Shown in pieces: positions 1 to 64,000 of a stretch of 64,000 nucleotides of DNA. The position numbers and the translations under genes are program-made. Source of the DNA: Lytechinus pictus. Its lineage: Eukaryota. The notes beneath the pieces were generated by a model. It did no database searches. It was not told the DNA's origin and saw only the letters and a program-made list of their open reading frames with translations. The stretch lies in the NCBI RefSeq assembly GCF_037042905.1, contig NC_087250.1, positions 10,232,001 to 10,296,000 on the forward strand, given 5' to 3'. How positions within the stretch are numbered: position 1 is the first letter of the stretch; every line of letters begins with the position of its first letter.

Positions 1-1899
1 AATTGAGGGGGAAATGTCACCTTTATCACATACATTGGTATATAAATGTGATGTAATCTAATCTACACCCCCCCCCCCCCCCACCTCACAAATAAATTAT
101 GAAAATACTCTGGTCAGTCTGATGCTGCACTTGGCCACACCCTAAATTTATTGGAAACATAACCAATGCCCACACACTCTTTAGACTCCCGAGTTGATCT
201 TTTGCTTCGAAAGTGCTACTGGTATTTCCTGTACATGTAATCGAAACCTGTCAGAGAAGTGTGTCAGAAAACTGATTTCCTGCCAGCTTTTTACCACAAA
301 AGAAGGCTTGGATAGCTCGCTGAAGAAAACCCTGGAAATGTTTGCAAATATGTGCAAAAACATCCTGATAGAATTCATTTCATTATGATCGCATTACAAA
401 CATTATTGAAATTATGGTATGGAAATTCGAAATAACAGGATATTGAATGTATATCCTGAAGGCCCAACACGTAAATGGCTGAAGACATGCATCCCTCTTC
501 CGGAAATTAGTAATATCAAGGAGATAAAATTTCTATTTTGTTGTCAAGGGGAAAGAAAAGTGATATAGGATTTATTTACGCCATAACCTCAGGACTGCAA
601 TACATAATGCCCTCCTCGGTAGAAAATCTACACATGTACCACCCCAAAACCACCAATAAGTCGCCAGGTAAGGTTCTCTGTAAATACACATAGCCACAAT
701 AGTAATTTAGTCTCCAAAACCCCAAATTTCAAAAAAGCTTACTGTATCTGAAAGAGCATAATTTCTTCTTCTTTATTCTTCGAAAATTTGAAGTCGTGAA
801 GTTGAATAAAAGAAAAGATACAAGAGTTTCTTGGACACAACTTTTTCAGACTGCTTGGAAGTTTCACTGAGATTTTTTTTTAGCTCTTGCTGAATTTCCT
901 CTGCATTCAATCAAGTACAGTACTTGTAATGGATATTGTTGGTCAATTTTAACATATTATATATCATTTTAAAGCTTAGGAAGTGAATTTTCAAGCTCAA
1001 TAAAGATCTCAGGATTCATTTTGTTTGACTTATTGTTGGTTTTGGGGAGGCAGGTCACATATACATGTATAAAATGAAAAAGAAAGGGAGAAAGGATAGA
1101 GTGGGAGAGAGGGAAACAGGATACGATTTTGATCAAGTGTGTTGTAAATTTATACAGAAAGTGATTCATTAATTTCATTCATCTATTAATATAAATAGCA
1201 TCCATAAACATATTGATGCAATTATAATTTGAAACAAGGATGTGTAATTATCATGGATTATTTTTATTTATAAGAATGATGTTTCAAGTGCGAGTGTACA
1301 TTCATGTATATGTATACCAACAGGGGGGAAGTCAATAAGTGTAACAAATGGACAAAAGAAATGTTGCCAAATTGAAGAATAGGTTAATACAAAATGAAGG
1401 GCTTTAAGAATTCATTTATTGTCTTAAAAAGATTTTACAATGTACAGTGTACAGTAGCGTATAGCTTCATATCTTTGACAAGATAAACATTCAGTGACTA
1501 ACTGTTCTTTTCTTCTGTACAATGATCTATGGAATGCTTCCTGATATAAAAATCATTTGAGAAGAAAGTGTAGCAATGGACTAAAAGATTGTACATACAA
1601 AGCTACATGTACATGTATGGCCTGATCTAATATCTTAGTCACACTGATCCACTCTTCTCTTCTTAGTCATAATACATAGATCTATGGAATGCTTCATGTG
1701 CAGGGATAGATTCTTCCTCTCGATATAAAAAGCATTTGAAAAGAAAGCTTTAATAGCAACCAGACTAAAAGAAATGTGCCACCTGGGGCTTTAAGAATTC
1801 ATTTATGTACAGTGTATAGTAGTGTTACCTAAAATTACCTAAAATTAAAAGAATGGACAGTTTACTGTCAGTGTGTACATGTACATTATTGTATAATAC

Positions 1900-2462
1900 T
1901 GTAATAATAAACATTATTTGTATAGCGCTTATCACAAAACATGTCTCTAAAGCGCTTAGCAAAAATAATAGAGAGAAGGAATTTCAGCAAAAAACTAAAA
2001 TAATTGTATTAGACTGTAGACAGTTGAGGGGCTTCACAAGCAAAGGAAAAGGCTATTTAAAGGTCATACTTTCTTATTTACATAAAGTACATCCGATTTT
2101 GATGAAATTTTCATTGTTATGCTTGTTGGATTTTTCTCTTTTTATTCCAATCAATTTTTTGTTGGGGTGGACTAGTCCTTTAACAAAAAGTAGGTTTTTA
2201 ATATGGATTTGATTTTCTCTGTTGAATCTGCTTGTTTTACTTTGTAGTAGATTGTTCCAGAGTGGAGGGGATGCAGAATAAAAAGATTATGAACCATAAG
2301 ACTGGGTATTGGACTATTGGTGGCAGGAACTATTAAGAGTGATTTGTTTCTTGAGCGCAAGTTGCGGGAGGGTGAATATTCTGATATCAACTCTTGAAGG
2401 TAGACTGGAGCTGATTTCTTCAAACATTGGAAGGTCAGCAAGAGGATCTTGAAATCAATCAA
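1900..2462 (-). mobile_element. L2/CR1-group LINE 3' relic, interrupted by a small TTAA-flanked element (2061-2179)
   Basis: IDFKILLLTFQCLKKSAPVYLQELISEYSPSRNLRS resembles the C-terminal end of L2-type RT proteins. The insert has TTAA|AGG...CCT|TTAA ends. Confidence 0.7.
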
Positions 2463-4645
2463 ACTTCAAAATTAATTTTTTTAAATCGATCAATTCCAAG
2501 CTATGGCATGATCGACTAACTTACTTAATTACACTGACCCACTGTTCTCTTCTTACCCATAATGCATAATACATACATGTATTGAATGCTTCATGTGTTA
2601 GGGATAGATCCCTTCTCTTGGAGGCAGTGGGAGATATTGTATTACATTCGCAGCTTAGCAGGATTTCTAAAGACCTACATGTTTACGGTGCAAAGGGCAA
2701 CAACCTACATTGCAAGACCTACACGTACATATCTGCAGGCCTACATACTTGTATCCACAATATGCATTGATCAACCAAGATAATGGATTATATGAATGAC
2801 TGGCTAATACAGTGTAATCAATACCGTACTAAAATTGGCAAGCGTCCTACCTACTGTAGAATATTGAAAAAAACATAAAAAGTGATGCGGAGGTTATGTA
2901 TTCAGCCTTTAGAACACTTGATTTTGTTTGTTTTATTTCCATCATAAATAAATACATAACAATATATATACATGTAAAGACATAATGAAATAAATTCTAA
3001 ACATTGATTTAAAAAAAAAATAATAATTAATGATTGAAACATGTTAAGAAAGTTAAAAGATCAAACTTGAGGCAAAAGACGGTTGGATAACCCATATTCA
3101 GCTGCACCAATTATATGTGCGGCTGGTCTTCCATGGGGACTTATTAAAAAGAGAGTCATAGGGAGCGGAAAATGAGAACAGAAAAGAAAAGACAAAAGAG
3201 GGAAAGGAAGGAAGAAAGAAAAGAAAAGGTAGAAAGAAAAAAATAAAGAAAGGAGAAAAAAAAAATTGGCATTAATTACTTGTCGTTGAGTGGTTCAATG
3301 CGCAGGTTTAAACTCTACAGTACGCTTTACTATCATGATGCTGTCCAAGGATTTTATTCAACCCTGCTCTCGAGTTATAATAATCTTTATTTTTGAAAAT
3401 CGGTAAAGAGTGCTTATTCCATTGAAATCAAACTTGACTGAATATTCACTAAGTCTGGTTGATTTAATGGTTGCAGGGCATATATTAACAAATTTGATAA
3501 TTTGAAGATCTATTTACATAAAAGATAAATTGCCTAAATTGTTAGGGAAACCTTTGTTTTTTATATTTGTTTCATTTTGTTTTGTCTTATGGCTTGTCAA
3601 ATTTTTCGGGACCCAAAACTGACCTTCATTTTGTAGTGAAACTGTTTTTTTCTTGTCAAAATTTTCAGGACCAAAAAAAGACCTTCATTTTGTACTGAAA
3701 GTGATAAATTTTGTTTTTGCTTGTAAAATTTACATCAGCACCCCCTGTAAAAAAAAATTGTTCCCAGGGCCCTGCAGCCCACATAGGCATTAGAAAATCA
3801 GAGAAGATATAAGCAGCTGAGGGACCCCCTCCCCCATGCATCCGTAACGTTGGGGAAGAACAATCATGACAATAGGAAACAAGATGGCGGCGTATTCATC
3901 GGGCAAGTCTCTTCCGTCTTTTCATATTTTTCTAATTTTTTGGATGAATTCTTGTTCCAAAATGAAATCGATAGCGTAGAAATGTCGGATATAAAGTTGT
4001 ATCCCATTTACATGATTTAGGGCTAGATCTTTTAAAAGGAAAGTAGAAATCTCGGATGCAAAAGTTTCAGGTTTTTTGGCGGTACATGCAGATGAATGGG
4101 AAGGAATTCCTGGCTCCGAGGAGGGTAAGTATACGTTAGTAAATGATTTTTACTCTCAAGAAGCCTCTGGCTATCCCCCCCCCCCCATACATGTATGTTA
4201 CAAATTATATATTTCTTGCCACAATCATATTTGGATTATAGTAATGCAGATGGAGTGCCCTGGGTAGCTTTGTGAAAAGCATTCATATTCACTCAAGCTA
4301 CAATCAAAATAAATGACAAAAAATGACCATACGTCATACTCGGCTCAGCTCAGATTTACGAATATCAAACATAATGATAAATGACAAAAAATGATGTGAA
4401 CGTATTCAGCTCAGATTTGCGAACAATTACTGCATACTGGTGGGGAAGTTCTCTTGAAGTCGGCCGGTGCTAGCGCCCAGATCCAGAATACCGCCCCCCC
4501 CCCCCCCCAACTTATCAACCCTATCCATAGCGTAATAGATCTATTAAAGCATACCACACAGTTCTGGATCACACATACGGGAGAGCTCAGGCGACCAACG
4601 CCACCGAGTTCCCGTCAACTCTTTACACTGGCATCAATACATTAC

Positions 4646-4702
4646 CTGCTGGGCGACAGGATCCAAAATTGCTTCGATCGTTTTCGTGTGAAAAACCGGC
4701 AT
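4646..4702 (-). CDS. VCL: Vinculin, first coding exon (19 codons); remainder of the gene presumably lies beyond position 1
   Basis: The minus strand reads gccATG CCG GTT TTT CAC ACG AAA ACG ATC GAA GCA ATT TTG GAT CCT GTC GCC CAG CAG|GTAATG = MPVFHTKTIEAILDPVAQQ, followed by a phase-0 donor. This matches the conserved metazoan vinculin N-terminus (MPVFHT[RK]TIESIL[ED]PVAQQ). No second exon was recognised in 1-4645. Confidence 0.93.
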
Positions 4703-4990
4703 GGCTTATCCCTCGAACACTCGAAAACAGGAGAAAATATTCCTTGAATTTAGAGGAGGGTCCTGAAATTCTGAATATTCCAACCAGAAAAACAACGCGA
4801 TGACCAGACGATTTTGCTAGAAGTATTCCTTCCCGGGATCTCCGCACTCAGATTTGTTAAGGGCATGTGTTGAAATGACTGACGGCGCACCCCTCAATCG
4901 ATAGGCGAACGATTTCCTCACCCCCTCATGCACCTGTGCGTTGGTATTGCGTTGGGAAGTTATACCAGTTCGCCCCACCCTCAAAGCGAT
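4703..4990 (-). promoter_or_regulatory. Probable vinculin 5' UTR and core promoter
   Basis: CpG-enriched non-repeat sequence directly upstream of the ATG, with an Inr-like TCAGTC on the minus strand at 4882-4877. The TSS is inferred. Confidence 0.4.
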
Positions 4991-5064
4991 GGGTGCTTAG
5001 TCTTGGATTGCAGTCACAACTTTATCTTGTAATTTTTAGATTTTGCCGTCTTATTTCATATAGG

Positions 5065-5334
5065 CACTGGCGGATCCAAAGGGGGGGGGGGCAAAGCCGG
5101 CCCGTGCTCCCCCCTTTAGAGAAGCAAAATTAAAATTTGTAATGTAAAAACACCGTTAAAACAGAAGTGTGCCCCCCCCCCTTTTTTTTTTTTGGCTTGT
5201 CAATTTTTTTTCGGGAACGAAATATCCTTAATTTTGGGGCTGATTTGGGGTTACAAAACATTTTTTTTTTGCTTGTCAAATTTTTCCTCGGAAAAATGTG
5301 CCCCCCCCCCTTAGAAATCCTGGATCCGCCCCTG
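5065..5334. mobile_element. hAT-type MITE
   Basis: TIRs CACTGGCGGATCC / GGATCCGCCCCTG with a perfect 8-bp TSD CATATAGG. Confidence 0.85.
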
Positions 5335-5822
5335 CATATAGGAGTCACTTAAATGTATCACTGTGCCCTATAATTGTTTCCCGGAGATATCGATAATTTA
5401 ATTTTTTTTCAATTCAATTCATTTTTTTTTCAATTCCGATAAAAAGAAATGTACAGAGAAATGCATGTGGGCATAATAACAGATTATCAATACAAAAAAG
5501 AGACATTATAAACAGATAAAGATATACATGTAAACATGCTTATGTTACATAAATTGATACAGAGATTTCAAGAAAAGAATGGAATTAAGGAATACTGCAA
5601 AAAAACATTAAGTATTATTTTGTCGAGTCAGTAATCTCACGAGAGAAAGTCTTGAAGAATTAAAAACATTTTTTAGAAATGAATATGAGAAGAAAATGGA
5701 AGGATTTGTTTGTGATATTTAAACAGTATGATTGTGCAATATTTATTGAGTTGGTATAATCAAGTTCAAAACGTTAACAGATATAAAAATAGGTTTTGAT
5801 GGGGCCCTTAATTCTGCATGGG

Positions 5823-5989
5823 CATAGGCGGCGGAAGCGGGGGGACGTGCCCCCCCCCCTAAATTTTAGGTGGGGGACGGTCCCCCCCCCCTAAATTTTT
5901 TGTTGATAACCTTTTTTTTTTTTTTTTTTTTTGCTTGTCTAAATTTTTTTGTGGTCCCCCCCTAAAATTTTTGGCTTCCGCCGCCAATA
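5823..5989. mobile_element. hAT-type MITE
   Basis: TIR cores GGCGGCGGAAGC / GCTTCCGCCGCC with a perfect 8-bp TSD TGCATGGG. Confidence 0.85.
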
Positions 5990-7739
5990 TGCATGGGTAC
6001 ATATTCTTAAGACTCTCTGTTGTAATTTATAGATACCCTGCAAACGTGATTTATAAGTATTGCCCCAGACACCATTTGCAATAAGTTAAGTGGGCCCGTA
6101 GGATAAGAGTATTATATAATAATTTAATAGTTGTTTGGGGTAAAATATGACGTAATTTACTGAGGATGCCAGTGGTCTTATAAATTTTGCATGAAATAGA
6201 TTGTATATGATGTATCCAAGTGCAACCTTAAAACTTGACCACGTCAAGTCTGTTTAAAACTGATTTTACTGTAAAGTTTTTCATTCAATTCAATAGGAAA
6301 AGATTTTGTTTATTATGGAAATACATATAATTAGACTTTTCAAAATTGATAACTAGTCTGTTGTTGTCAAACCTCTTGCTAACATTATTGAGTTCAGTTG
6401 ATATTACATTGGATAATTCAACAATATTTTCATGAGATATTAACAAATTAGTATCGTCAGCAAATAATATAACCTTAAAAACATTAGAACAATAACAGAA
6501 ATCATTTACATAAATAATATAAAGCAGAGGACCAAGAACATTGGGGAATACCGCAATAAATGGGGAGTGTGTCGGAAAGTGTTTTATTAAAAAGATACAT
6601 ATTGTAATCTATCTGAAATATAATTTTTGAACCATATTAAGGGTACACCACGGATTCCATACATATATAACTTTTTTAATTGAAATATCATGGTCTATTG
6701 AATCAAAGGCTTTAGATAAGTCTATAAAGATTCCGATCGTGTATAATGATTTAAAGAAGAAATAATCGTATCATGTTAGTCAACTAGAGCCATTTTAGTT
6801 TGATTATTCTTTTGAAAACCATATTGACATGGATTGATAATATTGTTTATACACAAATAATCATAAATACGAGTATATAAAACTTTTTTCTAATGATTAT
6901 CTTGGAGAAAACAGGGCAATATTGAAATAGGACGGTAGTTTGAGGTATTATATACTTTTTATGAATCAGAACAACTATAACAACTTTTAATTTAGATGGA
7001 ACTATTCCTATGGTAATAGATACATTTAAAATGTAAGTGATATGAGTTACAATAGTATAAATGATAGCTTTAATGACTTTACCAATCCAATTCATCAATA
7101 CCACATAAATGTGAGTATTTAAGAGATTTAACACAACATTTAACACTTCACTTTCATCAATAGGTTTTAAAGAGTGATTTTTCAGGTATTTTGTGCAACA
7201 GGTGTATGTTCAAAATCAAAAGAATTTTTTTCATGCAATTTGTTACCAAGGTTCACAAATAGTTCATTAAAGGAATTTGTAATATATTTATCATCTTCAA
7301 TTTTGTCACCACTTACAAGCATATACGTTGGTATAAACTCATTATCAGAAACATCATGAAATGGAAGTATGTCAGATATACATTGGTTACATAATTGCAA
7401 GGTACACAGACATGTTCTGGAGGTTATATCGTTATGATTAACCGTTTCCATACATCAATATAAACAATAGTAAAAAGACTACAATGTAACAAGATCAAAA
7501 TCCTCCTAAGATGAACCCAAGTTGAGAAAGATACATTATGAAAAATATGATTTGTCTAACATCAAGAATGAAAATACAAAATACAAATAAAGAATATGCA
7601 ATATATAATGAATAACAATGAAGTTCAGCAATATGCGAAGTACAAGAAAAGTCATGTACTAAACAGGTGAGAAATATATATAGTCTATATCAATTTATCC
7701 TGGTAGACGGACGAGGTCTTGTTTACATGTAATATCTTA

Positions 7740-8051
7740 GGTCCATATTCTGAAGTCCTGTTTAACTTAGACCATGGTCTAACTCTGTGCTAAAATTATC
7801 GGAAGCCAAAAGTGTCAAAAATTTTATAAGTTGTATATGTTTCTTATGTTTACTGTGCTCTTTCCTGATTCATCGATGGTGAAGACAATCATCTATTCAT
7901 ACTTGCTAGAAAATTATGAATGATTTGAGAGCCAAGTGAGCTGAAATATGATATCTCTACCGTTAGTGATTTATGTAACAATTTGCTATCCATACTTAAA
8001 CCACAACTTTAAACCTGAGATTAAGTTAAACCCGACTTCAGAATACGGGCC
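7740..8051. mobile_element. PIF/Harbinger-type MITE (second copy at 51148-51464)
   Basis: ~30-bp TIR GGCCCGTATTCTGAAGTCGGGTTTAACTTA with a 3-bp TSD TTA. The internal sequence is shared with the second copy. Confidence 0.85.
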
Positions 8052-8311
8052 TTAATGTCTAAGTTGCTATCACCAGAAATAAGTGCTATGGCTCGACCGT
8101 CGCTTGTCCATGCATGATTGTTTTGGTGCAACTTCTTGTAAGGGAAAGCAAAGTAGCATTTTCTCTTGTTAAGTCTTCTTGAATGGATTTGTTATTCCCT
8201 GCAAGTTTTCTTCTTCTACTGAGAATCTCATTGCGCTTCCTGTAAGAGTTAAACTTCGATATAATTGGTCGAGGTTTGGGCGTCTTGTCATCTGGGCTTC
8301 GCTTTGGCTTA

Positions 8312-10971
8312 TAGTCCAGGATAGAAGAGACATGACCTTGTTTTTTCATATATACAATATTTTTGATGGTTTCTTGTCAATTCAAGGGTGCTGATTACGA
8401 ATCTGAATGATGCCACTCGTGCAACCTTGAGCATTTTCCGCAAATTTGCAAAATCCAATATGGCCGCCAATGAATAACCCATGAAAATCATAAAATTGCC
8501 CGCACATGCATTGGCTATAAAATGCATATGAAATCGTGTGGCAGGAGAGAAATACTCTCTGAAAAAAAGTTTTTGACAAAATATTTATTTTCTTGATATT
8601 CAAAATGGCTGCCATAGGCCCCTTTATATTCTATTATGTACAATATGAATAGGGAAAACTAATTTTCACGAAAATGAGCACTAAACTGCAAGAAATCGTG
8701 ATACAGTGTATATGAACGAAGTGCTGTAGGCAAATCACCATTACTAACGAGATATATCATTTATTATGTCATGTATGAGAAAATTGCTGTATTTTGATAT
8801 CTAAAATAGCCGCCACTGACCCAGACAGTATATTGTGTACAATGTCAATGGGGGCCAAAAAAGTCACAAGAGTGAGCACTAAAATGCTTATTATTATGAT
8901 AAACGAGTGGAATACTGACTAAAAACATAATTGTTAACGAAATGTATTATTTAATATGCCATGAAGGCCTATGTGATAAATGTTGTATTTTGATATTCAA
9001 AATGACTGCCAAAGACCCTAACATTATTATGTACAATGAGAAAGAGGACCAAAGAAATCTCAAGAGTGAGCACTAAAATGCATATATGATAAAGTAATGG
9101 GATTCTGTCTACAAAACATAATTTTTTATCGAAATATAACATTCAGGTATCCAGATTGAATATTGTATTTTGACTTTCAAAATGGCCGCCATAGACATTG
9201 ACTGTATTATGTATAATGCGAACTTGGAAACCAATATTCACAGGAGTGAGCACCATAAATGCACGTAATAGTGATCCATGAGTAAAATATTGTCTGAAAG
9301 CATAATTTCTAACAAGATATATCATTTATTCTGCAAGTGATAAATACTGTATTTTGAAAGTCAAAATCCCCCATGGCCACTACAGATTCTTACGGTATTA
9401 TGTACAATGTGAATGGGAACAAATGATTTTAACAGATTTTGGCTTCGCTTGTCTAAATGGTGTTGTATGAGTAAAATATTGTCTAAAAACATGATTTATA
9501 ACAATAAATATCCTATCTTATGGTGTTTCAACATTCAAAATGGCCGCCATGTGCTATTTGTGAAAATTATCTAAAGGGCCTATGGTGGCCATTTTCAATT
9601 TCAAAATGCAGCATTTATCAACTTAATTACACAAGATATGATATATCTCGTTAGAAACCACGGTTTTAGACAACTTTCCACCCTTACATCCCAATTATAT
9701 GCAATATTTATAGTCAAGCAAAGTCAAATTCTGTCAAATTATATGTCCCAAGTTACAATGTACATAGTACTTTGAGGACCTCTGGCAGCCATTTTGGACT
9801 AAGTGTAACATTACCTTCATGACCAATATGTGATGTATGTAGTTAGAAATCATGTTTAAAGGGGAATCCAGCCTTGGCCATAAAATGTTGTGTTGGGAAG
9901 GAGAAAAATAAATTAAACAGAATGGTGAAAATTTGAAAGAAATCGGACAAGCAATGATAAGAAAGTTATAGCTGCTTTAAAATTGAGATCACTAATAGTA
10001 TGTATATTTCAAATTGGCAACTAGGTAAGTAAATTATGACAAGGGGCAAGGGCAACTTTCCCATAGGCCATGTACTTTATTATCAGGGATTTGTGGTTTT
10101 CTCTTAAGTACCCATTCCCCTGGGGCAGTAATCTGAATATAACACAGGAAGTATATTGTTTTATGTCCTCATGAAAGAAATATATAATTTGAAATAAAAC
10201 TTTTGGGAAAAATGACATTTTAGCCATAATATGTATTGGAGTACATGGAAGAGTAGTACTTGCCTTACATCACTATGACATCCCATATGCGGCCAATTTG
10301 AAGTCTCAATGGATATAGTGATTACCAATATTTACAACTTTTAAAAATTCATAACTTTCTTAATTGTTGTTTGTCCAATGCAAGTTGTTCAAACTTTCAC
10401 CTATACTCTTGTCTGATTTTTCTTTTTCTTATAAAAACAAGTTTTTATTTGGGTTGGATTCCCCTTTAATACAACATTTTTACTCGTACATCACAGTTAC
10501 ATGCATTTTATGATTCTCACTCTTGTGAAAATTAGTTTTCCTATACGCATGTTACATAATTTAGTTATAGGGCTTGTAGCGGCTATTTTGAATGTCAAAA
10601 TACAATATGTATCACCTACATGGCAGAAAAATGCTATAATTAATGAAAACTATGTTTTCAAATAAGATTTTACTCATGCAACATGATTATATGGATGTCA
10701 TAATCAAGCAAATCCAAATTCTTACAAAATTATATGTCCCCACTTACATTGTAGATAACACTGTTAGGGCCTATATGGGCCATTTTGAATTTCACAATAG
10801 AGCATTTATCTCATGCATGACAAAAGAAATGATATGTCTCGCTAGAAAACATGTTTTCAGACAATATTTTACTCGTAGATCACAATTACATGCATTTCAT
10901 GTTTCTTACTTTTGTGAAAATCAGTTTCTCCATTCGCATTGTACATAATAAATATAGGGCCTATGGCGGCC
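8312..10971. mobile_element. Internally repetitive foldback DNA element with a TAGTCCAGGATAGAA end (possibly Academ-like), truncated on the right
   Basis: Repeated subunits with AAAATGGCCGCC in the left half and GGCGGCCATTTT in the right half. A related inverted copy at ~59010-60798 shares the same terminus. The superfamily is inferred from the TAG end only. Confidence 0.65.
9860..10465. mobile_element. Kolobok-type non-autonomous element
   Basis: Ends are TTAA|AGGGGAATCCA ... TGGATTCCCCT|TTAA. Confidence 0.8.
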
Positions 10972-11869
10972 CTGTATTAAAGAGTTGCGACACTGAACTG
11001 GAGATTTGACGCCATTTTGGTTCCATTCATTGTTACGCACCCGGTGACTGTGTGTATAGCTTAGCGCGCGCTGGTGTTTTATCTGGATTTTTTGCATTCT
11101 AAGCTTTCTCGTTATCGGTCAAAATTTAAAAACAAAGATGATTGCTTATCAATAGTAATTTATATTTACAATTTAGAGGGTTTAGTGGACATATTCGTGT
11201 ATGAAGACAGGATAAACGGAAAGGAGGGAAGGACACTTGGGTAGACTTATTCGAGCAATGCGAAATAATTTGTTGCGGCATTCTGGTATATTTTTTTCGT
11301 GCCCCCATCGGTCTCCTTCACTATTCTTTCTTTCTACCTTCTCTATCTATCAAGCAGACAAAACCAGAGTTTATCATCTCTCATCTCTTTTATTCATCAT
11401 CTTACCTTATATAGGTTCTTTCCATCATCTCGTCTTTTTATATAAATATTTCATTCTTCTTCATTTGTCCTCATCTCCCGCCTCATCTCTACTTTTTTCT
11501 TCTCTCTTCTCATCTTCAAGCTTTTCCATGTTTCTATCTCTTTATCTTATCTCCGTTTTATCATGTCTTCCGTCCTCTCTATTCTCATATATCTTTTCAC
11601 CTCTATTTTATCTACACTGTATTTTCATCTCTCTTGTTCATCTCATCTCTGATCTCTTTTCTTCATCTCGTCTTTTGTTCATCTTCCATCTTTTCATCTA
11701 TCTCATCTCTCATCATCACCCCCTTTCTCTTTCTTTCTCTCTCTTGTCATCTCACACACTCCATTTCTCTACTTCATCTCTCTTTTCATCAAGAATGACA
11801 AATAAACATGCAAAAACAAAAACAAAAAAACCAAGTGATGTAAACTTTTACAGATAAGTTATTATTGAA

Positions 11870-13200
11870 CAAGCCTTGCAAGTTTTGTGGTATTGCATTT
11901 CAACATCACTGCTTATTAACAAAGCTCCATAGACCAACTCTTTTGGTGATAACCAGTGTGAAAGTGGGCAACTGAAAGTTACAACAGTCAATTTTATACA
12001 AATGACTTATTTCCTGAAATTCTCATATAGGAACATACACTTGGTCGTATACAACATCAATAATTTTACGAACTGGCCTAAACCTCAATCCACTGTCGAA
12101 ATTTCAAAATTCTGATTTCAATATATTTTGAAACACACGCTCTAAATCTATCGAATTCCTGAATTTCAGAGCTAAAAAAAAATTGTCAACAAGGAATGTC
12201 AGCATTTTATTTCAGACTTGCGAGTTTTATATGGTAATGCATATAAACATCAGGGCTGATAAAGAAAGCTTTATTGTACTTGTAGGGAGACCAAATTGTT
12301 TGGTGAGAAACAGAGTGCAAATGGGCTACTGAAAGTTACAACAGTCAACTTTCTAACAAATGACTAATTTCCTGAAATTCTCATATAGGAACATACACTG
12401 TATACTAGGTAATATACATCAATGATGTCACAAACTGGAATACACCTTGATTTTCTGTCGAAATTTCAAAATTCTAATTTCAATATATTTTGAAACACAT
12501 GCTCTAACCCAATTGAATCCCTGAATTTCAGAGCGTAAAAAAAAAATAGCAAGGAAAGTCAACTTTTATAAATTATTAAGCCTTGCAAGTTTTCTGGTAC
12601 TGCACATAAACATCAGTGCTGATTAACAAAGCTCTATCGACCAACTCTTTTGGTGAGAAAAGTGTGAAAATGGGAGACTGTAAGTTACAACAGTCAATTT
12701 TCTACAAATGAATAATTTCCTGAAATTCTCAAAGATGAACATACACTTGGTCGTATAAATCATTATTGATTTTACAGTTGGCCTATAAAACATTAATTTT
12801 GTATCAAAGTTTCAAAATCCTGATTTCACTATATTTTGAAACATCAACCTGAACTATTTTGAATCCCTCAATTTTAGAGAACTAAATAAATGAATAAATA
12901 AACAAATAAATGAATAAATAAACAAATAAATAAATAAATACAAATAAATAAATAAAAAAAGATTTTTTTTCAATAAGATTCATAAAATTCATGCAAGGAA
13001 TGCCAAATTTTATAAATCATTATAAAGCCTTGCAAGTTGTGTGATACTGCATATAAACATAAAGAAAGCTTCATTGTACTTGTACACGTACAGTAGGGAG
13101 ACCAACTCGTTTGGTGAGAAACAGAGTGAAAATTGGCTACTGAAAGTTACTTTTATAACAAAAAATTCATTTCCTAAAATTTTCTTCAAAGTATGTCTTC
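11870..13200. repeat. Degenerate tandem repeat of ~350-450 bp units (about 3.5 copies) inside the P-like element
   Basis: AAGCCTTGCAAGTT / GACCAACTC..TTGGTGA / GAAAGTTACAACAGTCAA blocks recur, with units starting near 11871, 12213, 12578 and 13026. Confidence 0.8.
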
Positions 13201-15822
13201 AAATTCATGCAAGGTTTAGGCTGGTGTGTAAAATCAGTTACGACATGTAAAGTACTGTACATGACAGGCACAACGATTGCTCACTTGACATTTTTAGCCA
13301 GCTTTCGCAAGGCCATGCTTTTGCCCCCTAATTCACCACCTTTTTTCGTTTTTGCTAACTCTGCCTTCAGTTCCACATTCTTCTTCCTGCAGTAAAAGTG
13401 CAAGCGGGCATTGATGAACTTGTTCAACAGTTTTGATTTGATGTCATGACAGGTTGGCAGGTCGACATTCCTGTTGCAGAACTCTGCTTCGGCCACTAGA
13501 CGGGTCCTGACATTTGTGTTTTCTGTCAATGTGCATTGTAAACGGCGAAACATTAACTCAACATTTAGGAGCATGTCGTAAGCTTTAGACGAGATGTGCA
13601 TGAGACAACCTGTCTTGTATTCTTTAAGCCGACTGAGTTCTGATGCTTGGTGAATCTCCTCATCTGGTCCTCATGTCACAGCATTCATAGTTATACACAT
13701 GACGCAAGTTATTTCGTTACGTTTGATGCTGTGCAAACAATATCCTGCCAGATTGTACAGGCTGTCTCTTTCAGCTGGTGGTAGATCCTGTTTTGAAGTT
13801 GACTGCTGCTCTGAAAGATGGATGACAATCGGTGGCTCAACAGGCACTTCCACACGCTGTTCCAGAAAGTCTGCCAGGAACTCCCCATCATCTTGTTAGT
13901 TGTTGGTAGCTACCAGATCGTGGAAGAGTCAGAAATTGTGCATTGCTTATGAGCTTCAATGCATACTTGAACTCAAGTGGAGTTGGTACAGGCTTCCTGA
14001 GACGAACAGAAGAGAAGAGATTCTCCAGGCAGTGTTGGGTCAGCCGCGATGTCAACAGGAACGCATGTCCTGCACTCAGCAACTCCTCTGCGATGCTGAG
14101 AACTGATGTGGTAGATAAAATAACCCCGGTTTGTATACGTTTCCAATCGCCTTGTACTCCAATCTTCACTCCCTTGAATACCTCTATAAAATTTCTGAGA
14201 AACGTAGTGGCCTCCTCATACTTTCCTGGATCATGCTGGCTCAGACCCATCACTGGATTTCTACTTGTCATCAAGTTGAACCAGAGATCCAATAATTCGA
14301 TAAACCACGCTGTAGTCAAGTATGCTTCATCTCGCCCCTCTTTCTTCACAAGGTACGTCAATGCACAGCTTACATCATGACTAAGCACCCTTGTCGCATT
14401 TGACACTTTCATCTTGTCGAAGTGGGTTGGTGTGAGAGCAGCCATGTTGAGCTTTGGCGCCAGTTTGAGATCCAGATTTTCCTGAAATTTTCCAAGATCC
14501 TTCAGCGGCTCTACACATGCAACATCAGACTTGAGGCCAAATTTTGTGACTGTCTCTGCCGAAAAAGTGAACTGTTGACCATTCACGAGTGCTGCCTTGA
14601 TGTTCTTAAATAGATGTGGCACATCTGCCAAGAAGTGCAACCACTTTGCTGGGTCCTGCGGATGTGGAATTTTTGATTTTGTCCGGCAGTGCTTTCCACA
14701 TTTGATGCCAAAGCTCTTCCACATTGCACGGTTGGCACTCCCCATGTCACTTGCAACAGCTTCTACGTGAAGACCAAATTCGGACGATCGCTGTATGATA
14801 TCGAGGACAATATCCTTGAACACTGCCCCGTCTGTGGAGTTACTTGTGTAGTGATAACATACTGTCTGCTTCCATCGTGTTGTAATCCCTCCCAGCATGA
14901 ACACTAGTGCATGAGTAGCAGTTCCATCATGCTGGGGCAATGTCACACTCCCCATTAAATCACCACTACCAGCATCATACTCAACACTTGAGGTGAGGGA
15001 CATCTCATCCAGTGTAAGACAGCAAAGTCTCTCATCGGGATGCATGCCTTCCACCTTCAGTTTCAAGAAGTCAAACACCTGTCCTAGGACACCTGGTTGG
15101 AATGACACTTTTTCCATTCTTCTTCGGAGGGTTCTTTCTGATGGAAGCGGGTGATGCTGCTTGAGAAGAACTTTGTAGCCAGATGCACCACATGCAAACC
15201 TCAGCTGCAATGCCTTTTTTACAGTACTTGAGGACCATTCCACTCCTCTCATTCCACCTCGAGAAAGGGCACGTATCTGATCACTTCCAAACAACCTTGA
15301 GAACCGTGACTCTTGCTTCGCTTTGGCCTTTATAACCTTTATACGAGTTTTTCGCATCCGGCGCATATCTGCTTTCAGTTCTTTCATGCGGACTTTCATC
15401 TTTGTCAGCCTTCCTTCAAGCTTTATATTTCGCTGGGTATCTTGCAGAGTCTCTTGTTTACTAGCAGAGTCTTCAGCTATATACATGTACGTGAAAGAGA
15501 GAAAAAAGAAATGGGAAATAATAAATATTGATGCTCCTGCATGTTTAATTTCCATGGCAATAAAGGCACTGAATAGCAATAATTGAAGGGATCTACTATT
15601 AATGGTATCCAGACTATTATCACTTATTCCTTGAAGATGATTACCCGTAACTGTTAATGAATAATGAGCACCTTTTTTGTCCTTCAAAACAATTCAATTT
15701 TTATAAATCGAAGCACACATGACTCACAACCTCCCCCACAAAAAATAAATTAATTAAAAATCAAATAAAATAAATAAAAATAAAATTTAAAAAATGAATG
15801 AATAAATACAAATAATCATTAA

Positions 15823-16863
15823 AGGAGAATGAAACTCTTGGAGCAAGTTAGACAGCTGGCAACCATCTGTTTCGAGGAGTTTTTTAACTTTTTTTTTTTT
15901 TTTTAATTTCTCCTCATACACAGACGGCTCGCTAGCGTGCAGCCACCATTAGGGGACTTGCAATGCAAAATCCCCCCATCGGGGCTCTTCAATTTTTGTC
16001 TTTAATGAATAAAAATTTTGAAAATTAACCCGACCAAAATGCAAATTAATATTCCCTCTTGGCATTAATTGCCAAAAAACGGAGAAAAATCAAGTTAAAA
16101 AGAACAAAAACAGTGACTTACCTCGGCTGTCGCGCAAATTCACTTCCCCGTTTTATCCGATCTTAAGTACATAAACATATGGCCATTGAGTCCCCTGTAC
16201 AGATCGCGCTAGAACTTCGGTCTCTGTATTTGGTGAGTGAAGCCAACGGAGTTCAGCTGAACAACCAACATAACAGAGACCGAAGCTTTTGGTCTAGGAG
16301 CAAGTTAGCTTTAGTGAAAGCAGAAAAATCAAAGAATAAGATCAACAAAAGTTTGAGTAAAATAGGACTAGCAATAGAAGAGCTATGAGCATTTGAATGT
16401 CGAGATCACTAATGCTATGGAGATCCTCCCATTGGCAATGCGACCAAGATCTATGATGTCACAGATGAACAACTCTCCCCTTTTGGACACTGAAAATATA
16501 TCCAAAAACATCTCTTTTTGCTCATTCTAATCATATGACAAACGATTCATCAATGATATAATGTTGTGAAACCTATGTACTTGTCCTCTCATAAAGAGAA
16601 CACCTCACCTTGTGATAGACTCTATAAAAGTGAGAATATAAGTGAAATAAGTACTAAAGTAATGAGGGAGTTGTACGTGTGTGACATCACAGATCTTGGT
16701 CGCATTGCCAATGGGAGGATCTACATGGCATTAGTGATCTCAATATTCAAATGCTCATAACTTTCTTATTATTCATTCAATCTTCCTCAAACTTTCAACA
16801 ATATGTTTCTTGAATTTTTCTCTTTGATATGGATTCAGCTGGTTTCAAGGGTTTCATTCTCCT
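15823..16863. mobile_element. Kolobok-type non-autonomous element in transposase intron 2
   Basis: Ends are TTAA|AGGAGAATGAAAC ... GTTTCATTCTCCT-TAA. The body is palindromic (16380-16470 vs 16680-16760). Confidence 0.75.
15849..16296. mobile_element. Insertion with a 9-bp TSD (Mutator-like?) nested in the Kolobok-type element
   Basis: GGAGCAAGT is duplicated at 15840-15848 and 16297-16305. The ends are TAGAC...GTCTA. Confidence 0.65.
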
Positions 16864-19794
16864 TAAAAAAAAATAAAAAAATAAAAAAATCATGATAATA
16901 ATAAGATTTAAGTTAAAAAATAAAAAAAACACTAATTTGCACTAACCATATAAAATTCATTTCATCAGATACTAGGAAACATATTTTTGAGAATGTGCAT
17001 ACACGCAAGAAACATAATATAAAAATCAATCAGGCAAGGTAATTTCATCAATAAAAATAATAACCTACATTTCTATGTACATCCAAAAGAAATCTCGTGA
17101 AGCAATATTCAAATTTTCCCCATCAACAGGATAACCCAAAATACATTCGTTTACTGGTTTCCTATTAAATATAACCGATAACAAAAGGCATTCTTACAAC
17201 AGCCAGTTGAGATGTCCTCGGGTGGAGTGGCAGAGTAGCTATGGTCTTGCGCCTTGTGTCCAGTACTACAAGTAGGTCTAGTCGAAGTTGACACCCGCTT
17301 CTTTGGAGACTTCCGTACCTTGGGAGGCTTACTGAAGCAGAAAATATTTGGTACTGCAGTCGTCTTCAGCTTCACCTTCTTATCTTGTCGCCCAAGCTCA
17401 AACTGATGAATGTCAAAATGTACCTGTATTAAAACAAAACAAAATGAAACCGAAAAAATAAGTTTTGCCCTATTCGGTAGATGTATGAACAAATTAAAAC
17501 ATAATAAATATACCATTAATAAAAAAAGAACTGAAAATATTACATGTACTTGACGGTTTCATTTGCATATCTATAAAAATCAGGTGATGGCAGCAACGTC
17601 ATCATTAAAGCTCGCCTTTAGACTAATTACTTTATATAAATTTTAACTTTTAGTCATCGCTTAATGACTTGGAGATTAGTCATGTTAGTTCATTCTTTAA
17701 AACAAAGATAACTCTACTCAATACAAGGTGAAGCTGCCCGTCTTTCTTAGATTTATTTTTCAATTAACCATGCATTTTGATCAAGCCACCCACAAAAGTT
17801 TTGCTAACGCTAACAGCCAAAACACCTGTTAAAATAATTTTTATTCAGCACAGCAATAACTTTAAACTTTAGTAGGCCTAACGATAGGCCTACATTTAAG
17901 AACAAATAAATCAGGTCAGGAGTAAGGTCATCAAATTGCAGGGTTTTCTTAAAATTCGGGTGGGATTTTGGAAGCTCCTATCCACTCATACAATGCACAA
18001 GGTTATGAATAACCTTGTGCTGCTCTAGTACCCTCATAACCGTGTGTACAGAATCTAGGCACCACACAACCAATACTAAAAATAAATCTTTCAAATGATT
18101 ACTGCACTGTAACAAAGAATTTAAAAAAAATCATGAATGATCTGTCTTTCATTTATATCTTGGCTGTTGTGTTGTTTTTTATTCACCAGAATCCAGATAG
18201 CTCAGATCTTAAATTTTGAGCATATTTTTGTGAGGCCCTCTAGCTGTATTGATTTGGTTTTTACAATTCCATATTATAGTGGGCCTTGCAATGTGCTCAG
18301 AATTCAAGATTTGAGCGTTCTTGTGAATATATAACAACCTGACAGCCAAGTCCAAGATAATCATAATTTAAATTAATATTTAGGCCTAAATTTTAATAAT
18401 TCATTTTTTTTGTTACAAAAATAACATTTTTTTAAGACTCCTTTTTTTATGTTGTGTACTGCGTTCAGCAGTAATTCACAACTGCTTGATGTACTGTAGT
18501 CTGTTTTCGATTTATGATATCTCCAATGGATGCTTGCCGTCACAGACACAGTCATGTCAGTGAGTAACTTCACTTGCACTTTTCACGCACCCATAAAATC
18601 ATAACATAAAAGTACATACATGGGACTAACCTCGCACAAAAACGTCGACGAAGTCGGTTTCCATCCCACTCTCCGCACTTTATTTTCCCATAGTTTCCTT
18701 CTTTCAGGATTACTAGGAAATCTAAACATGTGGAATCCCTTCTCTGACCGATTCGTGCATCCAAGAGCACAACAGCCCGTCATTTTTCAGGTATTCAGGA
18801 AGCGTTTAGATTCTCTCAGCGGTGTACATCACGTCGTCGGCTATCATGAATTGGAAACAAAATGGCACCCGCAGATCACGTGACCAATTTTTTTGGACCT
18901 GTCATGATATGTCGCAACACTAAATGTAAGAAAAGCCCAAGTCCTCCAGGACTTGGGCTTTTCTTACACTCATACCAGATTTTCCTCCTTTATTTACATG
19001 ATTTAAAGCATTTCCACACACAAAGATACTACCACGGACTTTGTCTCTAATTCAGTACCATAATTAACAGTCTTTACTCCATTATAATCGTCAAATCTTG
19101 TTCTTTAAGTTGTTACCAAAATGTTCATGCACATCACGTTTTAACACTTTGGTAACGAAAAATCCGGTCCGGCATAGGCGCGCACTATCGGCACATTTTG
19201 GTTAAAAAAAATATTTTACCTAAATGTGCAGTTACCGTTTTTGGTAATTTACCAAAATGTGCCGTACCAAGTGGAACGAATTAACTTATGAAACGTTGAG
19301 TGCGACAATTCAGTTACCGAAGTCGTTACTGGACGCCTGAAAATATATAGTTCGAGAAGAGTGGATGATTTACGCTTTACATTATTTGTTCTACTTCTAG
19401 TAATCATAGTAATGTTTAAATTTTATTTTGGCCGGTGATCTTTTCTGCTTGTTTAGTGATTCTCCAAGTTTTCTTCTTTTTATTTCTAAATTCCTTCATG
19501 CCACCATGCAAACTTGAAACGTACCTAATACAAAACCTAATACAAATGCCAACAACAGACAAATTTAAAAGAAATATTGATATATTTTGGCAAAGAAACC
19601 ACTTTGAGCTTCCATGACTCCCGATCACGCAAGCTCATGAAGTAGTAGTTTTCAGTGACCAATCATACAAGAAACGACCGGGAATTACAGGCTTGCGCCT
19701 TCATCCCGTACCAGATGATGATGATGATGATGATTGACTTCTTGCCACATCACGGTAACTATCATGGAAACCTTGAGTGTAATTGGCTTCTGTG

Positions 19795-19866
19795 CAGGGG
19801 CGTCGATCCATTTTTCAGATTGGGGGGGGCGAAATCATTAACGTTCCAAAGGCGCTCGATCGTACA

Positions 19867-19934
<68 letters not shown>

Positions 19935-20593
19935 TACATATACACACACACACATATATATATATGTATATATCTATATATATGTATGACTCATGAGACA
20001 CAGACACGTATCTCACTACACAGATAGTACGAGTGCCGAGAGTGAGCTCAAATTTCTTTATATTCTGAGCTGAAAACTTGATATTCTAAGCATTTTTGGT
20101 ACCAATGATTAAGATTTGTATCTAAAAGAGAATAGATGCGAGCGCGAAGCGCGAGCTGAAAATTTTGATATTTCGATCTGAAAAAATGACAGTTTACTGG
20201 ACGTTTTTGATAAAGAACAAGCTATATATCCAAGAAAAGATGATTGCAAATTGAAGCAGTTCTTTTGAGGCTTAGAACTGAAAATGGGACATTTACATTC
20301 ACCAATTTAATCATGAAAAGTATGGGTTTTTGCTACGGAAATGATGCGAGCGCGAAGCGCGAGCTGAAAATTTTTATATTCCAATCTGAAAAGCGGACAT
20401 TTTGAGCACGATTTTAAATAAAGAACGAGTAGTGTATCTCAATCTCGCTTGCTGAACATTACAATCTTGTTTTTTTTTAATGCATATCCGGAATTATTGG
20501 GGGGGGGGCAAAATGATATGTTTGCCCCCCCAATATTTTCATTGGTGGGGCGATCGCCCCCCCCCCCCTGCCCCCCCAGGATCGACGCCTCTG
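19795..20593. mobile_element. hAT-type non-autonomous element containing (CA)n/(TA)n
   Basis: TIRs CAGGGGCGTCGATCC / GGATCGACGCCTCTG with a perfect TSD CTTCTGTG. Confidence 0.85.
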
Positions 20594-20897
20594 CTTCTGT
20601 GACTTGTTACCATGGTTACACAATGGCAAATACCTACTAATTATGCATTTTTTCTTCTTTTTAACCAAATATGTTGACCAACAGTTTAATCGGTAAGTTA
20701 ATAGGGAGCATTAAGCAATCGAGACGCGACGGATTCAACAACATAGAAAAATCTATTGAAAAATCTATTAGAGCTGTTATAACCGCTCAAAGGACTTAGT
20801 CGAACATTGATGAACCGGGACAGCTGATCGTCGTAACATTGTGAGCTGACAAAATTGCAAATATTCCGTTCAGTGTCCAGAGTCTAGGACGAAAGCG

Positions 20898-21141
20898 CCC
20901 TGCAAAAACTCTGGTGTTGATTTAACACCAGACCGGAATCTATATATGTCCACACCAGAGAAGTGTTAAACAACAACCGGTTTCGTTTTGATCTAACACA
21001 AGATAGGTGTTTATACAACACCAATTAGTATTAAAACAGCATCGGTTTGATTCCAAACCGGTGTTGTTACAATATACTGTTCTGGTGTGGACATATATAG
21101 ACTCCGGGCTGGTGTTAAATCAACACCGGAGTTTTGCAGTG
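20898..21141. mobile_element. CACTG-ended MITE (CACTA/EnSpm-like family); other copies at 22677-23153, ~23497-24198, 24771-33711 (split) and 56638-56857
   Basis: Long TIR CACTGCAAAAACTCCGGTGTTGATTTAACACCAGCCCGGAATCT and a shared ~240-bp body. Confidence 0.85.
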
Positions 21142-22087
21142 TACATAAATCAAAGGTACAAGTAAACGAGCAAAAACACATTACAAATTATTTTCAAATT
21201 CATAATCACGATGAGAACTTCTTTATTTTAATGACAAACTTTCACAGATTAAACTACTCTACATTATCATTATAGGCCTACAATCATGATTAGCTGTTTA
21301 TCAGCATGGTCATGATTAACATTAAACCCCGACAACAATAGATATATATATATAATGAACTATTACAAATGTATGGACTTGAATACATTCAGGCAGTAAA
21401 ATCTGTAATACAATACATATCATTCAACAAAACATATTGAATTATAAAGTAAATTATCGATTGACGAAAGCCAATAGAGATTAGCGAGTTATTATAACAA
21501 TGTTATAGTATTATATGCAGTAAAATAGAAATTATTCATTGTTTACGATATACTGCAACAAATGACAATGAAAATTTAGTTTTAAATTAGATTTCCTTTC
21601 TTTTATTACAGGAAATAGATCAATCAACAAAACAAAAACAAAACATTTTACATGTCTTGAAGAGTTAGATGTGCAATCCAAGGTTATGATAGTCCTTAAA
21701 ATCCAAATAAAAATCCAAGTTGGTTGGCGAAACTTCCTTAAATTAAAATTCACAATGATGGCGATGATGAAATTGATGTTGAAGCACGATGAATAACAAG
21801 AGTCACTGTATAACGAGTTGAAATGTCTGTGAAGATGATGTTGATGATGATTAACAGTCAATTTCAGCAATCCATGGATTGAAAAGCGTTCATTAAAACA
21901 GCTTGATGATCTCGATGAGAGCTGAGAATTCCTCTCTCAAAGTAACTGCAAACAGTTCATTGATGGCGTGCAAACAATTTCACAGAAGATAAATGTTGTA
22001 TTCCAGTTGGAAATAAACTATATGCTCTGACATAAAGTCTGGTGTGAAACTCTGAGTTCTGATGATGTCCTTGAAGAAACTGCCAGC

Positions 22088-22190
22088 TTATATACAAATT
22101 ATTCACTATTCTGGAAACTTCTAGTATTGTCTACAAACTTAACATTCTGCCAATTTCTAGAGCAATCTAATTTTAGAAGACTCTTGAATG
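22088..22190 (-). promoter_or_regulatory. Heat-shock-element cluster plus TATA box
   Basis: TATATAA on the minus strand at 22094-22088. A perfect nTTCnnGAAnnTTCn lies at 22108-22122, and imperfect HSE units at 22155-22188. Confidence 0.55.
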
Positions 22191-22794
22191 ACCTCAGTGA
22201 TATTAACAGTGTAAACAACATAAATAATCCTTTTGTTCTTTTCACTGCGGCCACTAGCAGACTAGGAATCTATTGTATAGCCATCTCTATTCAGAAATAA
22301 CAAAGGTTACTCAGCCTATTAAAGAACATGCCTAACAAAGCTTTACTGAGACATTCTGGTATATTCTTAATCATTCTATGCTATGAATATCCTTATAGAG
22401 GAAATAACTTAATAAATTAATGTAATTGCTCTTAAAATTCTACTTAGATATAACATCATGGACAATAAAGGCATATCATTTGCATGAGCGTGGAACGGCA
22501 GTAAAATGTTATACATCATATAGCAAGCATTTCATCAGAATCTCATAGCAAGAGAATGCAACATAGAAGGATTAATTGTGATCGTCCTTTGCGTATACCG
22601 TAGGCTATATTATTTTGAAGAAAAATCGCTTTCTTTGCTTTGTTTTACATTTCCATGATTCCTCGTTATTCTGGCACACTGAAAAAACTCCGGTGTTGAT
22701 TTAACACCAGCCCGGAATCTATACATGTCCACACCAGAGTAGTGTTACACAACACCAGTTTGGTTTTGGTCTAACATTAGATATGTGTTTATAC

Positions 22795-23023
22795 CAAGGG
22801 CGGAAATCTCTCCCAAAATGTAGGGGGACCAGGGGTGGAAAATTTGACAAGCAGAAAAAAAAAGGTTATCACCCAAAAAGTATAGGTCATCTCGTCCAAA
22901 ATACATGTTTTATTTCGATTTTGAATGATGTATTTCTTTCAATCATAATAGACCAAAAGTAGTAGGGGGACATTTGATATAGTGTCCCCCCTACCCCCCC
23001 CCCCCCTCGGATTTTCGCCCATC
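22795..23023. mobile_element. hAT-type MITE nested in the CACTG MITE 22677-23153
   Basis: Perfect TSD GTTTATAC with ends CAAGGGCGGAAATC / GATTTTCGCCCATC. Confidence 0.8.
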
Positions 23024-23714
23024 GTTTATACAACACCAATTAGTATTAATACAGCATCGGTTTGATTCCAAACTGGTGTTATATCAATACTTCTCGGGTG
23101 TGGATATATAGATTCCGGGCTGGTGTTAAATCAACACCGGAGTTTTTGCAGTGCAGTTAATATTTTCCCTCGTAAATGACCTTGAAATCAATATAAACCC
23201 TATGCAACAAATATTGAAACAAATTCACAATTTTGGAAATATACACCTTACAAAGTGTGAAAACATTGAGTGATCATGCAAGCCTGCGCGAAGATCAAAT
23301 GACATAAAATTCAGAAAGTACACAGACCATCCTGTATCCTTTATTATGTTTATGTTTTAGCCTATGTGTGTGAGGATGAGTGCGAGAGGGTGTGTGTGTG
23401 TGTGTGTGCGTATGCAGGGTTCGCGGAACGGGAGACTGTAGCCAGTTGGATCCCCCGTTCCCCAATTATAGTTTTCAAAACGTGTACAAAAACGTATACT
23501 GCAATAAAAAAAAAACACCGGTGTCGATTTAACACCAGCCTGGTATCTATATATTTGGGGCCACTCCAGAGAAGTGTTGAAACAACACCAGTTAAGAATC
23601 AAACCGATATTGGTTTAACACAAATTGGTCAGTTGCTTAAATGCCAAATTGGTGTTAGCCAAACGCCAAACCGGTGTTGTTTCAACGCTTCTCTGGTGTG
23701 GACCGATATAGATA

Positions 23715-23991
23715 GTGGGTGCGTCGTGATCTAGTGGTTCTGACTCTTGCCTTTGAAACAGAGGGTCCTGGGTTCGAATCCTAGCTATGGCGTCTTTTCC
23801 TTCAGCAAGAAATTTATCCACACTGTGTTGCACTCGACCCAGGTGAGATGAATGGGTACCCGACAGGAGTAATCCCTTGCATGCACTGAGCTCCGGTGAT
23901 GGTAGCTCAAGCTAAAGCCGGGGTAATAATATCAGCGCTTTGTATCCTCAGGCAAAAAGCGCTTTATAAATCCAGCTATTGTTATTATTAT
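23715..23991 (+). mobile_element. tRNA-derived SINE (related copy at 30139-30437)
   Basis: A/B boxes (TGATCTAGTGG, GGTTCGAATCC), a body shared with the 30139 copy, an (ATT)n tail, and a flanking TATAGATA duplication. Confidence 0.85.
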
Positions 23992-24003
23992 TATAGATAC
24001 CAG

Positions 24004-24160
24004 GGGAGTGTTTCATCAACATTTTCATCCGACAAGTTGTCAGATCTGCCATCTTTCTCTGATGTTGATTGGCTGAGAGGTACTGTTACTATGGTAACTG
24101 TCGGATAAAATGGGACTTGTCGGATAAAACGTCCGACAAGTCCTTTCATGAAACGCTCCA
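24004..24160. mobile_element. Harbinger-type MITE
   Basis: Ends GGGAGTGTTTCAT / ATGAAACGCTCCA with a 3-bp TSD CAG. Confidence 0.65.
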
Positions 24161-25864
24161 CAGGCTGGTGTTGAATTAACACTGGCGTTTTAACAGTGTA
24201 CAAATTACCATCAAGGTGTGGTTTTATGCATGTTCATCCACCCTTCCCGAGTTCTGGCAACCCCCCCTCCCACACACACTTTCAATATCATTCGTTCCCC
24301 GGCCCTGCATGGTAGGCCTATGTGTGCTCAAAGTTTGTTCACCTACTGGATTATGTGGAGGGGGGGGGGGGTTATCTGACAGTTGCATTTTTCGACAATG
24401 TGAATGTTGCTTCACCGTATTCTTTTCATTAAATTGCAAACTCGTCCTCTGCCATGCAGCTCGTCCACTCACCACATATGGTCTACCTTCATTTAGTCTA
24501 ATATGCAATTCCGCCCATCAACATTTCGTCCAACAACCATTTGGTCCAATAACATTTGGTCCGATCATCACTTCGTCTAATCCCCTAATCACCAGTTTGT
24601 CTATGACCATTTCGTCTGTACGGTTTTATTTTCATTCATTTTGCCTCATTATGACTTAGTCTGATTAGACCAACTGGTATTAGACGAAATGGCAATTAGA
24701 CCATGTGACCATGCAAATGAAAATAAACAATTTTTCCAGCAGGAATATAGTCCGTTCAATTCCGTTGAAGACGCAAAAACTCCGGTGTTGAGTTAACACC
24801 AGCCTGGAATCTATATATAATATGTCCACACAAGAGAGGCAGCGGCGTAACAGGGGTCGGTGGCCAAAAATTTCCCGGTCATATAGCATACTTACCTCGT
24901 ACTAGTGCGAGTGGGTCATATCATGGTATGAACAGGCGTAATGGTGTTAGTAATGAGGCGACAATTTTGAGAGGGCCAGATATTGCGTATCGGGCAGAAT
25001 TTATCTTTAAAAAATATGTTGCGAGCGAAGCGAGCGAGCAAACATTTTGACATTTTTAATACAAAAATTCAATTTTGTGATAGAATTTGACATGATATCC
25101 AGATAATATATTTCAATCTTCTCTCTTTTCATTCCTTTTTTGTGTGTTCTGTACGCCACTGTGAAGAGGATTTTTGCAGCAGTAGCGTGAAGAGTAAAAA
25201 AAAAAAAAAAAAAAAACGAGGGGCACAGTATGGCGCATGTGCTAAAAGGCTGCTTAATATGAATCCCGAGCGAGCGAAGCGAGCGAGAAAAATAAAATTC
25301 AACATTTTCATTAGAAACTAACTATGAGATATTTTTGACATTATATTCAGTAAATAAAATAATAGTCCTACACTTTTCCTCTGCTTTTCTTTCCTCCTTT
25401 TTTTTTGTTTGCAGAACTTTGGGGGCCATGGGCAACCCTTGCATACTCATATACGGTAGTGCTATGCGGTTGGGGTCCTGGGCGGAGCCCCCGGAACTTT
25501 CTGATATCAAAGCCATTTAAACCTCGCAGATTGCCGCTATTTTTAATAAGATCGCGGGTAAATACAGGATATAGCTTTTACACAACACATTTATTCAACC
25601 CAGTTGCGTAATGAACCAAATATTTTGAGAAGGCAAAACATAGCAATGTGGGAAAATTTGTAAAAAGTCGCCAGCAAGCAAAGCGAGCTGGAAAAAAAAT
25701 TAATTGCCTATTGAAATTAAATTCTAATTATGTGATAGATTTTTCCATTATATTCAGCAAATAACAAATTTCATTGTTTCCATTCGTTTCATTACTTTGT
25801 CTCCTATAATTTCTTTTATTTCCCCTTAGGTGTGGAACCAGCCCCCCCCCCACACCTGTACGCC

Positions 25865-27362
25865 CAGTGGCGTACCGTGGGTCACGGCATTGGGGGGGCA
25901 CCATAATTTTTTTTAGTCACTTAGTGAGCGCGCGAAGCCAGTTGCCAGATAAACTGACCTAATACAGACATTTTAAGGACAGTGCCATTAAACGGATATG
26001 TATATCACTGATCGCATAATGCGAGCGCGAAGCGCGAGCTGATTTTTTTTTTATATTCAGACCTAAAAAGGGATATTATAAGCAAATTTTTGTAATCATG
26101 ATACATATCTATCTCGCTAAACAAACAATGCGAGCGCGAAGAAGTTTACATATTGGAACTTTGTATAGACTACATTTTAGGAATCCATTAAGAGCATACA
26201 TATCTCACCATAGTCATCTAATGCGAGTGCCAAGCGCTTGCTGATTTTGTTACAATTATATACATCTAAACAGATGAAACACTTTTAGTCATTGTAATCA
26301 TGATTATCACACGCATCACACTAATAAAATATTGCGAGCGCGAAGCGCGAGCTGAAAAATATAGGAAATTCAGATCTGAAGTGGACATTTTAAGGCTTGT
26401 TTGTAGGAATTCACGAAGACCATGCGTATTTTATTAACCAAATGATGCGAGCGCGAAGCGCGAGCTGAAATTTTTGTATATATTGACCACAAACAGGGAT
26501 ATTTTAAGGACTCCTTTTTTTAAGGAATCCATTAAGAGTACACAAATCTCACCATAGTCATCTAATGCGAACGCCAAGCGCATACTGATTTTTTAGAATT
26601 ACATCTAAACACATGAAGCACTTTTTGCAGTCATTGTAATCATAGTTATCATACGCATTTTACTAATCAATTAATGCGAGCGCGTAGCGCGAGCTGAAAA
26701 ACATAGGAAATTCAGACCTGAAGAGGACACTTTAAGGCTTGTTTGTAGGAATTAACAAAGACCATGCGTATTTCACCAACCAAATGATGCAAGTGCGAAT
26801 CGCAAGCTGAAAATTTTTGATATTCAGATTAGAAAAAAAGGACATTTTAAGGACTGATTTTAGGAATTCATGAAGAGCATACATATCTCACCAATCCACT
26901 AATGCGAACATAAGCACGGGCAGGAAATGTTTTATATTAAGACCTTAATATGGGACAATCACTTTAAGTAATCATGAAAAAGAAGCATATGTCACTACAT
27001 AAAACAATAATTCGAAGTGCGAGGAAATCTATTTGGTGTATATTGACTTGAAAACGGAAGGTTTTAGTACAATAGGATTATATATCTCGTTAAACAGACA
27101 ATGGGAGCACCAGGAACAATGAAGACTTAGGCCCTGAGCAAATTGCGTTTCATAAAGTTATGAAATTTTTGAAATGTAATATAACATAACATAATTATTA
27201 TATAACATTATAATGAACAATAATTTCTTCTTTCCCATTACGTTTCTCTCCCTCTCTCTCTCTTCTCCTTTTCCCCGTTTTTTTTTCGTTTTTTTTTCTT
27301 TTGCCAGCCGATTGGGGGGGGGTGGGCACGTGCCCCCCATGCCCCCCGTAGTTACGCCACTG
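25865..27362. mobile_element. 1.5-kb hAT-type non-autonomous element rich in GCGAGCGCGAAGCGCGAGC motifs
   Basis: CAGTGGCGTA...TACGCCACTG ends with a perfect TSD TGTACGCC. Inverted family members are at 53835-55137 and 44801-~53590. Confidence 0.9.
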
Positions 27363-27644
27363 TGTACGCCAATGATTGAATGAAAAGCTTAATGTAGGAA
27401 AGGTCCCTATACAGGGGGCGTTGGCGTTATAGAGCCATTTGAATGTATGGGGACATCCCGATAGACCGCGGGTCCGATATACCGCGGGTCCGATAGTCCG
27501 CAGTGTGTGTAAAATTATGATCAGATGTATCAAATGTCATCGAGAGGTCCAAAGGTCAAATGATACGAGACCATGGGGTGCTATCAGGTGCGGATCCATG
27601 GGGGTCGAGGGGGAACTGCCTCACCCCCCCCCCCCACCTCCAGC

Positions 27645-28480
27645 TAAAAAAAAAAGAGGGGGAAGAGGGGAAAAGAAGAGAATAGAAAAGAGAGTAAGGG
27701 GGAGGAAGGAAGAGAAGAAAAGGGAAAAGAGAGAGGAAAAGAGAGACAGAAAAGACGGTGAAAAGGGAGAAGAAAAGGGGGAAAGTGAAGAGAAAAAAGA
27801 GAGGAGGGAAAAGGAAGAGAATAAAAGAAAGGAGAAAGGAAAAGGAGGAAAAAGAAGAAGAAAAAAAGAGGAAGGAACAGAAGAATATTTAAATAGAGAG
27901 GAAGATGGGAAGAAAGATAAGGAAAAAAGAGAGAGAGAGAGAGGAAGAGGGGAAAAGAAGAGAAGAAACAGAGAGAGGAGAGGGAGAGAAGAAAAAAAAT
28001 TAAAAGAGAAAAAGGGGGAAAGGAAATAAAAAGAAAAAAGGGGGAAAAGAAAGGAGAAAGAAAAGGGGAAGGAAGAGAATAATATTTAAAAAGAGAGGAA
28101 GATGGGAACAAAGATAAGAAAAGAGAGAGAGAGGGGAATAGAGGAAAAGAGAAGAAAAGGGGAGAGAGTAAGGGGGAAGGAAGAGAAGAAAAAAGAGAAA
28201 AGAGAGAGGAAAAGAGAGAAAGAAAAGACGGGAAAATAGAAGAAACGTGGGAAAGAAAAGATAGGGGAAAAGAGAAGAAAAGGAAGAAAGGAAGACAAGA
28301 AAAAAAAAAGAAAAGGGGAAAATAAAGAGAAGAAAAGGAGAGAGAGAGAGAAGGAAGGAAAAGAAGAAAAGGGGAGAGGAAGAGGGGAAAGAAAGAGAGA
28401 AAGAAAGAGAAAGGAAGGGGAATGAGGATAAGAGAAAGAAAAAAAGAAAGAAACAAAAGGAGATGGGAAACGAAAGAGGG
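27645..28480. repeat. Polypurine low-complexity tract with an internal ~200-bp duplication
   Basis: The tract is almost purely A/G. AATATTTAAA..GAGAGGAAGATGGGAA occurs at ~27883 and ~28081. Confidence 0.85.
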
Positions 28481-30138
28481 AGATGTTGACCCGGACGTCG
28501 ATTTGATGTTTGAACTAGGTGGCGCCAAAATGACATTCGAACTATGGGGCGCCGAACTGATGTTTGAACTGGGAGGGGGGCGCGAAATTGATGTTCGAAC
28601 TATGGGAGCGCTGAATAGATGTTCGATCTAGCGGGGCACCAAATTGATGTTCGAACTAGAGGAGCGCTAATTTGAATTTTGACCATAATGCGACAAATAC
28701 ATGTTTCAGGGGGGGGGGGGGAGGGCAAAGTTATATTTCACATGGGGGCGCCAAGTTTATGTTCAACCGAGGGCGCCAAATTGACCTTGAACTTAGGGGG
28801 CTTCATGCAAATTCATTTTCGACCGGGGGCGCAACATTGCTCGTATTGCCTGTTTATAGTGAAATATATGTCCTGCCCAAAAAGCTTAAATTAATGCGGG
28901 TGAATTAAAATATCCCGTTTTTACGATAATAGACAAAAACAATGTTTTCGAGTTTTAAGTCTGTTTAGCGAGATAGATATCCTGTTCAGGGTCACAAAAA
29001 AGGGTTATTATCAAATCCAGCTCGCGCTACGCGCTCGCAATATTTCATCAATGAGGTATGCATCCTCTGCATCAATCCTACATGTAAGTGTTAGTGTTTT
29101 TCAAGTCAACATACATAGGCCGATCCACGGGGCAAATATTTTGCCCCCCCCCCCCCCCATGGTGGCGCAAAAAAGGGGTAAGAAACAGAAAACGAAGAGA
29201 AAAAGGACAAGCAATTAGAATAGGAATTATACCTTAGTTCTTCTTAAGTCAGTATATAAAAAATTGAGCTCGCGCTTCGCGCTGGCATCAATAATTTGTT
29301 TAGTTATATACGCATCCCGACCTCACAGTTTTTTTTAAGAGAACGAGAAGCACAAGCTGAAAATATTTGATATTCTAACCTGACAACTGAAAATGCATTC
29401 ATTTCTTAATAGATATGCATCGTGTTCATCATAACAACTACTAACATAGGCGAATCCAGGGGGCCCGAGGGCCCCTCCCCCTATTGACGGAGCAAATAAA
29501 TAGGGAAAAACGGGGAAAGAAAGACAAAAAGAAGGGGAAAGATAAAAGGAGGAAGACGAGTGAATAAAATAAGGTCAGGAGAAGACTTGAAAAATAATTT
29601 TTTAAATATTTAATGTCACTATATTAAAATTTCCCTCGCGCATCACGCGTGCATTGCCTGTTCGATGAGATACATATCTCGGTCAATAAAGGCTGATATA
29701 TAGTTCAAAAGATCAAGTTTTGAAGTCAATATACAAAACATAATTCAGCTCGGACATCGATCTTCATTTTTTTTGTTTTATTTGCCAATTTATTTATTTT
29801 AAGTGCTCTGGAAAATGTCCGTTTTATGGTGTGAATCAACATTTGCAACATTTTGTGCGCTCGCATTATTTGCTATGTAGGCCTACCTTTTGCCTTTATG
29901 TATTTCATATAAGATTATCTAAATATTCCTTTTCATGTGTCTCGATTCTAAAAAAAAATTAAGGCCTATGCTCACGCTGTGCTCTCGCATTTTGGTGAGT
30001 TATGTACACCTATACTGTATATTAATTCTATAACAAACTACCTAACCCCCCCCCCCCCCCCATTTAAACATTTCGAATCGCGATTTGCGCTCGCGTTATT
30101 TGCTAAAAATATATCAACCAATGAATCCTGGAGGAATA

Positions 30139-30437
30139 GTGGAGCGTTGTGGCCCAGTGGATTAGTCTTCGGACTTTGAAACAGAGGGTCGTGGGTTCGA
30201 ATCCCAGCCATGGCGTAATTTCCTTCAGCAAGAAATTTATCCAGCACACTGTGCTGCACTCAACCCAGGTGAGATGAATGGGTACCCGGTAGGAAGAAAT
30301 TCCTTGAATGCTTTGAGCGCCTAGGCAGCCCAGCTAAAGCCGGGGTAATAATAATAGCAGGGCCCGCTGGGAGAACAGTTTTCGGAACTGAAGCGGCTTC
30401 CCTGGGTAAATATACCTGTATTATTATTATTATTATC
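30139..30437 (+). mobile_element. tRNA-derived SINE
   Basis: TGGCCCAGTGG and GGTTCGAATCC boxes, an (ATT)n tail, and homology to 23715-23991. Confidence 0.85.
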
Positions 30438-33400
30438 ATAATCCTATTCATGATTATAAAAATACTTAAAATTTCCAGTTTTCAGGCCTCATACACTGTC
30501 AACAAATTCCACACACTCATTAGGCTTATTAGATTAATAAATATGAAATAAAATTTTTATGAATTCATAATAACTAAATTGTCCCTTTTTCATAAATAAA
30601 TATCGACACGTTTTATGAAAAGAAATAGAAGATAGTCATCATTCTTATATGATGACAAAATCAGCTCACGCTTCGCGCTCGCATCATTTATTTAGTGCTA
30701 TCCACATCGACGTCACAATTTCCCTATATACAAAGTGCTGTAAATAGTGCTTAAATTGACTCATTTCATATCGGAATTTCAAATATTATTTTCAACTCGC
30801 GCTCTGCGATCGCATTATTGATTTTCATGATGAAAAATGAAATGTATTCAGAATGCAGATTCTGTCTAACTCTAAAACACGCGCACGCATGTTTTTTTTA
30901 GATACGCAGCTTGATCTTATTCAAAACGTACTAAAATTATCCAGTTTCAGATCAGAATATCAAAAATTTTCTGCTCGAGCTTTGCGCTCGCATTATGAAG
31001 ACACTAAAAATTACCCATCCTTTTTCATGATTGACAAAACATGACTCGAGCGTCCTGTTGGGGGGTTTGAAATCTCATCTTTTTAGGTTGGAATATCAAA
31101 AATGTTCAGCTCGCGCTTCGCGCTCACATTATTTAATCGTTGAAATATATATCGTCTTAATGGCTAACTGCAAAACGTCAGGTCCCTTTTCGACTAGGCC
31201 AGAATGCCTATTTAAAGGTCAAGTCCATATCTATCACAACCTTGTATTTTTGTAATAAAAATGTCAGCATATTTGCTTGCTCGCTTCGCTCACTGGAAAC
31301 TTCTTATTAATTTTATGCGATACGCCATATCGAGCCCCCTCAAAATTGTTGGCTCATTACGCCACTGGAACAACCCCTTCAAAGAAAACAAAATCAACAT
31401 TGAGCGACCGATCGGGGAAAATATGGGTGAACAAAATTCGCCCCCTCATTTGCGGAAGCTGGGTCCGCCCCCGGAATTAGGCTTTCAAATACATCAAAAA
31501 TAAAAAAAAAATCAGATCGCGCTTCGCGTTCTCATTATATCTTTAGGCCTTGTGAAATACCTCAATGTGTTTTTCAAAATAAAATCTCAGATATTCTTTA
31601 ACTTCTACCCCCCCCCCCATTTCATTGATTGTTGTTATCTTGGTGCCCTCTACAAAAGTTCAACAAGACCCCCCCCCCTCGTGCACCCATGCTGAATAAA
31701 TACGCCACTAATGAGGAGAATGAGTCGATTGCTTCGAGATTGCATTATTCCCAAGAAGCTATCATTAATATTATTGAAGGCTATTCTAAAACAACTAGCA
31801 AAGAAACTACAGCTCCCGTTCACACAATATTCTAGTAGGGCCTACTCTCGTGAGAAATTAAACCAAATTGAACCCCCCCCCCCCATCGCTCGCGCTTCGC
31901 GCTCCCATTGATATTTCATTATTATATTCATGGATTTTTTTTTAAGAACACATTAAAAGAGTGGTCTTTAATTGCCTTTTTAAAATGTGATTATAAGATA
32001 ATTCAAAATCCATGTAAGGCACTTAAGTTAGCCTGGCTGGAAGGGAGTGGGTGCAATTTTTTGAAAAGTACACATGGGCGCCAAGAATCAGGTCAAATTT
32101 GGCCCCCCCCCCCCCCTTCTCACCAAATCCTGGATCCGCGCCTGGGTTCTATAACAATAACCAAATTAGGGCAATCATCCACTGACAACTACTTCAAGGA
32201 AAATATGATCCCCATATTTTTACCGCCGGGGACTGTTACCCCCAGAAATTTACCCTCGAGACAATTACCCCGGATAATTACCCTTAGTACGGAGCCTTTA
32301 AAATGCAATCGACATGGCGTGATACTTTATCTTGCCATGTATAATTAATAAGCTTATTATTTCGACATGGCGATATATTCTATCTTATCAAGTCGATATG
32401 TCGACATGGCGAGATCTGAAGTGTACAAGTCCCGGCCAGAATCCCGATATATAATATATAAATTAACATATAACTTGTTACGAGTCGACTTGGCAAGATA
32501 AATATCTCACCATGTTGACGTATAACTTTTATATGTGGACTTGGCAGGTATCTCGCCATGCCGACATTATAAGCTTATTTAGTCGATATGGCAAGATAAA
32601 GTATCTCGCCATGTCGTCAAGTCAGTGGCATTTGAAAGGTAATTGGCGTCTAGAGGGTAAATTTCCGGGGGGGGGGGGGGGGGGGTAACAGTCCCCGACG
32701 ATAAAAATATGGGGATAATATTTTCCTTGAAGTAGTTGTCAGGGGGCGATTGTCCATTCGGTCATCGTTATAGAACCCCATGGACTCGTATCATTGACCG
32801 TTTGACCTCTTGATGACATTGGATCTCACTATAACCTGATCATAATTTTACACACACCTCGGACTATCGGACCCGCGGACTATCGGACCCGCGGTCTATC
32901 GGACCCGCGGTCTATCGGACCCGCGGACTATCGGACCCGCGGACTATCGGACCCGCGGTGTATCGGGCTGTAACCGAATGTATAGGCCTATAGATGAAGA
33001 GCCCCTACTGCGTGGGGTCTGGGGCAAAGCCCTTGTAGCTTTTTTTGCATAAAATTTAGCAAGCTTGTAAAGCACAATGTTGTATGCAGTCCACATGGTC
33101 CATCTTTCTTCCCGCTCTTTATTTTCTATCCTCGGCAGCCCGGTCGTGTTATTAAGAGGTTTTTTTTTCTTGTTCTTTGTTTTACAAGTTAGCTTTTGAC
33201 TAATTCCATTCTACCTTCATTTCCCGCTATTGTTTGCCATTTTGTCATCTTTACATTTATTTCCCATCATGCTATTGCTTTCCATAGGCCTAGTATTTCG
33301 GAATGATTTGTTCTTTCTCAAATGTTCTTCTTTCGGTCCTTTTCCCGCTTTCCTTTCTTTTCCATAAAAAAAATGATAATTTCTTCGTTTTCTTTTCATT

Positions 33401-33688
33401 TTTCCCTTTCCTCCTTCCCCCTTCCCTTTCTTCCCCCTCCCTTTTCTTTTTTCCCCCGTTTTTTTTTCCCGGTGAAATCCGCCAGGGGGGCAGCTTGCCC
33501 CCCTGCCCCCCACCTGTTACGCCACTGCAGAGAGGTGTGAAACAACACCAGTTTGATTTTGGTCTAACACCAGATAGGTGTTTATACAACACCAATTAGT
33601 ATTAAAACAGCATTGGTTTGATTCCAAACTGATGATATTTCAATACTGTTCTGGTGTGGACATGTATAGATTCCGGGCTGGTGTTAAA

Positions 33689-36600
33689 TCAACACCGGAG
33701 TTTTTGCAGTGTAATTACTCCCATTACGGTCACAACACAGGCGCTAATTGCTAAGACAGCAACCGTAATTATTAAATAAAGGGAAGAACTGGAAAGTCTA
33801 GACGGATCTGTTTCTGCACCGCACCCCACTTTGCTAGCCCACTCTGAAACTGGGAAAGAATTTTCAGACCTCATTTCTCCTGCGTTTCGTCCATGTCCAA
33901 TGGCGATTATGGCGAACTTGTACTCAATCCAGGTGCCAAAGTCTGGCGCGAGGCAAGAATAGTTTCCAGAGACGTTTTCACTGATGAATTCAAGAATAAG
34001 ACTGCCATCCGCACTAACCTCAATGGAACGATTCGGTATGGTTGGAGAAAGTGTCTTTAAAATCATCTTATTTGGAAGAGCCCACAATATGGCACTTTTG
34101 TCGATCACATTCAAAGGACAGGGTAATATCAATTGGGAGTTGTCAACATTTACGAATAAAGTTGGATATTCAATCGAGCAAGTCATGTTATAGGTTTGGA
34201 ACTCGCATTCTCCATATACTGCCAGGGTGGCACATGGGACACCCTCTACGTTGCCTGACATCCAATTGCAAAATGACCGTAAGTGACAGTCACAACGCCA
34301 CGGATTCGAAGAGAGGTTCAATTGAATATACCTTGCTGTAACTGGCAATGCGTTCTGGTGTATCAAGGTCAAGTCGTTGTTGTTCAAGTTGAGATGGAAT
34401 AAAGATTTAGTGGTTACGAAAGAACCTTCCTTAATAACCATGATTTCATTATTGTCAAGGTTCAGATAGTACAGTCTGAACAGTCCGAGAAAGCTATCCT
34501 CCTCAATCATCCTGATTTTATTCCAAGATAGCTTCAAACGGATTAGCTTTGGATGCATTGTGTACTTGAATTGATCTGGTACTGAGTAAAAACAATTGTG
34601 GGTTAAATCAAGAAGACGGAGGGATCCAGGATTAAACCGGGGAAATGTTCTGGTAAGTGAGTTTTGAGAGAACACTATGCTTATCAGGGGAGCCTGGATA
34701 ACGAATGAAGAGTTAAGGGACCATGACTTGACAGCAGAATTGTTGGTCATGTTCAGATATTCAATGCTGCTCGAAGGAGACGTGAGCAATGTTGGAAAGA
34801 ACCCGAAGTCGTCCTTAAAGTGAGAGATTTCAAGATGCTTGACTGGGAACGAATCGAATTGGCCAGTAATCTTCACCGGATTTCCAGTGAGATCGAGGTA
34901 ATGCAGGCGTGGGCACATCGAGAAACACGTCCCAGACAAATAAACTATTTTGTTCCACTGGAGGCTAATTGTATGCAGTCCAGTGAGACCGAAAAGCGTG
35001 TCTTCAGATAAGGAAGAAAGGACGTTGTGTTGGAGACGTAGCGTACTTAGCTGGGAAGCTGACTGAAAAGTGAACGGTGCAATGTATCGAAGTGCATTAT
35101 GCGATATATCAAAATATTTTAAGGACTGTCCTATGTATGGTTCATTTGAGATCGCTACAATCTCATTTCTTCTCAAAGATAACAAAATAATATGTGTCAT
35201 GTATGTCAAACAGGAAATGTCATTTTTTATTTTGTTCTCTTCTAGGTTGACGTGCGTTAGAGCTGAGGAGAAAACAGGATTACCCCTTGCTTCATTCCCG
35301 CGAAGATTAAGATGTCGAAGCTGAAGTAGGTTTTCAGTTGAGTTTCGGTGAATTCTCAAAATGTTGTTATTTTCGAGAATTAGTGTAATGAGTCGGTTTC
35401 TTGCGGGTAAAGTTGGGAATCGTCTCAACATATTATTTGAGGCATACAGAGTTCGTAAAACCGGAATCCGACCTATATCTTCTTGTTCAATATCAGATAT
35501 CTGATTTGAGCTGAGGATGACCTTATCTAATGTTGGAAGGAGTGTTAAACACGGAACAATAGTAAGTTTATTTCCAGACAGGTCAAGTGTATCAAGTTTG
35601 GGAAAAGACAGTGTATCCCTAGCTATATGCCGTATGCTATTTTGGGATAAATTGAGGAAGTGAAGTTGTGGTAAGGAAGGTAGACGGTCAAGTTCTACCA
35701 GGAGATTTTTTTCTAAACGAAGATGTGATAGATTGGTGAGATTGCTCATAACTGATTTATCCCATACAGTTATCTTGTTGCAGAAGAGGAACAGGCTCAT
35801 GAGATTGGGGAGGTTGCGAATGTGACTTAAACTTGACAGGAGGTTTTCACCGAAATCGATGTGTGTTAGGTTATTGCAAGTCGTCAAGTCATCAAAGCTT
35901 ATGTTCCTAAGGGAATTTTTATAAGCATATATACTTCTCAGTAATAAACACTCTGGGATAATCAATTCAGACAAATCGTTCTCTGAGAGGTTTAAGTTCA
36001 CCAATAGAGGATAGGATGATGAAAGATTCGACGTTATCAAACTAGTGGTAATTGAATTACGATTTACATTAAGACTACGCAGACTTCTTAGCGGAATAAC
36101 AGGAGCTACCAGTAATCTATTTCCAATCAAATTCAATACTTCAAGCTTTGTCAGGTTCGCAAGGGATCCAATACCAAGTGTTTTAATTCTATTTTCGTCC
36201 AGAAAAAGCACTTGTAATTCCGGAAGATTTCGAATTGCCACAATGTCAATGATATTGTTGTGCCTCAAATCTATTCGTTGTAAATGTATAAGATTTTGAA
36301 ATGAATTCCTGTTCATTCTTCGAATCCGATTGAATGGAAGAATCAGTTTCCGAAGATTTGAAAATCCAGATAACGAGTCAAGAACTTCAATGAGGCCAAA
36401 TGACATATCTAATACAGTTACGTATCTCGGATACAAAAATGTCCCGGCTGAAAAATCAGTAAGAGGAATGCCTTTGAACTCAGCAAGTTTTATGCAATAT
36501 GGTACGACAATTGGGTCTTCAAGAGGGTTCCATGTGAAACGAAAGATATTCAATTCCTGGTGTAAAAATTGCGTCGGCATTCTAGCAATCCAGTTCCAAG

Positions 36601-37042
36601 ATAAATCGACAGTAGTCAGTTTGGGTAACACGGGTTCTGATGGAAAAGTGGTTAAGTAATTCCCGCGAAACGAAATGTGTTTAAGTTCAAGAAGACCTGC
36701 AAAGGATCCTTCCTCTATGTGGGCTATAAAGTTGTTATCCAGGACTAGGGTATTCATGTCGGATTGGCAAGATAGATCATTAACGCTGATTTTCCGCAGT
36801 GTACCAAAGACTAACAGAAAGGTTGTCGTCGAACATGGTGTGCTCGAGGGAATTTTCTCTGCCGAGGAACAATCCACGATCCTTTCCTCTACTGTCCTGG
36901 TGCAACGGCATTTTCTTGGGCAGTTGCTGATCATTTGTACATTAATGGGCACCAAGATTAAGACAATGAATATAGGTAGGCCTATTGTCAAAGAACAAGA
37001 AGCACGAGATCTTACGCACGGCATGCACAGCGGTGCCATCAT
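33689..37042 (-). CDS. Single-exon LRR-Ig-transmembrane protein (signal peptide, LRRNT, ~30 LRRs, LRRCT, Ig-like domain, TM, almost no cytoplasmic tail)
   Basis: A 1117-aa uninterrupted ORF with a hydrophobic N-terminus, a CPRKCRC cap, LxxLxLxxN repeats, NPWRCDC, Ig motifs (LILPCP, ILW, DGSLIL, SGNYSC) and the TM segment LYLIITVAVLAISACVVTVMGVI. Confidence 0.92.
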   Translation of the reverse strand: MMAPLCMPCVRSRASCSLTIGLPIFIVLILVPINVQMISNCPRKCRCTRTVEERIVDCSSAEKIPSSTPCSTTTFLLVFGTLRKISVNDLSCQSDMNTLVLDNNFIAHIEEGSFAGLLELKHISFRGNYLTTFPSEPVLPKLTTVDLSWNWIARMPTQFLHQELNIFRFTWNPLEDPIVVPYCIKLAEFKGIPLTDFSAGTFLYPRYVTVLDMSFGLIEVLDSLSGFSNLRKLILPFNRIRRMNRNSFQNLIHLQRIDLRHNNIIDIVAIRNLPELQVLFLDENRIKTLGIGSLANLTKLEVLNLIGNRLLVAPVIPLRSLRSLNVNRNSITTSLITSNLSSSYPLLVNLNLSENDLSELIIPECLLLRSIYAYKNSLRNISFDDLTTCNNLTHIDFGENLLSSLSHIRNLPNLMSLFLFCNKITVWDKSVMSNLTNLSHLRLEKNLLVELDRLPSLPQLHFLNLSQNSIRHIARDTLSFPKLDTLDLSGNKLTIVPCLTLLPTLDKVILSSNQISDIEQEDIGRIPVLRTLYASNNMLRRFPTLPARNRLITLILENNNILRIHRNSTENLLQLRHLNLRGNEARGNPVFSSALTHVNLEENKIKNDISCLTYMTHIILLSLRRNEIVAISNEPYIGQSLKYFDISHNALRYIAPFTFQSASQLSTLRLQHNVLSSLSEDTLFGLTGLHTISLQWNKIVYLSGTCFSMCPRLHYLDLTGNPVKITGQFDSFPVKHLEISHFKDDFGFFPTLLTSPSSSIEYLNMTNNSAVKSWSLNSSFVIQAPLISIVFSQNSLTRTFPRFNPGSLRLLDLTHNCFYSVPDQFKYTMHPKLIRLKLSWNKIRMIEEDSFLGLFRLYYLNLDNNEIMVIKEGSFVTTKSLFHLNLNNNDLTLIHQNALPVTARYIQLNLSSNPWRCDCHLRSFCNWMSGNVEGVPCATLAVYGECEFQTYNMTCSIEYPTLFVNVDNSQLILPCPLNVIDKSAILWALPNKMILKTLSPTIPNRSIEVSADGSLILEFISENVSGNYSCLAPDFGTWIEYKFAIIAIGHGRNAGEMRSENSFPVSEWASKVGCGAETDPSRLSSSSLYLIITVAVLAISACVVTVMGVITLQKLRC

Positions 37043-37189
37043 GATATAGATGAAGATATAACCCCCTTATACAATATTGCTAGCGATTTCATTTAACCGT
37101 TACTCCAACCACAGTATTAATTCTTCAACTTTAGAGTCGAAATTGTAGATTCCCAAATTTAATTCAACTGGAGGGATTCTTAGATGTTT

Positions 37190-38520
37190 AGATAGGAACA
37201 TCACCGATGGAGGGCCTGAGAAGCTTCTAGATTGCGATAGAGAAGTTCGGGTTCCGGTTAAGACATCAACGATGGACATCTGCAGAGGTTTCAATTTTAC
37301 GATGTTTCGATTGCTACATCAATGACGGGCAACTCGAAAAGTTCGGGTTGTTCAGGTTACAACATCGACGATGGAAAACTATAAAAGTTAGTAGATGTTT
37401 CGATTGCGACCTTAATGCTCTGCAACTTGAGAAGTTTGGGTTCCGGTTACGACATCAACGATGGACAACTAGATAATATTTACGATGTTTCGATTGCTAC
37501 ATCAGTGACGGGCAGCTTGAGAAGTCTGTGTTGTTCCGGTTGCGACATCAACTATGGGCAACCAGAGAAGTTGGTACTGGTAGATGTTGCAAATGCTTCA
37601 TCAACGATGGAAAACTTGAGAAGTTCGTTGTTGTTCCGATTACGGCATCAATTATGGGAATATATAAAAGTTCATAGAGATTTTGATTGCTTTATTAATT
37701 CTGTGCAACTATTAGAGGTTCTGGCTGTTCCGGTTTCGACATCAACGATTGACAACTTGAAAAGTTCGTTTGTTGTTCCAATTCGACATCAACAATAGAC
37801 AACTACAGATGTTTTAAGATGTTTCCAATGCTACATCAATGACAGACAATTTGAGAGGTTCGAGTTGTTCCGGTTGGGACATCGACGATGGGAAACTAGA
37901 GAAGCTGGTAGATGTTGCGATTGCTACTCCAACGATGGACAACTTGAAAAGTTTGTTGTTGTTCCGATTACGGCATCAATGATGGAAAACAAGAAATTTT
38001 TGTAGAGGTTTTGATTACGACATTAATTCTACGCAACTGTAGATTTTCGAGTCGTTCCGGTTGGGACATCGACGATGGGCAACTAGAGAAACTGGTAGAT
38101 GTTGTGATTGCTACTTCAACGATGGACAACTTGAGAAGTTCGTTGTTGTTCCGATTGCTACATCAATGACAGTCAAGTCGAAAAGTTTGTAGAGGTTTTG
38201 ATTGCGACATTAATTCTGCGCAACTATCAGATACTATATATTTTCGGGTTGTTCCGGTTACGACATCAGCGATGAGAAACTAGAAAAGTTTGTAGATGTT
38301 TTAAATTGCTGCAGCAATGATGAGCAACATGGGAAGTTTGTTGTTGGTCCGATTACGCCATCTATGATTGGATACTAGAAAGGTTTGTAGAGGTTTCGAT
38401 AGCTACGTCAATGTGCAACTAGGGATAGTTTCAACGTTACAAATGCGACATCATTGATGGCCAACTACGATGTTTGTGGATGTTTTGATTGCCGCATCAT
38501 CGATGGGCAACTAGAGAAGT
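37190..38520. repeat. Degenerate ~40-bp minisatellite with higher-order structure, just upstream of the LRR gene
   Basis: The core ACATCAACGATGGRCAACT recurs, preceded alternately by GTTCCGGTT or GATGTTTCGATTGC variants. Confidence 0.85.
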
Positions 38521-39779
38521 TCAGCTCAAGACCACCGTGTAAGAAATGCGTTTCATACGATATCTTACGAGGTATACGTGTCACTTGATTTAGATAATTA
38601 TCAGCCTACAAGGAAAAAGATGAAAAGATGGGAAAAGATGGGTATATAATTCACTTTCTCATTGCAGAGAGAGAGAAAGTTAATAGTTACAAGTAACATA
38701 TCGAAATTCATTGATAAAATGAGTTAAAGGAGTACGTTTTAAGCTTAATTTTAAAATTTTCGACATTCTTCCTATCCCGGATCTCTCGTTGGAGGGAATT
38801 CCATCGTGGGGGCCCCGCATGGATGAATGCCCTTTCCCCCACTTTGTTTTACATTTTTGGAACTGTAAGAAGACCATATTCCCTGGAGCGTAGAAGCCGA
38901 GATGGTGTGTAGGTGTGTATGAGAGCAGAGTTGTACTGCCTTCACCTTTAAGTTTTACCATTCATGGCTCTAATTGACAGAGGAAATCACCCATTGGATT
39001 AGCAGTTCGTATGTAGATCATGGGACCATGGACCTATGAAGAGATGGACATTCATCGCTTAGATAATGAATTCACTAACAGGTGACTGTTATTGTCATCT
39101 GAATAACATTCTCTTCATACTAGTCTTCTTTGGTCCTATGATCGTCACCGTGTGACGGGACTGAAGCAGTTCGTGATTGGACATTTATATTTCACAAATT
39201 ATATGTGCAGTTGATAACATATCAACGAAATAATGGTAAATCGATGTGCAGTTTTTTTTTTACCTTTGTTAATCTTAGTTCCATGTGTTCTATTTGGGGA
39301 AATGTCTGCATATTTTAATATAGAGGTAATATTGTGATTGATTGTTTACCATTTAAAATTCAATTTTTCCAAGTTTCTCCATAATATTCCAGATACACTT
39401 GGCACATAACATGTATAGATCGCGTATCTCTCAATGTTATTTAAGTCCTAATGTGTGAGCGCGGTAGTTAGCGGATCAAATAATATCATATTTTATATCA
39501 TAAAAATCGTCTGCTTCTCAAGTTTGCTGCTCCATATATTAAGCATGTTGACTGAAAGGCACATGCTGAAACAGGGTGTCAGCCAACAAAAATCAAGACC
39601 GGGAAACTGTTCCGTCTTTGAGTGATCAAATACCGGTGACTATCATTGGATCAAAGAAATGCTCGCGTTAATCGTCCATCTTTTCATAGGTCCATAATGG
39701 AACCAATCAGGTGATACCTTTATCACGTTTATAGCTGAGTAACCGACCTGTCTATTGTGACGCCAATGCCCATAGAATA

Positions 39780-41590
39780 GAATATTTGATTTATTGATTT
39801 CCGTTTCACAATTGTACATATTATGATAAACATAACATAACAAGGTCGAAAATACTACAATACATAATAATCATAGATTTAAGGAACATAATTCAATAAA
39901 AAAGGTACGTCAGATGACATTTGTATTTAAAAGCAAAGCTTTTACAAAAGGCAAGCCCCTAACTTAGTTTCATTACAAAATTGCAACAAAGAAGTATTGG
40001 GTCGTAATAATTTATAGATTTTTGTTTGAAAATGAATACAATTTTTGTACACTTTACAAAAACGTAGCTGATGGATCGTGTGAGAAAATATTTTGTTTTA
40101 CAATATTAGAGAGAGGGGGAGAGTGTGTGTGTGGGGGGGGGGTGAAGAGTGGAGGGACAGAGATTAGCAGTGTACACTAAGTAGGGAGGCGCGATAGCTC
40201 AGTCGGTAGAGCGGGGGATTCGTATTCCGGTGACCCGGGTTCGATTCCCACTTGGTGCGCTAGTGCCCTTTGGTAAGGCATTAATCCTCAGTACCAGGTC
40301 CTTCCGAGAGGACCTTAAGCCGTCGGACCTCTGGTTGCTTGCTTACAAGCATTCATGATTTATTAGCAATCAGGTAAAAAAAATTAACTACCAAAAAATC
40401 AAGTAGAAAGAAAGCGGGTTACAAAAGCAGGTACTTTGGCTAATTGCAATTATAAGAAGAAAAAAGATAAAACAAATAATATAGATGAATATGCATTTAA
40501 TATGAGCGCATATAATACAAATATTCCAAAAAGCCGAGTATAACTAAATTAGTTATTCAGCTTGACCTGTTTGCAACGAGTATTGCCAAATTAACATTTT
40601 TTTTCAGTTTGCGTTTAAAAATATTTACATTAGGGGATTCTTTAAAATCTTGAGGCAGAGAGTTCTAGTAGGCAGGCCCGGAGGAGACAAATGAATTCTT
40701 TGCAAATAAAGTTCTTGTTAGAGGAAGGTGATAATATTGCCGTTGCCTTGTTGGGTGGCAGTGTACGGATGTATTTTTACGGTACATATTAGAGAAAATA
40801 GCGGGGAGATCGTCCTTGCTTAATTTGAACATAAATTGACTAAGTTCGAAAAGATAATTATGCCACTTACTTTGAGAATGTTATTTAAAAAAAAAATAAG
40901 ATATCAGTATGTGATCTAAAGTGTGTTTGAAAAATTATTCTTAGAGCTTTTTTCTGGAGAAGTAATATTTCACTTGTGTAATAATAATGATTCAGTTGTG
41001 TTTACATTGCACATCACCAGGCAATTATTCCATAATTAATACATGGTATAGAATAAGGGTGTAGTATAATGTTAACAAAATGCGAGAAGGGAGAAAATGT
41101 TTGAGTTTATTATTAATTCCAATGTTTCTAGAAATTATTGTTTTACATATACTATACTATATGAGGCTTCCAGGATAATTTGTTGTCAATAAGGACACCC
41201 AAGAATCTGGTAGTGGAAACATTATTAAGAACGAAATTATCAAAGAAAATACTGTCTGGTAGGTTTTATTACTAAACAGCATATAGTTTGTCTTCTGGTG
41301 TTAAAGCGAAAGTTTATTGGCCTTGATCCAATCTGTATCATTTGTTAGTTCAAAATTTACGATTCTAACAAGTTGGTTAATATTGTCATGGGAAAAGAAA
41401 ATATTGGAGTCGTCAGCAAGAAGTATAAATGAGAGTAAATTTGATGTATTTTTAATATCATTGATATAAGTAATAAAAAGAAGTGGGCCTAGTAGGCTAC
41501 CCTGGGGGACACCGCAAGTAATTGGAAGAGTAGTCGAATCGCTATTATTTACTGATATATCAGTTACGAACACTATACACATTAGTATAT
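39780..41590 (-). pseudogene. 5'-truncated, degenerate CR1/L2-group LINE
   Basis: GVPQGSLLGPLLFITYIND...ADDS...W.KANKLSLN peptide at 41582-41301, with broken C-terminal motifs downstream. Confidence 0.8.
40185..40400 (+). mobile_element. tRNA-derived SINE, second family
   Basis: TAGCTCAGTCGG and GGTTCGATTCC boxes, an unrelated body, an A-rich tail and a flanking AAGTAG duplication. Confidence 0.75.
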
Positions 41591-42216
41591 ATCTCTATGG
41601 GAACATCGGCGATGTTACCGATGAAAAGATTCTGAATGAAAAATTTCTTCATAATTATGATATTCAAATAACAATAGTGTTTGTAACTGATTTTGAGAAT
41701 AACTATTCGATTCTCCAGGCATATTAGGTGTTAAAGTCGTTGTTAAGTATAATCATCTATCTGGTCTTATGCTCAAATAAGCCAGTTCGCTTGAGCATGT
41801 TGAAGTAATTACGAACTATTTTTTTTCTTCGGGAGGTTGATAAAACTATTGGCAGACCAAAGTTCATGACATTTTGGGTTAACAATTAAATTCCACTAAC
41901 TACTCTATTGTCAAGCTTTCTACTATCTTGTCTCTACACACAAAGAGATTTTTTAACCCTAAATGACACCCCGGAATGACACACTTTTACCAACCTTTTG
42001 TGGTGTAATATTGTGCCCTAAGGGACAAAAGATGCAAAAATGCACCCTTTTTATCATTATTTGCACCAATTAATGCTCGTTTGCACCCTAAAAGGTGCTC
42101 ATTTTAACCTTTTAGGGTGCATATATACTTGACATTGAAAATGTTCAAATTTTAACCTTTATTACATGGTTCATTTTTATATGTAGGGTACTTAATATAG
42201 CTAATTGCACCCTAAA

Positions 42217-43354
42217 AGCCCCTTTCACAATTGACGTACGACCATTTGCGACCTTTTGGTCGTGCGACAGGCTGCAACAGGCATCAATCGCTAGTCATCT
42301 CATAAGATCACACAGAGGCTTTCACAGTTGCAACAGCTGTCGTACAACTAAAACAACCAGTAAACCCCGTTGCACGAGTAAGTCGCATATGCTCTTATTG
42401 TGCTCGTGCGATCACATGCGAGTGTTGCACAAGGGCGAGTGGAACGGTCGCATACATGCGAATGAAACGGTAGTGCAATGTTGTAAGCCGTTGCGATCGG
42501 TCTTATGGCCCATATTATTATCGCAACCAGTCGCAAGACAGGTCTCTGTACATGTAGGTCGCTTGCACATGTGCAAGTGTTGTACGACCTCCAGTCAAGT
42601 AAATGCGACTACTTAGTTGTGCCACCTCTCGCACCAAGTCGTACAACGTTGAACAACACTCGCACGATGATCGCCCGAGCGATGGTACGACCCCGGGTAC
42701 GGCCTGATGCGAGTGAATCGATCGAATTTGATCGCGTTCGGATTTTGAACATGTTCAAAGTTCAGATGTGACCAGTCACGACCATCTCGAGTTCGTGCGA
42801 CCGTCTACGACTGCGAGGGCTCGCAAGACACCAAGATATCGATCGTGCAACAACAAGAAAAAACTGTTGCAGGCGGTCGTAAACTGGTCGGACGTCAATT
42901 GTGAAAGGGGCTGAACGGTCGCATACAAGCGAATGCAACGGTAGTGGAATGTTGTAAGCCGTAATTTCGATCGATCTTGCAACAGTCTTATATTATCGCA
43001 CCCAGTCGCAAGACTGGTCTTTATAGGTCTCCAGCACATGTGCAAGTGTTGTACGACCCCCAGTCGACTAAATGCGACTATACTTAGTTGTGCCACCTCT
43101 CGCACCAAGTCATACAACGTTGAACAACACTAACACGATGGTCGCCCGACCGATGGTACGACCTGTTGCGAGTGAATCAATCGTATTTGATCGCGTTTGG
43201 ATTTTGAACATGTTCAAAGTTCAGATGCGACCAGTCACGATCACCTCCGACCACCTCGAGTTTGTGCGATCGTCTACAACGACTGCGAGTGCTCGCAAGA
43301 AAAAATTGTTGCAGGTGGTCGTAAACAGGTCGTACGTCAATTGTGAAAGGGGCT
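42217..43354. mobile_element. Harbinger-type non-autonomous element with a duplicated right half
   Basis: TIR AGCCCCTTTCACAATTGACGTACGACC, with an extra right-TIR copy at ~42885-42912. Segment ~42440-42912 is repeated at ~42915-43354. Confidence 0.8.
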
Positions 43355-43357
43355 TAA

Positions 43358-43780
43358 GGCCACCGCACACCTTACGACTGTTCGCGATCCGATTTTGGAA
43401 CAAATCGCATTTTGCTCATTTTCTGAAAATGTGAATGGAACATATCATTTTATTTGAGGTCTAAATTAATTGAAATAATACTAATATAACAATTTTGAAA
43501 GATTGCAAGCCTTTATTTCGGAGTAAAGGCCAAATTAGTTTCAAATCGTAGCCAATCGTACGACTGCTATGACGTCATTACGACTAGATATTAAATTCGC
43601 TTTTATTCTAAGAAGGATGATAGCATAGTCACATATTTGAACATAGGTATTCGTACGATGATTTAGAACATTCCACAGTAAGATATTCCAAGTCTCAATG
43701 TTAGCATCAAATTCTACTACATTTTTTTCTGAAATTGGGTCGCAGACCGGTCGTGCCGGTCGTAAGGTGTGCGGTCGCCT
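43358..43780. mobile_element. Harbinger-type MITE abutting the previous element
   Basis: TIRs GGCCACCGCACACCTTACGAC / GTCGTAAGGTGTGCGGTCGCC with TAA/TTA at the junctions. Confidence 0.8.
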
Positions 43781-45179
43781 TTAAGGTGCAAAAATGAGCA
43801 TCATTGCACTCATTGGTACCCTTTCGGGTGCTAGGTTTGTACCAACCCCTAGGGTTCTAATTTGAACCAGTGCACTATATTTTTAGTCTGTACGATGATG
43901 TTTCCAATAGGAGAATGCACTCTGGTAGAAGCTCGCTTTTCAGCAGCCACCTCCATACCATCAGCATATATGTTGCAACTAACATTTAGCAATATGTTAT
44001 TGTTTATTCCTATATGATGATGCACAGCATTTGTATAGCGCCATATATCTGTCAAAGACATTCAAAGGCGCATTGGAGGAGCCAGCCAATCTGGGTCGCC
44101 TGCAAGGGCGCGCATACAGAACTGTGACCCGCAGGTCTCTCCTCCCGATAACTGGTTGGGGGAATGCAGGTGGACCACTACACCGCCGGGGTTCCCCCCT
44201 ACTCTTATTCGAATAGTGCAATGGGTTCTTAACGTGCAAAGGTGGTGATTTTCCTCTATCAAGATATATCGAGATACACGAAACCAAACGGAAAATAATC
44301 GTTAGAAATCGAAATAAAGAAAATGAAAATATTAAAAAGCTATTGTTGACTCGCCAGGTATACGCTAATAGGATGGTCGTCAAAACCCTTTGAAAATTCT
44401 TGCCCCAGATTCAATCGCCACGACTGAGCGCCACTTTGGTCATTTGCACTGCCCATTTTCTACCGACGGGGAATTAACGGAATTAACAGAATACAGATAT
44501 AATAGCTTAAAATGCACTTCCAGGCACTTACATGAGAAGACGAAAAGACTGGCAATATTGCAGATATTTCGTTTGTCCAGAGTCCAGGACGACACTGCTG
44601 TTTTGATCCACCGATTTTTCGACAAAGGCTGATCTGATATGAAGGGCGTGATGACAAAGGATTCTTTGCGTCAAAGGAAGCATGCTATGAAGTGATTGCT
44701 AAAATGCCCAAAGCAGTGCCTAATTACAGGAAGAAGACGGATAATTGCTTGCTCGAAGAGGCTTCGGATGAAGACAGAGAGAGAGAGGGGGAGACTGAGA
44801 CAGTGGCGGTAATTACTACGAGGGCACGTGCCCCCCCCCCCCTATTGCATAATATTATGTTATAATTATTATATCATAATTTCACTGTACATAAGATTTT
44901 TCTTCATAACTTTATGAAGCAAAATTTGCTTAGGGCCTGTGTTCATCATTCCTGGTGCTCGCAATACTCGCATTGTCTGTTTGATGAGATATATAATCCT
45001 GTTGTACCAAAACATCCCGTTTTTAAGTCAATATAAACCAAATGTATTTCCTCGCAATTTGAGTTATTATTGTTTTATGTATAGTGACATATGCTTCTTT
45101 TTCATGACGACTTAAAGTGATTGCCTCATTTTAAGGTCTGAATATAAAACATTTACAGTCCGTGCTTACGTTCGCATAA

Positions 45180-48100
45180 CGTCGCCCGAGAAGCATAGTG
45201 ACGTTAACTGATTTCACGCGCGCAAAAACGATTTCGAGAAAATCGCATTTTAAGTTTGTGGATAATGTTTGAAGATGGATTTCGCAATGTTATCGTTAAA
45301 TATTTCCTTTAATTTTTCATACAAGAAAACTTAAAGATGTCTTTAAACTCATATCAAGGAATTACGAGAAAATATGCGCAATTCGAGATAATACAGTAGA
45401 TTGAAAAGTTAGCGCCCTTATGCTTCTTGAATCTTTGTGGGTCGGTGGGCGCGCATCGGGGCGTTAACTACTTAGCGCCCCGAATCTTTGTGGATCGGTG
45501 GGCGCGCTTGGGGGCGTAAAGCTACTTAGCGCCCTTATGCCTTTAATTAATTATTCAATTCATGAGAAATTAAAGGGCGGAAACCCGTACAGCGCTTGCG
45601 CATTTTGAATCGAGTAGTGTAAACCACATAATTATGATTGTTCCGTTCTCCTTTTTTATTTTTTTAGAACCTTTCACAGGTCATTTGTATTTTTCTGTTT
45701 TTCTCATCTTCATCTCCCTCTTTTTATCGTCCTTTCTTTATGAATTTCTTGTTTTTATTCTTCAGTTTATTTCTAACATGTTCGTCTCCTTGTTTTCCCC
45801 TCATTAGTGGTAAACTGTTTTTTCTCCTTGTGTTCTTCTCTTTATTTTGTGGCTTCGTCATATTCCCATTTATATTATTTCCCTCTCAACTTTTTTTGCT
45901 TTCTTTTTCATTCTCTGATTACCATGTTCTCTATTTGTAGTCTTGTTATTACTTTGTTTCATTTTCTTCATCTTTTTCGCTCTCTTTCAATTCAATTCAA
46001 TTCAATTCAATTTTGCATTTATTTCATTCTCGATAAAAACAATTATAAAGCAAGGTATGAGAAACAATATATTTACAAGCAAGAGTAAAAATGAAAATGA
46101 AATGGGGAACTGCATAAATAAAGCCAAGTGGCCTTGTGTAAGCGCAGTTCCCAAAACATTAATAACATGACATGGTATAGAGAAACAATAAGATAAAGAA
46201 TTAAACATGATGTATAAACAAGAAAAACAAAACATAAAAAGGTGTCAATCTACAGGACAAAAATAACTATACATATTTAAGATATAGGAACTGCTTCAAT
46301 CTTTTTTTGAATGACCTAACAGACTTGCTTTCAATTACATCTCTAGGGGTGGAGTTCCAAATTACAGGGAAATTATGTCTTACACATTTCATTACGTTAT
46401 TTGTTTTAACTGGCCATAGGTGAAATGAATCTTTAAAACGAGTATTGTGATTATGTATCCGGTGATTAAGGGTAAACATTTTATGGATATTAAGAGGTAG
46501 TTTATTCTGGAAATAAAAGAAACCAATTAATGCAATAGAAAAATAATACAAATCATAAATATTAAGAGACTTTATTTTCCGAAAGAGTGGGGCAGAATGG
46601 GCTTGATGATGACATCCCATACATATACGAAGGGCTTTTTTCTGCAATTTAAATAATTTTTCTAATTTTGTTCGACTGCAATTGCCCCAAACAACAACAC
46701 AATAATTAAGATATGACAGCATGAAAGAATTGTATAATAGTAATAATGCAGAAGTTGGAAGGGAGTCTTTTAACCTATATAGAATACCAACACATTTAGA
46801 TACTTTTTGGGTGACTTTTTTAACATGAGTGTCCCATTGCATATTATAGTCTATATAAACACCTAGAAAATTAACACTATTTACCTTTTTAATTGGAACT
46901 TTGTCTATTTCAAGCAATAAATCATTGAGTAAATTAGAAATGCAAGACTGCCTATGGAAAAAAGTAATATAATTAGTTTTACTAGGATTTATTAACAACC
47001 TGTTTGATTTGAACCATTTTGTAACTTTATCTAATTCAACATTGATATCATTTTGTATATTAAGATTATAAGGTTGGTTGTATATTAAAGTAGTATCATC
47101 GGCATACATAATATATTCAAATTTATTTGAGGAATATATGAGATCGTTGATGTAAATTAGAAACAATAGCGGGCCGAGAATAGAACCTTGCGGTACACCA
47201 TGGGTGATACTGGAAAAGTCTGATGAACTATTATTAAAAACAACATATTGGGATCTATCAGAAAGATAACTTTTGAACCAAGAAAGTGGTAAGCCCCTAA
47301 CCCCATAGTGTTCTAATTTGAAAAGAAGTATTTTGTGATCGACAACATCGAAAGCTTTAGAAAGGTCTATGAAAATTCCTATGCAAAATTTATTAGTATG
47401 AATGGATGTCAAAACTTTATCTTGTAATTCTATCAAAGCGTGTGCAGTAGAGTGATTTTTTCTAAACCCGTATTGTGAATCTGTGAGAATTTTATTGTTT
47501 AAACAAAATGAATACAGTCTATTATAAATACACTTTTCAAGCAACTTAGAAATAGACGGTAGAATAGATATAGGCCTATAATTATCAAATTTATGAGGGT
47601 CATCTTTTTTAAATACTGTAGTTATCTTAGCTATTTTCAACTTATCAGGGACCGATCCTGTAGAGAGAGAGAGATTAAATATGAATACCAATGGCTGTAC
47701 AATATAGAAAATAACTTTTTTCAATAAATTAGTACTAAGATGATCAAATCCCATGGAATTGCTTCTACTTAATGAATTACATATTTGAATTACCTCATTT
47801 TCTGTTATAGGATTTAAGAAAAAGGATTTGTCAATATGATCAATGAGAAAATCTTTATAAGAAGTGTCACTATGAGAATTAATTATAGATGTGGTTATCC
47901 GTCTGGAGGAGTTTATAAAATGTTGATTAAATTCAGTCGCTATGTGTTCTGGGTCATAAACCTTTTCACTCCCACTAAAAAAGAATTCAGGTAAAGACGT
48001 TTTAGGTTTGTTTAATAGTGAGTTTATGACTGACCAGGTCTGTTTTGTATTGTCTTTGTATTGCTTTAATTTATTAGAAAAATATTTCTTTTTTGCATGC

Positions 48101-51100
48101 TTTAACATAGTATTCAATTTATTTCTATATCTTTTGTATTTCATTTCATTATCTAATGAATTATTTTGGAGAAAATGTTTATAGTAACGATTTTTCTTTT
48201 TAATGCACCTGAATAAAAACTTTGATATCCATGGTTTATTGAACATCCTTTTGGTAGGTTTAGATTTGAGCAAAGGAAAGTTTTTATCAAACAATTGGAT
48301 AAAACGAGTTATAAAAAACGAGTATGCATCATTAACATTTGTAATATTATAAAGACTATTCCATTTTTCCTGGTAAAGGTCATACTGAAAATTTCTTATA
48401 TTATCATCTGAGTATTTACGAGTAAAGCGAGTTGTATTAGGTTGATGGGAATTAGCACTAGAACATTTGGAGATCAGAAAAATTGGTAGATGATCACTTA
48501 TGTCTGAACATAGACTACCAGAGTCAAAATATGAATCCAAAACATTGGTGAATATATTATCAATAAGTGTAGCTGTGTTTAGTGTAATACGAGTTGGAGT
48601 TTTTATAATTGGGAATATACCTAGTACAGAATTCAGCCGAAGGAATTCGTTAACAGTATCATCATCTTTGAATAAGTCAATATTAAAATCACCAGTTATA
48701 TAAATTTTTCTATGTTCAGTGCATAATTTGTTAATAACACTATCGTAAAATTCAAGAAATAAATCATAATTTGATCCCGGTTTTCTATATATGACACCAA
48801 TATTAGACATTTTATGTTTTTTATCTAGAAAATCAATAAATAAATATTCACAGACTGAGTTGATTTCTTGGTTAAAAACTATATCATTCCTTATGGTGTA
48901 CTGTATATTTTTTTTCACAAAAAGTGCAACGCCCCCACCTCTTCCGGATAATCGGTTAACATTCAGAAAATTAAAGTCATCTATGTGAAAATTGATTAAA
49001 GTATTATCATTTATCCAAGTTTCAGAAATTGCTATAAAAGAAAAGGAATGAGTAATCATGGATAGGAATTGAGAGATATTGTCAAAATTCTTTGGTAAAC
49101 TGCGAGCATTAAAATGGATAAGACTTAAGGTAGAATTGTTTGGGAATTTCCCATTAAACTCTGAAGGTAGAAAACATGAAGATTCAGAAGAATTAAATAC
49201 GTGCAAGTCAGGATCAACATCTTCAAGAGGGTCAGACCTAGGTTCCATAAACGTAATTTATAGGGGTAGCATAATAATGGAAATGAATTAATCGGTAAAT
49301 TTGAAGCAACATTGTAAAAGGATGTATAACTATATATATACATATCTCAAAAGTAATGCTTAAACTATCTTTGCAGAACATCATTATTAAGTAGAATACA
49401 CCTACGTAAAAAAAAAAAACAATATAGCAACAATAAGCAAAGCTTGATAATAACAAAATTGGGGGGGGGGGGGGGCAACAAGAAAGCAGTTCTATATGCA
49501 CTCCTATATGTGTATACAACAGGATAACAGTTGGGGATGACAAATAAAGATAAGTATAAAGCACACTTTTTGACGAGTTTAAAAGTGCATTGAGGTTTCA
49601 ATGTCCATTAACTTGGCAGTATATTAAAACAATTAAAGATTAATGACATAACGCATAACAATCATTAAATACTAACTCTAGAAACATCATCAGCATGTAC
49701 ATATAAAGTAATTGTTGAGAGAAATAGTTATTCCATATGATTACGATATAGATACCTTCCTTTGTATCTGAATATAATTTAAAAATTCAAATAGTTCATA
49801 ATATATGATGGACACAAAAAAGGCGTATAAATCAATAGTTAGTATCAAGTTTTATATTCAGGCTTGATAATGAAAAAAATCATTAAAACAGTTATATTGA
49901 ATAACATATTTATGAGTGAAATACTCCATGTAATTAATCCAGATATTAATAATGTTTTGTCAATAATCTTTTACAATGTATGTTAAGCATTATTTTGATA
50001 GATTATATTGAATGCCAAACGATGTTCAGGGAACAAAATGCATATACTGTATGTACTCATTAATTAACAAGTCCTTTATCCACTATTGATTCATTGCATC
50101 TAGAAAACATGAAGATAATATTAATTGATTCATGATTCTTTAAATGATGAGAGAAAAACCAGATAAAGATGAGATATAAATGTATTTCTATATACATCTC
50201 TTTGCATATTATATTGATAGACTATAAACAAATCTTTAAAAGAAATATTAAGAATGAAAAAGAGTGAACAGTGTGCCATATTTATAAATCATGATATCAA
50301 TGGCTGGAGAAGATAATAAAGAAACATATCTAGATAATTAAAGAGTGTATTGTGTATGTATTGATTTTAATATAAATGATTATGATTAATATTAAGGAAA
50401 TATATATATATACATAATATTTTCATAAAATACATTCAATAAATAAAAATAAGCTGAAATAAAAAAAAATATCATTGCAGCTATTTTAAAGACATATTTT
50501 CATAAGCATTACCTCTTTTTGTTGAGCACTATTTCTATTCTCAATAAAGCAAACTTTTAGTGCAGGCTATCCAAAAATAAGGCTACCTGTAAAGTCTAGC
50601 GTCATGTTTACCTGCACAAAGTATACAGAAATGTAAAACAAATGTCAAGGGGCACCAATCAACTATTGTATATAAAATGTCTTATTTTTTATTCCTGAAA
50701 TACAAATTGTCCAAAATTTTCTTGCAATTTTATCAAAATCTTATTCTTAATCCTACTATGCTTTCTTCTTCTCATACATATCAATTTTACAATGATATTG
50801 TTTTAATACATTCATATTCGTCATACTATAGAGCACTTAAGATCAGAGAAAAATATTCAGAAATTGTATTTAAAAACATTGGTCTGTGGATTATTTTCAG
50901 CTAATTAGCTAGATCGGATCTGCAGTTAGATTGCAAAACATGTGAAAAATCAGCTGATGCCTACAAAATACTGATCACCAGTAATCGCATGTTCATCCAT
51001 TATGACGTCAGTGTGCATAGCGTGGCATTGTTTGTGACGTCAGTGCGCGTAGCGTAAAATATGCGCAGATCATGATGCGCACAAACATAATACGAGTTAA

Positions 51101-51625
51101 CGTCAGTATGCTTCTCAGGAATTGTGCGAAAAAGAGTTAACGTCAATGGCCCGTATTAATATTCTGAAGTCGGGTTTAACTTAAACTCAGGTTTAAAGTT
51201 GTGGTTTAAGTATGGCAAGCCAAAAGTATCATTTTTTTATTAAGTTGTATGTTTCTTATGTTTACTGTGCTCTTTCCTGATTCATCGATGGTGAAGACAA
51301 TCATCTATTTATACTTTCTACACAATTATAAATGATTTGAGAGCCGAATGAGCTGAAGTTTGATATCTCTATACTGTTAGTAATTATGTAACAATTGGCT
51401 GTCCATACTTAAAACACAACTTTAAACCTGAGTTTAAGTTAAACCCGACTTCAGAATACGGGCCTATATGTTTCTGATAGATATCTTGATAAATATTTGA
51501 ATTTGTGATTTCTCGATTAGACCGAACGAAAGAGAAAGAAAAACTCTGAAAGATGATATGTAAAGCAAAAAATCGACCCGGGGACGAAATGTTTGAGTTA
51601 ACGTCACTATGCTTCTCAGGCGACG
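45180..51625. mobile_element. 6.4-kb TIR DNA element with a 4-bp TSD (Sola-like?) carrying a LINE and a MITE
   Basis: 29-bp TIR CGTCGCC[C/T]GAGAAGCATAGTGACGTTAAC (28/29) with flanks ATAA / ATTA. The host repeat ...TTCGC-ATTA-GTGGATTGG is restored on removal (compare ~54300 and ~26890). Confidence 0.8.
46267..49248 (-). CDS. LINE ORF2 (APE endonuclease + reverse transcriptase), CR1/L2 group, uninterrupted 993 aa
   Basis: APE motifs HFNARS, ISETW, GGGV, GDFN, DNIF and SDHLP. RT motifs YRPIS, QYGFR, DLSKAFD, GVPQGSILGP, YADD and FLG. The 3' UTR ends in AATAAA plus a (TTGAA)n tail at ~45986-46012. Confidence 0.95.
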   Translation of the reverse strand: MEPRSDPLEDVDPDLHVFNSSESSCFLPSEFNGKFPNNSTLSLIHFNARSLPKNFDNISQFLSMITHSFSFIAISETWINDNTLINFHIDDFNFLNVNRLSGRGGGVALFVKKNIQYTIRNDIVFNQEINSVCEYLFIDFLDKKHKMSNIGVIYRKPGSNYDLFLEFYDSVINKLCTEHRKIYITGDFNIDLFKDDDTVNEFLRLNSVLGIFPIIKTPTRITLNTATLIDNIFTNVLDSYFDSGSLCSDISDHLPIFLISKCSSANSHQPNTTRFTRKYSDDNIRNFQYDLYQEKWNSLYNITNVNDAYSFFITRFIQLFDKNFPLLKSKPTKRMFNKPWISKFLFRCIKKKNRYYKHFLQNNSLDNEMKYKRYRNKLNTMLKHAKKKYFSNKLKQYKDNTKQTWSVINSLLNKPKTSLPEFFFSGSEKVYDPEHIATEFNQHFINSSRRITTSIINSHSDTSYKDFLIDHIDKSFFLNPITENEVIQICNSLSRSNSMGFDHLSTNLLKKVIFYIVQPLVFIFNLSLSTGSVPDKLKIAKITTVFKKDDPHKFDNYRPISILPSISKLLEKCIYNRLYSFCLNNKILTDSQYGFRKNHSTAHALIELQDKVLTSIHTNKFCIGIFIDLSKAFDVVDHKILLFKLEHYGVRGLPLSWFKSYLSDRSQYVVFNNSSSDFSSITHGVPQGSILGPLLFLIYINDLIYSSNKFEYIMYADDTTLIYNQPYNLNIQNDINVELDKVTKWFKSNRLLINPSKTNYITFFHRQSCISNLLNDLLLEIDKVPIKKVNSVNFLGVYIDYNMQWDTHVKKVTQKVSKCVGILYRLKDSLPTSALLLLYNSFMLSYLNYCVVVWGNCSRTKLEKLFKLQKKALRICMGCHHQAHSAPLFRKIKSLNIYDLYYFSIALIGFFYFQNKLPLNIHKMFTLNHRIHNHNTRFKDSFHLWPVKTNNVMKCVRHNFPVIWNSTPRDVIESKSVRSFKKRLKQFLYLKYV

Positions 51626-51912
51626 ATTAGTGGATTGGTGGTACATTTATGCTCTTTATGAATTCCTAAAATTAACGGTCCTTAAAATGTCCCAGCTTGG
51701 GGCCAATATATACAGAATATTTCAGCTCGCGCTTCGCGCTCGCACTGTTTGTTTAGTGAGACAGGTACGTATCATGATAACAAAACTTTGCTTATAATGT
51801 CCCTTTTTTAGGTCTTAATTTAATTGATCAGTGAGATACATATCCCTTTAATGGCACAGTCGTTAAAATGTATCTATTAGTTCAGTATACCTTGCAATTG
51901 AGCGCCCACTAA

Positions 51913-53531
51913 GGCCCGAATTCACAAAGGTCGTTTTTAAGACCATCGGTTGAACCCATGGTTACGCATATTTCCTGTATAAATCACGCTTATTTACCGC
52001 GTATATTAAAAAAAAATGTCCAATGCTGATGCGCGCTTTTGTCACAGTGCGCGAAATTGACGCCTGTTGCCACGGTTAAGTACGCTATTTTATTCAGGAG
52101 CCCACTGTTTGAAGAATGGACTCATCAATTCACAGTGCACTCATGAATAAACTAGCGTGGATAACCACGGCAACGGGCGTCAATTTGGCGCACTGTGACA
52201 AAAGCGCGCATCAGCGTTGGACATTTTTTTAGGCCTATACGCGGTAAATAAGCGTAATTACACAGGAGATCTGCATAAACCATGGGTTCAACCAACGAAC
52301 GTAGAGGGCAGCAACACATAAGCGTGTTGCTCTAAGGAAGGTCAACTCCGCTCGAATTTTGTGACCACTTTAAAAAATAAGGTGGGGTTTTGGGAAATTT
52401 GTCGAGTTGATTTTTTTTCATTTGTTAATTTCAAATATTTTTTAATGAACAATTATTAGATCGGTTATTCTGGGTATAAATATTAAAAATATTATTTTTA
52501 TTTTTAAATAAAATATTTAGCTTAAATAATCATGATTTTGACATTTTTCCTTATTTTGGAATATTAAGCCTGTGACGAGGATACCTCATATCTCTTATTT
52601 TCTTCTGCTGAATTTCGCTGCACCACTAATAAATGCATAGACAACCACCGTAATAATCGAGGTCATTTTTCTGGCCTGGGTGCGCCGAGTCTGGGCCGGT
52701 CGCGCAGCTAGCTAGTGACGTTGATGATGCGCTGGGGCTTCAGGCGACTCGATCGTCATAGATCTAGCAACTTAGACAATGACGTCTAATTTGCCTAGCC
52801 TGATTTGAAGTGTAATGGCTTCAGGGCTGATGTTTATCAACGATGATTGTTCAAGGTTAGATTTCAAATTTTAAATGTCATTTGACTTTTAAGTCTATAA
52901 ATCTGAAATAAAGGCGCTGTATCCCCGAAATCCGGGTCTAAATTTCAACTCTGAGTCCGAGACCATGGCATGGACGGCGAAAAAACAACCCATGCATCGG
53001 ATGCATTGCATTGGCTGCGCGCTGCGCTGCAGCTGCACTGTGATGATGGGTTCAGCGAAGAGCTCAGAGAAAATAAGGTGGTTATATTCAATCCCGAAAT
53101 GCTTTGCGAGTGGTCACAAAATCGTCTCGACGCAAATCACCTAATACAGCCGTCTGGTGAAATCGCTGATAACAACAATCACCGATTTGCATCATTTGGT
53201 AATGATTTTAGTTTCCTGAAACTTATATTTGTAAAGTTTTAAATATCAAAGTATGTTTTTATATGTATGTATATTCCTCAACATATTTTTTAAGTTATCT
53301 TTGATATTGTTGTAGTCATATTCTTTCATATTCGTTTTTTGATCGCTACTAATTTGTTGTTGTATTTGATCGGCATTTGATTTCGTTGGCATGAACAATA
53401 AAATACGCGCGCAGCTCAGCTGCATGCGCGTATCGAGTTGACCTTCCTTATAGCAACACGCTTGTGTGTTGCTGCCCTCTACGTTCGTTGGGTTCAACCG
53501 ATGGTTTTAAAAACCTTTGTGAATTCGTTCC
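51913..53531. mobile_element. Palindromic Harbinger-type MITE split by a 1.2-kb insertion
   Basis: Ends GGCCCGAATTCACAAAGG / CCTTTGTGAATTCGTTCC. Segment 51950-52290 is an internal inverted repeat. Confidence 0.75.
52293..53490. mobile_element. Non-autonomous element with 56-bp TIRs, CA..TG ends and an 8-bp TSD (P-element-like)
   Basis: TIRs 52293-52348 and 53435-53490 match at 54/56, with a perfect TSD GGTTCAAC. Confidence 0.85.
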
Positions 53532-53775
53532 TACATTTAGTGACCCGAAAATTTTGCTGGTGCCCCCCCCCCCCCCTCCATTGCCGTGTCTGGAAATACA
53601 CACTGTATTATAATATCATATCCTGACGATTCACGTTCGATCATTGCTGAAGGAGGAGGATAAAGAGAATTAGAAGATGACGACGGTGAAACTAGATGCT
53701 ACACTTGTGGACAGAGCACCGGGAGGAGCAGGGGGGGGGGTGGTTGCTACCCCACCCCCTATAAATGGAAGGACA

Positions 53776-53834
<59 letters not shown>

Positions 53835-53837
<3 letters not shown>

Positions 53838-55137
53838 TGGCGTAACTACGGGGGGCATGGGGGGGCACGTGCCCCCCCCAATCGGCTGGGAAAAAAAAAA
53901 AAAAAAAAAAAAAAAACGGGGAAAAGGAGAAAAAGAGGGAGAAAGGAAGAGAAACGTAGTGGGAAAGAAGACATTATTGTTCATTAAACTGTTATATTAT
54001 ATCATAATTATGTTATGTTATATTACATAAGAATTTTTTTTTCATAACTTTATGAAACATGATTTGATCAGGGTCTATGTCTTCATTGTTCCTGGTGCTC
54101 GCATTGTCTGTTTACCGAGATATATAATCCTGTTATACTAAAACCTCCCGTTTTCAAGTCAATATACACCAAACTGCCAAATATATTTCCTCGCACTTCG
54201 AGTTATTATTGTTTTATGTACAATAGTATGCTTCTTTATCATGACTACTAAAAGTGATTGCCCCATTTTAAATATATAAAAAATTTCCTGTCCGTGCTTA
54301 CGTTCGCAGTAGTGGATTGGTGAAATATGTCTGCTCTCCATGAATTCCTAGAATCAGTCCTTAGAATGTCCCTTTTTCTAATCTGAATATCAACAAATAT
54401 CAGCTCGCGCTACGCGCTCGCATCATTTGGTTAGTAAACTACGCATGGTCTTTGTGAATTCCTACAAAGAAACCTTAGAATGCCCCACGTCAGGTCTGAA
54501 TTATCTAAATTTTCAGCTCGCGCTTCGCGCTCGCAATATTTGATTAGTGAGATGCGCATGATAATCATGATTGCAATGACTACAAAAAGTTTTTCATGTG
54601 TTCAGATGTAATTCTAATAAAATCAGCAAGCGCTTGGCACTCGCATCAGATGACTATGGTGAGATATGCATATTCTTAATGGATTTCTAAAATATATTCC
54701 TTATTTGATAAGTGAAATACATATCTGTTTAATGACATTGTCCTTAAAATGCCGTGACCCACGGTACGTCACTGCGGACATATCAATGACAATTACTTGC
54801 ATATCTAAAAACATGATTGCAAAAAAAATGTCAAAATATTTCAGTCATCCCCCCCCCCCCTCCCATCAACACGGATTTACGCCAGTGGTACGTATCATGA
54901 TTAAAAAAGATTGATTACAATGTCCCTTTTTAGGTCTGAATATCAAAAATTTTAAGCTCACGCTTCGCGCTCGCATTATTTGACCAGTGAGAGACGTATC
55001 CGTTTAATGGCACTGTCCTTGAAATGTCTCTATTAGGTCAGTATACCTGGCAACTGGGCGCGCTTCGCGCGCCGACTAAGTGACTCAAAAGTTTTTGCTG
55101 GTGCCCCCCCAATGCCGTGACCCACGGTACGCCACTG
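53835..55137. mobile_element. hAT-type element (family of 25865-27362) inserted in a (TA)n microsatellite
   Basis: CAGTGGCGTA...TACGCCACTG ends with (TA)n on both sides. Confidence 0.88.
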
Positions 55138-55345
55138 TATATATATATATATATATATCACATTTGTATACTTTCTCACATACGTGTACTGTATCAAAGC
55201 AATAGCTTTGATCCAGCTGAGGCATGGCGGCTTGTCATTGTTCAAAACCCACCTACACCCGACAAAGGAAATTATAATTGGTATAGTGTCGAAAATCTGT
55301 CTATCTGACGGTCAATCGGATCGGGGTTGCCCTAGCCACTAACCC

Positions 55346-55417
55346 GTCTCTGTGGTCTAGTGGTTAAGACACCGGCGTTCAAAGCTGGATGCCCGGGTTC
55401 GATTCCCGGCAGTGACA
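55346..55417 (+). tRNA. tRNA-like gene or pseudogene with anticodon TCA (opal-suppressor type, short variable loop)
   Basis: 72-nt cloverleaf: acceptor GTCTCTG/CAGTGAC (one T-T mismatch), D stem GTCT/AGAC, anticodon stem CCGGC/GCTGG with loop GT-TCA-AA, T stem CCGGG/CCCGG with loop TTCGATT. It is followed directly by TTTTTT. Confidence 0.6.
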
Positions 55418-55569
55418 TTTTTTCGGCATTACCAATTTTTCCAAAGGGCAGATAGCTCCGGGGAACCTTGATTTAATTAGCTACACCTACCATTGTTCTC
55501 TTCATCCATTTCTTTCCCAAAATATTTATATAAAAGAGTTGCCAAAGCTGCTGCACATGTATAATATAT

Positions 55570-55799
55570 AGCAAAATACAAGGTGAATAAAACAACCGTA
55601 GAGAGAAAAATTAGATCAAATTTTCGCCCAGAGGGGTTCATCAGTCATCAGGAAATGATGAATTTATTAGTCAACAGCATCAAGAAACGCACTTGATGCT
55701 GTTGACTAATAAATTCATCATTTCCTGATGAAGCCCAATGGGCGAAAATTTGATCTAATTTTTCTCTCTACGGTTGTTTTCTTCACTTTTTATTTTGCT
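55570..55799. repeat. Long inverted repeat (~110-bp arms, 7-nt loop) with hammerhead-like cores; Penelope-like inverted end
   Basis: A perfect 40-bp inner stem (55645-55684 / 55692-55731). CTGATGA-A-GCCC-AAT-GGGC-GAAA lies at 55725-55747, with a variant on the opposite strand in the other arm. Confidence 0.7.
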
Positions 55800-56911
55800 T
55801 TATACTACCACAACCGACGCAGGACCTTCATTTTTATTATATATATATATATATATTGAAGGGGAAATTTACCCTGCCAATAAGTTGGCTTGAATAAAAG
55901 CTGAAAATTACAACAACAAAAACGGTAGAAAAAGAAGAAGATAATGATGAAGAAGAAGAAGAAGGAGGAGGAGGAGAAGTTGAAGAACCTTCTTGTTAAT
56001 TTTCTTCCTCATTGAAGATCATAGCGAAGTTGGCTCAGGTCGTATAAGAGTAGGAGGAAGCTCTAGTACTGCTGGGCGTATTTCGCGAAGTATAGGGCTT
56101 CTCACTTCTTATGCAATATGTTTTTGTTTTTCAAAATCAAACTTTAAATAATAAAGGTACCATATTTTATGTAAGTATCACACAACACGGCAACTTTGAA
56201 AAGCGCTTGAAAATTGGGTCATTTAAAAGTAAAAGGAAAGAATAAAACAAGCGTACGTGATTCACATATTTTCATTTTTAGAGTCCTATTATTCGAATGT
56301 AAGGGGACGTCTTATGATAAAATTGTGTGAATCGATGAAATAACACAAAAAATAGACAATAAAAACGATATCTCGGGTTACCCCCCCCCCACACACACAC
56401 ACACACACGCACCCTCTCTCCCTCACACACACACACACACACACACACGAGGTAAAGGCGAAATTTGATAATATTGAGATTGTCAATGCATGATCCGTGA
56501 AAAGTGCGGGTTCGCTCCCGAATTCTTTAAATTCACCTTTTTCCTGTAATTTAGGGAAGCACTTTTCCAATGCAGATTCTTAAGAAATAGACCCAGTCTC
56601 TCCGTCCACTTTTTGATGAATTCTTGGACACGCCCTGCACTGCAAAAACTCTGGTGCTGATTTAACACCAGAGAAAAGTGTTAAACAACACTGCAGTTTC
56701 GTTTTGGTCTAACACCAGATAAGTGATTATACAACACCAATTAGTATAAAAACAGCATCGGTTTGATTCCAAACTGGTGTTATTTCAATACTTCTCTGGT
56801 GTGGACATAATATAGATTCCGGGCTGGTGTTAAATCAACACCGGAGTTTTTGCAGTGCGATGCTCTAACGAACTATTCCTCGACCCTTCGGCAATGCAGA
56901 TCTCATTTCTC

Positions 56912-59900
56912 TTATACTTCATGGACAATTTTGGTCAAATGACCTATCATTTCTTTCATTATGATAGGCAGATTTCAAAGCAAGATATTACGTAAGCATG
57001 TCTTGCATAGCAGGATGAAGAAATTGAAAAGACCAGGTGACTAGAATAGTACACCAATGAACACTTTATGAAGGTATTTGTTGCATTCCTACTTTGAATG
57101 CATATCATAGCATGTTGCACAATGTACTTGGCAAACTGTAAATACCAATCGTTCGTGGACGCATTGTTGTTTTTGGATGTAAATGAAAAACACAATTCAA
57201 AAGACTATATGAATAATCAAGACATCGAAGTTGGTGCTTATCTCATTAGATTTTAAACCACCATGTCATTTTAGTACAAATGACCTTCCTCTGATCATGT
57301 GCAGAATCTTTTGATCATGCGCAGAGTGGAACTACGAACTTGCTTATACAGATCTCGGCTCCGTCTTACAAAGAGTTATGATTGATCCAATCAATCGCAA
57401 CTATGGAAAGCCAGCAAAGTCAACATGTAAAATGCATGTTTGCTCAAGATTTTTTCTAGGTATTAATGTATATCCATAAAGTCATTGATCTCTTGACAGT
57501 TCGATGTGTTCTCCTTTGTTTGCAAAGGACATTTTGCACATTTCCTGTAGAAAAAATTATGACACTGATGGATTACCTTATATAGAGTTATGATTGATTG
57601 GATCAATCGTAACTCTTTGTAAGACGGGGCCCTCATTTCTCTTAATTCCACACTCTCCATGCCCCGCAGGGCGTCACAGGGTTGCTCATTAATACGACTT
57701 TGCAAGCTGTCGACGTAGGTTGCGTAGGCACAGATTAATTAGGCCATTAATTAGCAATCACCTCGCAGACGCGTTCTATAACGTAGATAATCTTTTTGTC
57801 AAAAGCCCTTCATATAACAAAGCAGCCTTCGTCGAAATCGGTGAATCAAAACATTGGTTCGTTTGGTTCGTTTTTTTTTCCTTTTGTTAATTGTTCCTGT
57901 CTTTTGTTTTGTTTGTTTGTTTGTTTGTTTGCTTTTTTCTTTCTCTCTCCTTTATGTCTATGGTGTTTTTTCTGTCTATTTCTCCTGTTTGTTGTTGTTG
58001 GTGTGTTAGTTTGTTCAGCTTTGGGGTCTGATAGGGGGGGGGGCTCATGGGACGGGAAAATGCTTATATACATTCATTCTTTCAATTTGCGTAGTTGTTA
58101 CGTCTTTGTTTTATTATTTGCTTTAGCTGCATACATTAGATGTTGAAATGTTATTTTTGTATGATTTCGGATTATCTCTCTGTTCTGATACAATTTGCCT
58201 GCTATGTTTATTACACTGTTATTTAATTTGCGTATTGCACTGCTGCAATTATCATTTTGTTTTATGTTTTCTTGATTATGTATGTATGAAATTTATTTGA
58301 ATGAATAATAAAGATCACTACAAAACAAAAAAAAAGCTGTGTCGTCCTTGACCATGTTGACTCTGGACAAATGATATCTTTGCATTTTTTTGTCTCGCCC
58401 GAATCTTAAGACGATGTTCTGTCCGGTCCACGAGCTTTCGACAATGACCCTCTAATCTGTCCATGTGATTTGGTGGGCATTTTCAATAGATTCTGAACGT
58501 TGCAGAAATTGTATGCGAAGTTATTATGCTGCGTCCTTTGAACTGGTTTCATAAGTAGGCCTATTTTTTTCATAATGCGTAATGCGTGGTACGGTATATT
58601 TCACATAACGAAAACCAACCCAAATTTAAGTTCTAAGAGAAAAATACCAGTTCAATATTTAGAACACGTTTAGTTAAAAGATTATAAGTAATTAGGTTGT
58701 ATAGTGTTAAGTGCAACGAAAATATTTTAATAGGCGCTACATAAATCATATTATGAGGGAGTGTGAACAAAATCAAAGAAATAATAAAGTGAATGACTTT
58801 ATGTGCTTAGTCATACCATGGTCATACTAGGGAACCTCCATCATCTGAGCTTTACAATGCGTCCTTCAAAAAAGGAAACCTGTTACATTTTCCCCCTCTT
58901 TATACACTGTTAGAAAATTTATCCTTGAAATAAAAGAAGTTCCTGCAGCAAAGTCTCGAGAACACCTGTAATCTTACCAGATCATGTAAAATTACAGGAT
59001 ATATTACTTTTCACAAAAGGGCATATGGCGGCCATGTTGAATGTCGAAATATGGCATTTATCATCTAAATTTTAGATGATATGATATATTTCGTTAGTAA
59101 TCATGTTTTCAGACAATATTTCACTCATCCAACACCATTTGGTCAAGCAAAGCCAAAATCTGTTAAAATCATTTGTTCCCATATACATTGTACATAATAC
59201 TGTTGGGGCCTGTAAAGGCCATTTTGACTTTCAAAATACAGTATTTATCACCTACCTGGCAGAAGAACTGATATATCTTGTTAGAAATTATGCTTTCAGA
59301 CAATATTTTACTCATAGATCACAATTACGTGCATTTATGGTGCTCACTCGTGTGAAAATTTATTTTCTAGTTCGCATTGTACATAATACAATCAATGTCT
59401 ATGGCGGCCATTTTGAAAGTCAAAATACAGTATTAAACACAAACTTTAAACCTGAAAGATATATATTTCGTTAAAAATTATGTTTTTTAGACAGTATCCC
59501 ATTTATTCATCACAAATAAATGCATTTCAGTGTTCACTCTTGTGATTTCTTTGGTCCTCTTTCTCATTGTACAAAATACTGTTAGGGCCTCTGACGGCCA
59601 TTTTGAATATCAAAATACAGCATTTATCACATACATGAAATATTAGACATTATATCCTACATAGATTGAATCCTGTATAGTGATTGGTTCAAGTAGCATC
59701 ATGTGACCGAATATATTTCAACTATGATGTTGCGTGACGTCAGACCTCGACATATTTTTGGATATACCAATATTCTGACGTCATTATTTCACAAAACTGG
59801 ATATCTCGGCGCACCGGCTTGCGCGCTCTCTCTCTCCCGGGCGCGCAAGTCCAGCGCGATGCGTCAGCGCAGACACTAATCTGCGTTCCGCTGGGCGCGG

Positions 59901-62900
59901 TGGCTCGGAGAAAAGTAGGTAATTCAACAGGACTTTGCATACTCAGCGCATAGATTTTGATTTTGGTTATAAATTATTAAAAGTAGGATATAAAGCAAAT
60001 ATATCAGGCGTTTCATTCGAAAGCATAGTGGGAATTATTAATCCTCGGTTGGACTGGCAAAACTACTATATTTCCCTCGGGGCTTCGCCCCTCGGGAAAA
60101 AATAGTAATTGCCAGACCAACCTCGGATAAATAATTCCACTATACTTTCTCAAAGCCCGATATATTTGTTTAATATATTTCCTTAGCAATTGTGTTTTTA
60201 GTCAGTATTCCACTCGTTTCTCTTAATTATATGCATTTTAGTGCTCACTTTTGCGATTTTTGTTGGCCCCTTTGCCATAGAAAATAATACTATTTGGGCC
60301 AGTGGCAGCTATTTTGAATATTAAATACAACAAATTTCCCATACATGACATAATACATGATATATCATGTTAGCATTGATGATTCATATATTACTTTGTC
60401 CATAGATCACAATTACTTGCAGTTTAGTGATCATTTTTTTGAAAAATTATTTTTCCCTATTCATATTGTACATAATAGGGCATACAGAGGTTTGTGGCGG
60501 CCATTTTGAATATCAAGATATAAATATTTTGTCCAAAAATGTTTTTTTCAGAGAGTATTTCACTCCTGCAACACAATTACATACATTTTATAGCAAATTT
60601 GCTGGCAATTTTATGATTTTCATGGGTAATATGCATATTTTGGCGGCCATATTGGATTTTGCCAATTTGCGGAAAATGCTCAAGGTTACACGAGTGGCAT
60701 CATTCATATTCGTAATCAGCACCCTCGAATTGACAAGAAACCATAAAAAAATATTGTATATATGAAGAAACAAGGTTATGCCATTCTATCCTGGACTAAT
60801 AGACCGGTTCGTATAGTTATACTTCATGGACAATTTTGGTCAAATGACCTATCATTTCTTTCATTATGATAGGCAGATTTCAAAGCAAGATATTACGTAA
60901 GCATGCCTTGCATAGCAGGATGAAGAAATTGAATAGAGGTGACTAGAATAGTACACCAATGAACACTTTATGAAGGTATTTGTTGCATTCCTACCTTGAA
61001 TGCATATCATAGCATGTTGCACAATGTACTTGGCAAACTGTGAAATATACCAGTCGTTCGTGGACGCATTGTTGTTGTTTTTGGATGTAAATGAAAAACA
61101 CAATTCAAAAGACTATATGAATAATCAAGACATCGAAGTTGGTGCTTATCTCATTAGATTTTAAACCACCATGTCATTTTAGTACAAATGACCTTCCTCT
61201 GATCATGTGCAGAATCTTTTGATCATGCGCAGAGTGGAACTACGAACTTGCTTATACAGATCTCGGCCCCGTCTTACAAAGAGTTATGATTGATCCAATC
61301 AATCGCAACTATGGAAAGCCAGCAAAGTCAACATATAAAATGCATGTTTGCTCACGATTTCTTCTAGGTATTAATGTATATCCATAAATTCATTGATTTC
61401 TTGACAGTTCGGTGTGTTCTCCTTTGTTTGCAAAGGACATTTTGCACATTTCCTGTAGAAAAAATTATGACACTGATGGATTTCCTTATATAGAGTTATG
61501 ATTGATTGGATCAATCGTAACTCTTTGTAAGACGGGGCCCTCATTTCTCTTAATTCCACACTCTCCATGCCCCGCAGGACGTCACAGGGTTGCTCATTAA
61601 TACGACTTTGCAAGCTGTCGACGTAGGTTGCGTAGGCACAGATTAATTAGGCCATTAATTAGCAATCACCTCGCAGACGCGTTCTATCACGCAGATAATC
61701 TTTTTGTCAAAAGCCCTTCATATAACAAAGCAGCCTTCGTCGAAATCGGTGAATCAAAACATTGGTTCGTTTGGTTCGTTTTTTTTCTCCTTTTGTTAAT
61801 TGTTCCTGTCTTTTGTTTTGTTTTGTTTTGTTTTGTTTTGTTTTGTTTCCTTTTGTTAATTGTTCCTGTCTTTTGTTTTGTTTATTTGTTTGTTTGTTTG
61901 CTTTTTATTTCTCTATCCTTTATGTCTATGTTTTTTTTTGGTCTATTTCTCCTGTTAGTTGTTGTTGGTGTGTTAGTTTGTTCAGCTTTGGGGTCTGATA
62001 GGGGGGGGGGGCTCATGGGACGGGAAAATGCTTATATACATTCATTCTTTCAATTTGCGTAGTTGTTACGTCTTTGTTTTATTATTTGCTTTAGCTGCAT
62101 ACATTAGTTGTTGAAATGTTATTTTTGTATGATTTCGGATTATGTCACTGTTCTGATACAATTTGCCTGCTATGTTTATTACACTGTTATTTAATTTGTG
62201 TATTGCACTGCTGCAATTATCATTTTGTTTTATGTTTTCTTGATTATGTATGTATGAAATTTATTTGAATGAATAATAAAGATCACTACAAAACAAAAAA
62301 AAAAGCAGTGTCGTCCTTGACCATGTTGACTCTGGACAAATGATATATTTGCATTTTTTTGTCTCGCCCGAATCTTAAGACGATGTTCTGTCCGGTCCAC
62401 GAGCTTTCGACAATGACCCTCTAATCTGTCCATGTAATTTGATGGGCATTTTCAATAGATTCTGAACGTTGCAGAAATTGTATGCGAAGTTTTTTAATGC
62501 TGCGTCCTTTGAACTGGTTTCATAAGTAGGCCTATTTTTTTCATAATGCGTAATGCGTGGTACGGTATATTTCACATAACGGAAACCAACCCAAATCTAA
62601 CTTCTAAGTGAAAAATACCAGTTCAATATTTAGAACACGTTTAGTTAGATGATTATAAGTAATTGGGTTGTATAGTGTTAAGTGCAACGAAAATATTTTA
62701 ATAGGCGCTATATAAATCATATTATGAGGGAGTGTGAACAAAATCAGAGAAATAATAAAGTTTATGACTTTGTGTGCTTATAGTCATACTAGGGAACCTC
62801 CATCATCTGAGCTTTACAATGTGTCCTTCAAAAAAGAAAACCTGTTCCATTTTTCCCCTCTTTATACACTGTTAGAAAATTTATCCTCAAAATAAAAGAA

Positions 62901-62965
62901 GTTCCTGCAGCAAAGTCTCGAGAACACCTGTAATCTTACCAGATCATGATTGTAAAATTACAGGA
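56912..62965 (+). repeat. Local direct duplication, ~2.1 kb (56912-58999 and 60817-62965)
   Basis: The copies are colinear and highly similar from TTATACTTCATGGAC to AAATTACAGGA. Both contain the same MITE (57357-57631 and 61265-61539, TSD CTC). Confidence 0.92.
59010..60798. mobile_element. Partial copy of the 8312-10971 element, with an unrelated insertion at ~59655-60175
   Basis: It is the reverse complement of ~8312-9540 and ends in TTCTATCCTGGACTA. The insertion has a TTTCCCTCGG..CCCTCGGGAAA hairpin-like motif. Confidence 0.75.
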
Positions 62966-63150
62966 AATTGGTATTTGGTGTATGGAACCTTACAAATTTC
63001 CTTTGATAAAACACACTTTTCCCCTTTTTAAACAGACCTGTTCTGTTAAATTGCAGAAAAAATAATGTTTTATGAATTTACAGAATGATCCTGTTACTGC
63101 TTTCTGCAAAATCTTTTTTTTTTCTGTAAAATCATGGTTTTTTAACAGTG
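62866..63150. mobile_element. CACTG-ended MITE (second family), complete here and truncated at 58999 in the first duplicate
   Basis: Ends are TA|CACTGTTAGAAAA ... TTTTTAACAGTG|TA. Confidence 0.75.
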
Positions 63151-63317
63151 TAGATAGATTCATATTAAAAGAAATTCTTATTCTGTCGCAAATCTCATTA
63201 TTATAAAACGTCCATATACGTGATTACATCGGACTCTGACAGTATTAATCCAATCAATCATGTAATAAGTTCAGTAAGTTGTCTTAAGGATAATTGTAAA
63301 AAAACAAAACAAAAAAC

Positions 63318-64000
63318 AAACAAGTGGAACGCCTCTGGCAGTCTTGCCTATATTACGTGATTCAATATAGTAGCAGTGCTGACTTTGATAACAGCTATTG
63401 AATAATATTGTTATTCACAAAAGAAAATAATAAAATACTAGGTCCATTGACCCAACATGACGTTTGACAATAATCACGTGACCTAAGACGTGTGCAAAAC
63501 GATAACCCTAATGTCTATGTTTCATGAACTACATGTGTAATTGATGCCAATTCAAATGACCTTTGTCCTGTGAACTGAATCTCGGGCAGGATGTTCAGTA
63601 ATCCTTGATTAACCTTATGTCCAAGTTTCATGAACCAGATCCATAAACTTTCAAAGTTATGATGGAAATCAACAAATATCCCCAATATGGCCATAGTTCA
63701 TTTACCCTAAATGACCCTTGACCTTGGTCATGTGACCTGAAGCTCAGGCAGGATTGTCTTGATTGCCCTATATGTCCAAGTTTAATGAACCAGGTCCATA
63801 AACACTTTAATTTATGATGACATCTCAAAAACTTAACCTTCGGTTAAGATTTTGATGTTGATATCCCCAACATGGTCTAAGTTCGTTGACCCTGAATGAC
63901 CTTTGTCATGTGACCTCAAACTCTAGCAGGATGTTCAGTAATACTTGATAACCATTATATACTCTATACTCTCTAAGTTATGATGACATTTTCAACAACA
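63318..64000. repeat. Repeat with tandem TGACCTT(T)GACC subunits, possibly a Helitron/Helentron-derived non-autonomous element
   Basis: It begins with AACAAG after an A-tract, followed by ~140-bp units with ATGACCTTTG..ATGTGACCT and CAGGATGTTCAGTAAT. The class is inferred. Confidence 0.45.

Follow-up and report, generated by a model that had tools for sequence, protein, structure and literature searches.

A reading frame of the sea urchin Lytechinus pictus raises the question of what a transposon does to a surface protein when it lands in the last codons of the gene. We analysed a 64,000-nt stretch of DNA (hereafter, the window), in which the frame of a giant LRR-Ig gene runs into the end of a MITE. 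Taken as a whole, the explanation we favor, and regard as rather probable, is that the MITE swapped the tail of a member of a family without signalling tails and that the gene is probably still used.

The frame opens with an ATG at position 37042 and continues for 1117 codons without a stop to a stop codon at 33689-33691 (minus-strand reading), in line with the ~1100 intact upstream codons described in the first-pass annotation. The encoded protein starts with a signal peptide, followed by an LRRNT, ~28 LRRs and an LRRCT; behind these come an Ig-like module, the membrane helix and a tail of 5 residues. The LRR ectodomain was recognised by Pfam (LRR_8, 3e-67 in 9 stretches; LRR_4, 2.4e-30), and in the caps the motif NPWRCDC and the subsequent cysteines are conserved across the aligned paralogs. 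No TIR domain was hit in the ORF protein (P0001) by Pfam at E up to 0.01. The module behind the LRRs is termed Ig-like based on two Pfam hits short of the curated cut-offs (V-set_CD47, 0.0019; Ig_3, E = 0.0093) and on conserved residues, with the columns C83, W95, L123, G134, Y136 and C138 being invariant in 19/19 aligned sequences. The AF2 model of the C-terminal 225 aa, computed from 19 sequences, was poor (mean pLDDT 45.6), with a low-confidence beta region at residues 69-155 (pLDDT only 52-61). A C-terminal helix was predicted at residues 191-224 (pLDDT 75-89), and a 25-residue hydrophobic stretch, LYLIITVAVLAISACVVTVMGVITL, stands immediately before QKLRC and the stop; this stretch is a predicted membrane anchor.

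The minus-strand ORF ends with ...GGA GTA ATT ACA CTG CAA AAA CTC CGG TGT TGA, of which the MITE supplies the final seven codons and the stop, and the junction lies directly behind the membrane anchor. The first-pass annotation had read a terminal inverted repeat starting with CACTG from 33711 as the source of both tail and stop, and this agreed with the minus-strand reading and with the MITE consensus. The MITE terminus closes after 6 codons in the phase of the ORF, and after 8 and 23 codons in the other two phases. Because the A of the target TA falls on a first codon position, the original frame continued for at least one codon, and at least one codon was displaced. The basic residues that had been noted after the helix are present as K and R in the MITE-encoded tail; with these charges behind a complete membrane helix, the product should still insert as a type I membrane protein with the same ectodomain. 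The nearest AATAAA is found 427 nt beyond the stop.

The 32-nt MITE terminus, CACTGCAAAAACTCCGGTGTTGATTTAACACC, occurred 6 times in the window (≤3 mismatches), compared to 0 in 100 shuffles. At least 1523 candidate copies were obtained from the genome, 40 of which were scored. The consensus of 20 fetched copies is 242 bp long, with terminal inverted repeats in the ends CACTGCAAAAACTC(T/C)GGTGTTGATTTAACACCAG... and ...CTGGTGTTAAATCAACACCGGAGTTTTTGCAGTG. The same dinucleotide was found on both sides in 18/20 copies (TA/TA in 13, TG/TG in 3 and CA/CA in 2). Subfamilies are marked by a C at consensus position 15 (12/20 copies) and a G at position 86 (11/20 copies). The terminal inverted repeats, the mostly-TA 2-bp duplication, the short, non-coding sequence and the high copy number (>1500 candidate copies) are shared with Tc1/mariner-type MITEs, to which we assign it as a putative, 'Stowaway-like' member. 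It differs from such elements in that TG/TG and CA/CA duplications are also present.

Table 1 Features of the tail-swapped gene and the surrounding repeats (window coordinates).
Feature	Position	Strand	Basis or remark
Intronless ORF, 1117 codons + stop	33689..37042	-	Open frame, Pfam search, paralog alignment, AF2
AG/GT donor-like site, CAAG/GTATAT	34330..34333	-	Codon 904, exit point of the older RefSeq model P0002
Hydrophobic membrane segment, LYLIITVAVLAISACVVTVMGVITL (predicted anchor)	33707..33781	-	Last two residues (TL) wholly or partly MITE-encoded
TA target-site copy, gene side	33712..33713	.	Flank reading, duplications of other copies
MITE-encoded ORF end, (A)CA CTG CAA AAA CTC CGG TGT TGA = (T)LQKLRC and stop	33689..33711	-	Junction reading, MITE consensus
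MITE right piece, intact terminal inverted repeat, consensus ~58-242	33528..33711	+	10/184 mismatches to subfamily consensus
Nested non-autonomous hAT-like element, 8,688 bp, enlarged by further repeats	24840..33527	.	Terminal inverted repeats and target duplication
MITE left piece	24773..24839	+	4/62 mismatches and 5-nt insertion vs subfamily consensus
Flank beyond MITE, presumed original 3' continuation of gene	24708..24772	-	No other genomic match among 40 scored of 2393 candidates
Older interspersed repeat, 65 nt past MITE site	24430..24707	.	77-83% identical to other copies
Complete MITE-family elements elsewhere in window	20898-21142, 22677-23153, 56638-56857		CACTGCAAAAACTCCGGTGTTGATTTAACACC terminus

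The copy at the gene is split by the nested element, as expected from the heavy nesting described within this MITE by the first-pass annotation. The 15-nt terminal inverted repeats of the nested element (CAGCGGCGTAACAGG / CAGTGGCGTAACAGG) match at 14/15 positions, and its 8-bp target duplication (AAGAGAGG / CAGAGAGG, at 24832-24839 and 33528-33535) at 7/8. Each end is multi-copy (at least 1561 and at least 2081 genomic candidates), and at other sites the two stand 1.5-3.8 kb apart. Neither an ORF with a Pfam hit nor a transposase ORF was found inside 24840-33527. We refer to the element as hAT-like, with the superfamily judged from the duplication length alone. The 3' region of the gene is nearly all repeat DNA, and an unspliced 3'UTR would enter it because of the nested insertion. 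At the far MITE end, the last 4 nt (CACT) and the TA copy are unrecognisable. Host DNA was thus possibly deleted at insertion, and a longer lost tail is possible. In its three frames, the flank that presumably continued the gene stays open for only 30, 40 and 4 codons.

An intact frame may also be found in a gene that is already dying. In such a gene, the MITE and 8.7 kb of repeats would have disabled function or the proper formation of the 3' end, with stops still absent because the event is too young. The repeat-filled 3' region would fit such a gene, as would the missing full-length protein: no protein in the collections (searched for proteins of 614-1955 aa and of 30-613 aa) contains residues 880-1117, P0002 was the only match in the whole-protein homolog search, and the full ORF has no database entry, thus the annotation may not treat the locus as this protein. 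The age of the insertion bears on this directly. The MITE copy diverged at 14/246 positions (5.7%, CI 3.1-9.5%) from a subfamily consensus built from the 11 most similar copies, although subfamily differences, not age, may account for part of this value; the best other copy was just 95% identical. Together with the nesting, this divergence supported the earlier view that the insertion is not very recent.

Neutral decay of the ORF was simulated with 3000 replicates per d, and the frame was still open in 9.6%, 3.2%, 0.67% and 0.23% of simulations at d = 0.02, 0.03, 0.045 and 0.06, respectively. This corresponds to an open-frame chance of ~0.3% at the point estimate of 5.7% and ~3% at the lower limit of 3.1%, and with a post-insertion divergence near 2%, 9.6% of neutral simulations remain open. 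Besides, no frameshift was detected across 3351 nt of the ORF, whereas the 246-nt MITE copy shows a 5-nt insertion and terminal damage. All the family-invariant Cys/Trp/Gly-Tyr-Cys positions are retained in the ORF, and a second haplotype or assembly (P0002) has the same 903 codons open, with 886/905 identical. We thus consider it unlikely that the gene is dying. The hint of selection that had been drawn from the intact ORF holds to a moderate degree, in that 3.2-0.2% of frames stay open at 3-6% neutral change, but d = 0.02 gives ~10%. Neutral DNA would very probably have gained stops over the time for which the frame has remained open, and this openness suggests that the tail-swapped gene is still used.

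The C-terminus could lie elsewhere if a donor inside the ORF or at its end (e.g., AG/GT at 34332) joins a downstream exon, possibly yielding a secreted LRR-only form. The only database protein for the gene, P0002 (XP_054757277.1, 906 aa), is without the LRRCT-Ig-anchor part; it tracks the ORF for 903 codons and then adds one non-ORF residue, exactly at CAAG/GTATAT. However, the 214 codons past 34332 are open and keep all conserved LRRCT, Ig-like and anchor features, which would be surprising in a segment that is invariably spliced out. For P0152 (1133 aa), the full-length paralog nearest to this gene, the current RefSeq model is unspliced through the tail to the stop, and none of the 67 same-strand ORFs in the 25.7 kb downstream bears a receptor-tail domain. 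Such splicing is therefore improbable to us, more so than a gene in decay. A search of sequencing runs found no RNA run that contains the stretch; the 9 runs with part of it were all guessed to be DNA (shares ≤0.23), and the 12 contig runs guessed to be RNA had shares of 0.00-0.04.

The last 236 aa of the protein gave 26 matches in the same genome, including the gene itself, and the closest were 30-32% identical. P0003, the cluster representative of P0152, is 37% identical to the query. The 18 same-genome paralogs were aligned (alignment A2), with L038 omitted because its similarity is remote (E = 1.1e-5) and its C-terminus is long, hydrophilic and unrelated. A short hydrophobic end was found in 16 of them. 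Compared for a longer C-terminus, only L002 and L003 continue past a membrane segment, with tails of 28 and 22 aa that contain no Pfam domain, and the MITE junction sits where these two go from the membrane segment to C-x-R-x-K. In other echinoids, the homologs P0004, P0006, P0009, P0010 and P0012 end at most about 10 residues from the hydrophobic stretch. Neither a TIR nor another tail domain was found in P0152, P0009 and P0004 (Pfam, E up to 1). Only echinoids (Lytechinus, Diadema) were among the family matches seen. The gene appears to be a member of an echinoid-specific, intronless multigene family of ~1100-1150 aa surface proteins, in which, as far as the sequences indicate, a large LRR ectodomain precedes a single Ig-like module and a hydrophobic C-terminal anchor, likely with no cytoplasmic signalling domain. 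Among the matches listed, the literature on sea-urchin LRR-Ig/GPI families and on L. pictus transposons held nothing relevant. Long tails were seen on LRR-Ig genes of more remote relationship (L038 in the same genome, P0093 elsewhere).

The first-pass annotation had the MITE remove the original tail and, by truncation, create a tail-less or decoy receptor. The first part holds to the extent that at least one codon was displaced, but no signalling tail is indicated, and given the short-ended relatives and the early-closing flank, the loss would be a few tens of residues at most. It is highly improbable that the MITE cost a signalling receptor its cytoplasmic domain and left a decoy for signalling relatives, since the distant long-tailed genes and the host DNA that may be lost at the damaged MITE end are outweighed by the absence of a recognised cytoplasmic domain from all 18 nearest paralogs and all five cross-species homologs, by flank frames all closed by 40 codons, and by the failure to find a tail domain downstream.

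The preferred history, with a swapped tail on a gene that still works, would run as follows. A Tc1/mariner-type MITE probably entered a TA exactly at the membrane/cytosol boundary of this LRR-Ig gene. Translation would then read 23 nt into the inverted repeat of the MITE, with TLQKLRC and TGA replacing the earlier tail. The size of the lost tail is inferred, with ~20-30 residues being probable from the two nearest paralogs and ≤40 from the flanking DNA. The hAT-like non-autonomous element and further repeats would have inserted into the MITE later. A bolder version is that the MITE end was domesticated, with the short tail of one among ~26+ giant LRR-Ig proteins turned into LQKLRC (stop-transfer charges and a C-terminal cysteine) and selection maintaining this tail-less form, beside the tailed L002 and L003, as a variant of distinct function; we hold this as a tentative possibility, and rather doubt it.

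LRR-Ig (LIG) surface proteins include LINGO, AMIGO, LRIG and Kekkon. The sea-urchin protein shares with them the signal peptide, the LRRNT-LRR-LRRCT order, the Ig-like module and the membrane anchor, whereas it has many more LRRs (ectodomain ~1000 aa) and most members of its family end with a GPI-signal-like hydrophobic stretch. Toll-like receptors are likewise encoded in sea urchins by a multigene family of large intronless genes with LRR ectodomains, but the family members tested here all lack a TIR hit, and the Ig-like module is present. RP105/CD180 is a TLR-like surface protein of a signalling family, within which it is tail-less by descent. Like our protein, it joins an LRR ectodomain to only a very short cytoplasmic tail; in contrast, the whole family here is without signalling tails, and the transposon would have swapped the last residues only.

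MITE-like insertions in coding exons, e.g., the wheat 'Mariam' element, and TE exonization have been described (PMC6824096, PMC7438880). As in TE exonization, a host protein here takes its last residues and its stop from in-frame transposon sequence; the difference is that the host is a sea-urchin surface-protein gene and that the MITE-encoded end is read from DNA alone. As the gene is intronless and the MITE lies in its final codons, no new splice site was needed. On this reading of the DNA, the LQKLRC end is a TE-derived C-terminus of an already known kind, i.e., an ordinary tail swap and not the conversion of a receptor into a decoy.

The locus offers a clean, datable case of a transposon rewriting the extreme end of a membrane protein without destroying the protein. 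As the family tail was already short, the insertion says little about receptor signalling. The perhaps more useful by-product is a sizeable intronless LRR-Ig gene family of sea urchins with GPI-like or tail-less anchors. Its paralogs carry RefSeq names such as 'toll-like receptor 3/9' and 'protein artichoke-like', which reflect LRR similarity only, and such automatic labelling of a family without the TIR domain matters for counts of immune-receptor repertoires.

The frame of the leucine-rich repeat (LRR) gene ends ...GTA ATT ACA CTG CAA AAA CTC CGG TGT TGA, and the repeat terminus of the MITE starts at CACTG (33711), with a TA at 33712-33713 as its gene-side flank. The stop codon lies inside the repeat, so both the tail and the stop are supplied by the MITE, as the first-pass annotation had proposed. 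Its reading of the junction was also accurate: the threonine codon (ACA) is shared, its first base being host DNA and the following CA part of the MITE, and the K and R after the helix are found in QKLRC, directly behind the hydrophobic stretch. The target A is a first codon position, hence the original frame could not have ended there, and the insertion displaced the old stop together with one or more codons.

The 32-nt MITE terminus occurs six times in the window (≤3 mismatches) versus none in 100 shuffles, and at least 1523 candidate copies were found in the species' own 811.7-Mb genome (40 scored), where the window corresponds to C6:10232001-10296000. The consensus of 20 fetched copies is 242 bp with long terminal inverted repeats (TIRs) and a 2-bp target duplication (TA/TA in 13/20, TG/TG in 3/20, CA/CA in 2/20, unequal flanks in 2/20). 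We take it to be a Stowaway-like, Tc1/mariner-type MITE by its TIR and TA-duplication signature. The copy at 22677-23153, 477 bp instead of 242, also carries a nested insert, so the gene's own copy is not the only one in which nesting occurred.

Positions of the LRR gene, its neighboring features and related loci (G000, Lytechinus pictus genome; L-numbers, paralogous loci)
Feature	Position	Strand	Details
LRR gene ORF	ATG 37042 to TGA 33689-33691	minus	1117 codons, open frame
Complete MITE	20898-21142		bounded by 32-nt terminus
Complete MITE	22677-23153		bounded by 32-nt terminus
Complete MITE	56638-56857		bounded by 32-nt terminus
Flank past MITE	24708-24772		65 nt, single-copy
Older interspersed repeat	24430-24707		77-83% identity to other copies; at least 2393 candidates, 40 scored
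TNP-like frame	13891-15693	minus	601 aa; TNP-like RNase H 3.3e-30, GTP-binding insertion 8.4e-10
THAP frame (separate)	18586-18786	minus	67 aa; THAP domain 3.1e-09
Paralog array	G000:C18:8.86-9.06 Mb		L004-L006, L008, L009, L032
Paralog array	G000:C1:23.80-23.82 Mb		L007, L010, L031

Pfam domains in the ORF were leucine-rich repeats only (LRR_8, 3e-67, nine stretches; LRR_4, 2.4e-30). Within the final 225 residues lie an NPWRCDC motif of LRRCT type, a module that shows the immunoglobulin-type pattern C...W...L...G-Y-C, and a conserved membrane-proximal CG. The fourth feature there is a hydrophobic stretch of 25 residues, LYLIITVAVLAISACVVTVMGVITL, behind which QKLRC and the stop complete the ORF. 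The module ahead of the hydrophobic stretch is probably an Ig domain; its Pfam matches (V-set_CD47, 0.0019; Ig_3, 0.0093) were both under threshold. AF2 modelled the C-terminal part poorly (mean pLDDT 45.6): a beta-rich region scored pLDDT 52-61, and the terminal helix (residues 191-224, pLDDT 75-89) was the sole confident element.

With 63 candidates scored, the C-terminal 236 aa matched 26 genomic places, the gene's own among them, mostly in open frames of 1100-1250 aa, the closest with 30-32% identity. We fetched 19 places and aligned 18, leaving out L038 because it was a distant match with a long unrelated tail. In 16 of the 18, the C-terminus is short and moderately hydrophobic, reaching the stop or ending a few residues before it, and by its sequence resembles a GPI-attachment signal. 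Of the 18, L002 and L003 alone match the LRR gene in having a long membrane segment, which is followed by 28 and 22 residues, respectively, and no Pfam domain was detected in either tail. The MITE junction aligns exactly where L002 and L003 switch from the membrane segment to a C-x-R-x-K motif, and RefSeq's current model for L003 (P0152, 1133 aa) continues unspliced through the tail to its end. Hydrophobic C-termini were also present in five homologs from other records (P0004, P0006, P0009, P0010 and P0012), including Diadema antillarum. The tandem arrays consist of intronless frames of ~1120-1160 aa, LRR-Ig paralogs with GPI-like ends. Some members of the C18 array have an extra divergent C-terminal extension of 20-30 residues (...FFFRNYNCIFSGSF...) that is missing from others, which raises the possibility that the C-terminus is often remodelled in this family.

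Database names in the family include 'protein artichoke-like', 'toll-like receptor 3', 'toll-like receptor 9' and 'LRRC4B-like' (Lytechinus pictus), and no TIR domain was detected by Pfam in any family member tested. L003 (models P0003/P0152; G000:C18:11418611-11419321) bears both toll-like receptor names, and Pfam found LRRs, a weak Ig_3 and no TIR domain in it; the name looks like a carry-over from LRR similarity.

Damage at the MITE's far end has left the terminal CAGTG and the second TA unrecognisable, so the empty site could not be rebuilt with confidence. In the flank past the MITE, the three frames on the gene strand close after 30, 40 and 4 codons. No receptor-tail domain was found among 67 ORFs (≥55 aa) on the gene strand in the 25.7 kb further downstream; their only domain matches were THAP and TNP-like transposase, from another transposon, and these 601-aa and 67-aa frames together resemble a transposase gene of the P-element/THAP9 type or what is left of one. 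The replaced tail most likely had 20-30 residues; its upper limit is 40, provided that no host DNA went missing along with the damaged MITE end. The family had no signalling tail to lose, given the short ends of 16/18 paralogs and the L002 and L003 tails without a Pfam domain, so the earlier proposal of a decoy receptor is unsupported; the observation of a MITE-derived tail and stop stands, and its interpretation only in part. The evidence fits a tail swap in a surface protein that is tail-poor by nature. As read from sequence, the mechanism is a transposon-derived C-terminus, which is a well-known kind of event, with MITE-like examples in wheat (PMC6824096 and PMC7438880). The gene concerned belongs to an echinoid LRR-Ig family that is itself unstudied.

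It is possible that splicing bypasses the MITE, or that the locus is silent. The only database protein for the gene, an older RefSeq model (XP_054757277.1, 906 aa), exits the ORF at CAAG|GTATAT (34332) and lacks the LRRCT-Ig-anchor part; residues 880-1117 were in no protein of either collection searched, and no database record of the full ORF was found. However, the 214 codons past 34332 are open and retain every family-invariant residue, which argues against an obligatory bypass.

The MITE copy at the gene keeps to its consensus between 33711 and 33528, where it is interrupted; its remaining first 60-odd bases lie at 24773-24839, immediately left of the nested element. The minus-strand bases right after the break (CAGTGGCGTAACAGG) and their plus-strand counterpart at 24840 (CAGCGGCGTAACAGG) match at 14/15 positions, and the ends are bordered by CAGAGAGG (33528-33535) and AAGAGAGG (24832-24839). 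Nested inside the MITE is thus an element of 8,688 bp that has TIRs of 15 nt and a target duplication of 8 bp, putatively hAT-like by these two features only. Both ends are repetitive in the genome (at least 1561 and 2081 candidates) and elsewhere lie only 1.5-3.8 kb apart, indicating that this copy was enlarged by further insertions. The heavy nesting noted at first pass is thus borne out by an insert that is itself swollen.

Compared with a consensus built from the 20 copies that most resemble c20, the MITE copy at the gene differs at 16/246 positions (6.5%), several of them subfamily markers common to 4-12 of 20 other copies. Against the 11 most similar copies, whose consensus is biased toward this one, the difference is 14/246 (5.7%; Poisson CI 3.1-9.5%), and the insertion age takes these 14 substitutions as postdating insertion. 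The copy also has a 5-nt insertion, and the best other genomic copy shares only 95% identity. When random substitutions (half of them transitions; 3000 replicates per value) were placed on the ORF, it was still open in 9.6% at d = 0.02, 3.2% at 0.03, 0.67% at 0.045 and 0.23% at 0.06, shares that would fall further with indels. The older model, from a second haplotype or assembly, keeps the same 903 codons open (886/905 identical, one 3-aa indel). Together with the simulation, this lends moderate but not decisive support to the suggested selection after insertion.

Long, inverted purine-rich (GA) low-complexity tracts lie close to either end of the nested element (27600-28500 and 33290-33520), and a 16-bp tandem repeat (CCGCGGACTATCGGAC) occupies 32841-32984. 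A MITE-like terminus at 24170-24196 on the minus strand (ACACTGTTAAAACGCCAGTGTTAATTCAACACCAG), ~600 nt past the insertion site, is related to yet distinct from the CACTGCAAAAAC family. On the plus strand, a tRNA-like stretch at 23715-23800 (...GTGATCTAGTGGTTCTGAC...GGGTTCGAATCC...) comes directly after a diverged MITE copy (23520-23715) and may be the head of a tRNA-derived SINE.

Follow-up and report, generated by a model that had tools for sequence, protein, structure and literature searches.

A tRNA(UCA)-bearing repeat with Penelope-style insertion anatomy abuts a truncated Penelope-like element in a Lytechinus pictus microsatellite

Near the end of a 64,000-nucleotide stretch of the Lytechinus pictus genome (hereafter, the window), a tRNA gene with a UCA anticodon lies beside a long hairpin with CTGATGA..GAAA cores, and (TA)n tracts close off both ends. 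Is this one mobile element that carries its own recoding tRNA, or have separate elements come to lie side by side? The initial annotation favoured the first reading and described a (TA)n-bounded cassette of ~680 bp. Its components are all present where it placed them (Table 1), and the combination of tRNA, hairpin and (TA)n is not a product of chance. The single cassette did not hold up: two separate elements share these (TA)n flanks as a target or tail. Taking the evidence as a whole, we think that the ~680-bp stretch probably records two independent retroelement insertions, one from a tRNA-bearing family (family A) and one from a hairpin-bearing family (family B), abutting in one (TA)n microsatellite.

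Table 1 Features of the tRNA and hairpin locus (positions in the window)
Feature	Position	Strand	Basis or remark
(TA)n microsatellite, 5' flank	55138-55158	.	Family A target site
Family A unit	55159-55564	+	Genomic period ~403-412 bp; 93-95% identity in scored copies
tRNA gene, anticodon TCA (reads UGA)	55346-55417	+	ARAGORN, Rfam
T6 run, Pol III terminator-like	55419-55424	+	Sequence; conserved in family A
Inverted 5'-truncated Penelope-like element (family B) 3' end: left hairpin arm and 7-nt loop	55565-55691	-	
Direct 5'-truncated Penelope-like element (family B) 3' end: right hairpin arm	55692-55837	+	
33-bp one-sided tail of family B copy	55805-55837	+	
(TA)n at 3' end of Penelope-like element copy: tail or target microsatellite	55838-55856	.	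Homology among family B copies extends into (TA)n

Families A and B are independent of each other. When the 679-bp stretch was used as a query, the hairpin was absent from all 112 other matches listed, none of which reaches past position ~412. Family B has copies of its own (179 candidates, 40 scored, with at least 45 other matches listed), and none of 31 other family A loci has an open reading frame of a Penelope-like element (PLE) within 1.5 kb. The suggested co-occurrence of tRNA and hairpin was found only as proximity: family A fragments lie no more than 1.5 kb from 8 of 29 other family B loci, in variable order and orientation, yet no listed match joins the two parts. At other loci where both families adjoin, (TA)n separates them; in the window, the tRNA unit and the PLE stub abut directly, without intervening (TA)n. 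We attribute their meeting here to the use that both make of (TA)n.

Family B is a Penelope-like element. Its hairpin in the window measures 246 bp, with outer arms at 55562-55644 and 55725-55807 (83 nt, 90% complementary) and inner arms at 55645-55684 and 55692-55731 (40 nt, 100% complementary) around a 7-nt loop; its predicted RNA fold reaches -163.2 kcal/mol, where shuffled sequences reach -47.1 +/- 4.4 (z = -26). The proposal that this hairpin is the end of a PLE was borne out by longer copies, which combine reverse transcriptase (RT) and C-terminal GIY-YIG coding sequence with (TA)n ends, an inverted truncated copy and the 33-bp tail. In copy P0001, a GIY-YIG domain occupies the C-terminus (PF01541, 27 bits, E 5.6e-6), and in family B a cysteine cluster (C-x4-C-x2-C-x2-C-x2-C) lies just upstream of it. 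A 5'-open frame of 608 aa at locus L063 matches RVT_1 (27.5 bits, E 3e-6, just below the 29.6 cut-off) as well as GIY-YIG (23.1 bits, cut-off 22.6), and the full-length frame runs through 982 aa without a stop. A pseudo-LTR lies upstream in L034. On the outer side, the inverted arm has a constant end, 33 bp inside that of the direct arm; the inner ends vary (L035, L039, L042, L051 and L057). (TA)n bounds L035 and the other family B copies looked at on both sides, and it also adjoins the 3' regions of other sampled PLE families. The window copy is a heavily 5'-truncated PLE, reduced to its last ~146 bp and placed head-to-head with its own inverted copy, which is the usual outcome of PLE integration. 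Reading the hairpin as a DNA transposon or MITE is excluded by the GIY-YIG/RT coding sequence in longer copies and by the one-sided tail; Helitron ends (5' TC, 3' CTRR plus hairpin) did not fit by eye at the 3' end.

Measured against the C-terminal GIY-YIG (Neptune/Nematis-like) PLEs in excerpts of Craig et al. 2021 (PMC8557442), family B shares RT and C-terminal GIY-YIG in one ORF, the cysteine cluster upstream of GIY-YIG, the pseudo-LTR, the inverted 5'-truncated copy, the (TA)n preference and a putative hammerhead motif in the terminal region; its 33-bp tail compares with one-sided tails of 30-40 bp. We found no essential difference from these elements, with the window copy being only a 146-bp stub plus inverted copy. 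In itself, such a stub is ordinary.

Each hairpin arm contains what is best explained as a putative minimal hammerhead core of the PLE type. The core in the right arm is intact (+ strand, 55725-55752), and that in the left arm (- strand, 55620-55652) is degenerate, with a 7-nt duplication and a broken first helix II pair. Rfam gave only a sub-threshold Hammerhead_3 match in the window (- strand, 22.6 bits against 48.5) and no hammerhead match in L035; the family B core, with an additional A behind CUGANGA, goes unrecognised by the Rfam models. The pattern CUGANGA-A-helix II-GAAA(A/G)(U/C)UUG nevertheless occurs at 25 places in 27 PLE loci, compared with 0.28 in shuffles, and has seven different, covarying helix II sequences with palindromic AAUU or AGCU.

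The tRNA unit, unlike the PLE stub, is not ordinary. Rfam aligns its tRNA gene as a 72-nt molecule with 7/5 acceptor/T stems and a variable loop of 4-5 nt; the match, at 61.1 bits (E 8.6e-11), exceeds the gathering score of 29. ARAGORN labels it 'SeC' because of its TCA anticodon. Authentic tRNA-Sec is about 90 nt long, with a long variable arm and 9/4 or 8/5 acceptor/T stems, and we rejected this identity for a 72-nt gene that matches the standard 7/5 model over its whole length and has a short variable loop. Four changes are private to the window copy, one of which puts a T-T mismatch into the acceptor stem. The family consensus is a perfect cloverleaf with a conserved T6 and a B-box-like GGTTCGATTCC, and its internal promoter boxes are what we take to be near-canonical. 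Genome-wide, a 48-nt core of the tRNA has at least 1,539 exact matches, and a sense anticodon does not characterise any subfamily (4 single variants, compared with 1,724). A tRNA that is complete, scores well, has its own T6 and is intact in so many copies exceeds the needs of a decaying passenger, so some role is possible. As for its source, searching the genome with the Rfam tRNA model turned up nothing but other tRNA arrays, and tRNA-Asn(GTT) of the same genome was rejected as it has the acceptor stem in common but not the rest.

Family A is present in high copy number and inserts in the style of a PLE. The 679-bp query returned 1,516 candidate copies, and the 40 scored have 93-95% identity; the window unit is ~6% diverged from other copies and lacks the last ~13 nt (ACTTYACACATTT) of the family 3' end. 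Copies occur on all large contigs with ragged 5' ends, and on many contigs they form head-to-tail arrays with a period of 403-412 bp, ranging from ~1.1 units to at least 44 (on C2). We sampled insertion anatomy in 41 arrays at 32 loci. A (TA)n flank of at least four repeats adjoins the 5' side in 15 of the 41 and the 3' side in 35; 5' starts are spread over unit positions 1-368, and the 3' end is fixed. Nine pairs of arrays stand head-to-head and none tail-to-tail. In five of these nine, the arms end at 406(+13) and 374, which leaves a one-sided tail of ~45 bp. These are hallmarks of PLE insertion as listed in excerpts of Craig et al. 2021 (PMC8557442).

From this anatomy, we infer that family A is most likely a non-coding, non-autonomous element of ~412 bp, copied in trans by PLE reverse transcriptase and endonuclease. 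With no PLE reading frame near any of the 31 other family A loci, it is the insertion anatomy that carries the link to PLEs. In such a process, (TA)n DNA at the nicked target would pair with UA-rich spots of the family A RNA, near the unit end or around unit position ~374; copying would pass through one or more units and stop early, leaving arrays with a ragged 5' end, and an inverted copy would be primed from the other strand of the target. We compared family A by blastn and nhmmer with the 3' regions of about eight PLE families (27 loci, among them seven 3' regions of 1.3 kb, a small part of at least 810 PLE candidates) and with 30 family B loci, and the only similarities were neighbouring family A insertions. 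Nor did ribozyme searches add to the tRNA: Rfam returned no ribozyme family for the window unit at E<=10 and none for a three-unit array, junctions included, at E<=5, while a hammerhead core-motif scan gave no match in four family A loci.

Family A folds as a rod and is expressed strongly and strand-specifically. The rod has a z score of -7.7, and the unit itself is an imperfect DNA palindrome. In raw reads of three rRNA-depleted RNA-seq runs, the unit attracted 81,381 of 8.71 M, 67,323 of 8.25 M and 67,432 of 8.25 M reads, which is 0.8-0.9% of the reads sampled. Depth ranged from 12,000 to 41,000 with a strand bias of about 2000:1, and if first mates are antisense, as is usual for such libraries, the abundant RNA is most likely + sense. 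Reads cross the T6 terminator, and depth does not fall there or at either tRNA border. In run X21, the unit-to-unit junction was crossed by about 2,800 joints and by 2,822 loose ends. The abundant RNA is most likely multimeric or circular, two forms that short reads cannot separate. Across the three runs, read ends did not pile up at any site of the unit, and none of the 15 joints listed (of which there are 14 more) skips the tRNA. Differences from the window copy at >=10% of reads leave the anticodon untouched in the subset listed, with 15 others beyond it, and organism B shows no listed differences inside the tRNA other than those seen in organism A. None of the public runs listed as holding the stretch is recorded as RNA. 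Comparison of an LRR ORF with a protein atlas was no more specific than 'animal-like'.

These observations bear on the view that the locus is one composite, a (TA)n-bounded Penelope- or retrozyme-like element with its own UGA-decoding tRNA for in-frame UGA codons. The direct contact between tRNA unit and PLE stub, and the family A fragments near 8 of 29 other family B loci, are what such an element would leave, and in-frame UGA is indeed present in some PLEs, namely the clam and spider Naiads (excerpts of Craig et al. 2021, PMC8557442). However, the two parts are joined in 0 of the 112 other listed matches, and family A and B neighbours vary in order and orientation with (TA)n between them. 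Longer copies with a GIY-YIG/RT reading frame exist, as anticipated, but a conserved in-frame TGA does not appear in them: the intact frames have none, the 982-aa frame is free of stops, and the stops in decayed PLE copies are mixed (11 TGA, 7 TAA and 5 TAG; 19 of 150 rows). Two frames of 1,125 aa and 996 aa in the window have no stop codon and hence no TGA either. Together, the absence of TGA from long frames and the mixture of stops in decay give no sign that TGA is read as sense. The Naiad precedent does not transfer, since in those excerpts UGA encodes selenocysteine by way of SECIS and tRNA-Sec, whereas the window tRNA has no feature of tRNA-Sec; family B is not a Naiad because its endonuclease is C-terminal, and it has no in-frame UGA of the kind that Naiads need to decode. 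The claim that the tRNA decodes UGA for the element's own ORF is therefore refuted by the separate occurrence of the parts, the stop-free frame and the mixed stops, and a composite element is very improbable. We infer that the UCA anticodon came along as a passenger with a tRNA module, captured or degenerate, and does not serve as a recoding device.

Two further accounts accept separate insertions and differ over family A itself; we hold both to be unlikely, and to a similar degree. One gives the tRNA a function, either as a processing or circularisation signal in place of the hammerhead (through RNase P/Z or tRNA-splicing enzymes) or as an opal-suppressor tRNA. The perfect consensus cloverleaf with its T6 and B-box-like element, a core unchanged in at least 1,539 copies, listed read differences that spare the anticodon (15 more being unlisted) and a rod-like RNA would all suit it, as would retrozyme-like expression and junction-spanning reads from a unit without a known ribozyme. 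In its full form, which is equally doubtful, family A would be a ribozyme-free counterpart of retrozymes: an abundant rod-shaped, possibly circular RNA copied by PLEs into (TA)n, in which tRNA(UCA) does the hammerhead's job via RNase P/Z or tRNA-splicing endonuclease and ligase, and with opal-suppressor tRNA as a possible further product of its more than 1,500 gene copies. Processing of this kind is at odds with continuous depth over both tRNA borders, the lack of read-end pile-up there and the joints listed (0 of 15 skip the tRNA, 14 unlisted), and the rod shape may follow from the palindromic DNA of the unit, which scores 64 where shuffles score -7.8 +/- 19.8. Suppression finds no echo in the long window and PLE frames, which contain no TGA, or in the mixed decay stops, in a survey of these sequences rather than of stop-codon usage in the genome; mature tRNA is invisible to standard RNA-seq. 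The other account detaches family A from PLEs altogether and sees in it either a tRNA-derived SINE that a LINE mobilises or a satellite that has spread through DNA-level processes where (TA)n tracts are unstable. It draws on the lack of sequence common to family A and the sampled PLEs, on an APE+RT LINE at 46267-49257 of the window, on long arrays such as that of at least 44 units on C2, and on 73,101 rough tRNA-like candidates in the genome, which imply many tRNA-derived repeats. Against it stand the head-to-head pairs with 3' ends at both outer sides and an extra tail on one, which is PLE anatomy; such pairs are a mismatch to LINE twin priming and are not expected from unequal crossing-over. 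Copies are also dispersed across all large contigs with ragged 5' ends, and family A has no similarity to the window LINE, the only one compared. A tRNA-derived SINE begins at its 5' end with a tRNA-related head from which Pol III transcribes the body, and it ends in a LINE-like 3' tail; with its tRNA in mid-unit (188-259) and T6 immediately after, family A does not have a classical SINE head.

As an element most likely copied by PLEs, family A seems to be a relative of animal retrozymes that carries a tRNA and lacks a ribozyme. Non-LTR retrozymes (Cervera and de la Pena 2020, PMC7229834; preprint by Li, Clavereau and Pollet 2026) have units of 150-450 bp arranged head-to-tail, and the dispersed 403-412-bp units of family A share with them a non-coding self-paired RNA, very high expression, junction-spanning reads, a PLE-rich genome and PLE-like insertion anatomy. 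Each retrozyme unit has a type I hammerhead, whereas family A has neither this nor another Rfam ribozyme and carries a complete tRNA gene with T6 instead; its circularity is putative, and it shows no similarity to the sampled PLE pseudo-LTRs, unlike the Xenopus retrozymes, which resemble such sequences according to excerpts of the preprint. We found no published description of a tRNA-bearing, hammerhead-less retrozyme-like element in the full texts searched. A PLE-style, tandem-forming, non-coding element that lacks a known ribozyme and makes up nearly 1% of rRNA-depleted reads would uncouple retrozyme behaviour from the hammerhead, and it reopens the question of what the hammerhead does in PLEs and retrozymes.

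Kojima 2024 (PMC10886601) has already documented tRNA-like modules on transposable elements to which gene finders give the label of suppressors. There, tRNA-derived SINEs and the Cassandra, Helenus and Ajax elements resemble family A in bearing a tRNA-like module with Pol III boxes on a non-autonomous element, with thousands of 'suppressor' calls, but they depend on LINE or LTR machinery where family A shows PLE anatomy. The tRNA of family A further differs from theirs in being complete, in mid-unit and directly followed by its terminator, through which the abundant RNA reads. Hitch-hiking by small-RNA genes is known with LINE (SINEs) and LTR (Cassandra, Helenus) partners, and family A would add PLEs. 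For the host, a large latent load of UGA suppressors would follow if even a fraction of copies yielded mature tRNA. For annotation, family A accounts for more than 1,500 'tRNA-SeC/suppressor' calls in this genome.

The interval between the two (TA)n runs had been proposed as a single retroelement whose UCA tRNA recodes its own ORF. We found the (TA)n flanks, the TCA tRNA, the hairpin and the CTGATGA..GAAA cores all present at the places described in that initial annotation. The tRNA is followed directly by a T6 run, and the hairpin computationally folds as RNA to -163.2 kcal/mol (z -26 vs shuffles). Rfam scored the window cores as Hammerhead_3 only below threshold (22.6 bits vs 48.5).

Features of the window and of long tRNA-bearing arrays elsewhere in the genome
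Feature	Position	Strand	Details
(TA)n run	55138-55158		5' side
(TA)n run	55838-55856		3' side
tRNA, 72 nt, anticodon TCA	55346-55417	+	ARAGORN; Rfam tRNA 61.1 bits vs gathering score 29
Near-perfect hairpin	55562-55807		outer arms 83 nt, 90% complementary; inner arms 40 nt, 100%; loop 7 nt
CTGATGA...GAAA core, right arm	55725-55752	+	intact
CTGATGA...GAAA core, left arm	55620-55652	-	7-nt duplication, first helix II pair broken
Long family A array	G000:C2:8866134-8883639		at least 44 units, 406-bp spacing
Long family A array	C4:26000145-26008565		21 units, ~403 bp
Long family A array	C4:8097734-8104235		17 units, 405 bp

With all 679 bp as query, a search of the genome (811.7 Mb in 368 contigs) gave 1,516 candidates, of which the best 40 were scored and yielded 114 listed matches. 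Two are the window itself and its own hairpin matched in reverse; the other 112 fall within query positions 1-412, and the hairpin is in none of them, which contradicts the view of tRNA and hairpin as one element. The hairpin arm as sole query retrieved a different set (179 candidates, best 40 scored, 45 other matches). We refer to the tRNA-bearing repeat (55159-55564) as family A and to the hairpin (55565-55837) as family B. The window copy of family A is a single unit that starts from the (TA)n, lacks its last ~13 nt and abuts family B directly. Such proximity recurs: of 29 other family B loci, 8 have family A fragments no more than 1.5 kb away, and a random 3-kb stretch would hit family A, which makes up ~0.09% of the genome (1,724 x 412 bp by our arithmetic), in <1% of cases. 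The order and orientation of these neighbours vary, (TA)n usually lies in between, and none of 31 other family A loci has a Penelope-like ORF within 1.5 kb. The simplest reading is that both families share a (TA)n target, not that they form a composite element. Just upstream of the 5' (TA)n (54915-54992 and 54961-55084) lies another interspersed repeat, in which two occurrences of the motif CGCTTCGCGC are separated by 100 bp; six other family A loci (L012, L014, L015, L022, L026, L027) have pieces of this repeat in their flanks.

Family B is an ordinary Penelope-like element (PLE) copy, which bears out the suggestion that the hairpin is the end of such an element: longer copies carry RT and GIY-YIG and have PLE-type insertion structure. 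In L035, a 1.36-kb copy with (TA)n on both sides, 310-775 is an inverted repeat (99%) of 1149-1613, and other copies continue inward from the hairpin arm. The inverted arm's outer end is fixed, 33 bp short of the direct arm's end, and inner ends vary. The inner part of L035 encodes GIY-YIG (PF01541, E 5.6e-6, 27 bits), preceded in the translation by a cysteine cluster, C-x4-C-x2-C-x2-C-x2-C. A genome search with this endonuclease-type (EN) domain gave 810 candidates; among the best 150, which were scored, the top copy's frame stays open for 982 aa without a stop. Locus L063 contains 608 aa of that frame and combines both domains, GIY-YIG above its cut-off (23.1 bits vs 22.6) and RVT_1 just under (27.5 vs 29.6). 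At a further locus (L034) the family B 3' end sits directly upstream of the ORF start, forming a pseudo-LTR. The passages of Craig et al. (2021, PMC8557442) on PLE structure list 5' truncation, partial tandems, a neighbouring copy that is inverted and 5'-truncated, a tail of 30-40 bp on one side and (TA)n preference, and family B matches all of these. The window hairpin looks bare because only the last 146 bp of the PLE and the inverted copy remain. Elsewhere in the window, low-complexity, purine-rich sequence at 27400-28700 shows strong skew in both GC and AT and gives way to 28/56-bp repeats; it appears similar to the purine-rich tract that the family B PLE carries in its 3' UTR.

We scanned 27 PLE loci (75 kb) for CTGANGA, a helix of at least 4 bp and GAAA, and obtained 25 matches vs a shuffle mean of 0.28 (maximum 2). 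The scan imposed helix pairing but neither the constant flanks nor the palindrome. All 25 matches have an extra A after CUGANGA, with 7 different helix II sequences, and self-complementary AAUU or AGCU comes after GAA, then UG. Cervera and de la Pena are said to have described minimal, dimer-forming PLE hammerheads in 2014, and the motif would fit such a form. An Rfam search of the consensus-like copy L035 returned no hammerhead, and we therefore term the motif hammerhead-like only.

Family A has a period of ~412 bp (tRNA starts at 864, 1276 and 1688 in locus L028), or 403-406 bp in other subfamilies. The consensus of 47 full units (32 distinct) contains a perfect-cloverleaf tRNA with anticodon TCA and T6 next; the window copy has four private tRNA changes and is ~6% diverged overall. 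Exact matches to the 48-nt tRNA core number 1,539 in the genome. A 33-nt context with T34 and any bases at 35-36 has 1,724 matches, the first 100 listed comprising 99 TCA and 1 TCT; a base other than T at position 34 occurs in only 4 copies. The tRNA has its acceptor stem, and nothing else, in common with the genome's tRNA-Asn(GTT). Identity as tRNA-Sec is ruled out by the 72-nt length, the fit to the standard 7/5 model and the short variable loop. A rough first-look count gave 73,101 tRNA-like candidates genome-wide, and the 35 kb of G000:C4:9700711-9735957 are densely packed with canonical-scoring tRNA genes (52-69 bits), spaced ~0.5-1.4 kb apart.

The idea that the element supplies its own UGA-recoding tRNA is refuted by its own test, given the independence of the parts and the stop-free 982-aa PLE frame. 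Neither the window frames nor the PLE frames examined gave any sign of UGA as a sense codon. Window frames of 1,125 aa (a leucine-rich repeat, LRR, protein) and 996 aa (a LINE) have no stop and therefore no TGA, PLE frames of 909-982 aa are open, and 131 of the 150 scored EN matches lack a stop, the other 19 holding 11 TGA, 7 TAA and 5 TAG. A passage in Kojima (2024, PMC10886601) traces all tRNA-Sup-CTA predictions in some fungi to a tRNA-bearing LTR element; by that account, element-borne 'suppressor' calls are a known by-product.

Insertion anatomy was read from 41 distinct family A arrays at 32 loci. (TA)n of at least four repeats lies within 40 bp of the 3' end in 35 of the 41 and at the 5' end in 15. 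Start points of the first unit range over positions 1-368; the 3' end is constant, either ...TGTATAACTTYACACATTT then (TA)n, or unit position 374. Nine array pairs are head-to-head, 3' ends outward, and none among the 41 arrays is tail-to-tail. Five of the nine have one arm running to the full end and the other to 374, leaving ~45 bp of tail on one side only; the shorter arm of three more stops at 58, 326 or 347, and the ninth is a 25-bp fragment. Family B and published PLEs have this same insertion anatomy. The two alternative 3' ends each lie where the unit is TA-rich, suggesting that a nicked (TA)n target could prime on the UA-rich family A RNA by base pairing.

Raw reads of four public RNA runs were aligned to 55100-55900 (at least 90% likeness), reading ~6% of each of three rRNA-depleted paired runs of organism A. 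In these, 81,381 of 8.71 M, 67,323 of 8.25 M and 67,432 of 8.25 M reads (0.8-0.9%) fell on 55159-55564, at depths of 12,000-41,000; depth on the family B hairpin was 0-4. First mates were ~2000 times commoner on the - strand than on the +, so that under the usual library chemistry we infer + sense RNA, the same as the tRNA. In an organism B cDNA run, both strands were covered at ~200x. DNA contamination is excluded by the strand bias and by the lack of reads on family B. Depth did not fall at the tRNA borders or T6 (41,125 before and 38,158 after T6 in X21, one of the organism A runs), and read ends piled up at no site on the unit. In X21, ~2,800 reads join 55564 back to ~55181 via 23-26 nt of junction sequence, and another 2,822 terminate within the unit-to-unit junction; the RNA thus passes through successive units, as either a multimer or a circle. 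It shows the family consensus where the window copy has private changes, and no anticodon difference from that copy is among those listed (at least 10% of reads). The junction variant with most reads matches the genome exactly at 74 places, in 405-bp-period arrays on many contigs, and the three long arrays in the table are possible sources. Runs from 10 studies, under three organism labels (A, B, C), contain family A words, so related species share the family. Several tRNA-flank changes are present in ~40-78% of organism B reads and are missing from organism A or much less frequent there; within the tRNA, organism B has no listed change beyond those that organism A also has.

One family A unit folds into a long rod (-145.6 kcal/mol vs -104.3 +/- 5.4 for shuffles, z -7.7), and the 340 nt between two tRNAs have a z of -5.1. 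The unit is also an imperfect DNA palindrome (64 against its own reverse complement; shuffles -7.8 +/- 19.8, maximum 62), and the rod may therefore reflect an old head-to-head insertion and not selection for an RNA shape. Rfam ribozymes were found neither in the unit nor across unit junctions. Family A resembles animal non-LTR retrozymes (Cervera and de la Pena 2020, PMC7229834; Li, Clavereau and Pollet 2026 preprint) in its short tandem unit, self-paired RNA, very high expression and PLE-type insertions. It lacks what defines them, a hammerhead in every unit. Nor is it similar to the PLE ends sampled, including seven further PLE 3' regions, and full-text literature searches yielded no description of a tRNA-bearing, ribozyme-less element of this sort. 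By analogy, family A would work like an animal non-LTR retrozyme without the hammerhead, and its unit is the part that deserves bench follow-up.

The window holds other coding and repetitive sequence. The LINE copy (46267-49257, -), with Exo_endo_phos (APE) and RVT_1 (132 bits) in its 996-aa frame, has no similarity to family A. A 601-aa open frame (13888-15693, -) with TNP-like RNase H and GTP-binding insertion domains is a P-element/THAP9-like transposase. The intron-less 1,125-aa frame (33689-37066, -) is nearly all leucine-rich repeats (LRR_8, 222 bits), and its atlas neighbours are animal LRR/Ig proteins. Unrelated to either family are a 342-bp tandem repeat (26175-26909, 2.2 copies) and a 93/187-bp tandem array of ~1.2 kb (37240-38413).

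Follow-up and report, generated by a model that had tools for sequence, protein, structure and literature searches.

The closest described systems are tRNA-derived repeats, satellites derived from SINEs and tandem arrays of tRNA genes. In MetaSINEs, a tRNA-Thr-like head is followed by a conserved central domain (PMC4824008). In Schistosoma, 2,342 of 2,368 tRNA-Gln calls are SINEs (PMC2770079), and 28,830 of the 31,868 tRNA predictions in the cow are repeats (PMC2680898). The sSats of squamates are satellites derived from SINEs (PMC10702118). Tandem tRNA arrays are reported in Entamoeba, and very large tDNA clusters have been described in Nematostella and in zebrafish/teleosts (PMC2888827).

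We analyzed a tRNA-like unit with a stop-reading anticodon in a 64-kb stretch of DNA, the whole of which is referred to below as the window. Positions 55346–55423 in all likelihood represent the tRNA-derived core of an isolated monomer that belongs to an abundant, mostly tandem repeat family, and probably specify no UGA-decoding tRNA. The features of the locus are collected in Table 1.

Table 1 The tRNA-like unit, the repeat monomer that holds it and the adjoining microsatellite (window coordinates).
Feature	Position	Strand	Details	Basis
(TA)n microsatellite abutting the left end of the monomer	55138..55158	.		direct reading
Monomer-length copy of a very high-copy repeat	55159..55565	+	407 nt	contig depth, loose ends, joints
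Left arm (spacer) of the monomer	55159..55345	+		contigs cross the arm and the tRNA part unbroken
tRNA-like module	55346..55417	+	72 nt including discriminator A	ARAGORN, Rfam, pair-by-pair reading
A-box-like stretch	55353..55364	+	tRNA positions 8-19	direct reading of the sequence
Anticodon-position triplet TCA	55379..55381	+	preceded by G32 (55377) and T33	ARAGORN, direct reading
B-box-like GGTTCGATTCC in the T arm	55396..55406	+		sequence reading
Private change of the window copy, T (majority A)	55413	+	unpairs T at 55349	
T6 run TTTTTT, Pol III terminator-like	55418..55423	+	adjoins the discriminator directly	
Right arm (spacer) of the monomer	55424..55565	+		contig alignments

The module has the properties of a well-formed tRNA. 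ARAGORN called a tRNA with the anticodon tca at 55346–55417 on the forward strand, and the same stretch matched the Rfam model RF00005 over its full length (model positions 1–71 of 71) with 61.1 bits (gathering score 29, E 8.6e-11), the sole Rfam match above gathering score within the 64-kb window. Read pair by pair, the cloverleaf forms 20 of the 21 standard stem pairs, including one G-T. All pairs are present in the D stem (4/4), the anticodon stem (5/5, with the G-T pair) and the T stem (5/5), and the acceptor stem forms 6 of its 7, with a T:T mismatch at 55349/55413. The conserved tRNA letters U8, A14, G18 G19, U33, the T-loop TTCGA and a purine at position 37 were found by direct reading; the variable loop is 4 nt long, and the discriminator at 55417 is A. 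The stretch at tRNA positions 8–19 resembles an A box. The anticodon loop reads GTTCAAA, with G at position 32 (55377), which is atypical and very rare in decoding tRNAs. The sequence-only reading had described a near-perfect cloverleaf with one acceptor T-T mismatch, a TCA anticodon, a T6 run straight after the discriminator and an unusual G at position 32, and each of these points was confirmed. The free minimum-energy fold of the unit is not the cloverleaf and is weakly better than the folds of shuffled sequences (z = -1.89). Such a departure from the cloverleaf is common for tRNA genes, and the weak free-fold score does not weigh against the covariance-model result.

The isotype of the unit is less straightforward. 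Its TCA anticodon, which is complementary to a stop codon, is shared with tRNA-Sec and with natural and predicted suppressor tRNAs, and ARAGORN labels the unit SeC owing to this triplet alone. tRNA-Sec is distinguished by its long variable arm, by acceptor/T stems of 9/4 or 8/5 and by a D stem of 6 bp. In contrast, the unit combines 7/5 stems and a 4-bp D stem with its short variable loop, and it fits the general tRNA model better than tRNA-Sec. The assignment to tRNA-Sec had been rejected from the sequence alone, rightly on this comparison. The 3′ half of the unit presumably resembles animal tRNA-Gly(UCC), the putative source implied by the sequence-only reading, but the acceptor stem (T2:A71, C3:G70) lacks the Gly identity pairs. 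The discriminator A together with C35 and A36 would fit part of the eukaryotic Trp identity set.

The region 55150–55750 was aligned with four public runs at 80% likeness. Two of these, X1 and X5, are DNA contig sets from the same organism produced in different studies, X11 is a DNA set from a second organism (organism B), and X21 consists of raw polyA RNA-seq reads from the organism of X1 and X5. The region was matched by 5121 contigs in X1 and by 4314 in X5. Across 55171–55569, the summed word depth of the contigs, a quantity that is not equal to copy number, was 5.7e4–4.9e5 in X1 and 1.4e5–9.9e5 in X5; from 55570 to 55750 it was 2.5e2–4.4e3, corresponding to an approximately 100-fold drop after 55570. 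The thousands of distinct contig variants show that the family is large. Single contigs span parts of both arms and the tRNA part between them without interruption (for example, 55181–55446, 55205–55476 and 55172–55502). The left arm also contains an 8-bp palindromic hairpin near 55189–55216, and a search of the arms at E up to 10 for a second tRNA-like half or a ribozyme returned none beyond the tRNA itself and weak noise. The tRNA-like unit is thus the core of the high-copy repeat, in agreement with the sequence-only reading that it lies in repeat-derived DNA. The distinction that the same reading drew between this unit and the SINE heads of the window, which run on into a body, did not hold, because this unit is also located inside a longer repeat.

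Most family members follow one another in the same orientation, head to tail, and the period is about 412 nt. Joints that go back 402–407 nt (from 55563/55565 to 55159/55162), with 4–9 letters between, were found in X1, X11 and X21, and further such joints, with 5–20 letters between, in X5. The consensus of the loose ends before 55159 is the end of the unit itself. In the RNA run, 251 reads carry the tandem joint, whereas the depth of the last bin is about 352; most of the copies covered therefore lead on into another unit. Thus, the family consists mostly of high-copy monomers placed head to tail at a fixed period, as in a satellite, whereas this locus lies outside any array. A blastn search of the unit against the 64-kb window returned only the unit itself, a single monomer between the (TA)n microsatellite and an unrelated inverted repeat, and at the TA-rich flanks of this one copy in 64 kb no target-site duplication could be clearly called.

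The inverted repeat directly to the right of the monomer has 83-nt arms (55562–55644 and 55725–55807) that are 90% complementary and 80 nt apart. It is found at moderate repetition in the DNA runs and could be a MITE-like element. A repeat of approximately 1.1–1.3 kb, in which short units surround a palindromic core rich in GC, occurs twice in the window in inverted orientation (53928–55057 and 25938–27269, with pieces 81–92% complementary), and its copy at 53928–55057 ends about 100 nt before the monomer.

We compared the window copy with the family majority, which is composed of majority letters and not of linked single copies; the differences, counted among the variants listed, are lower bounds. 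At least 14 of the 407 places differ, at least 4 of them in the tRNA part (55369, 55389, 55390 and 55413) and at least 10 outside it (55255, 55328, 55430, 55449, 55459, 55485, 55517, 55529, 55551 and 55554). Since 4/72 and 10/335 are not significantly different (Fisher p = 0.28, among the variants listed), the tRNA part of the window copy is not specially preserved, and this copy drifts evenly without sign of a protected tRNA part. At 55369 the majority has G where the window has A, so that the T-A pair 11:24 of the window copy is T-G in the majority. The differences at 55389 and 55390 (majority G and G; window A and T) both fall in the variable loop. At 55413, A accounts for 377322 of 379637 depth in X1 (99.4%) and 763884 of 773224 in X5 (98.8%). 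The majority 4:69 pair is therefore T-A and the acceptor stem of the family majority is fully paired, which makes T:T a defect confined to the window copy.

Conversely, the anticodon belongs to the family as a whole. The A at 55381 makes up more than 99.9% of the depth, the sole alternative listed being T (344/370068 in X1 and 1531/617522 in X5), and no variants at 55379, 55380, 55377 or in the T-run are among those listed. The family majority keeps TCA and, among the variants listed, the T-run. As grounds against its proposal, the sequence-only reading had named random or sense anticodons with unpaired stems among the copies, a pseudogene score and the lack of a mature transcript. The outcome is mixed. 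Random anticodons and unpaired stems are not what the copies show, since TCA and complete acceptor pairing prevail in the family. On the other hand, the copies number in the thousands, 4 of the 72 nt of the window copy are private and one of these disrupts a pair, and transcript ends of mature size were not seen in the RNA run, which was unsuited to tRNA.

The RNA run covers the whole unit in both read orientations similarly, with a depth of approximately 100–410 per bin and orientation over 55150–55569 and of less than 11 from 55570 on. Cover over the tRNA part was not in excess, and reads did not begin or end preferentially at its borders, in this polyA cDNA library, which is of a kind that does not capture tRNAs and neither shows nor excludes mature tRNA. 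Only 11 of 2039 reads were at least 99% like the window copy. This cover has the appearance of repeat copies being transcribed passively as parts of longer RNAs. The variants in RNA are not a simple sample of those in DNA: G at 55413 is present in about 50% of the RNA reads versus 0.5% of the DNA depth, and similar shifts occur at 55227, 55303, 55430 and 55486 and for a 3-nt gap at 55476. RNA editing was considered as the cause and rejected, as the shift is not limited to A>G and affects other kinds of change together with it. Preferential expression of one subfamily accounts for the mix of RNA variants better than editing does.

In organism B, the module and the arms behave differently. One contig carries the same unit with the tandem joint (11 differences in 261 nt, 7 in 116 nt, and 3 gaps). 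Over the set, however, a depth of 2.6e4–7.5e4 is reached over 55339–55422 only, that is, over the tRNA part and the T-run, compared with 72–2800 on either side; the alignments extend to about 55424, past the T-run, and many contigs begin matching at 55343–55348. The loose-end consensus sequences match the window arms at 18 of 30 letters upstream and 17 of 30 downstream (by eye, ungapped), which at a chance identity of 0.26 corresponds to p of about 7e-5 and about 3e-4, respectively. As these matches exceed chance, the organism B arms are homologous to those of the window and far more diverged than the module.

The anticodon stem provides a further indication of constraint. In organism B, positions 55372 and 55373, both C in the window, are T in 94% and 99% of the depth. 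On the 3′ strand, 55386 is changed from T to C (67%) and 55387 from G to A (71%), at a much smaller depth contributed by the contigs that align through, and a loose end after 55385, common to 23 contigs, continues with letters that pair those Ts. Read together, these observations point to two double changes, from C-G to T-A at 27:43 and 28:42, and to a change of the G-T pair to G-C. At 55381, a minority of organism B contigs have T (1337/3191 depth), and another loose end has the same loop with TCA. Judged from majority letters and from loose-end consensus strings among those listed, as distinct from linked individual copies, it is the tRNA-plus-T-run module, and not the window locus, that appears to be constrained. 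A conserved tRNA with its terminator, compensated stems and fast-evolving arms would give a repeat the look of a gene-plus-spacer array rather than of a SINE head.

We also scanned contigs for patterns taken from the unit. The D-arm/T-arm pattern was found 0 times in viral contigs and once in metagenome contigs, in a contig (L001) with two tRNA-like units at 150–236 and 442–516, about 290 nt apart and with homologous downstream flanks. The intact unit (ARAGORN: Ile, gat) has the same acceptor/D-arm/T-arm scaffold as the window unit and a different anticodon arm. This contig was rejected as a member of the family, because its tRNA-like repeat is a different one whose anticodon arm has GAT; it suggests that related tRNA-like tandem repeats exist in another organism. 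The anticodon-loop/T-arm pattern was found in none of the genome contigs and none of the viral contigs scanned.

The remainder of the window contains several other elements. Two related SINE-like copies on the forward strand (23715–23990 and 30139–30420) are built alike, with a body between a tRNA-like head and a tail terminating in ATT repeats; their heads were called by neither ARAGORN nor Rfam. At 40189–40260(+), a tRNA-Thr(cgt)-like head identified by ARAGORN, below the Rfam tRNA gathering score, runs into a body that continues to about 40380; MetaSINEs are likewise described as having a tRNA-Thr-like head (PMC4824008). The ORF at 46267–49248(-) is of the LINE type and has endonuclease and reverse transcriptase domains, its Atlas rows being from Cnidaria, Arthropoda and Echinodermata (a weak pointer), and a P-element/THAP9-like transposase ORF is located at 13888–15687(-). 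At 33689–37042(-), an ORF of 1117 aa without interruptions contains many leucine-rich repeats (Pfam LRR_8, 3e-67); its nearest Atlas clusters are animal LRR-Ig proteins (Chordata, again a weak pointer). TGA terminates both this ORF and the transposase-like one, and the end of the LRR ORF is one example consistent with TGA as a stop here. A tandem array of 15 copies of a unit of about 47 nt (93/94 nt doubled), 61–76% identical to the reference copy, lies at 37257–38417.

These data bear on several alternative explanations. The unit could be a canonical tRNA-derived SINE spread by LINE-mediated retroposition, its head starting at 55346 and followed by a body and a tail, with 55159–55345 as the tail of a neighboring copy. 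The promoter boxes in the tRNA-like head, the other tRNA-headed SINE-like elements of the window (23715, 30139 and 40189), the LINE ORF with its endonuclease and reverse transcriptase domains and the start of many organism B matches at the head would all fit such an origin, and satellites derived from SINEs are known (PMC10702118). However, a SINE has a 5′ head from which Pol III reads through into the body, and the majority-kept T6 directly after this head would stop Pol III before the body. The phase of the unit is ambiguous, as the copies are tandem, yet in the window copy, as in many contigs, the head comes only after 187 nt of repeat sequence. The unit lacks a tail of its own, whether A-rich or made of simple repeats, and most copies stand head to tail with a fixed short linker. 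The organism B flanks, compared by eye, are diverged homologues of the arms and not unrelated insertion sites. We therefore consider a canonical SINE improbable.

The sequence-only reading had proposed a potential opal suppressor, for which we found no support at this locus. A working UGA suppressor tRNA gene, here or among other family members, would agree with the tRNA-grade score of 61.1 bits, the A- and B-box-like stretches and T6, the TCA and fully paired cloverleaf of the majority and the double changes that keep stem pairs in organism B, and the partial fit to Trp identity would point the same way. It is nevertheless very unlikely: an active suppressor present in thousands of copies should be harmful, the window copy has an unpaired 4:69 position and four private changes, and no read starts or ends pile up at the tRNA borders, in a library unsuited to tRNA. 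A decoding role of the module is generally unlikely because of the enormous gene dose, the G32 that decoding tRNAs very rarely have, the acceptor stem that presumably lacks the Gly identity pairs and the gene-like LRR ORF that ends in TGA. It is harder still to believe in an ordinary single-copy tRNA gene, for example for Gly-UCC, with a local point change at anticodon position 36. A single anticodon change would suffice, and the shape and T arm of the unit resemble those of tRNAs with small variable loops; but the A at 55381 dominates the family depth in two DNA studies, so that the change is not local, the same A is found in part of the related families in organism B, and the flanks are repeated too.

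We favor instead the reading of the locus as a dispersed monomer of a tandem family. In each monomer, the tRNA-like unit, which contains the A- and B-box-like stretches and TCA, is preceded by the left arm and followed first by the T-run and then by the right arm. On this reading, the TCA was inherited from the founder of the family and not acquired recently at the window locus. At the level of the family, the tRNA-plus-T-run module appears to evolve more slowly than the arms and to keep its stems. We hypothesize that it is most likely kept as a unit that binds Pol III/TFIIIC (TFIIIC at the B box) and/or as a tRNA-like fold recognized by processing enzymes. Arrays presumably grow by unequal exchange, and single monomers may disperse via excised circles. 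The 407 nt of the window copy, out of a period of about 412 nt, would fit a unit-length piece, although one case proves nothing. The window copy itself is a drifting orphan monomer that most likely contributes no UGA-decoding tRNA.

Some family members may yield a tRNA-like RNA: in the majority, the Pol III-type unit is intact, its cloverleaf is perfect and a T-run follows, and paired changes between the two organisms appear to keep the stems, as would be expected of a functional small-RNA gene. Taken further, the array could be an amplified Pol III gene with its spacer, selected in at least two organisms for a UCA tRNA-like RNA, some copies of which would be processed and have a cellular role. 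We regard this as an outside prospect; possible roles would include RNase P/Z processing of satellite transcripts, TFIIIC chromatin boundaries and condition-specific UGA read-through.

For annotation, the consequence is practical: tRNA finders would call this locus and thousands of its relatives tRNA-Sec or suppressor tRNAs, and the family should be masked as a repeat. For biology, the family is a clear example of a tandem repeat whose monomer centers on a complete and apparently constrained Pol III-type tRNA-like unit. If transcribed, it would be informative about the recruitment of Pol III/TFIIIC by satellites and about the tolerance of cells for very large numbers of stop-reading tRNA look-alike genes. 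The window locus itself is ordinary, and the family-level constraint on a unit with a stop anticodon is the part worth following. A text search of the literature for the 17-letter string of the anticodon arm gave an exact match in no paper, and no description of the family was found in the literature searched; Repbase and Dfam lay outside this search, and we do not claim that the family is undescribed.

Among the known systems, tRNA-derived SINEs such as the MetaSINEs (PMC4824008) and the Sm-alpha-like tRNA-Gln elements of Schistosoma (PMC2770079) are similarly high-copy and tRNA-related with Pol III boxes. Like theirs, copies of the window family are predicted by tRNA finders as tRNAs with odd anticodons. 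Unlike these SINEs, the window family has its tRNA part 187 nt inside the unit, as seen here, and a near-perfect majority cloverleaf followed immediately by a T-run; its copies are mostly head to tail, and no LINE-like or A-rich tail was seen. The sSats (PMC10702118) resemble the window family in being tandem monomers that come from a tRNA-related interspersed element and in the coexistence of tandem and dispersed forms. However, the sSats derive from portions of known SINEs with a modest copy number, whereas the window family retains the whole Pol III-type unit with its terminator, and its depth suggests that, unlike the sSats, it is a major repeat. Tandem tDNA arrays (PMC2888827) share with it the head-to-tail arrangement of gene and spacer, with the gene part conserved and the spacer diverging between organisms. 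The window family combines features of tRNA-derived repeats, SINE-derived satellites and tandem tRNA arrays. A comparable gene-plus-spacer layout is found in 5S rDNA arrays. What sets the window family apart from tDNA and 5S arrays is that those carry sense anticodons or rRNA, whereas its own unit has a stop-reading anticodon and a putative RNA product.
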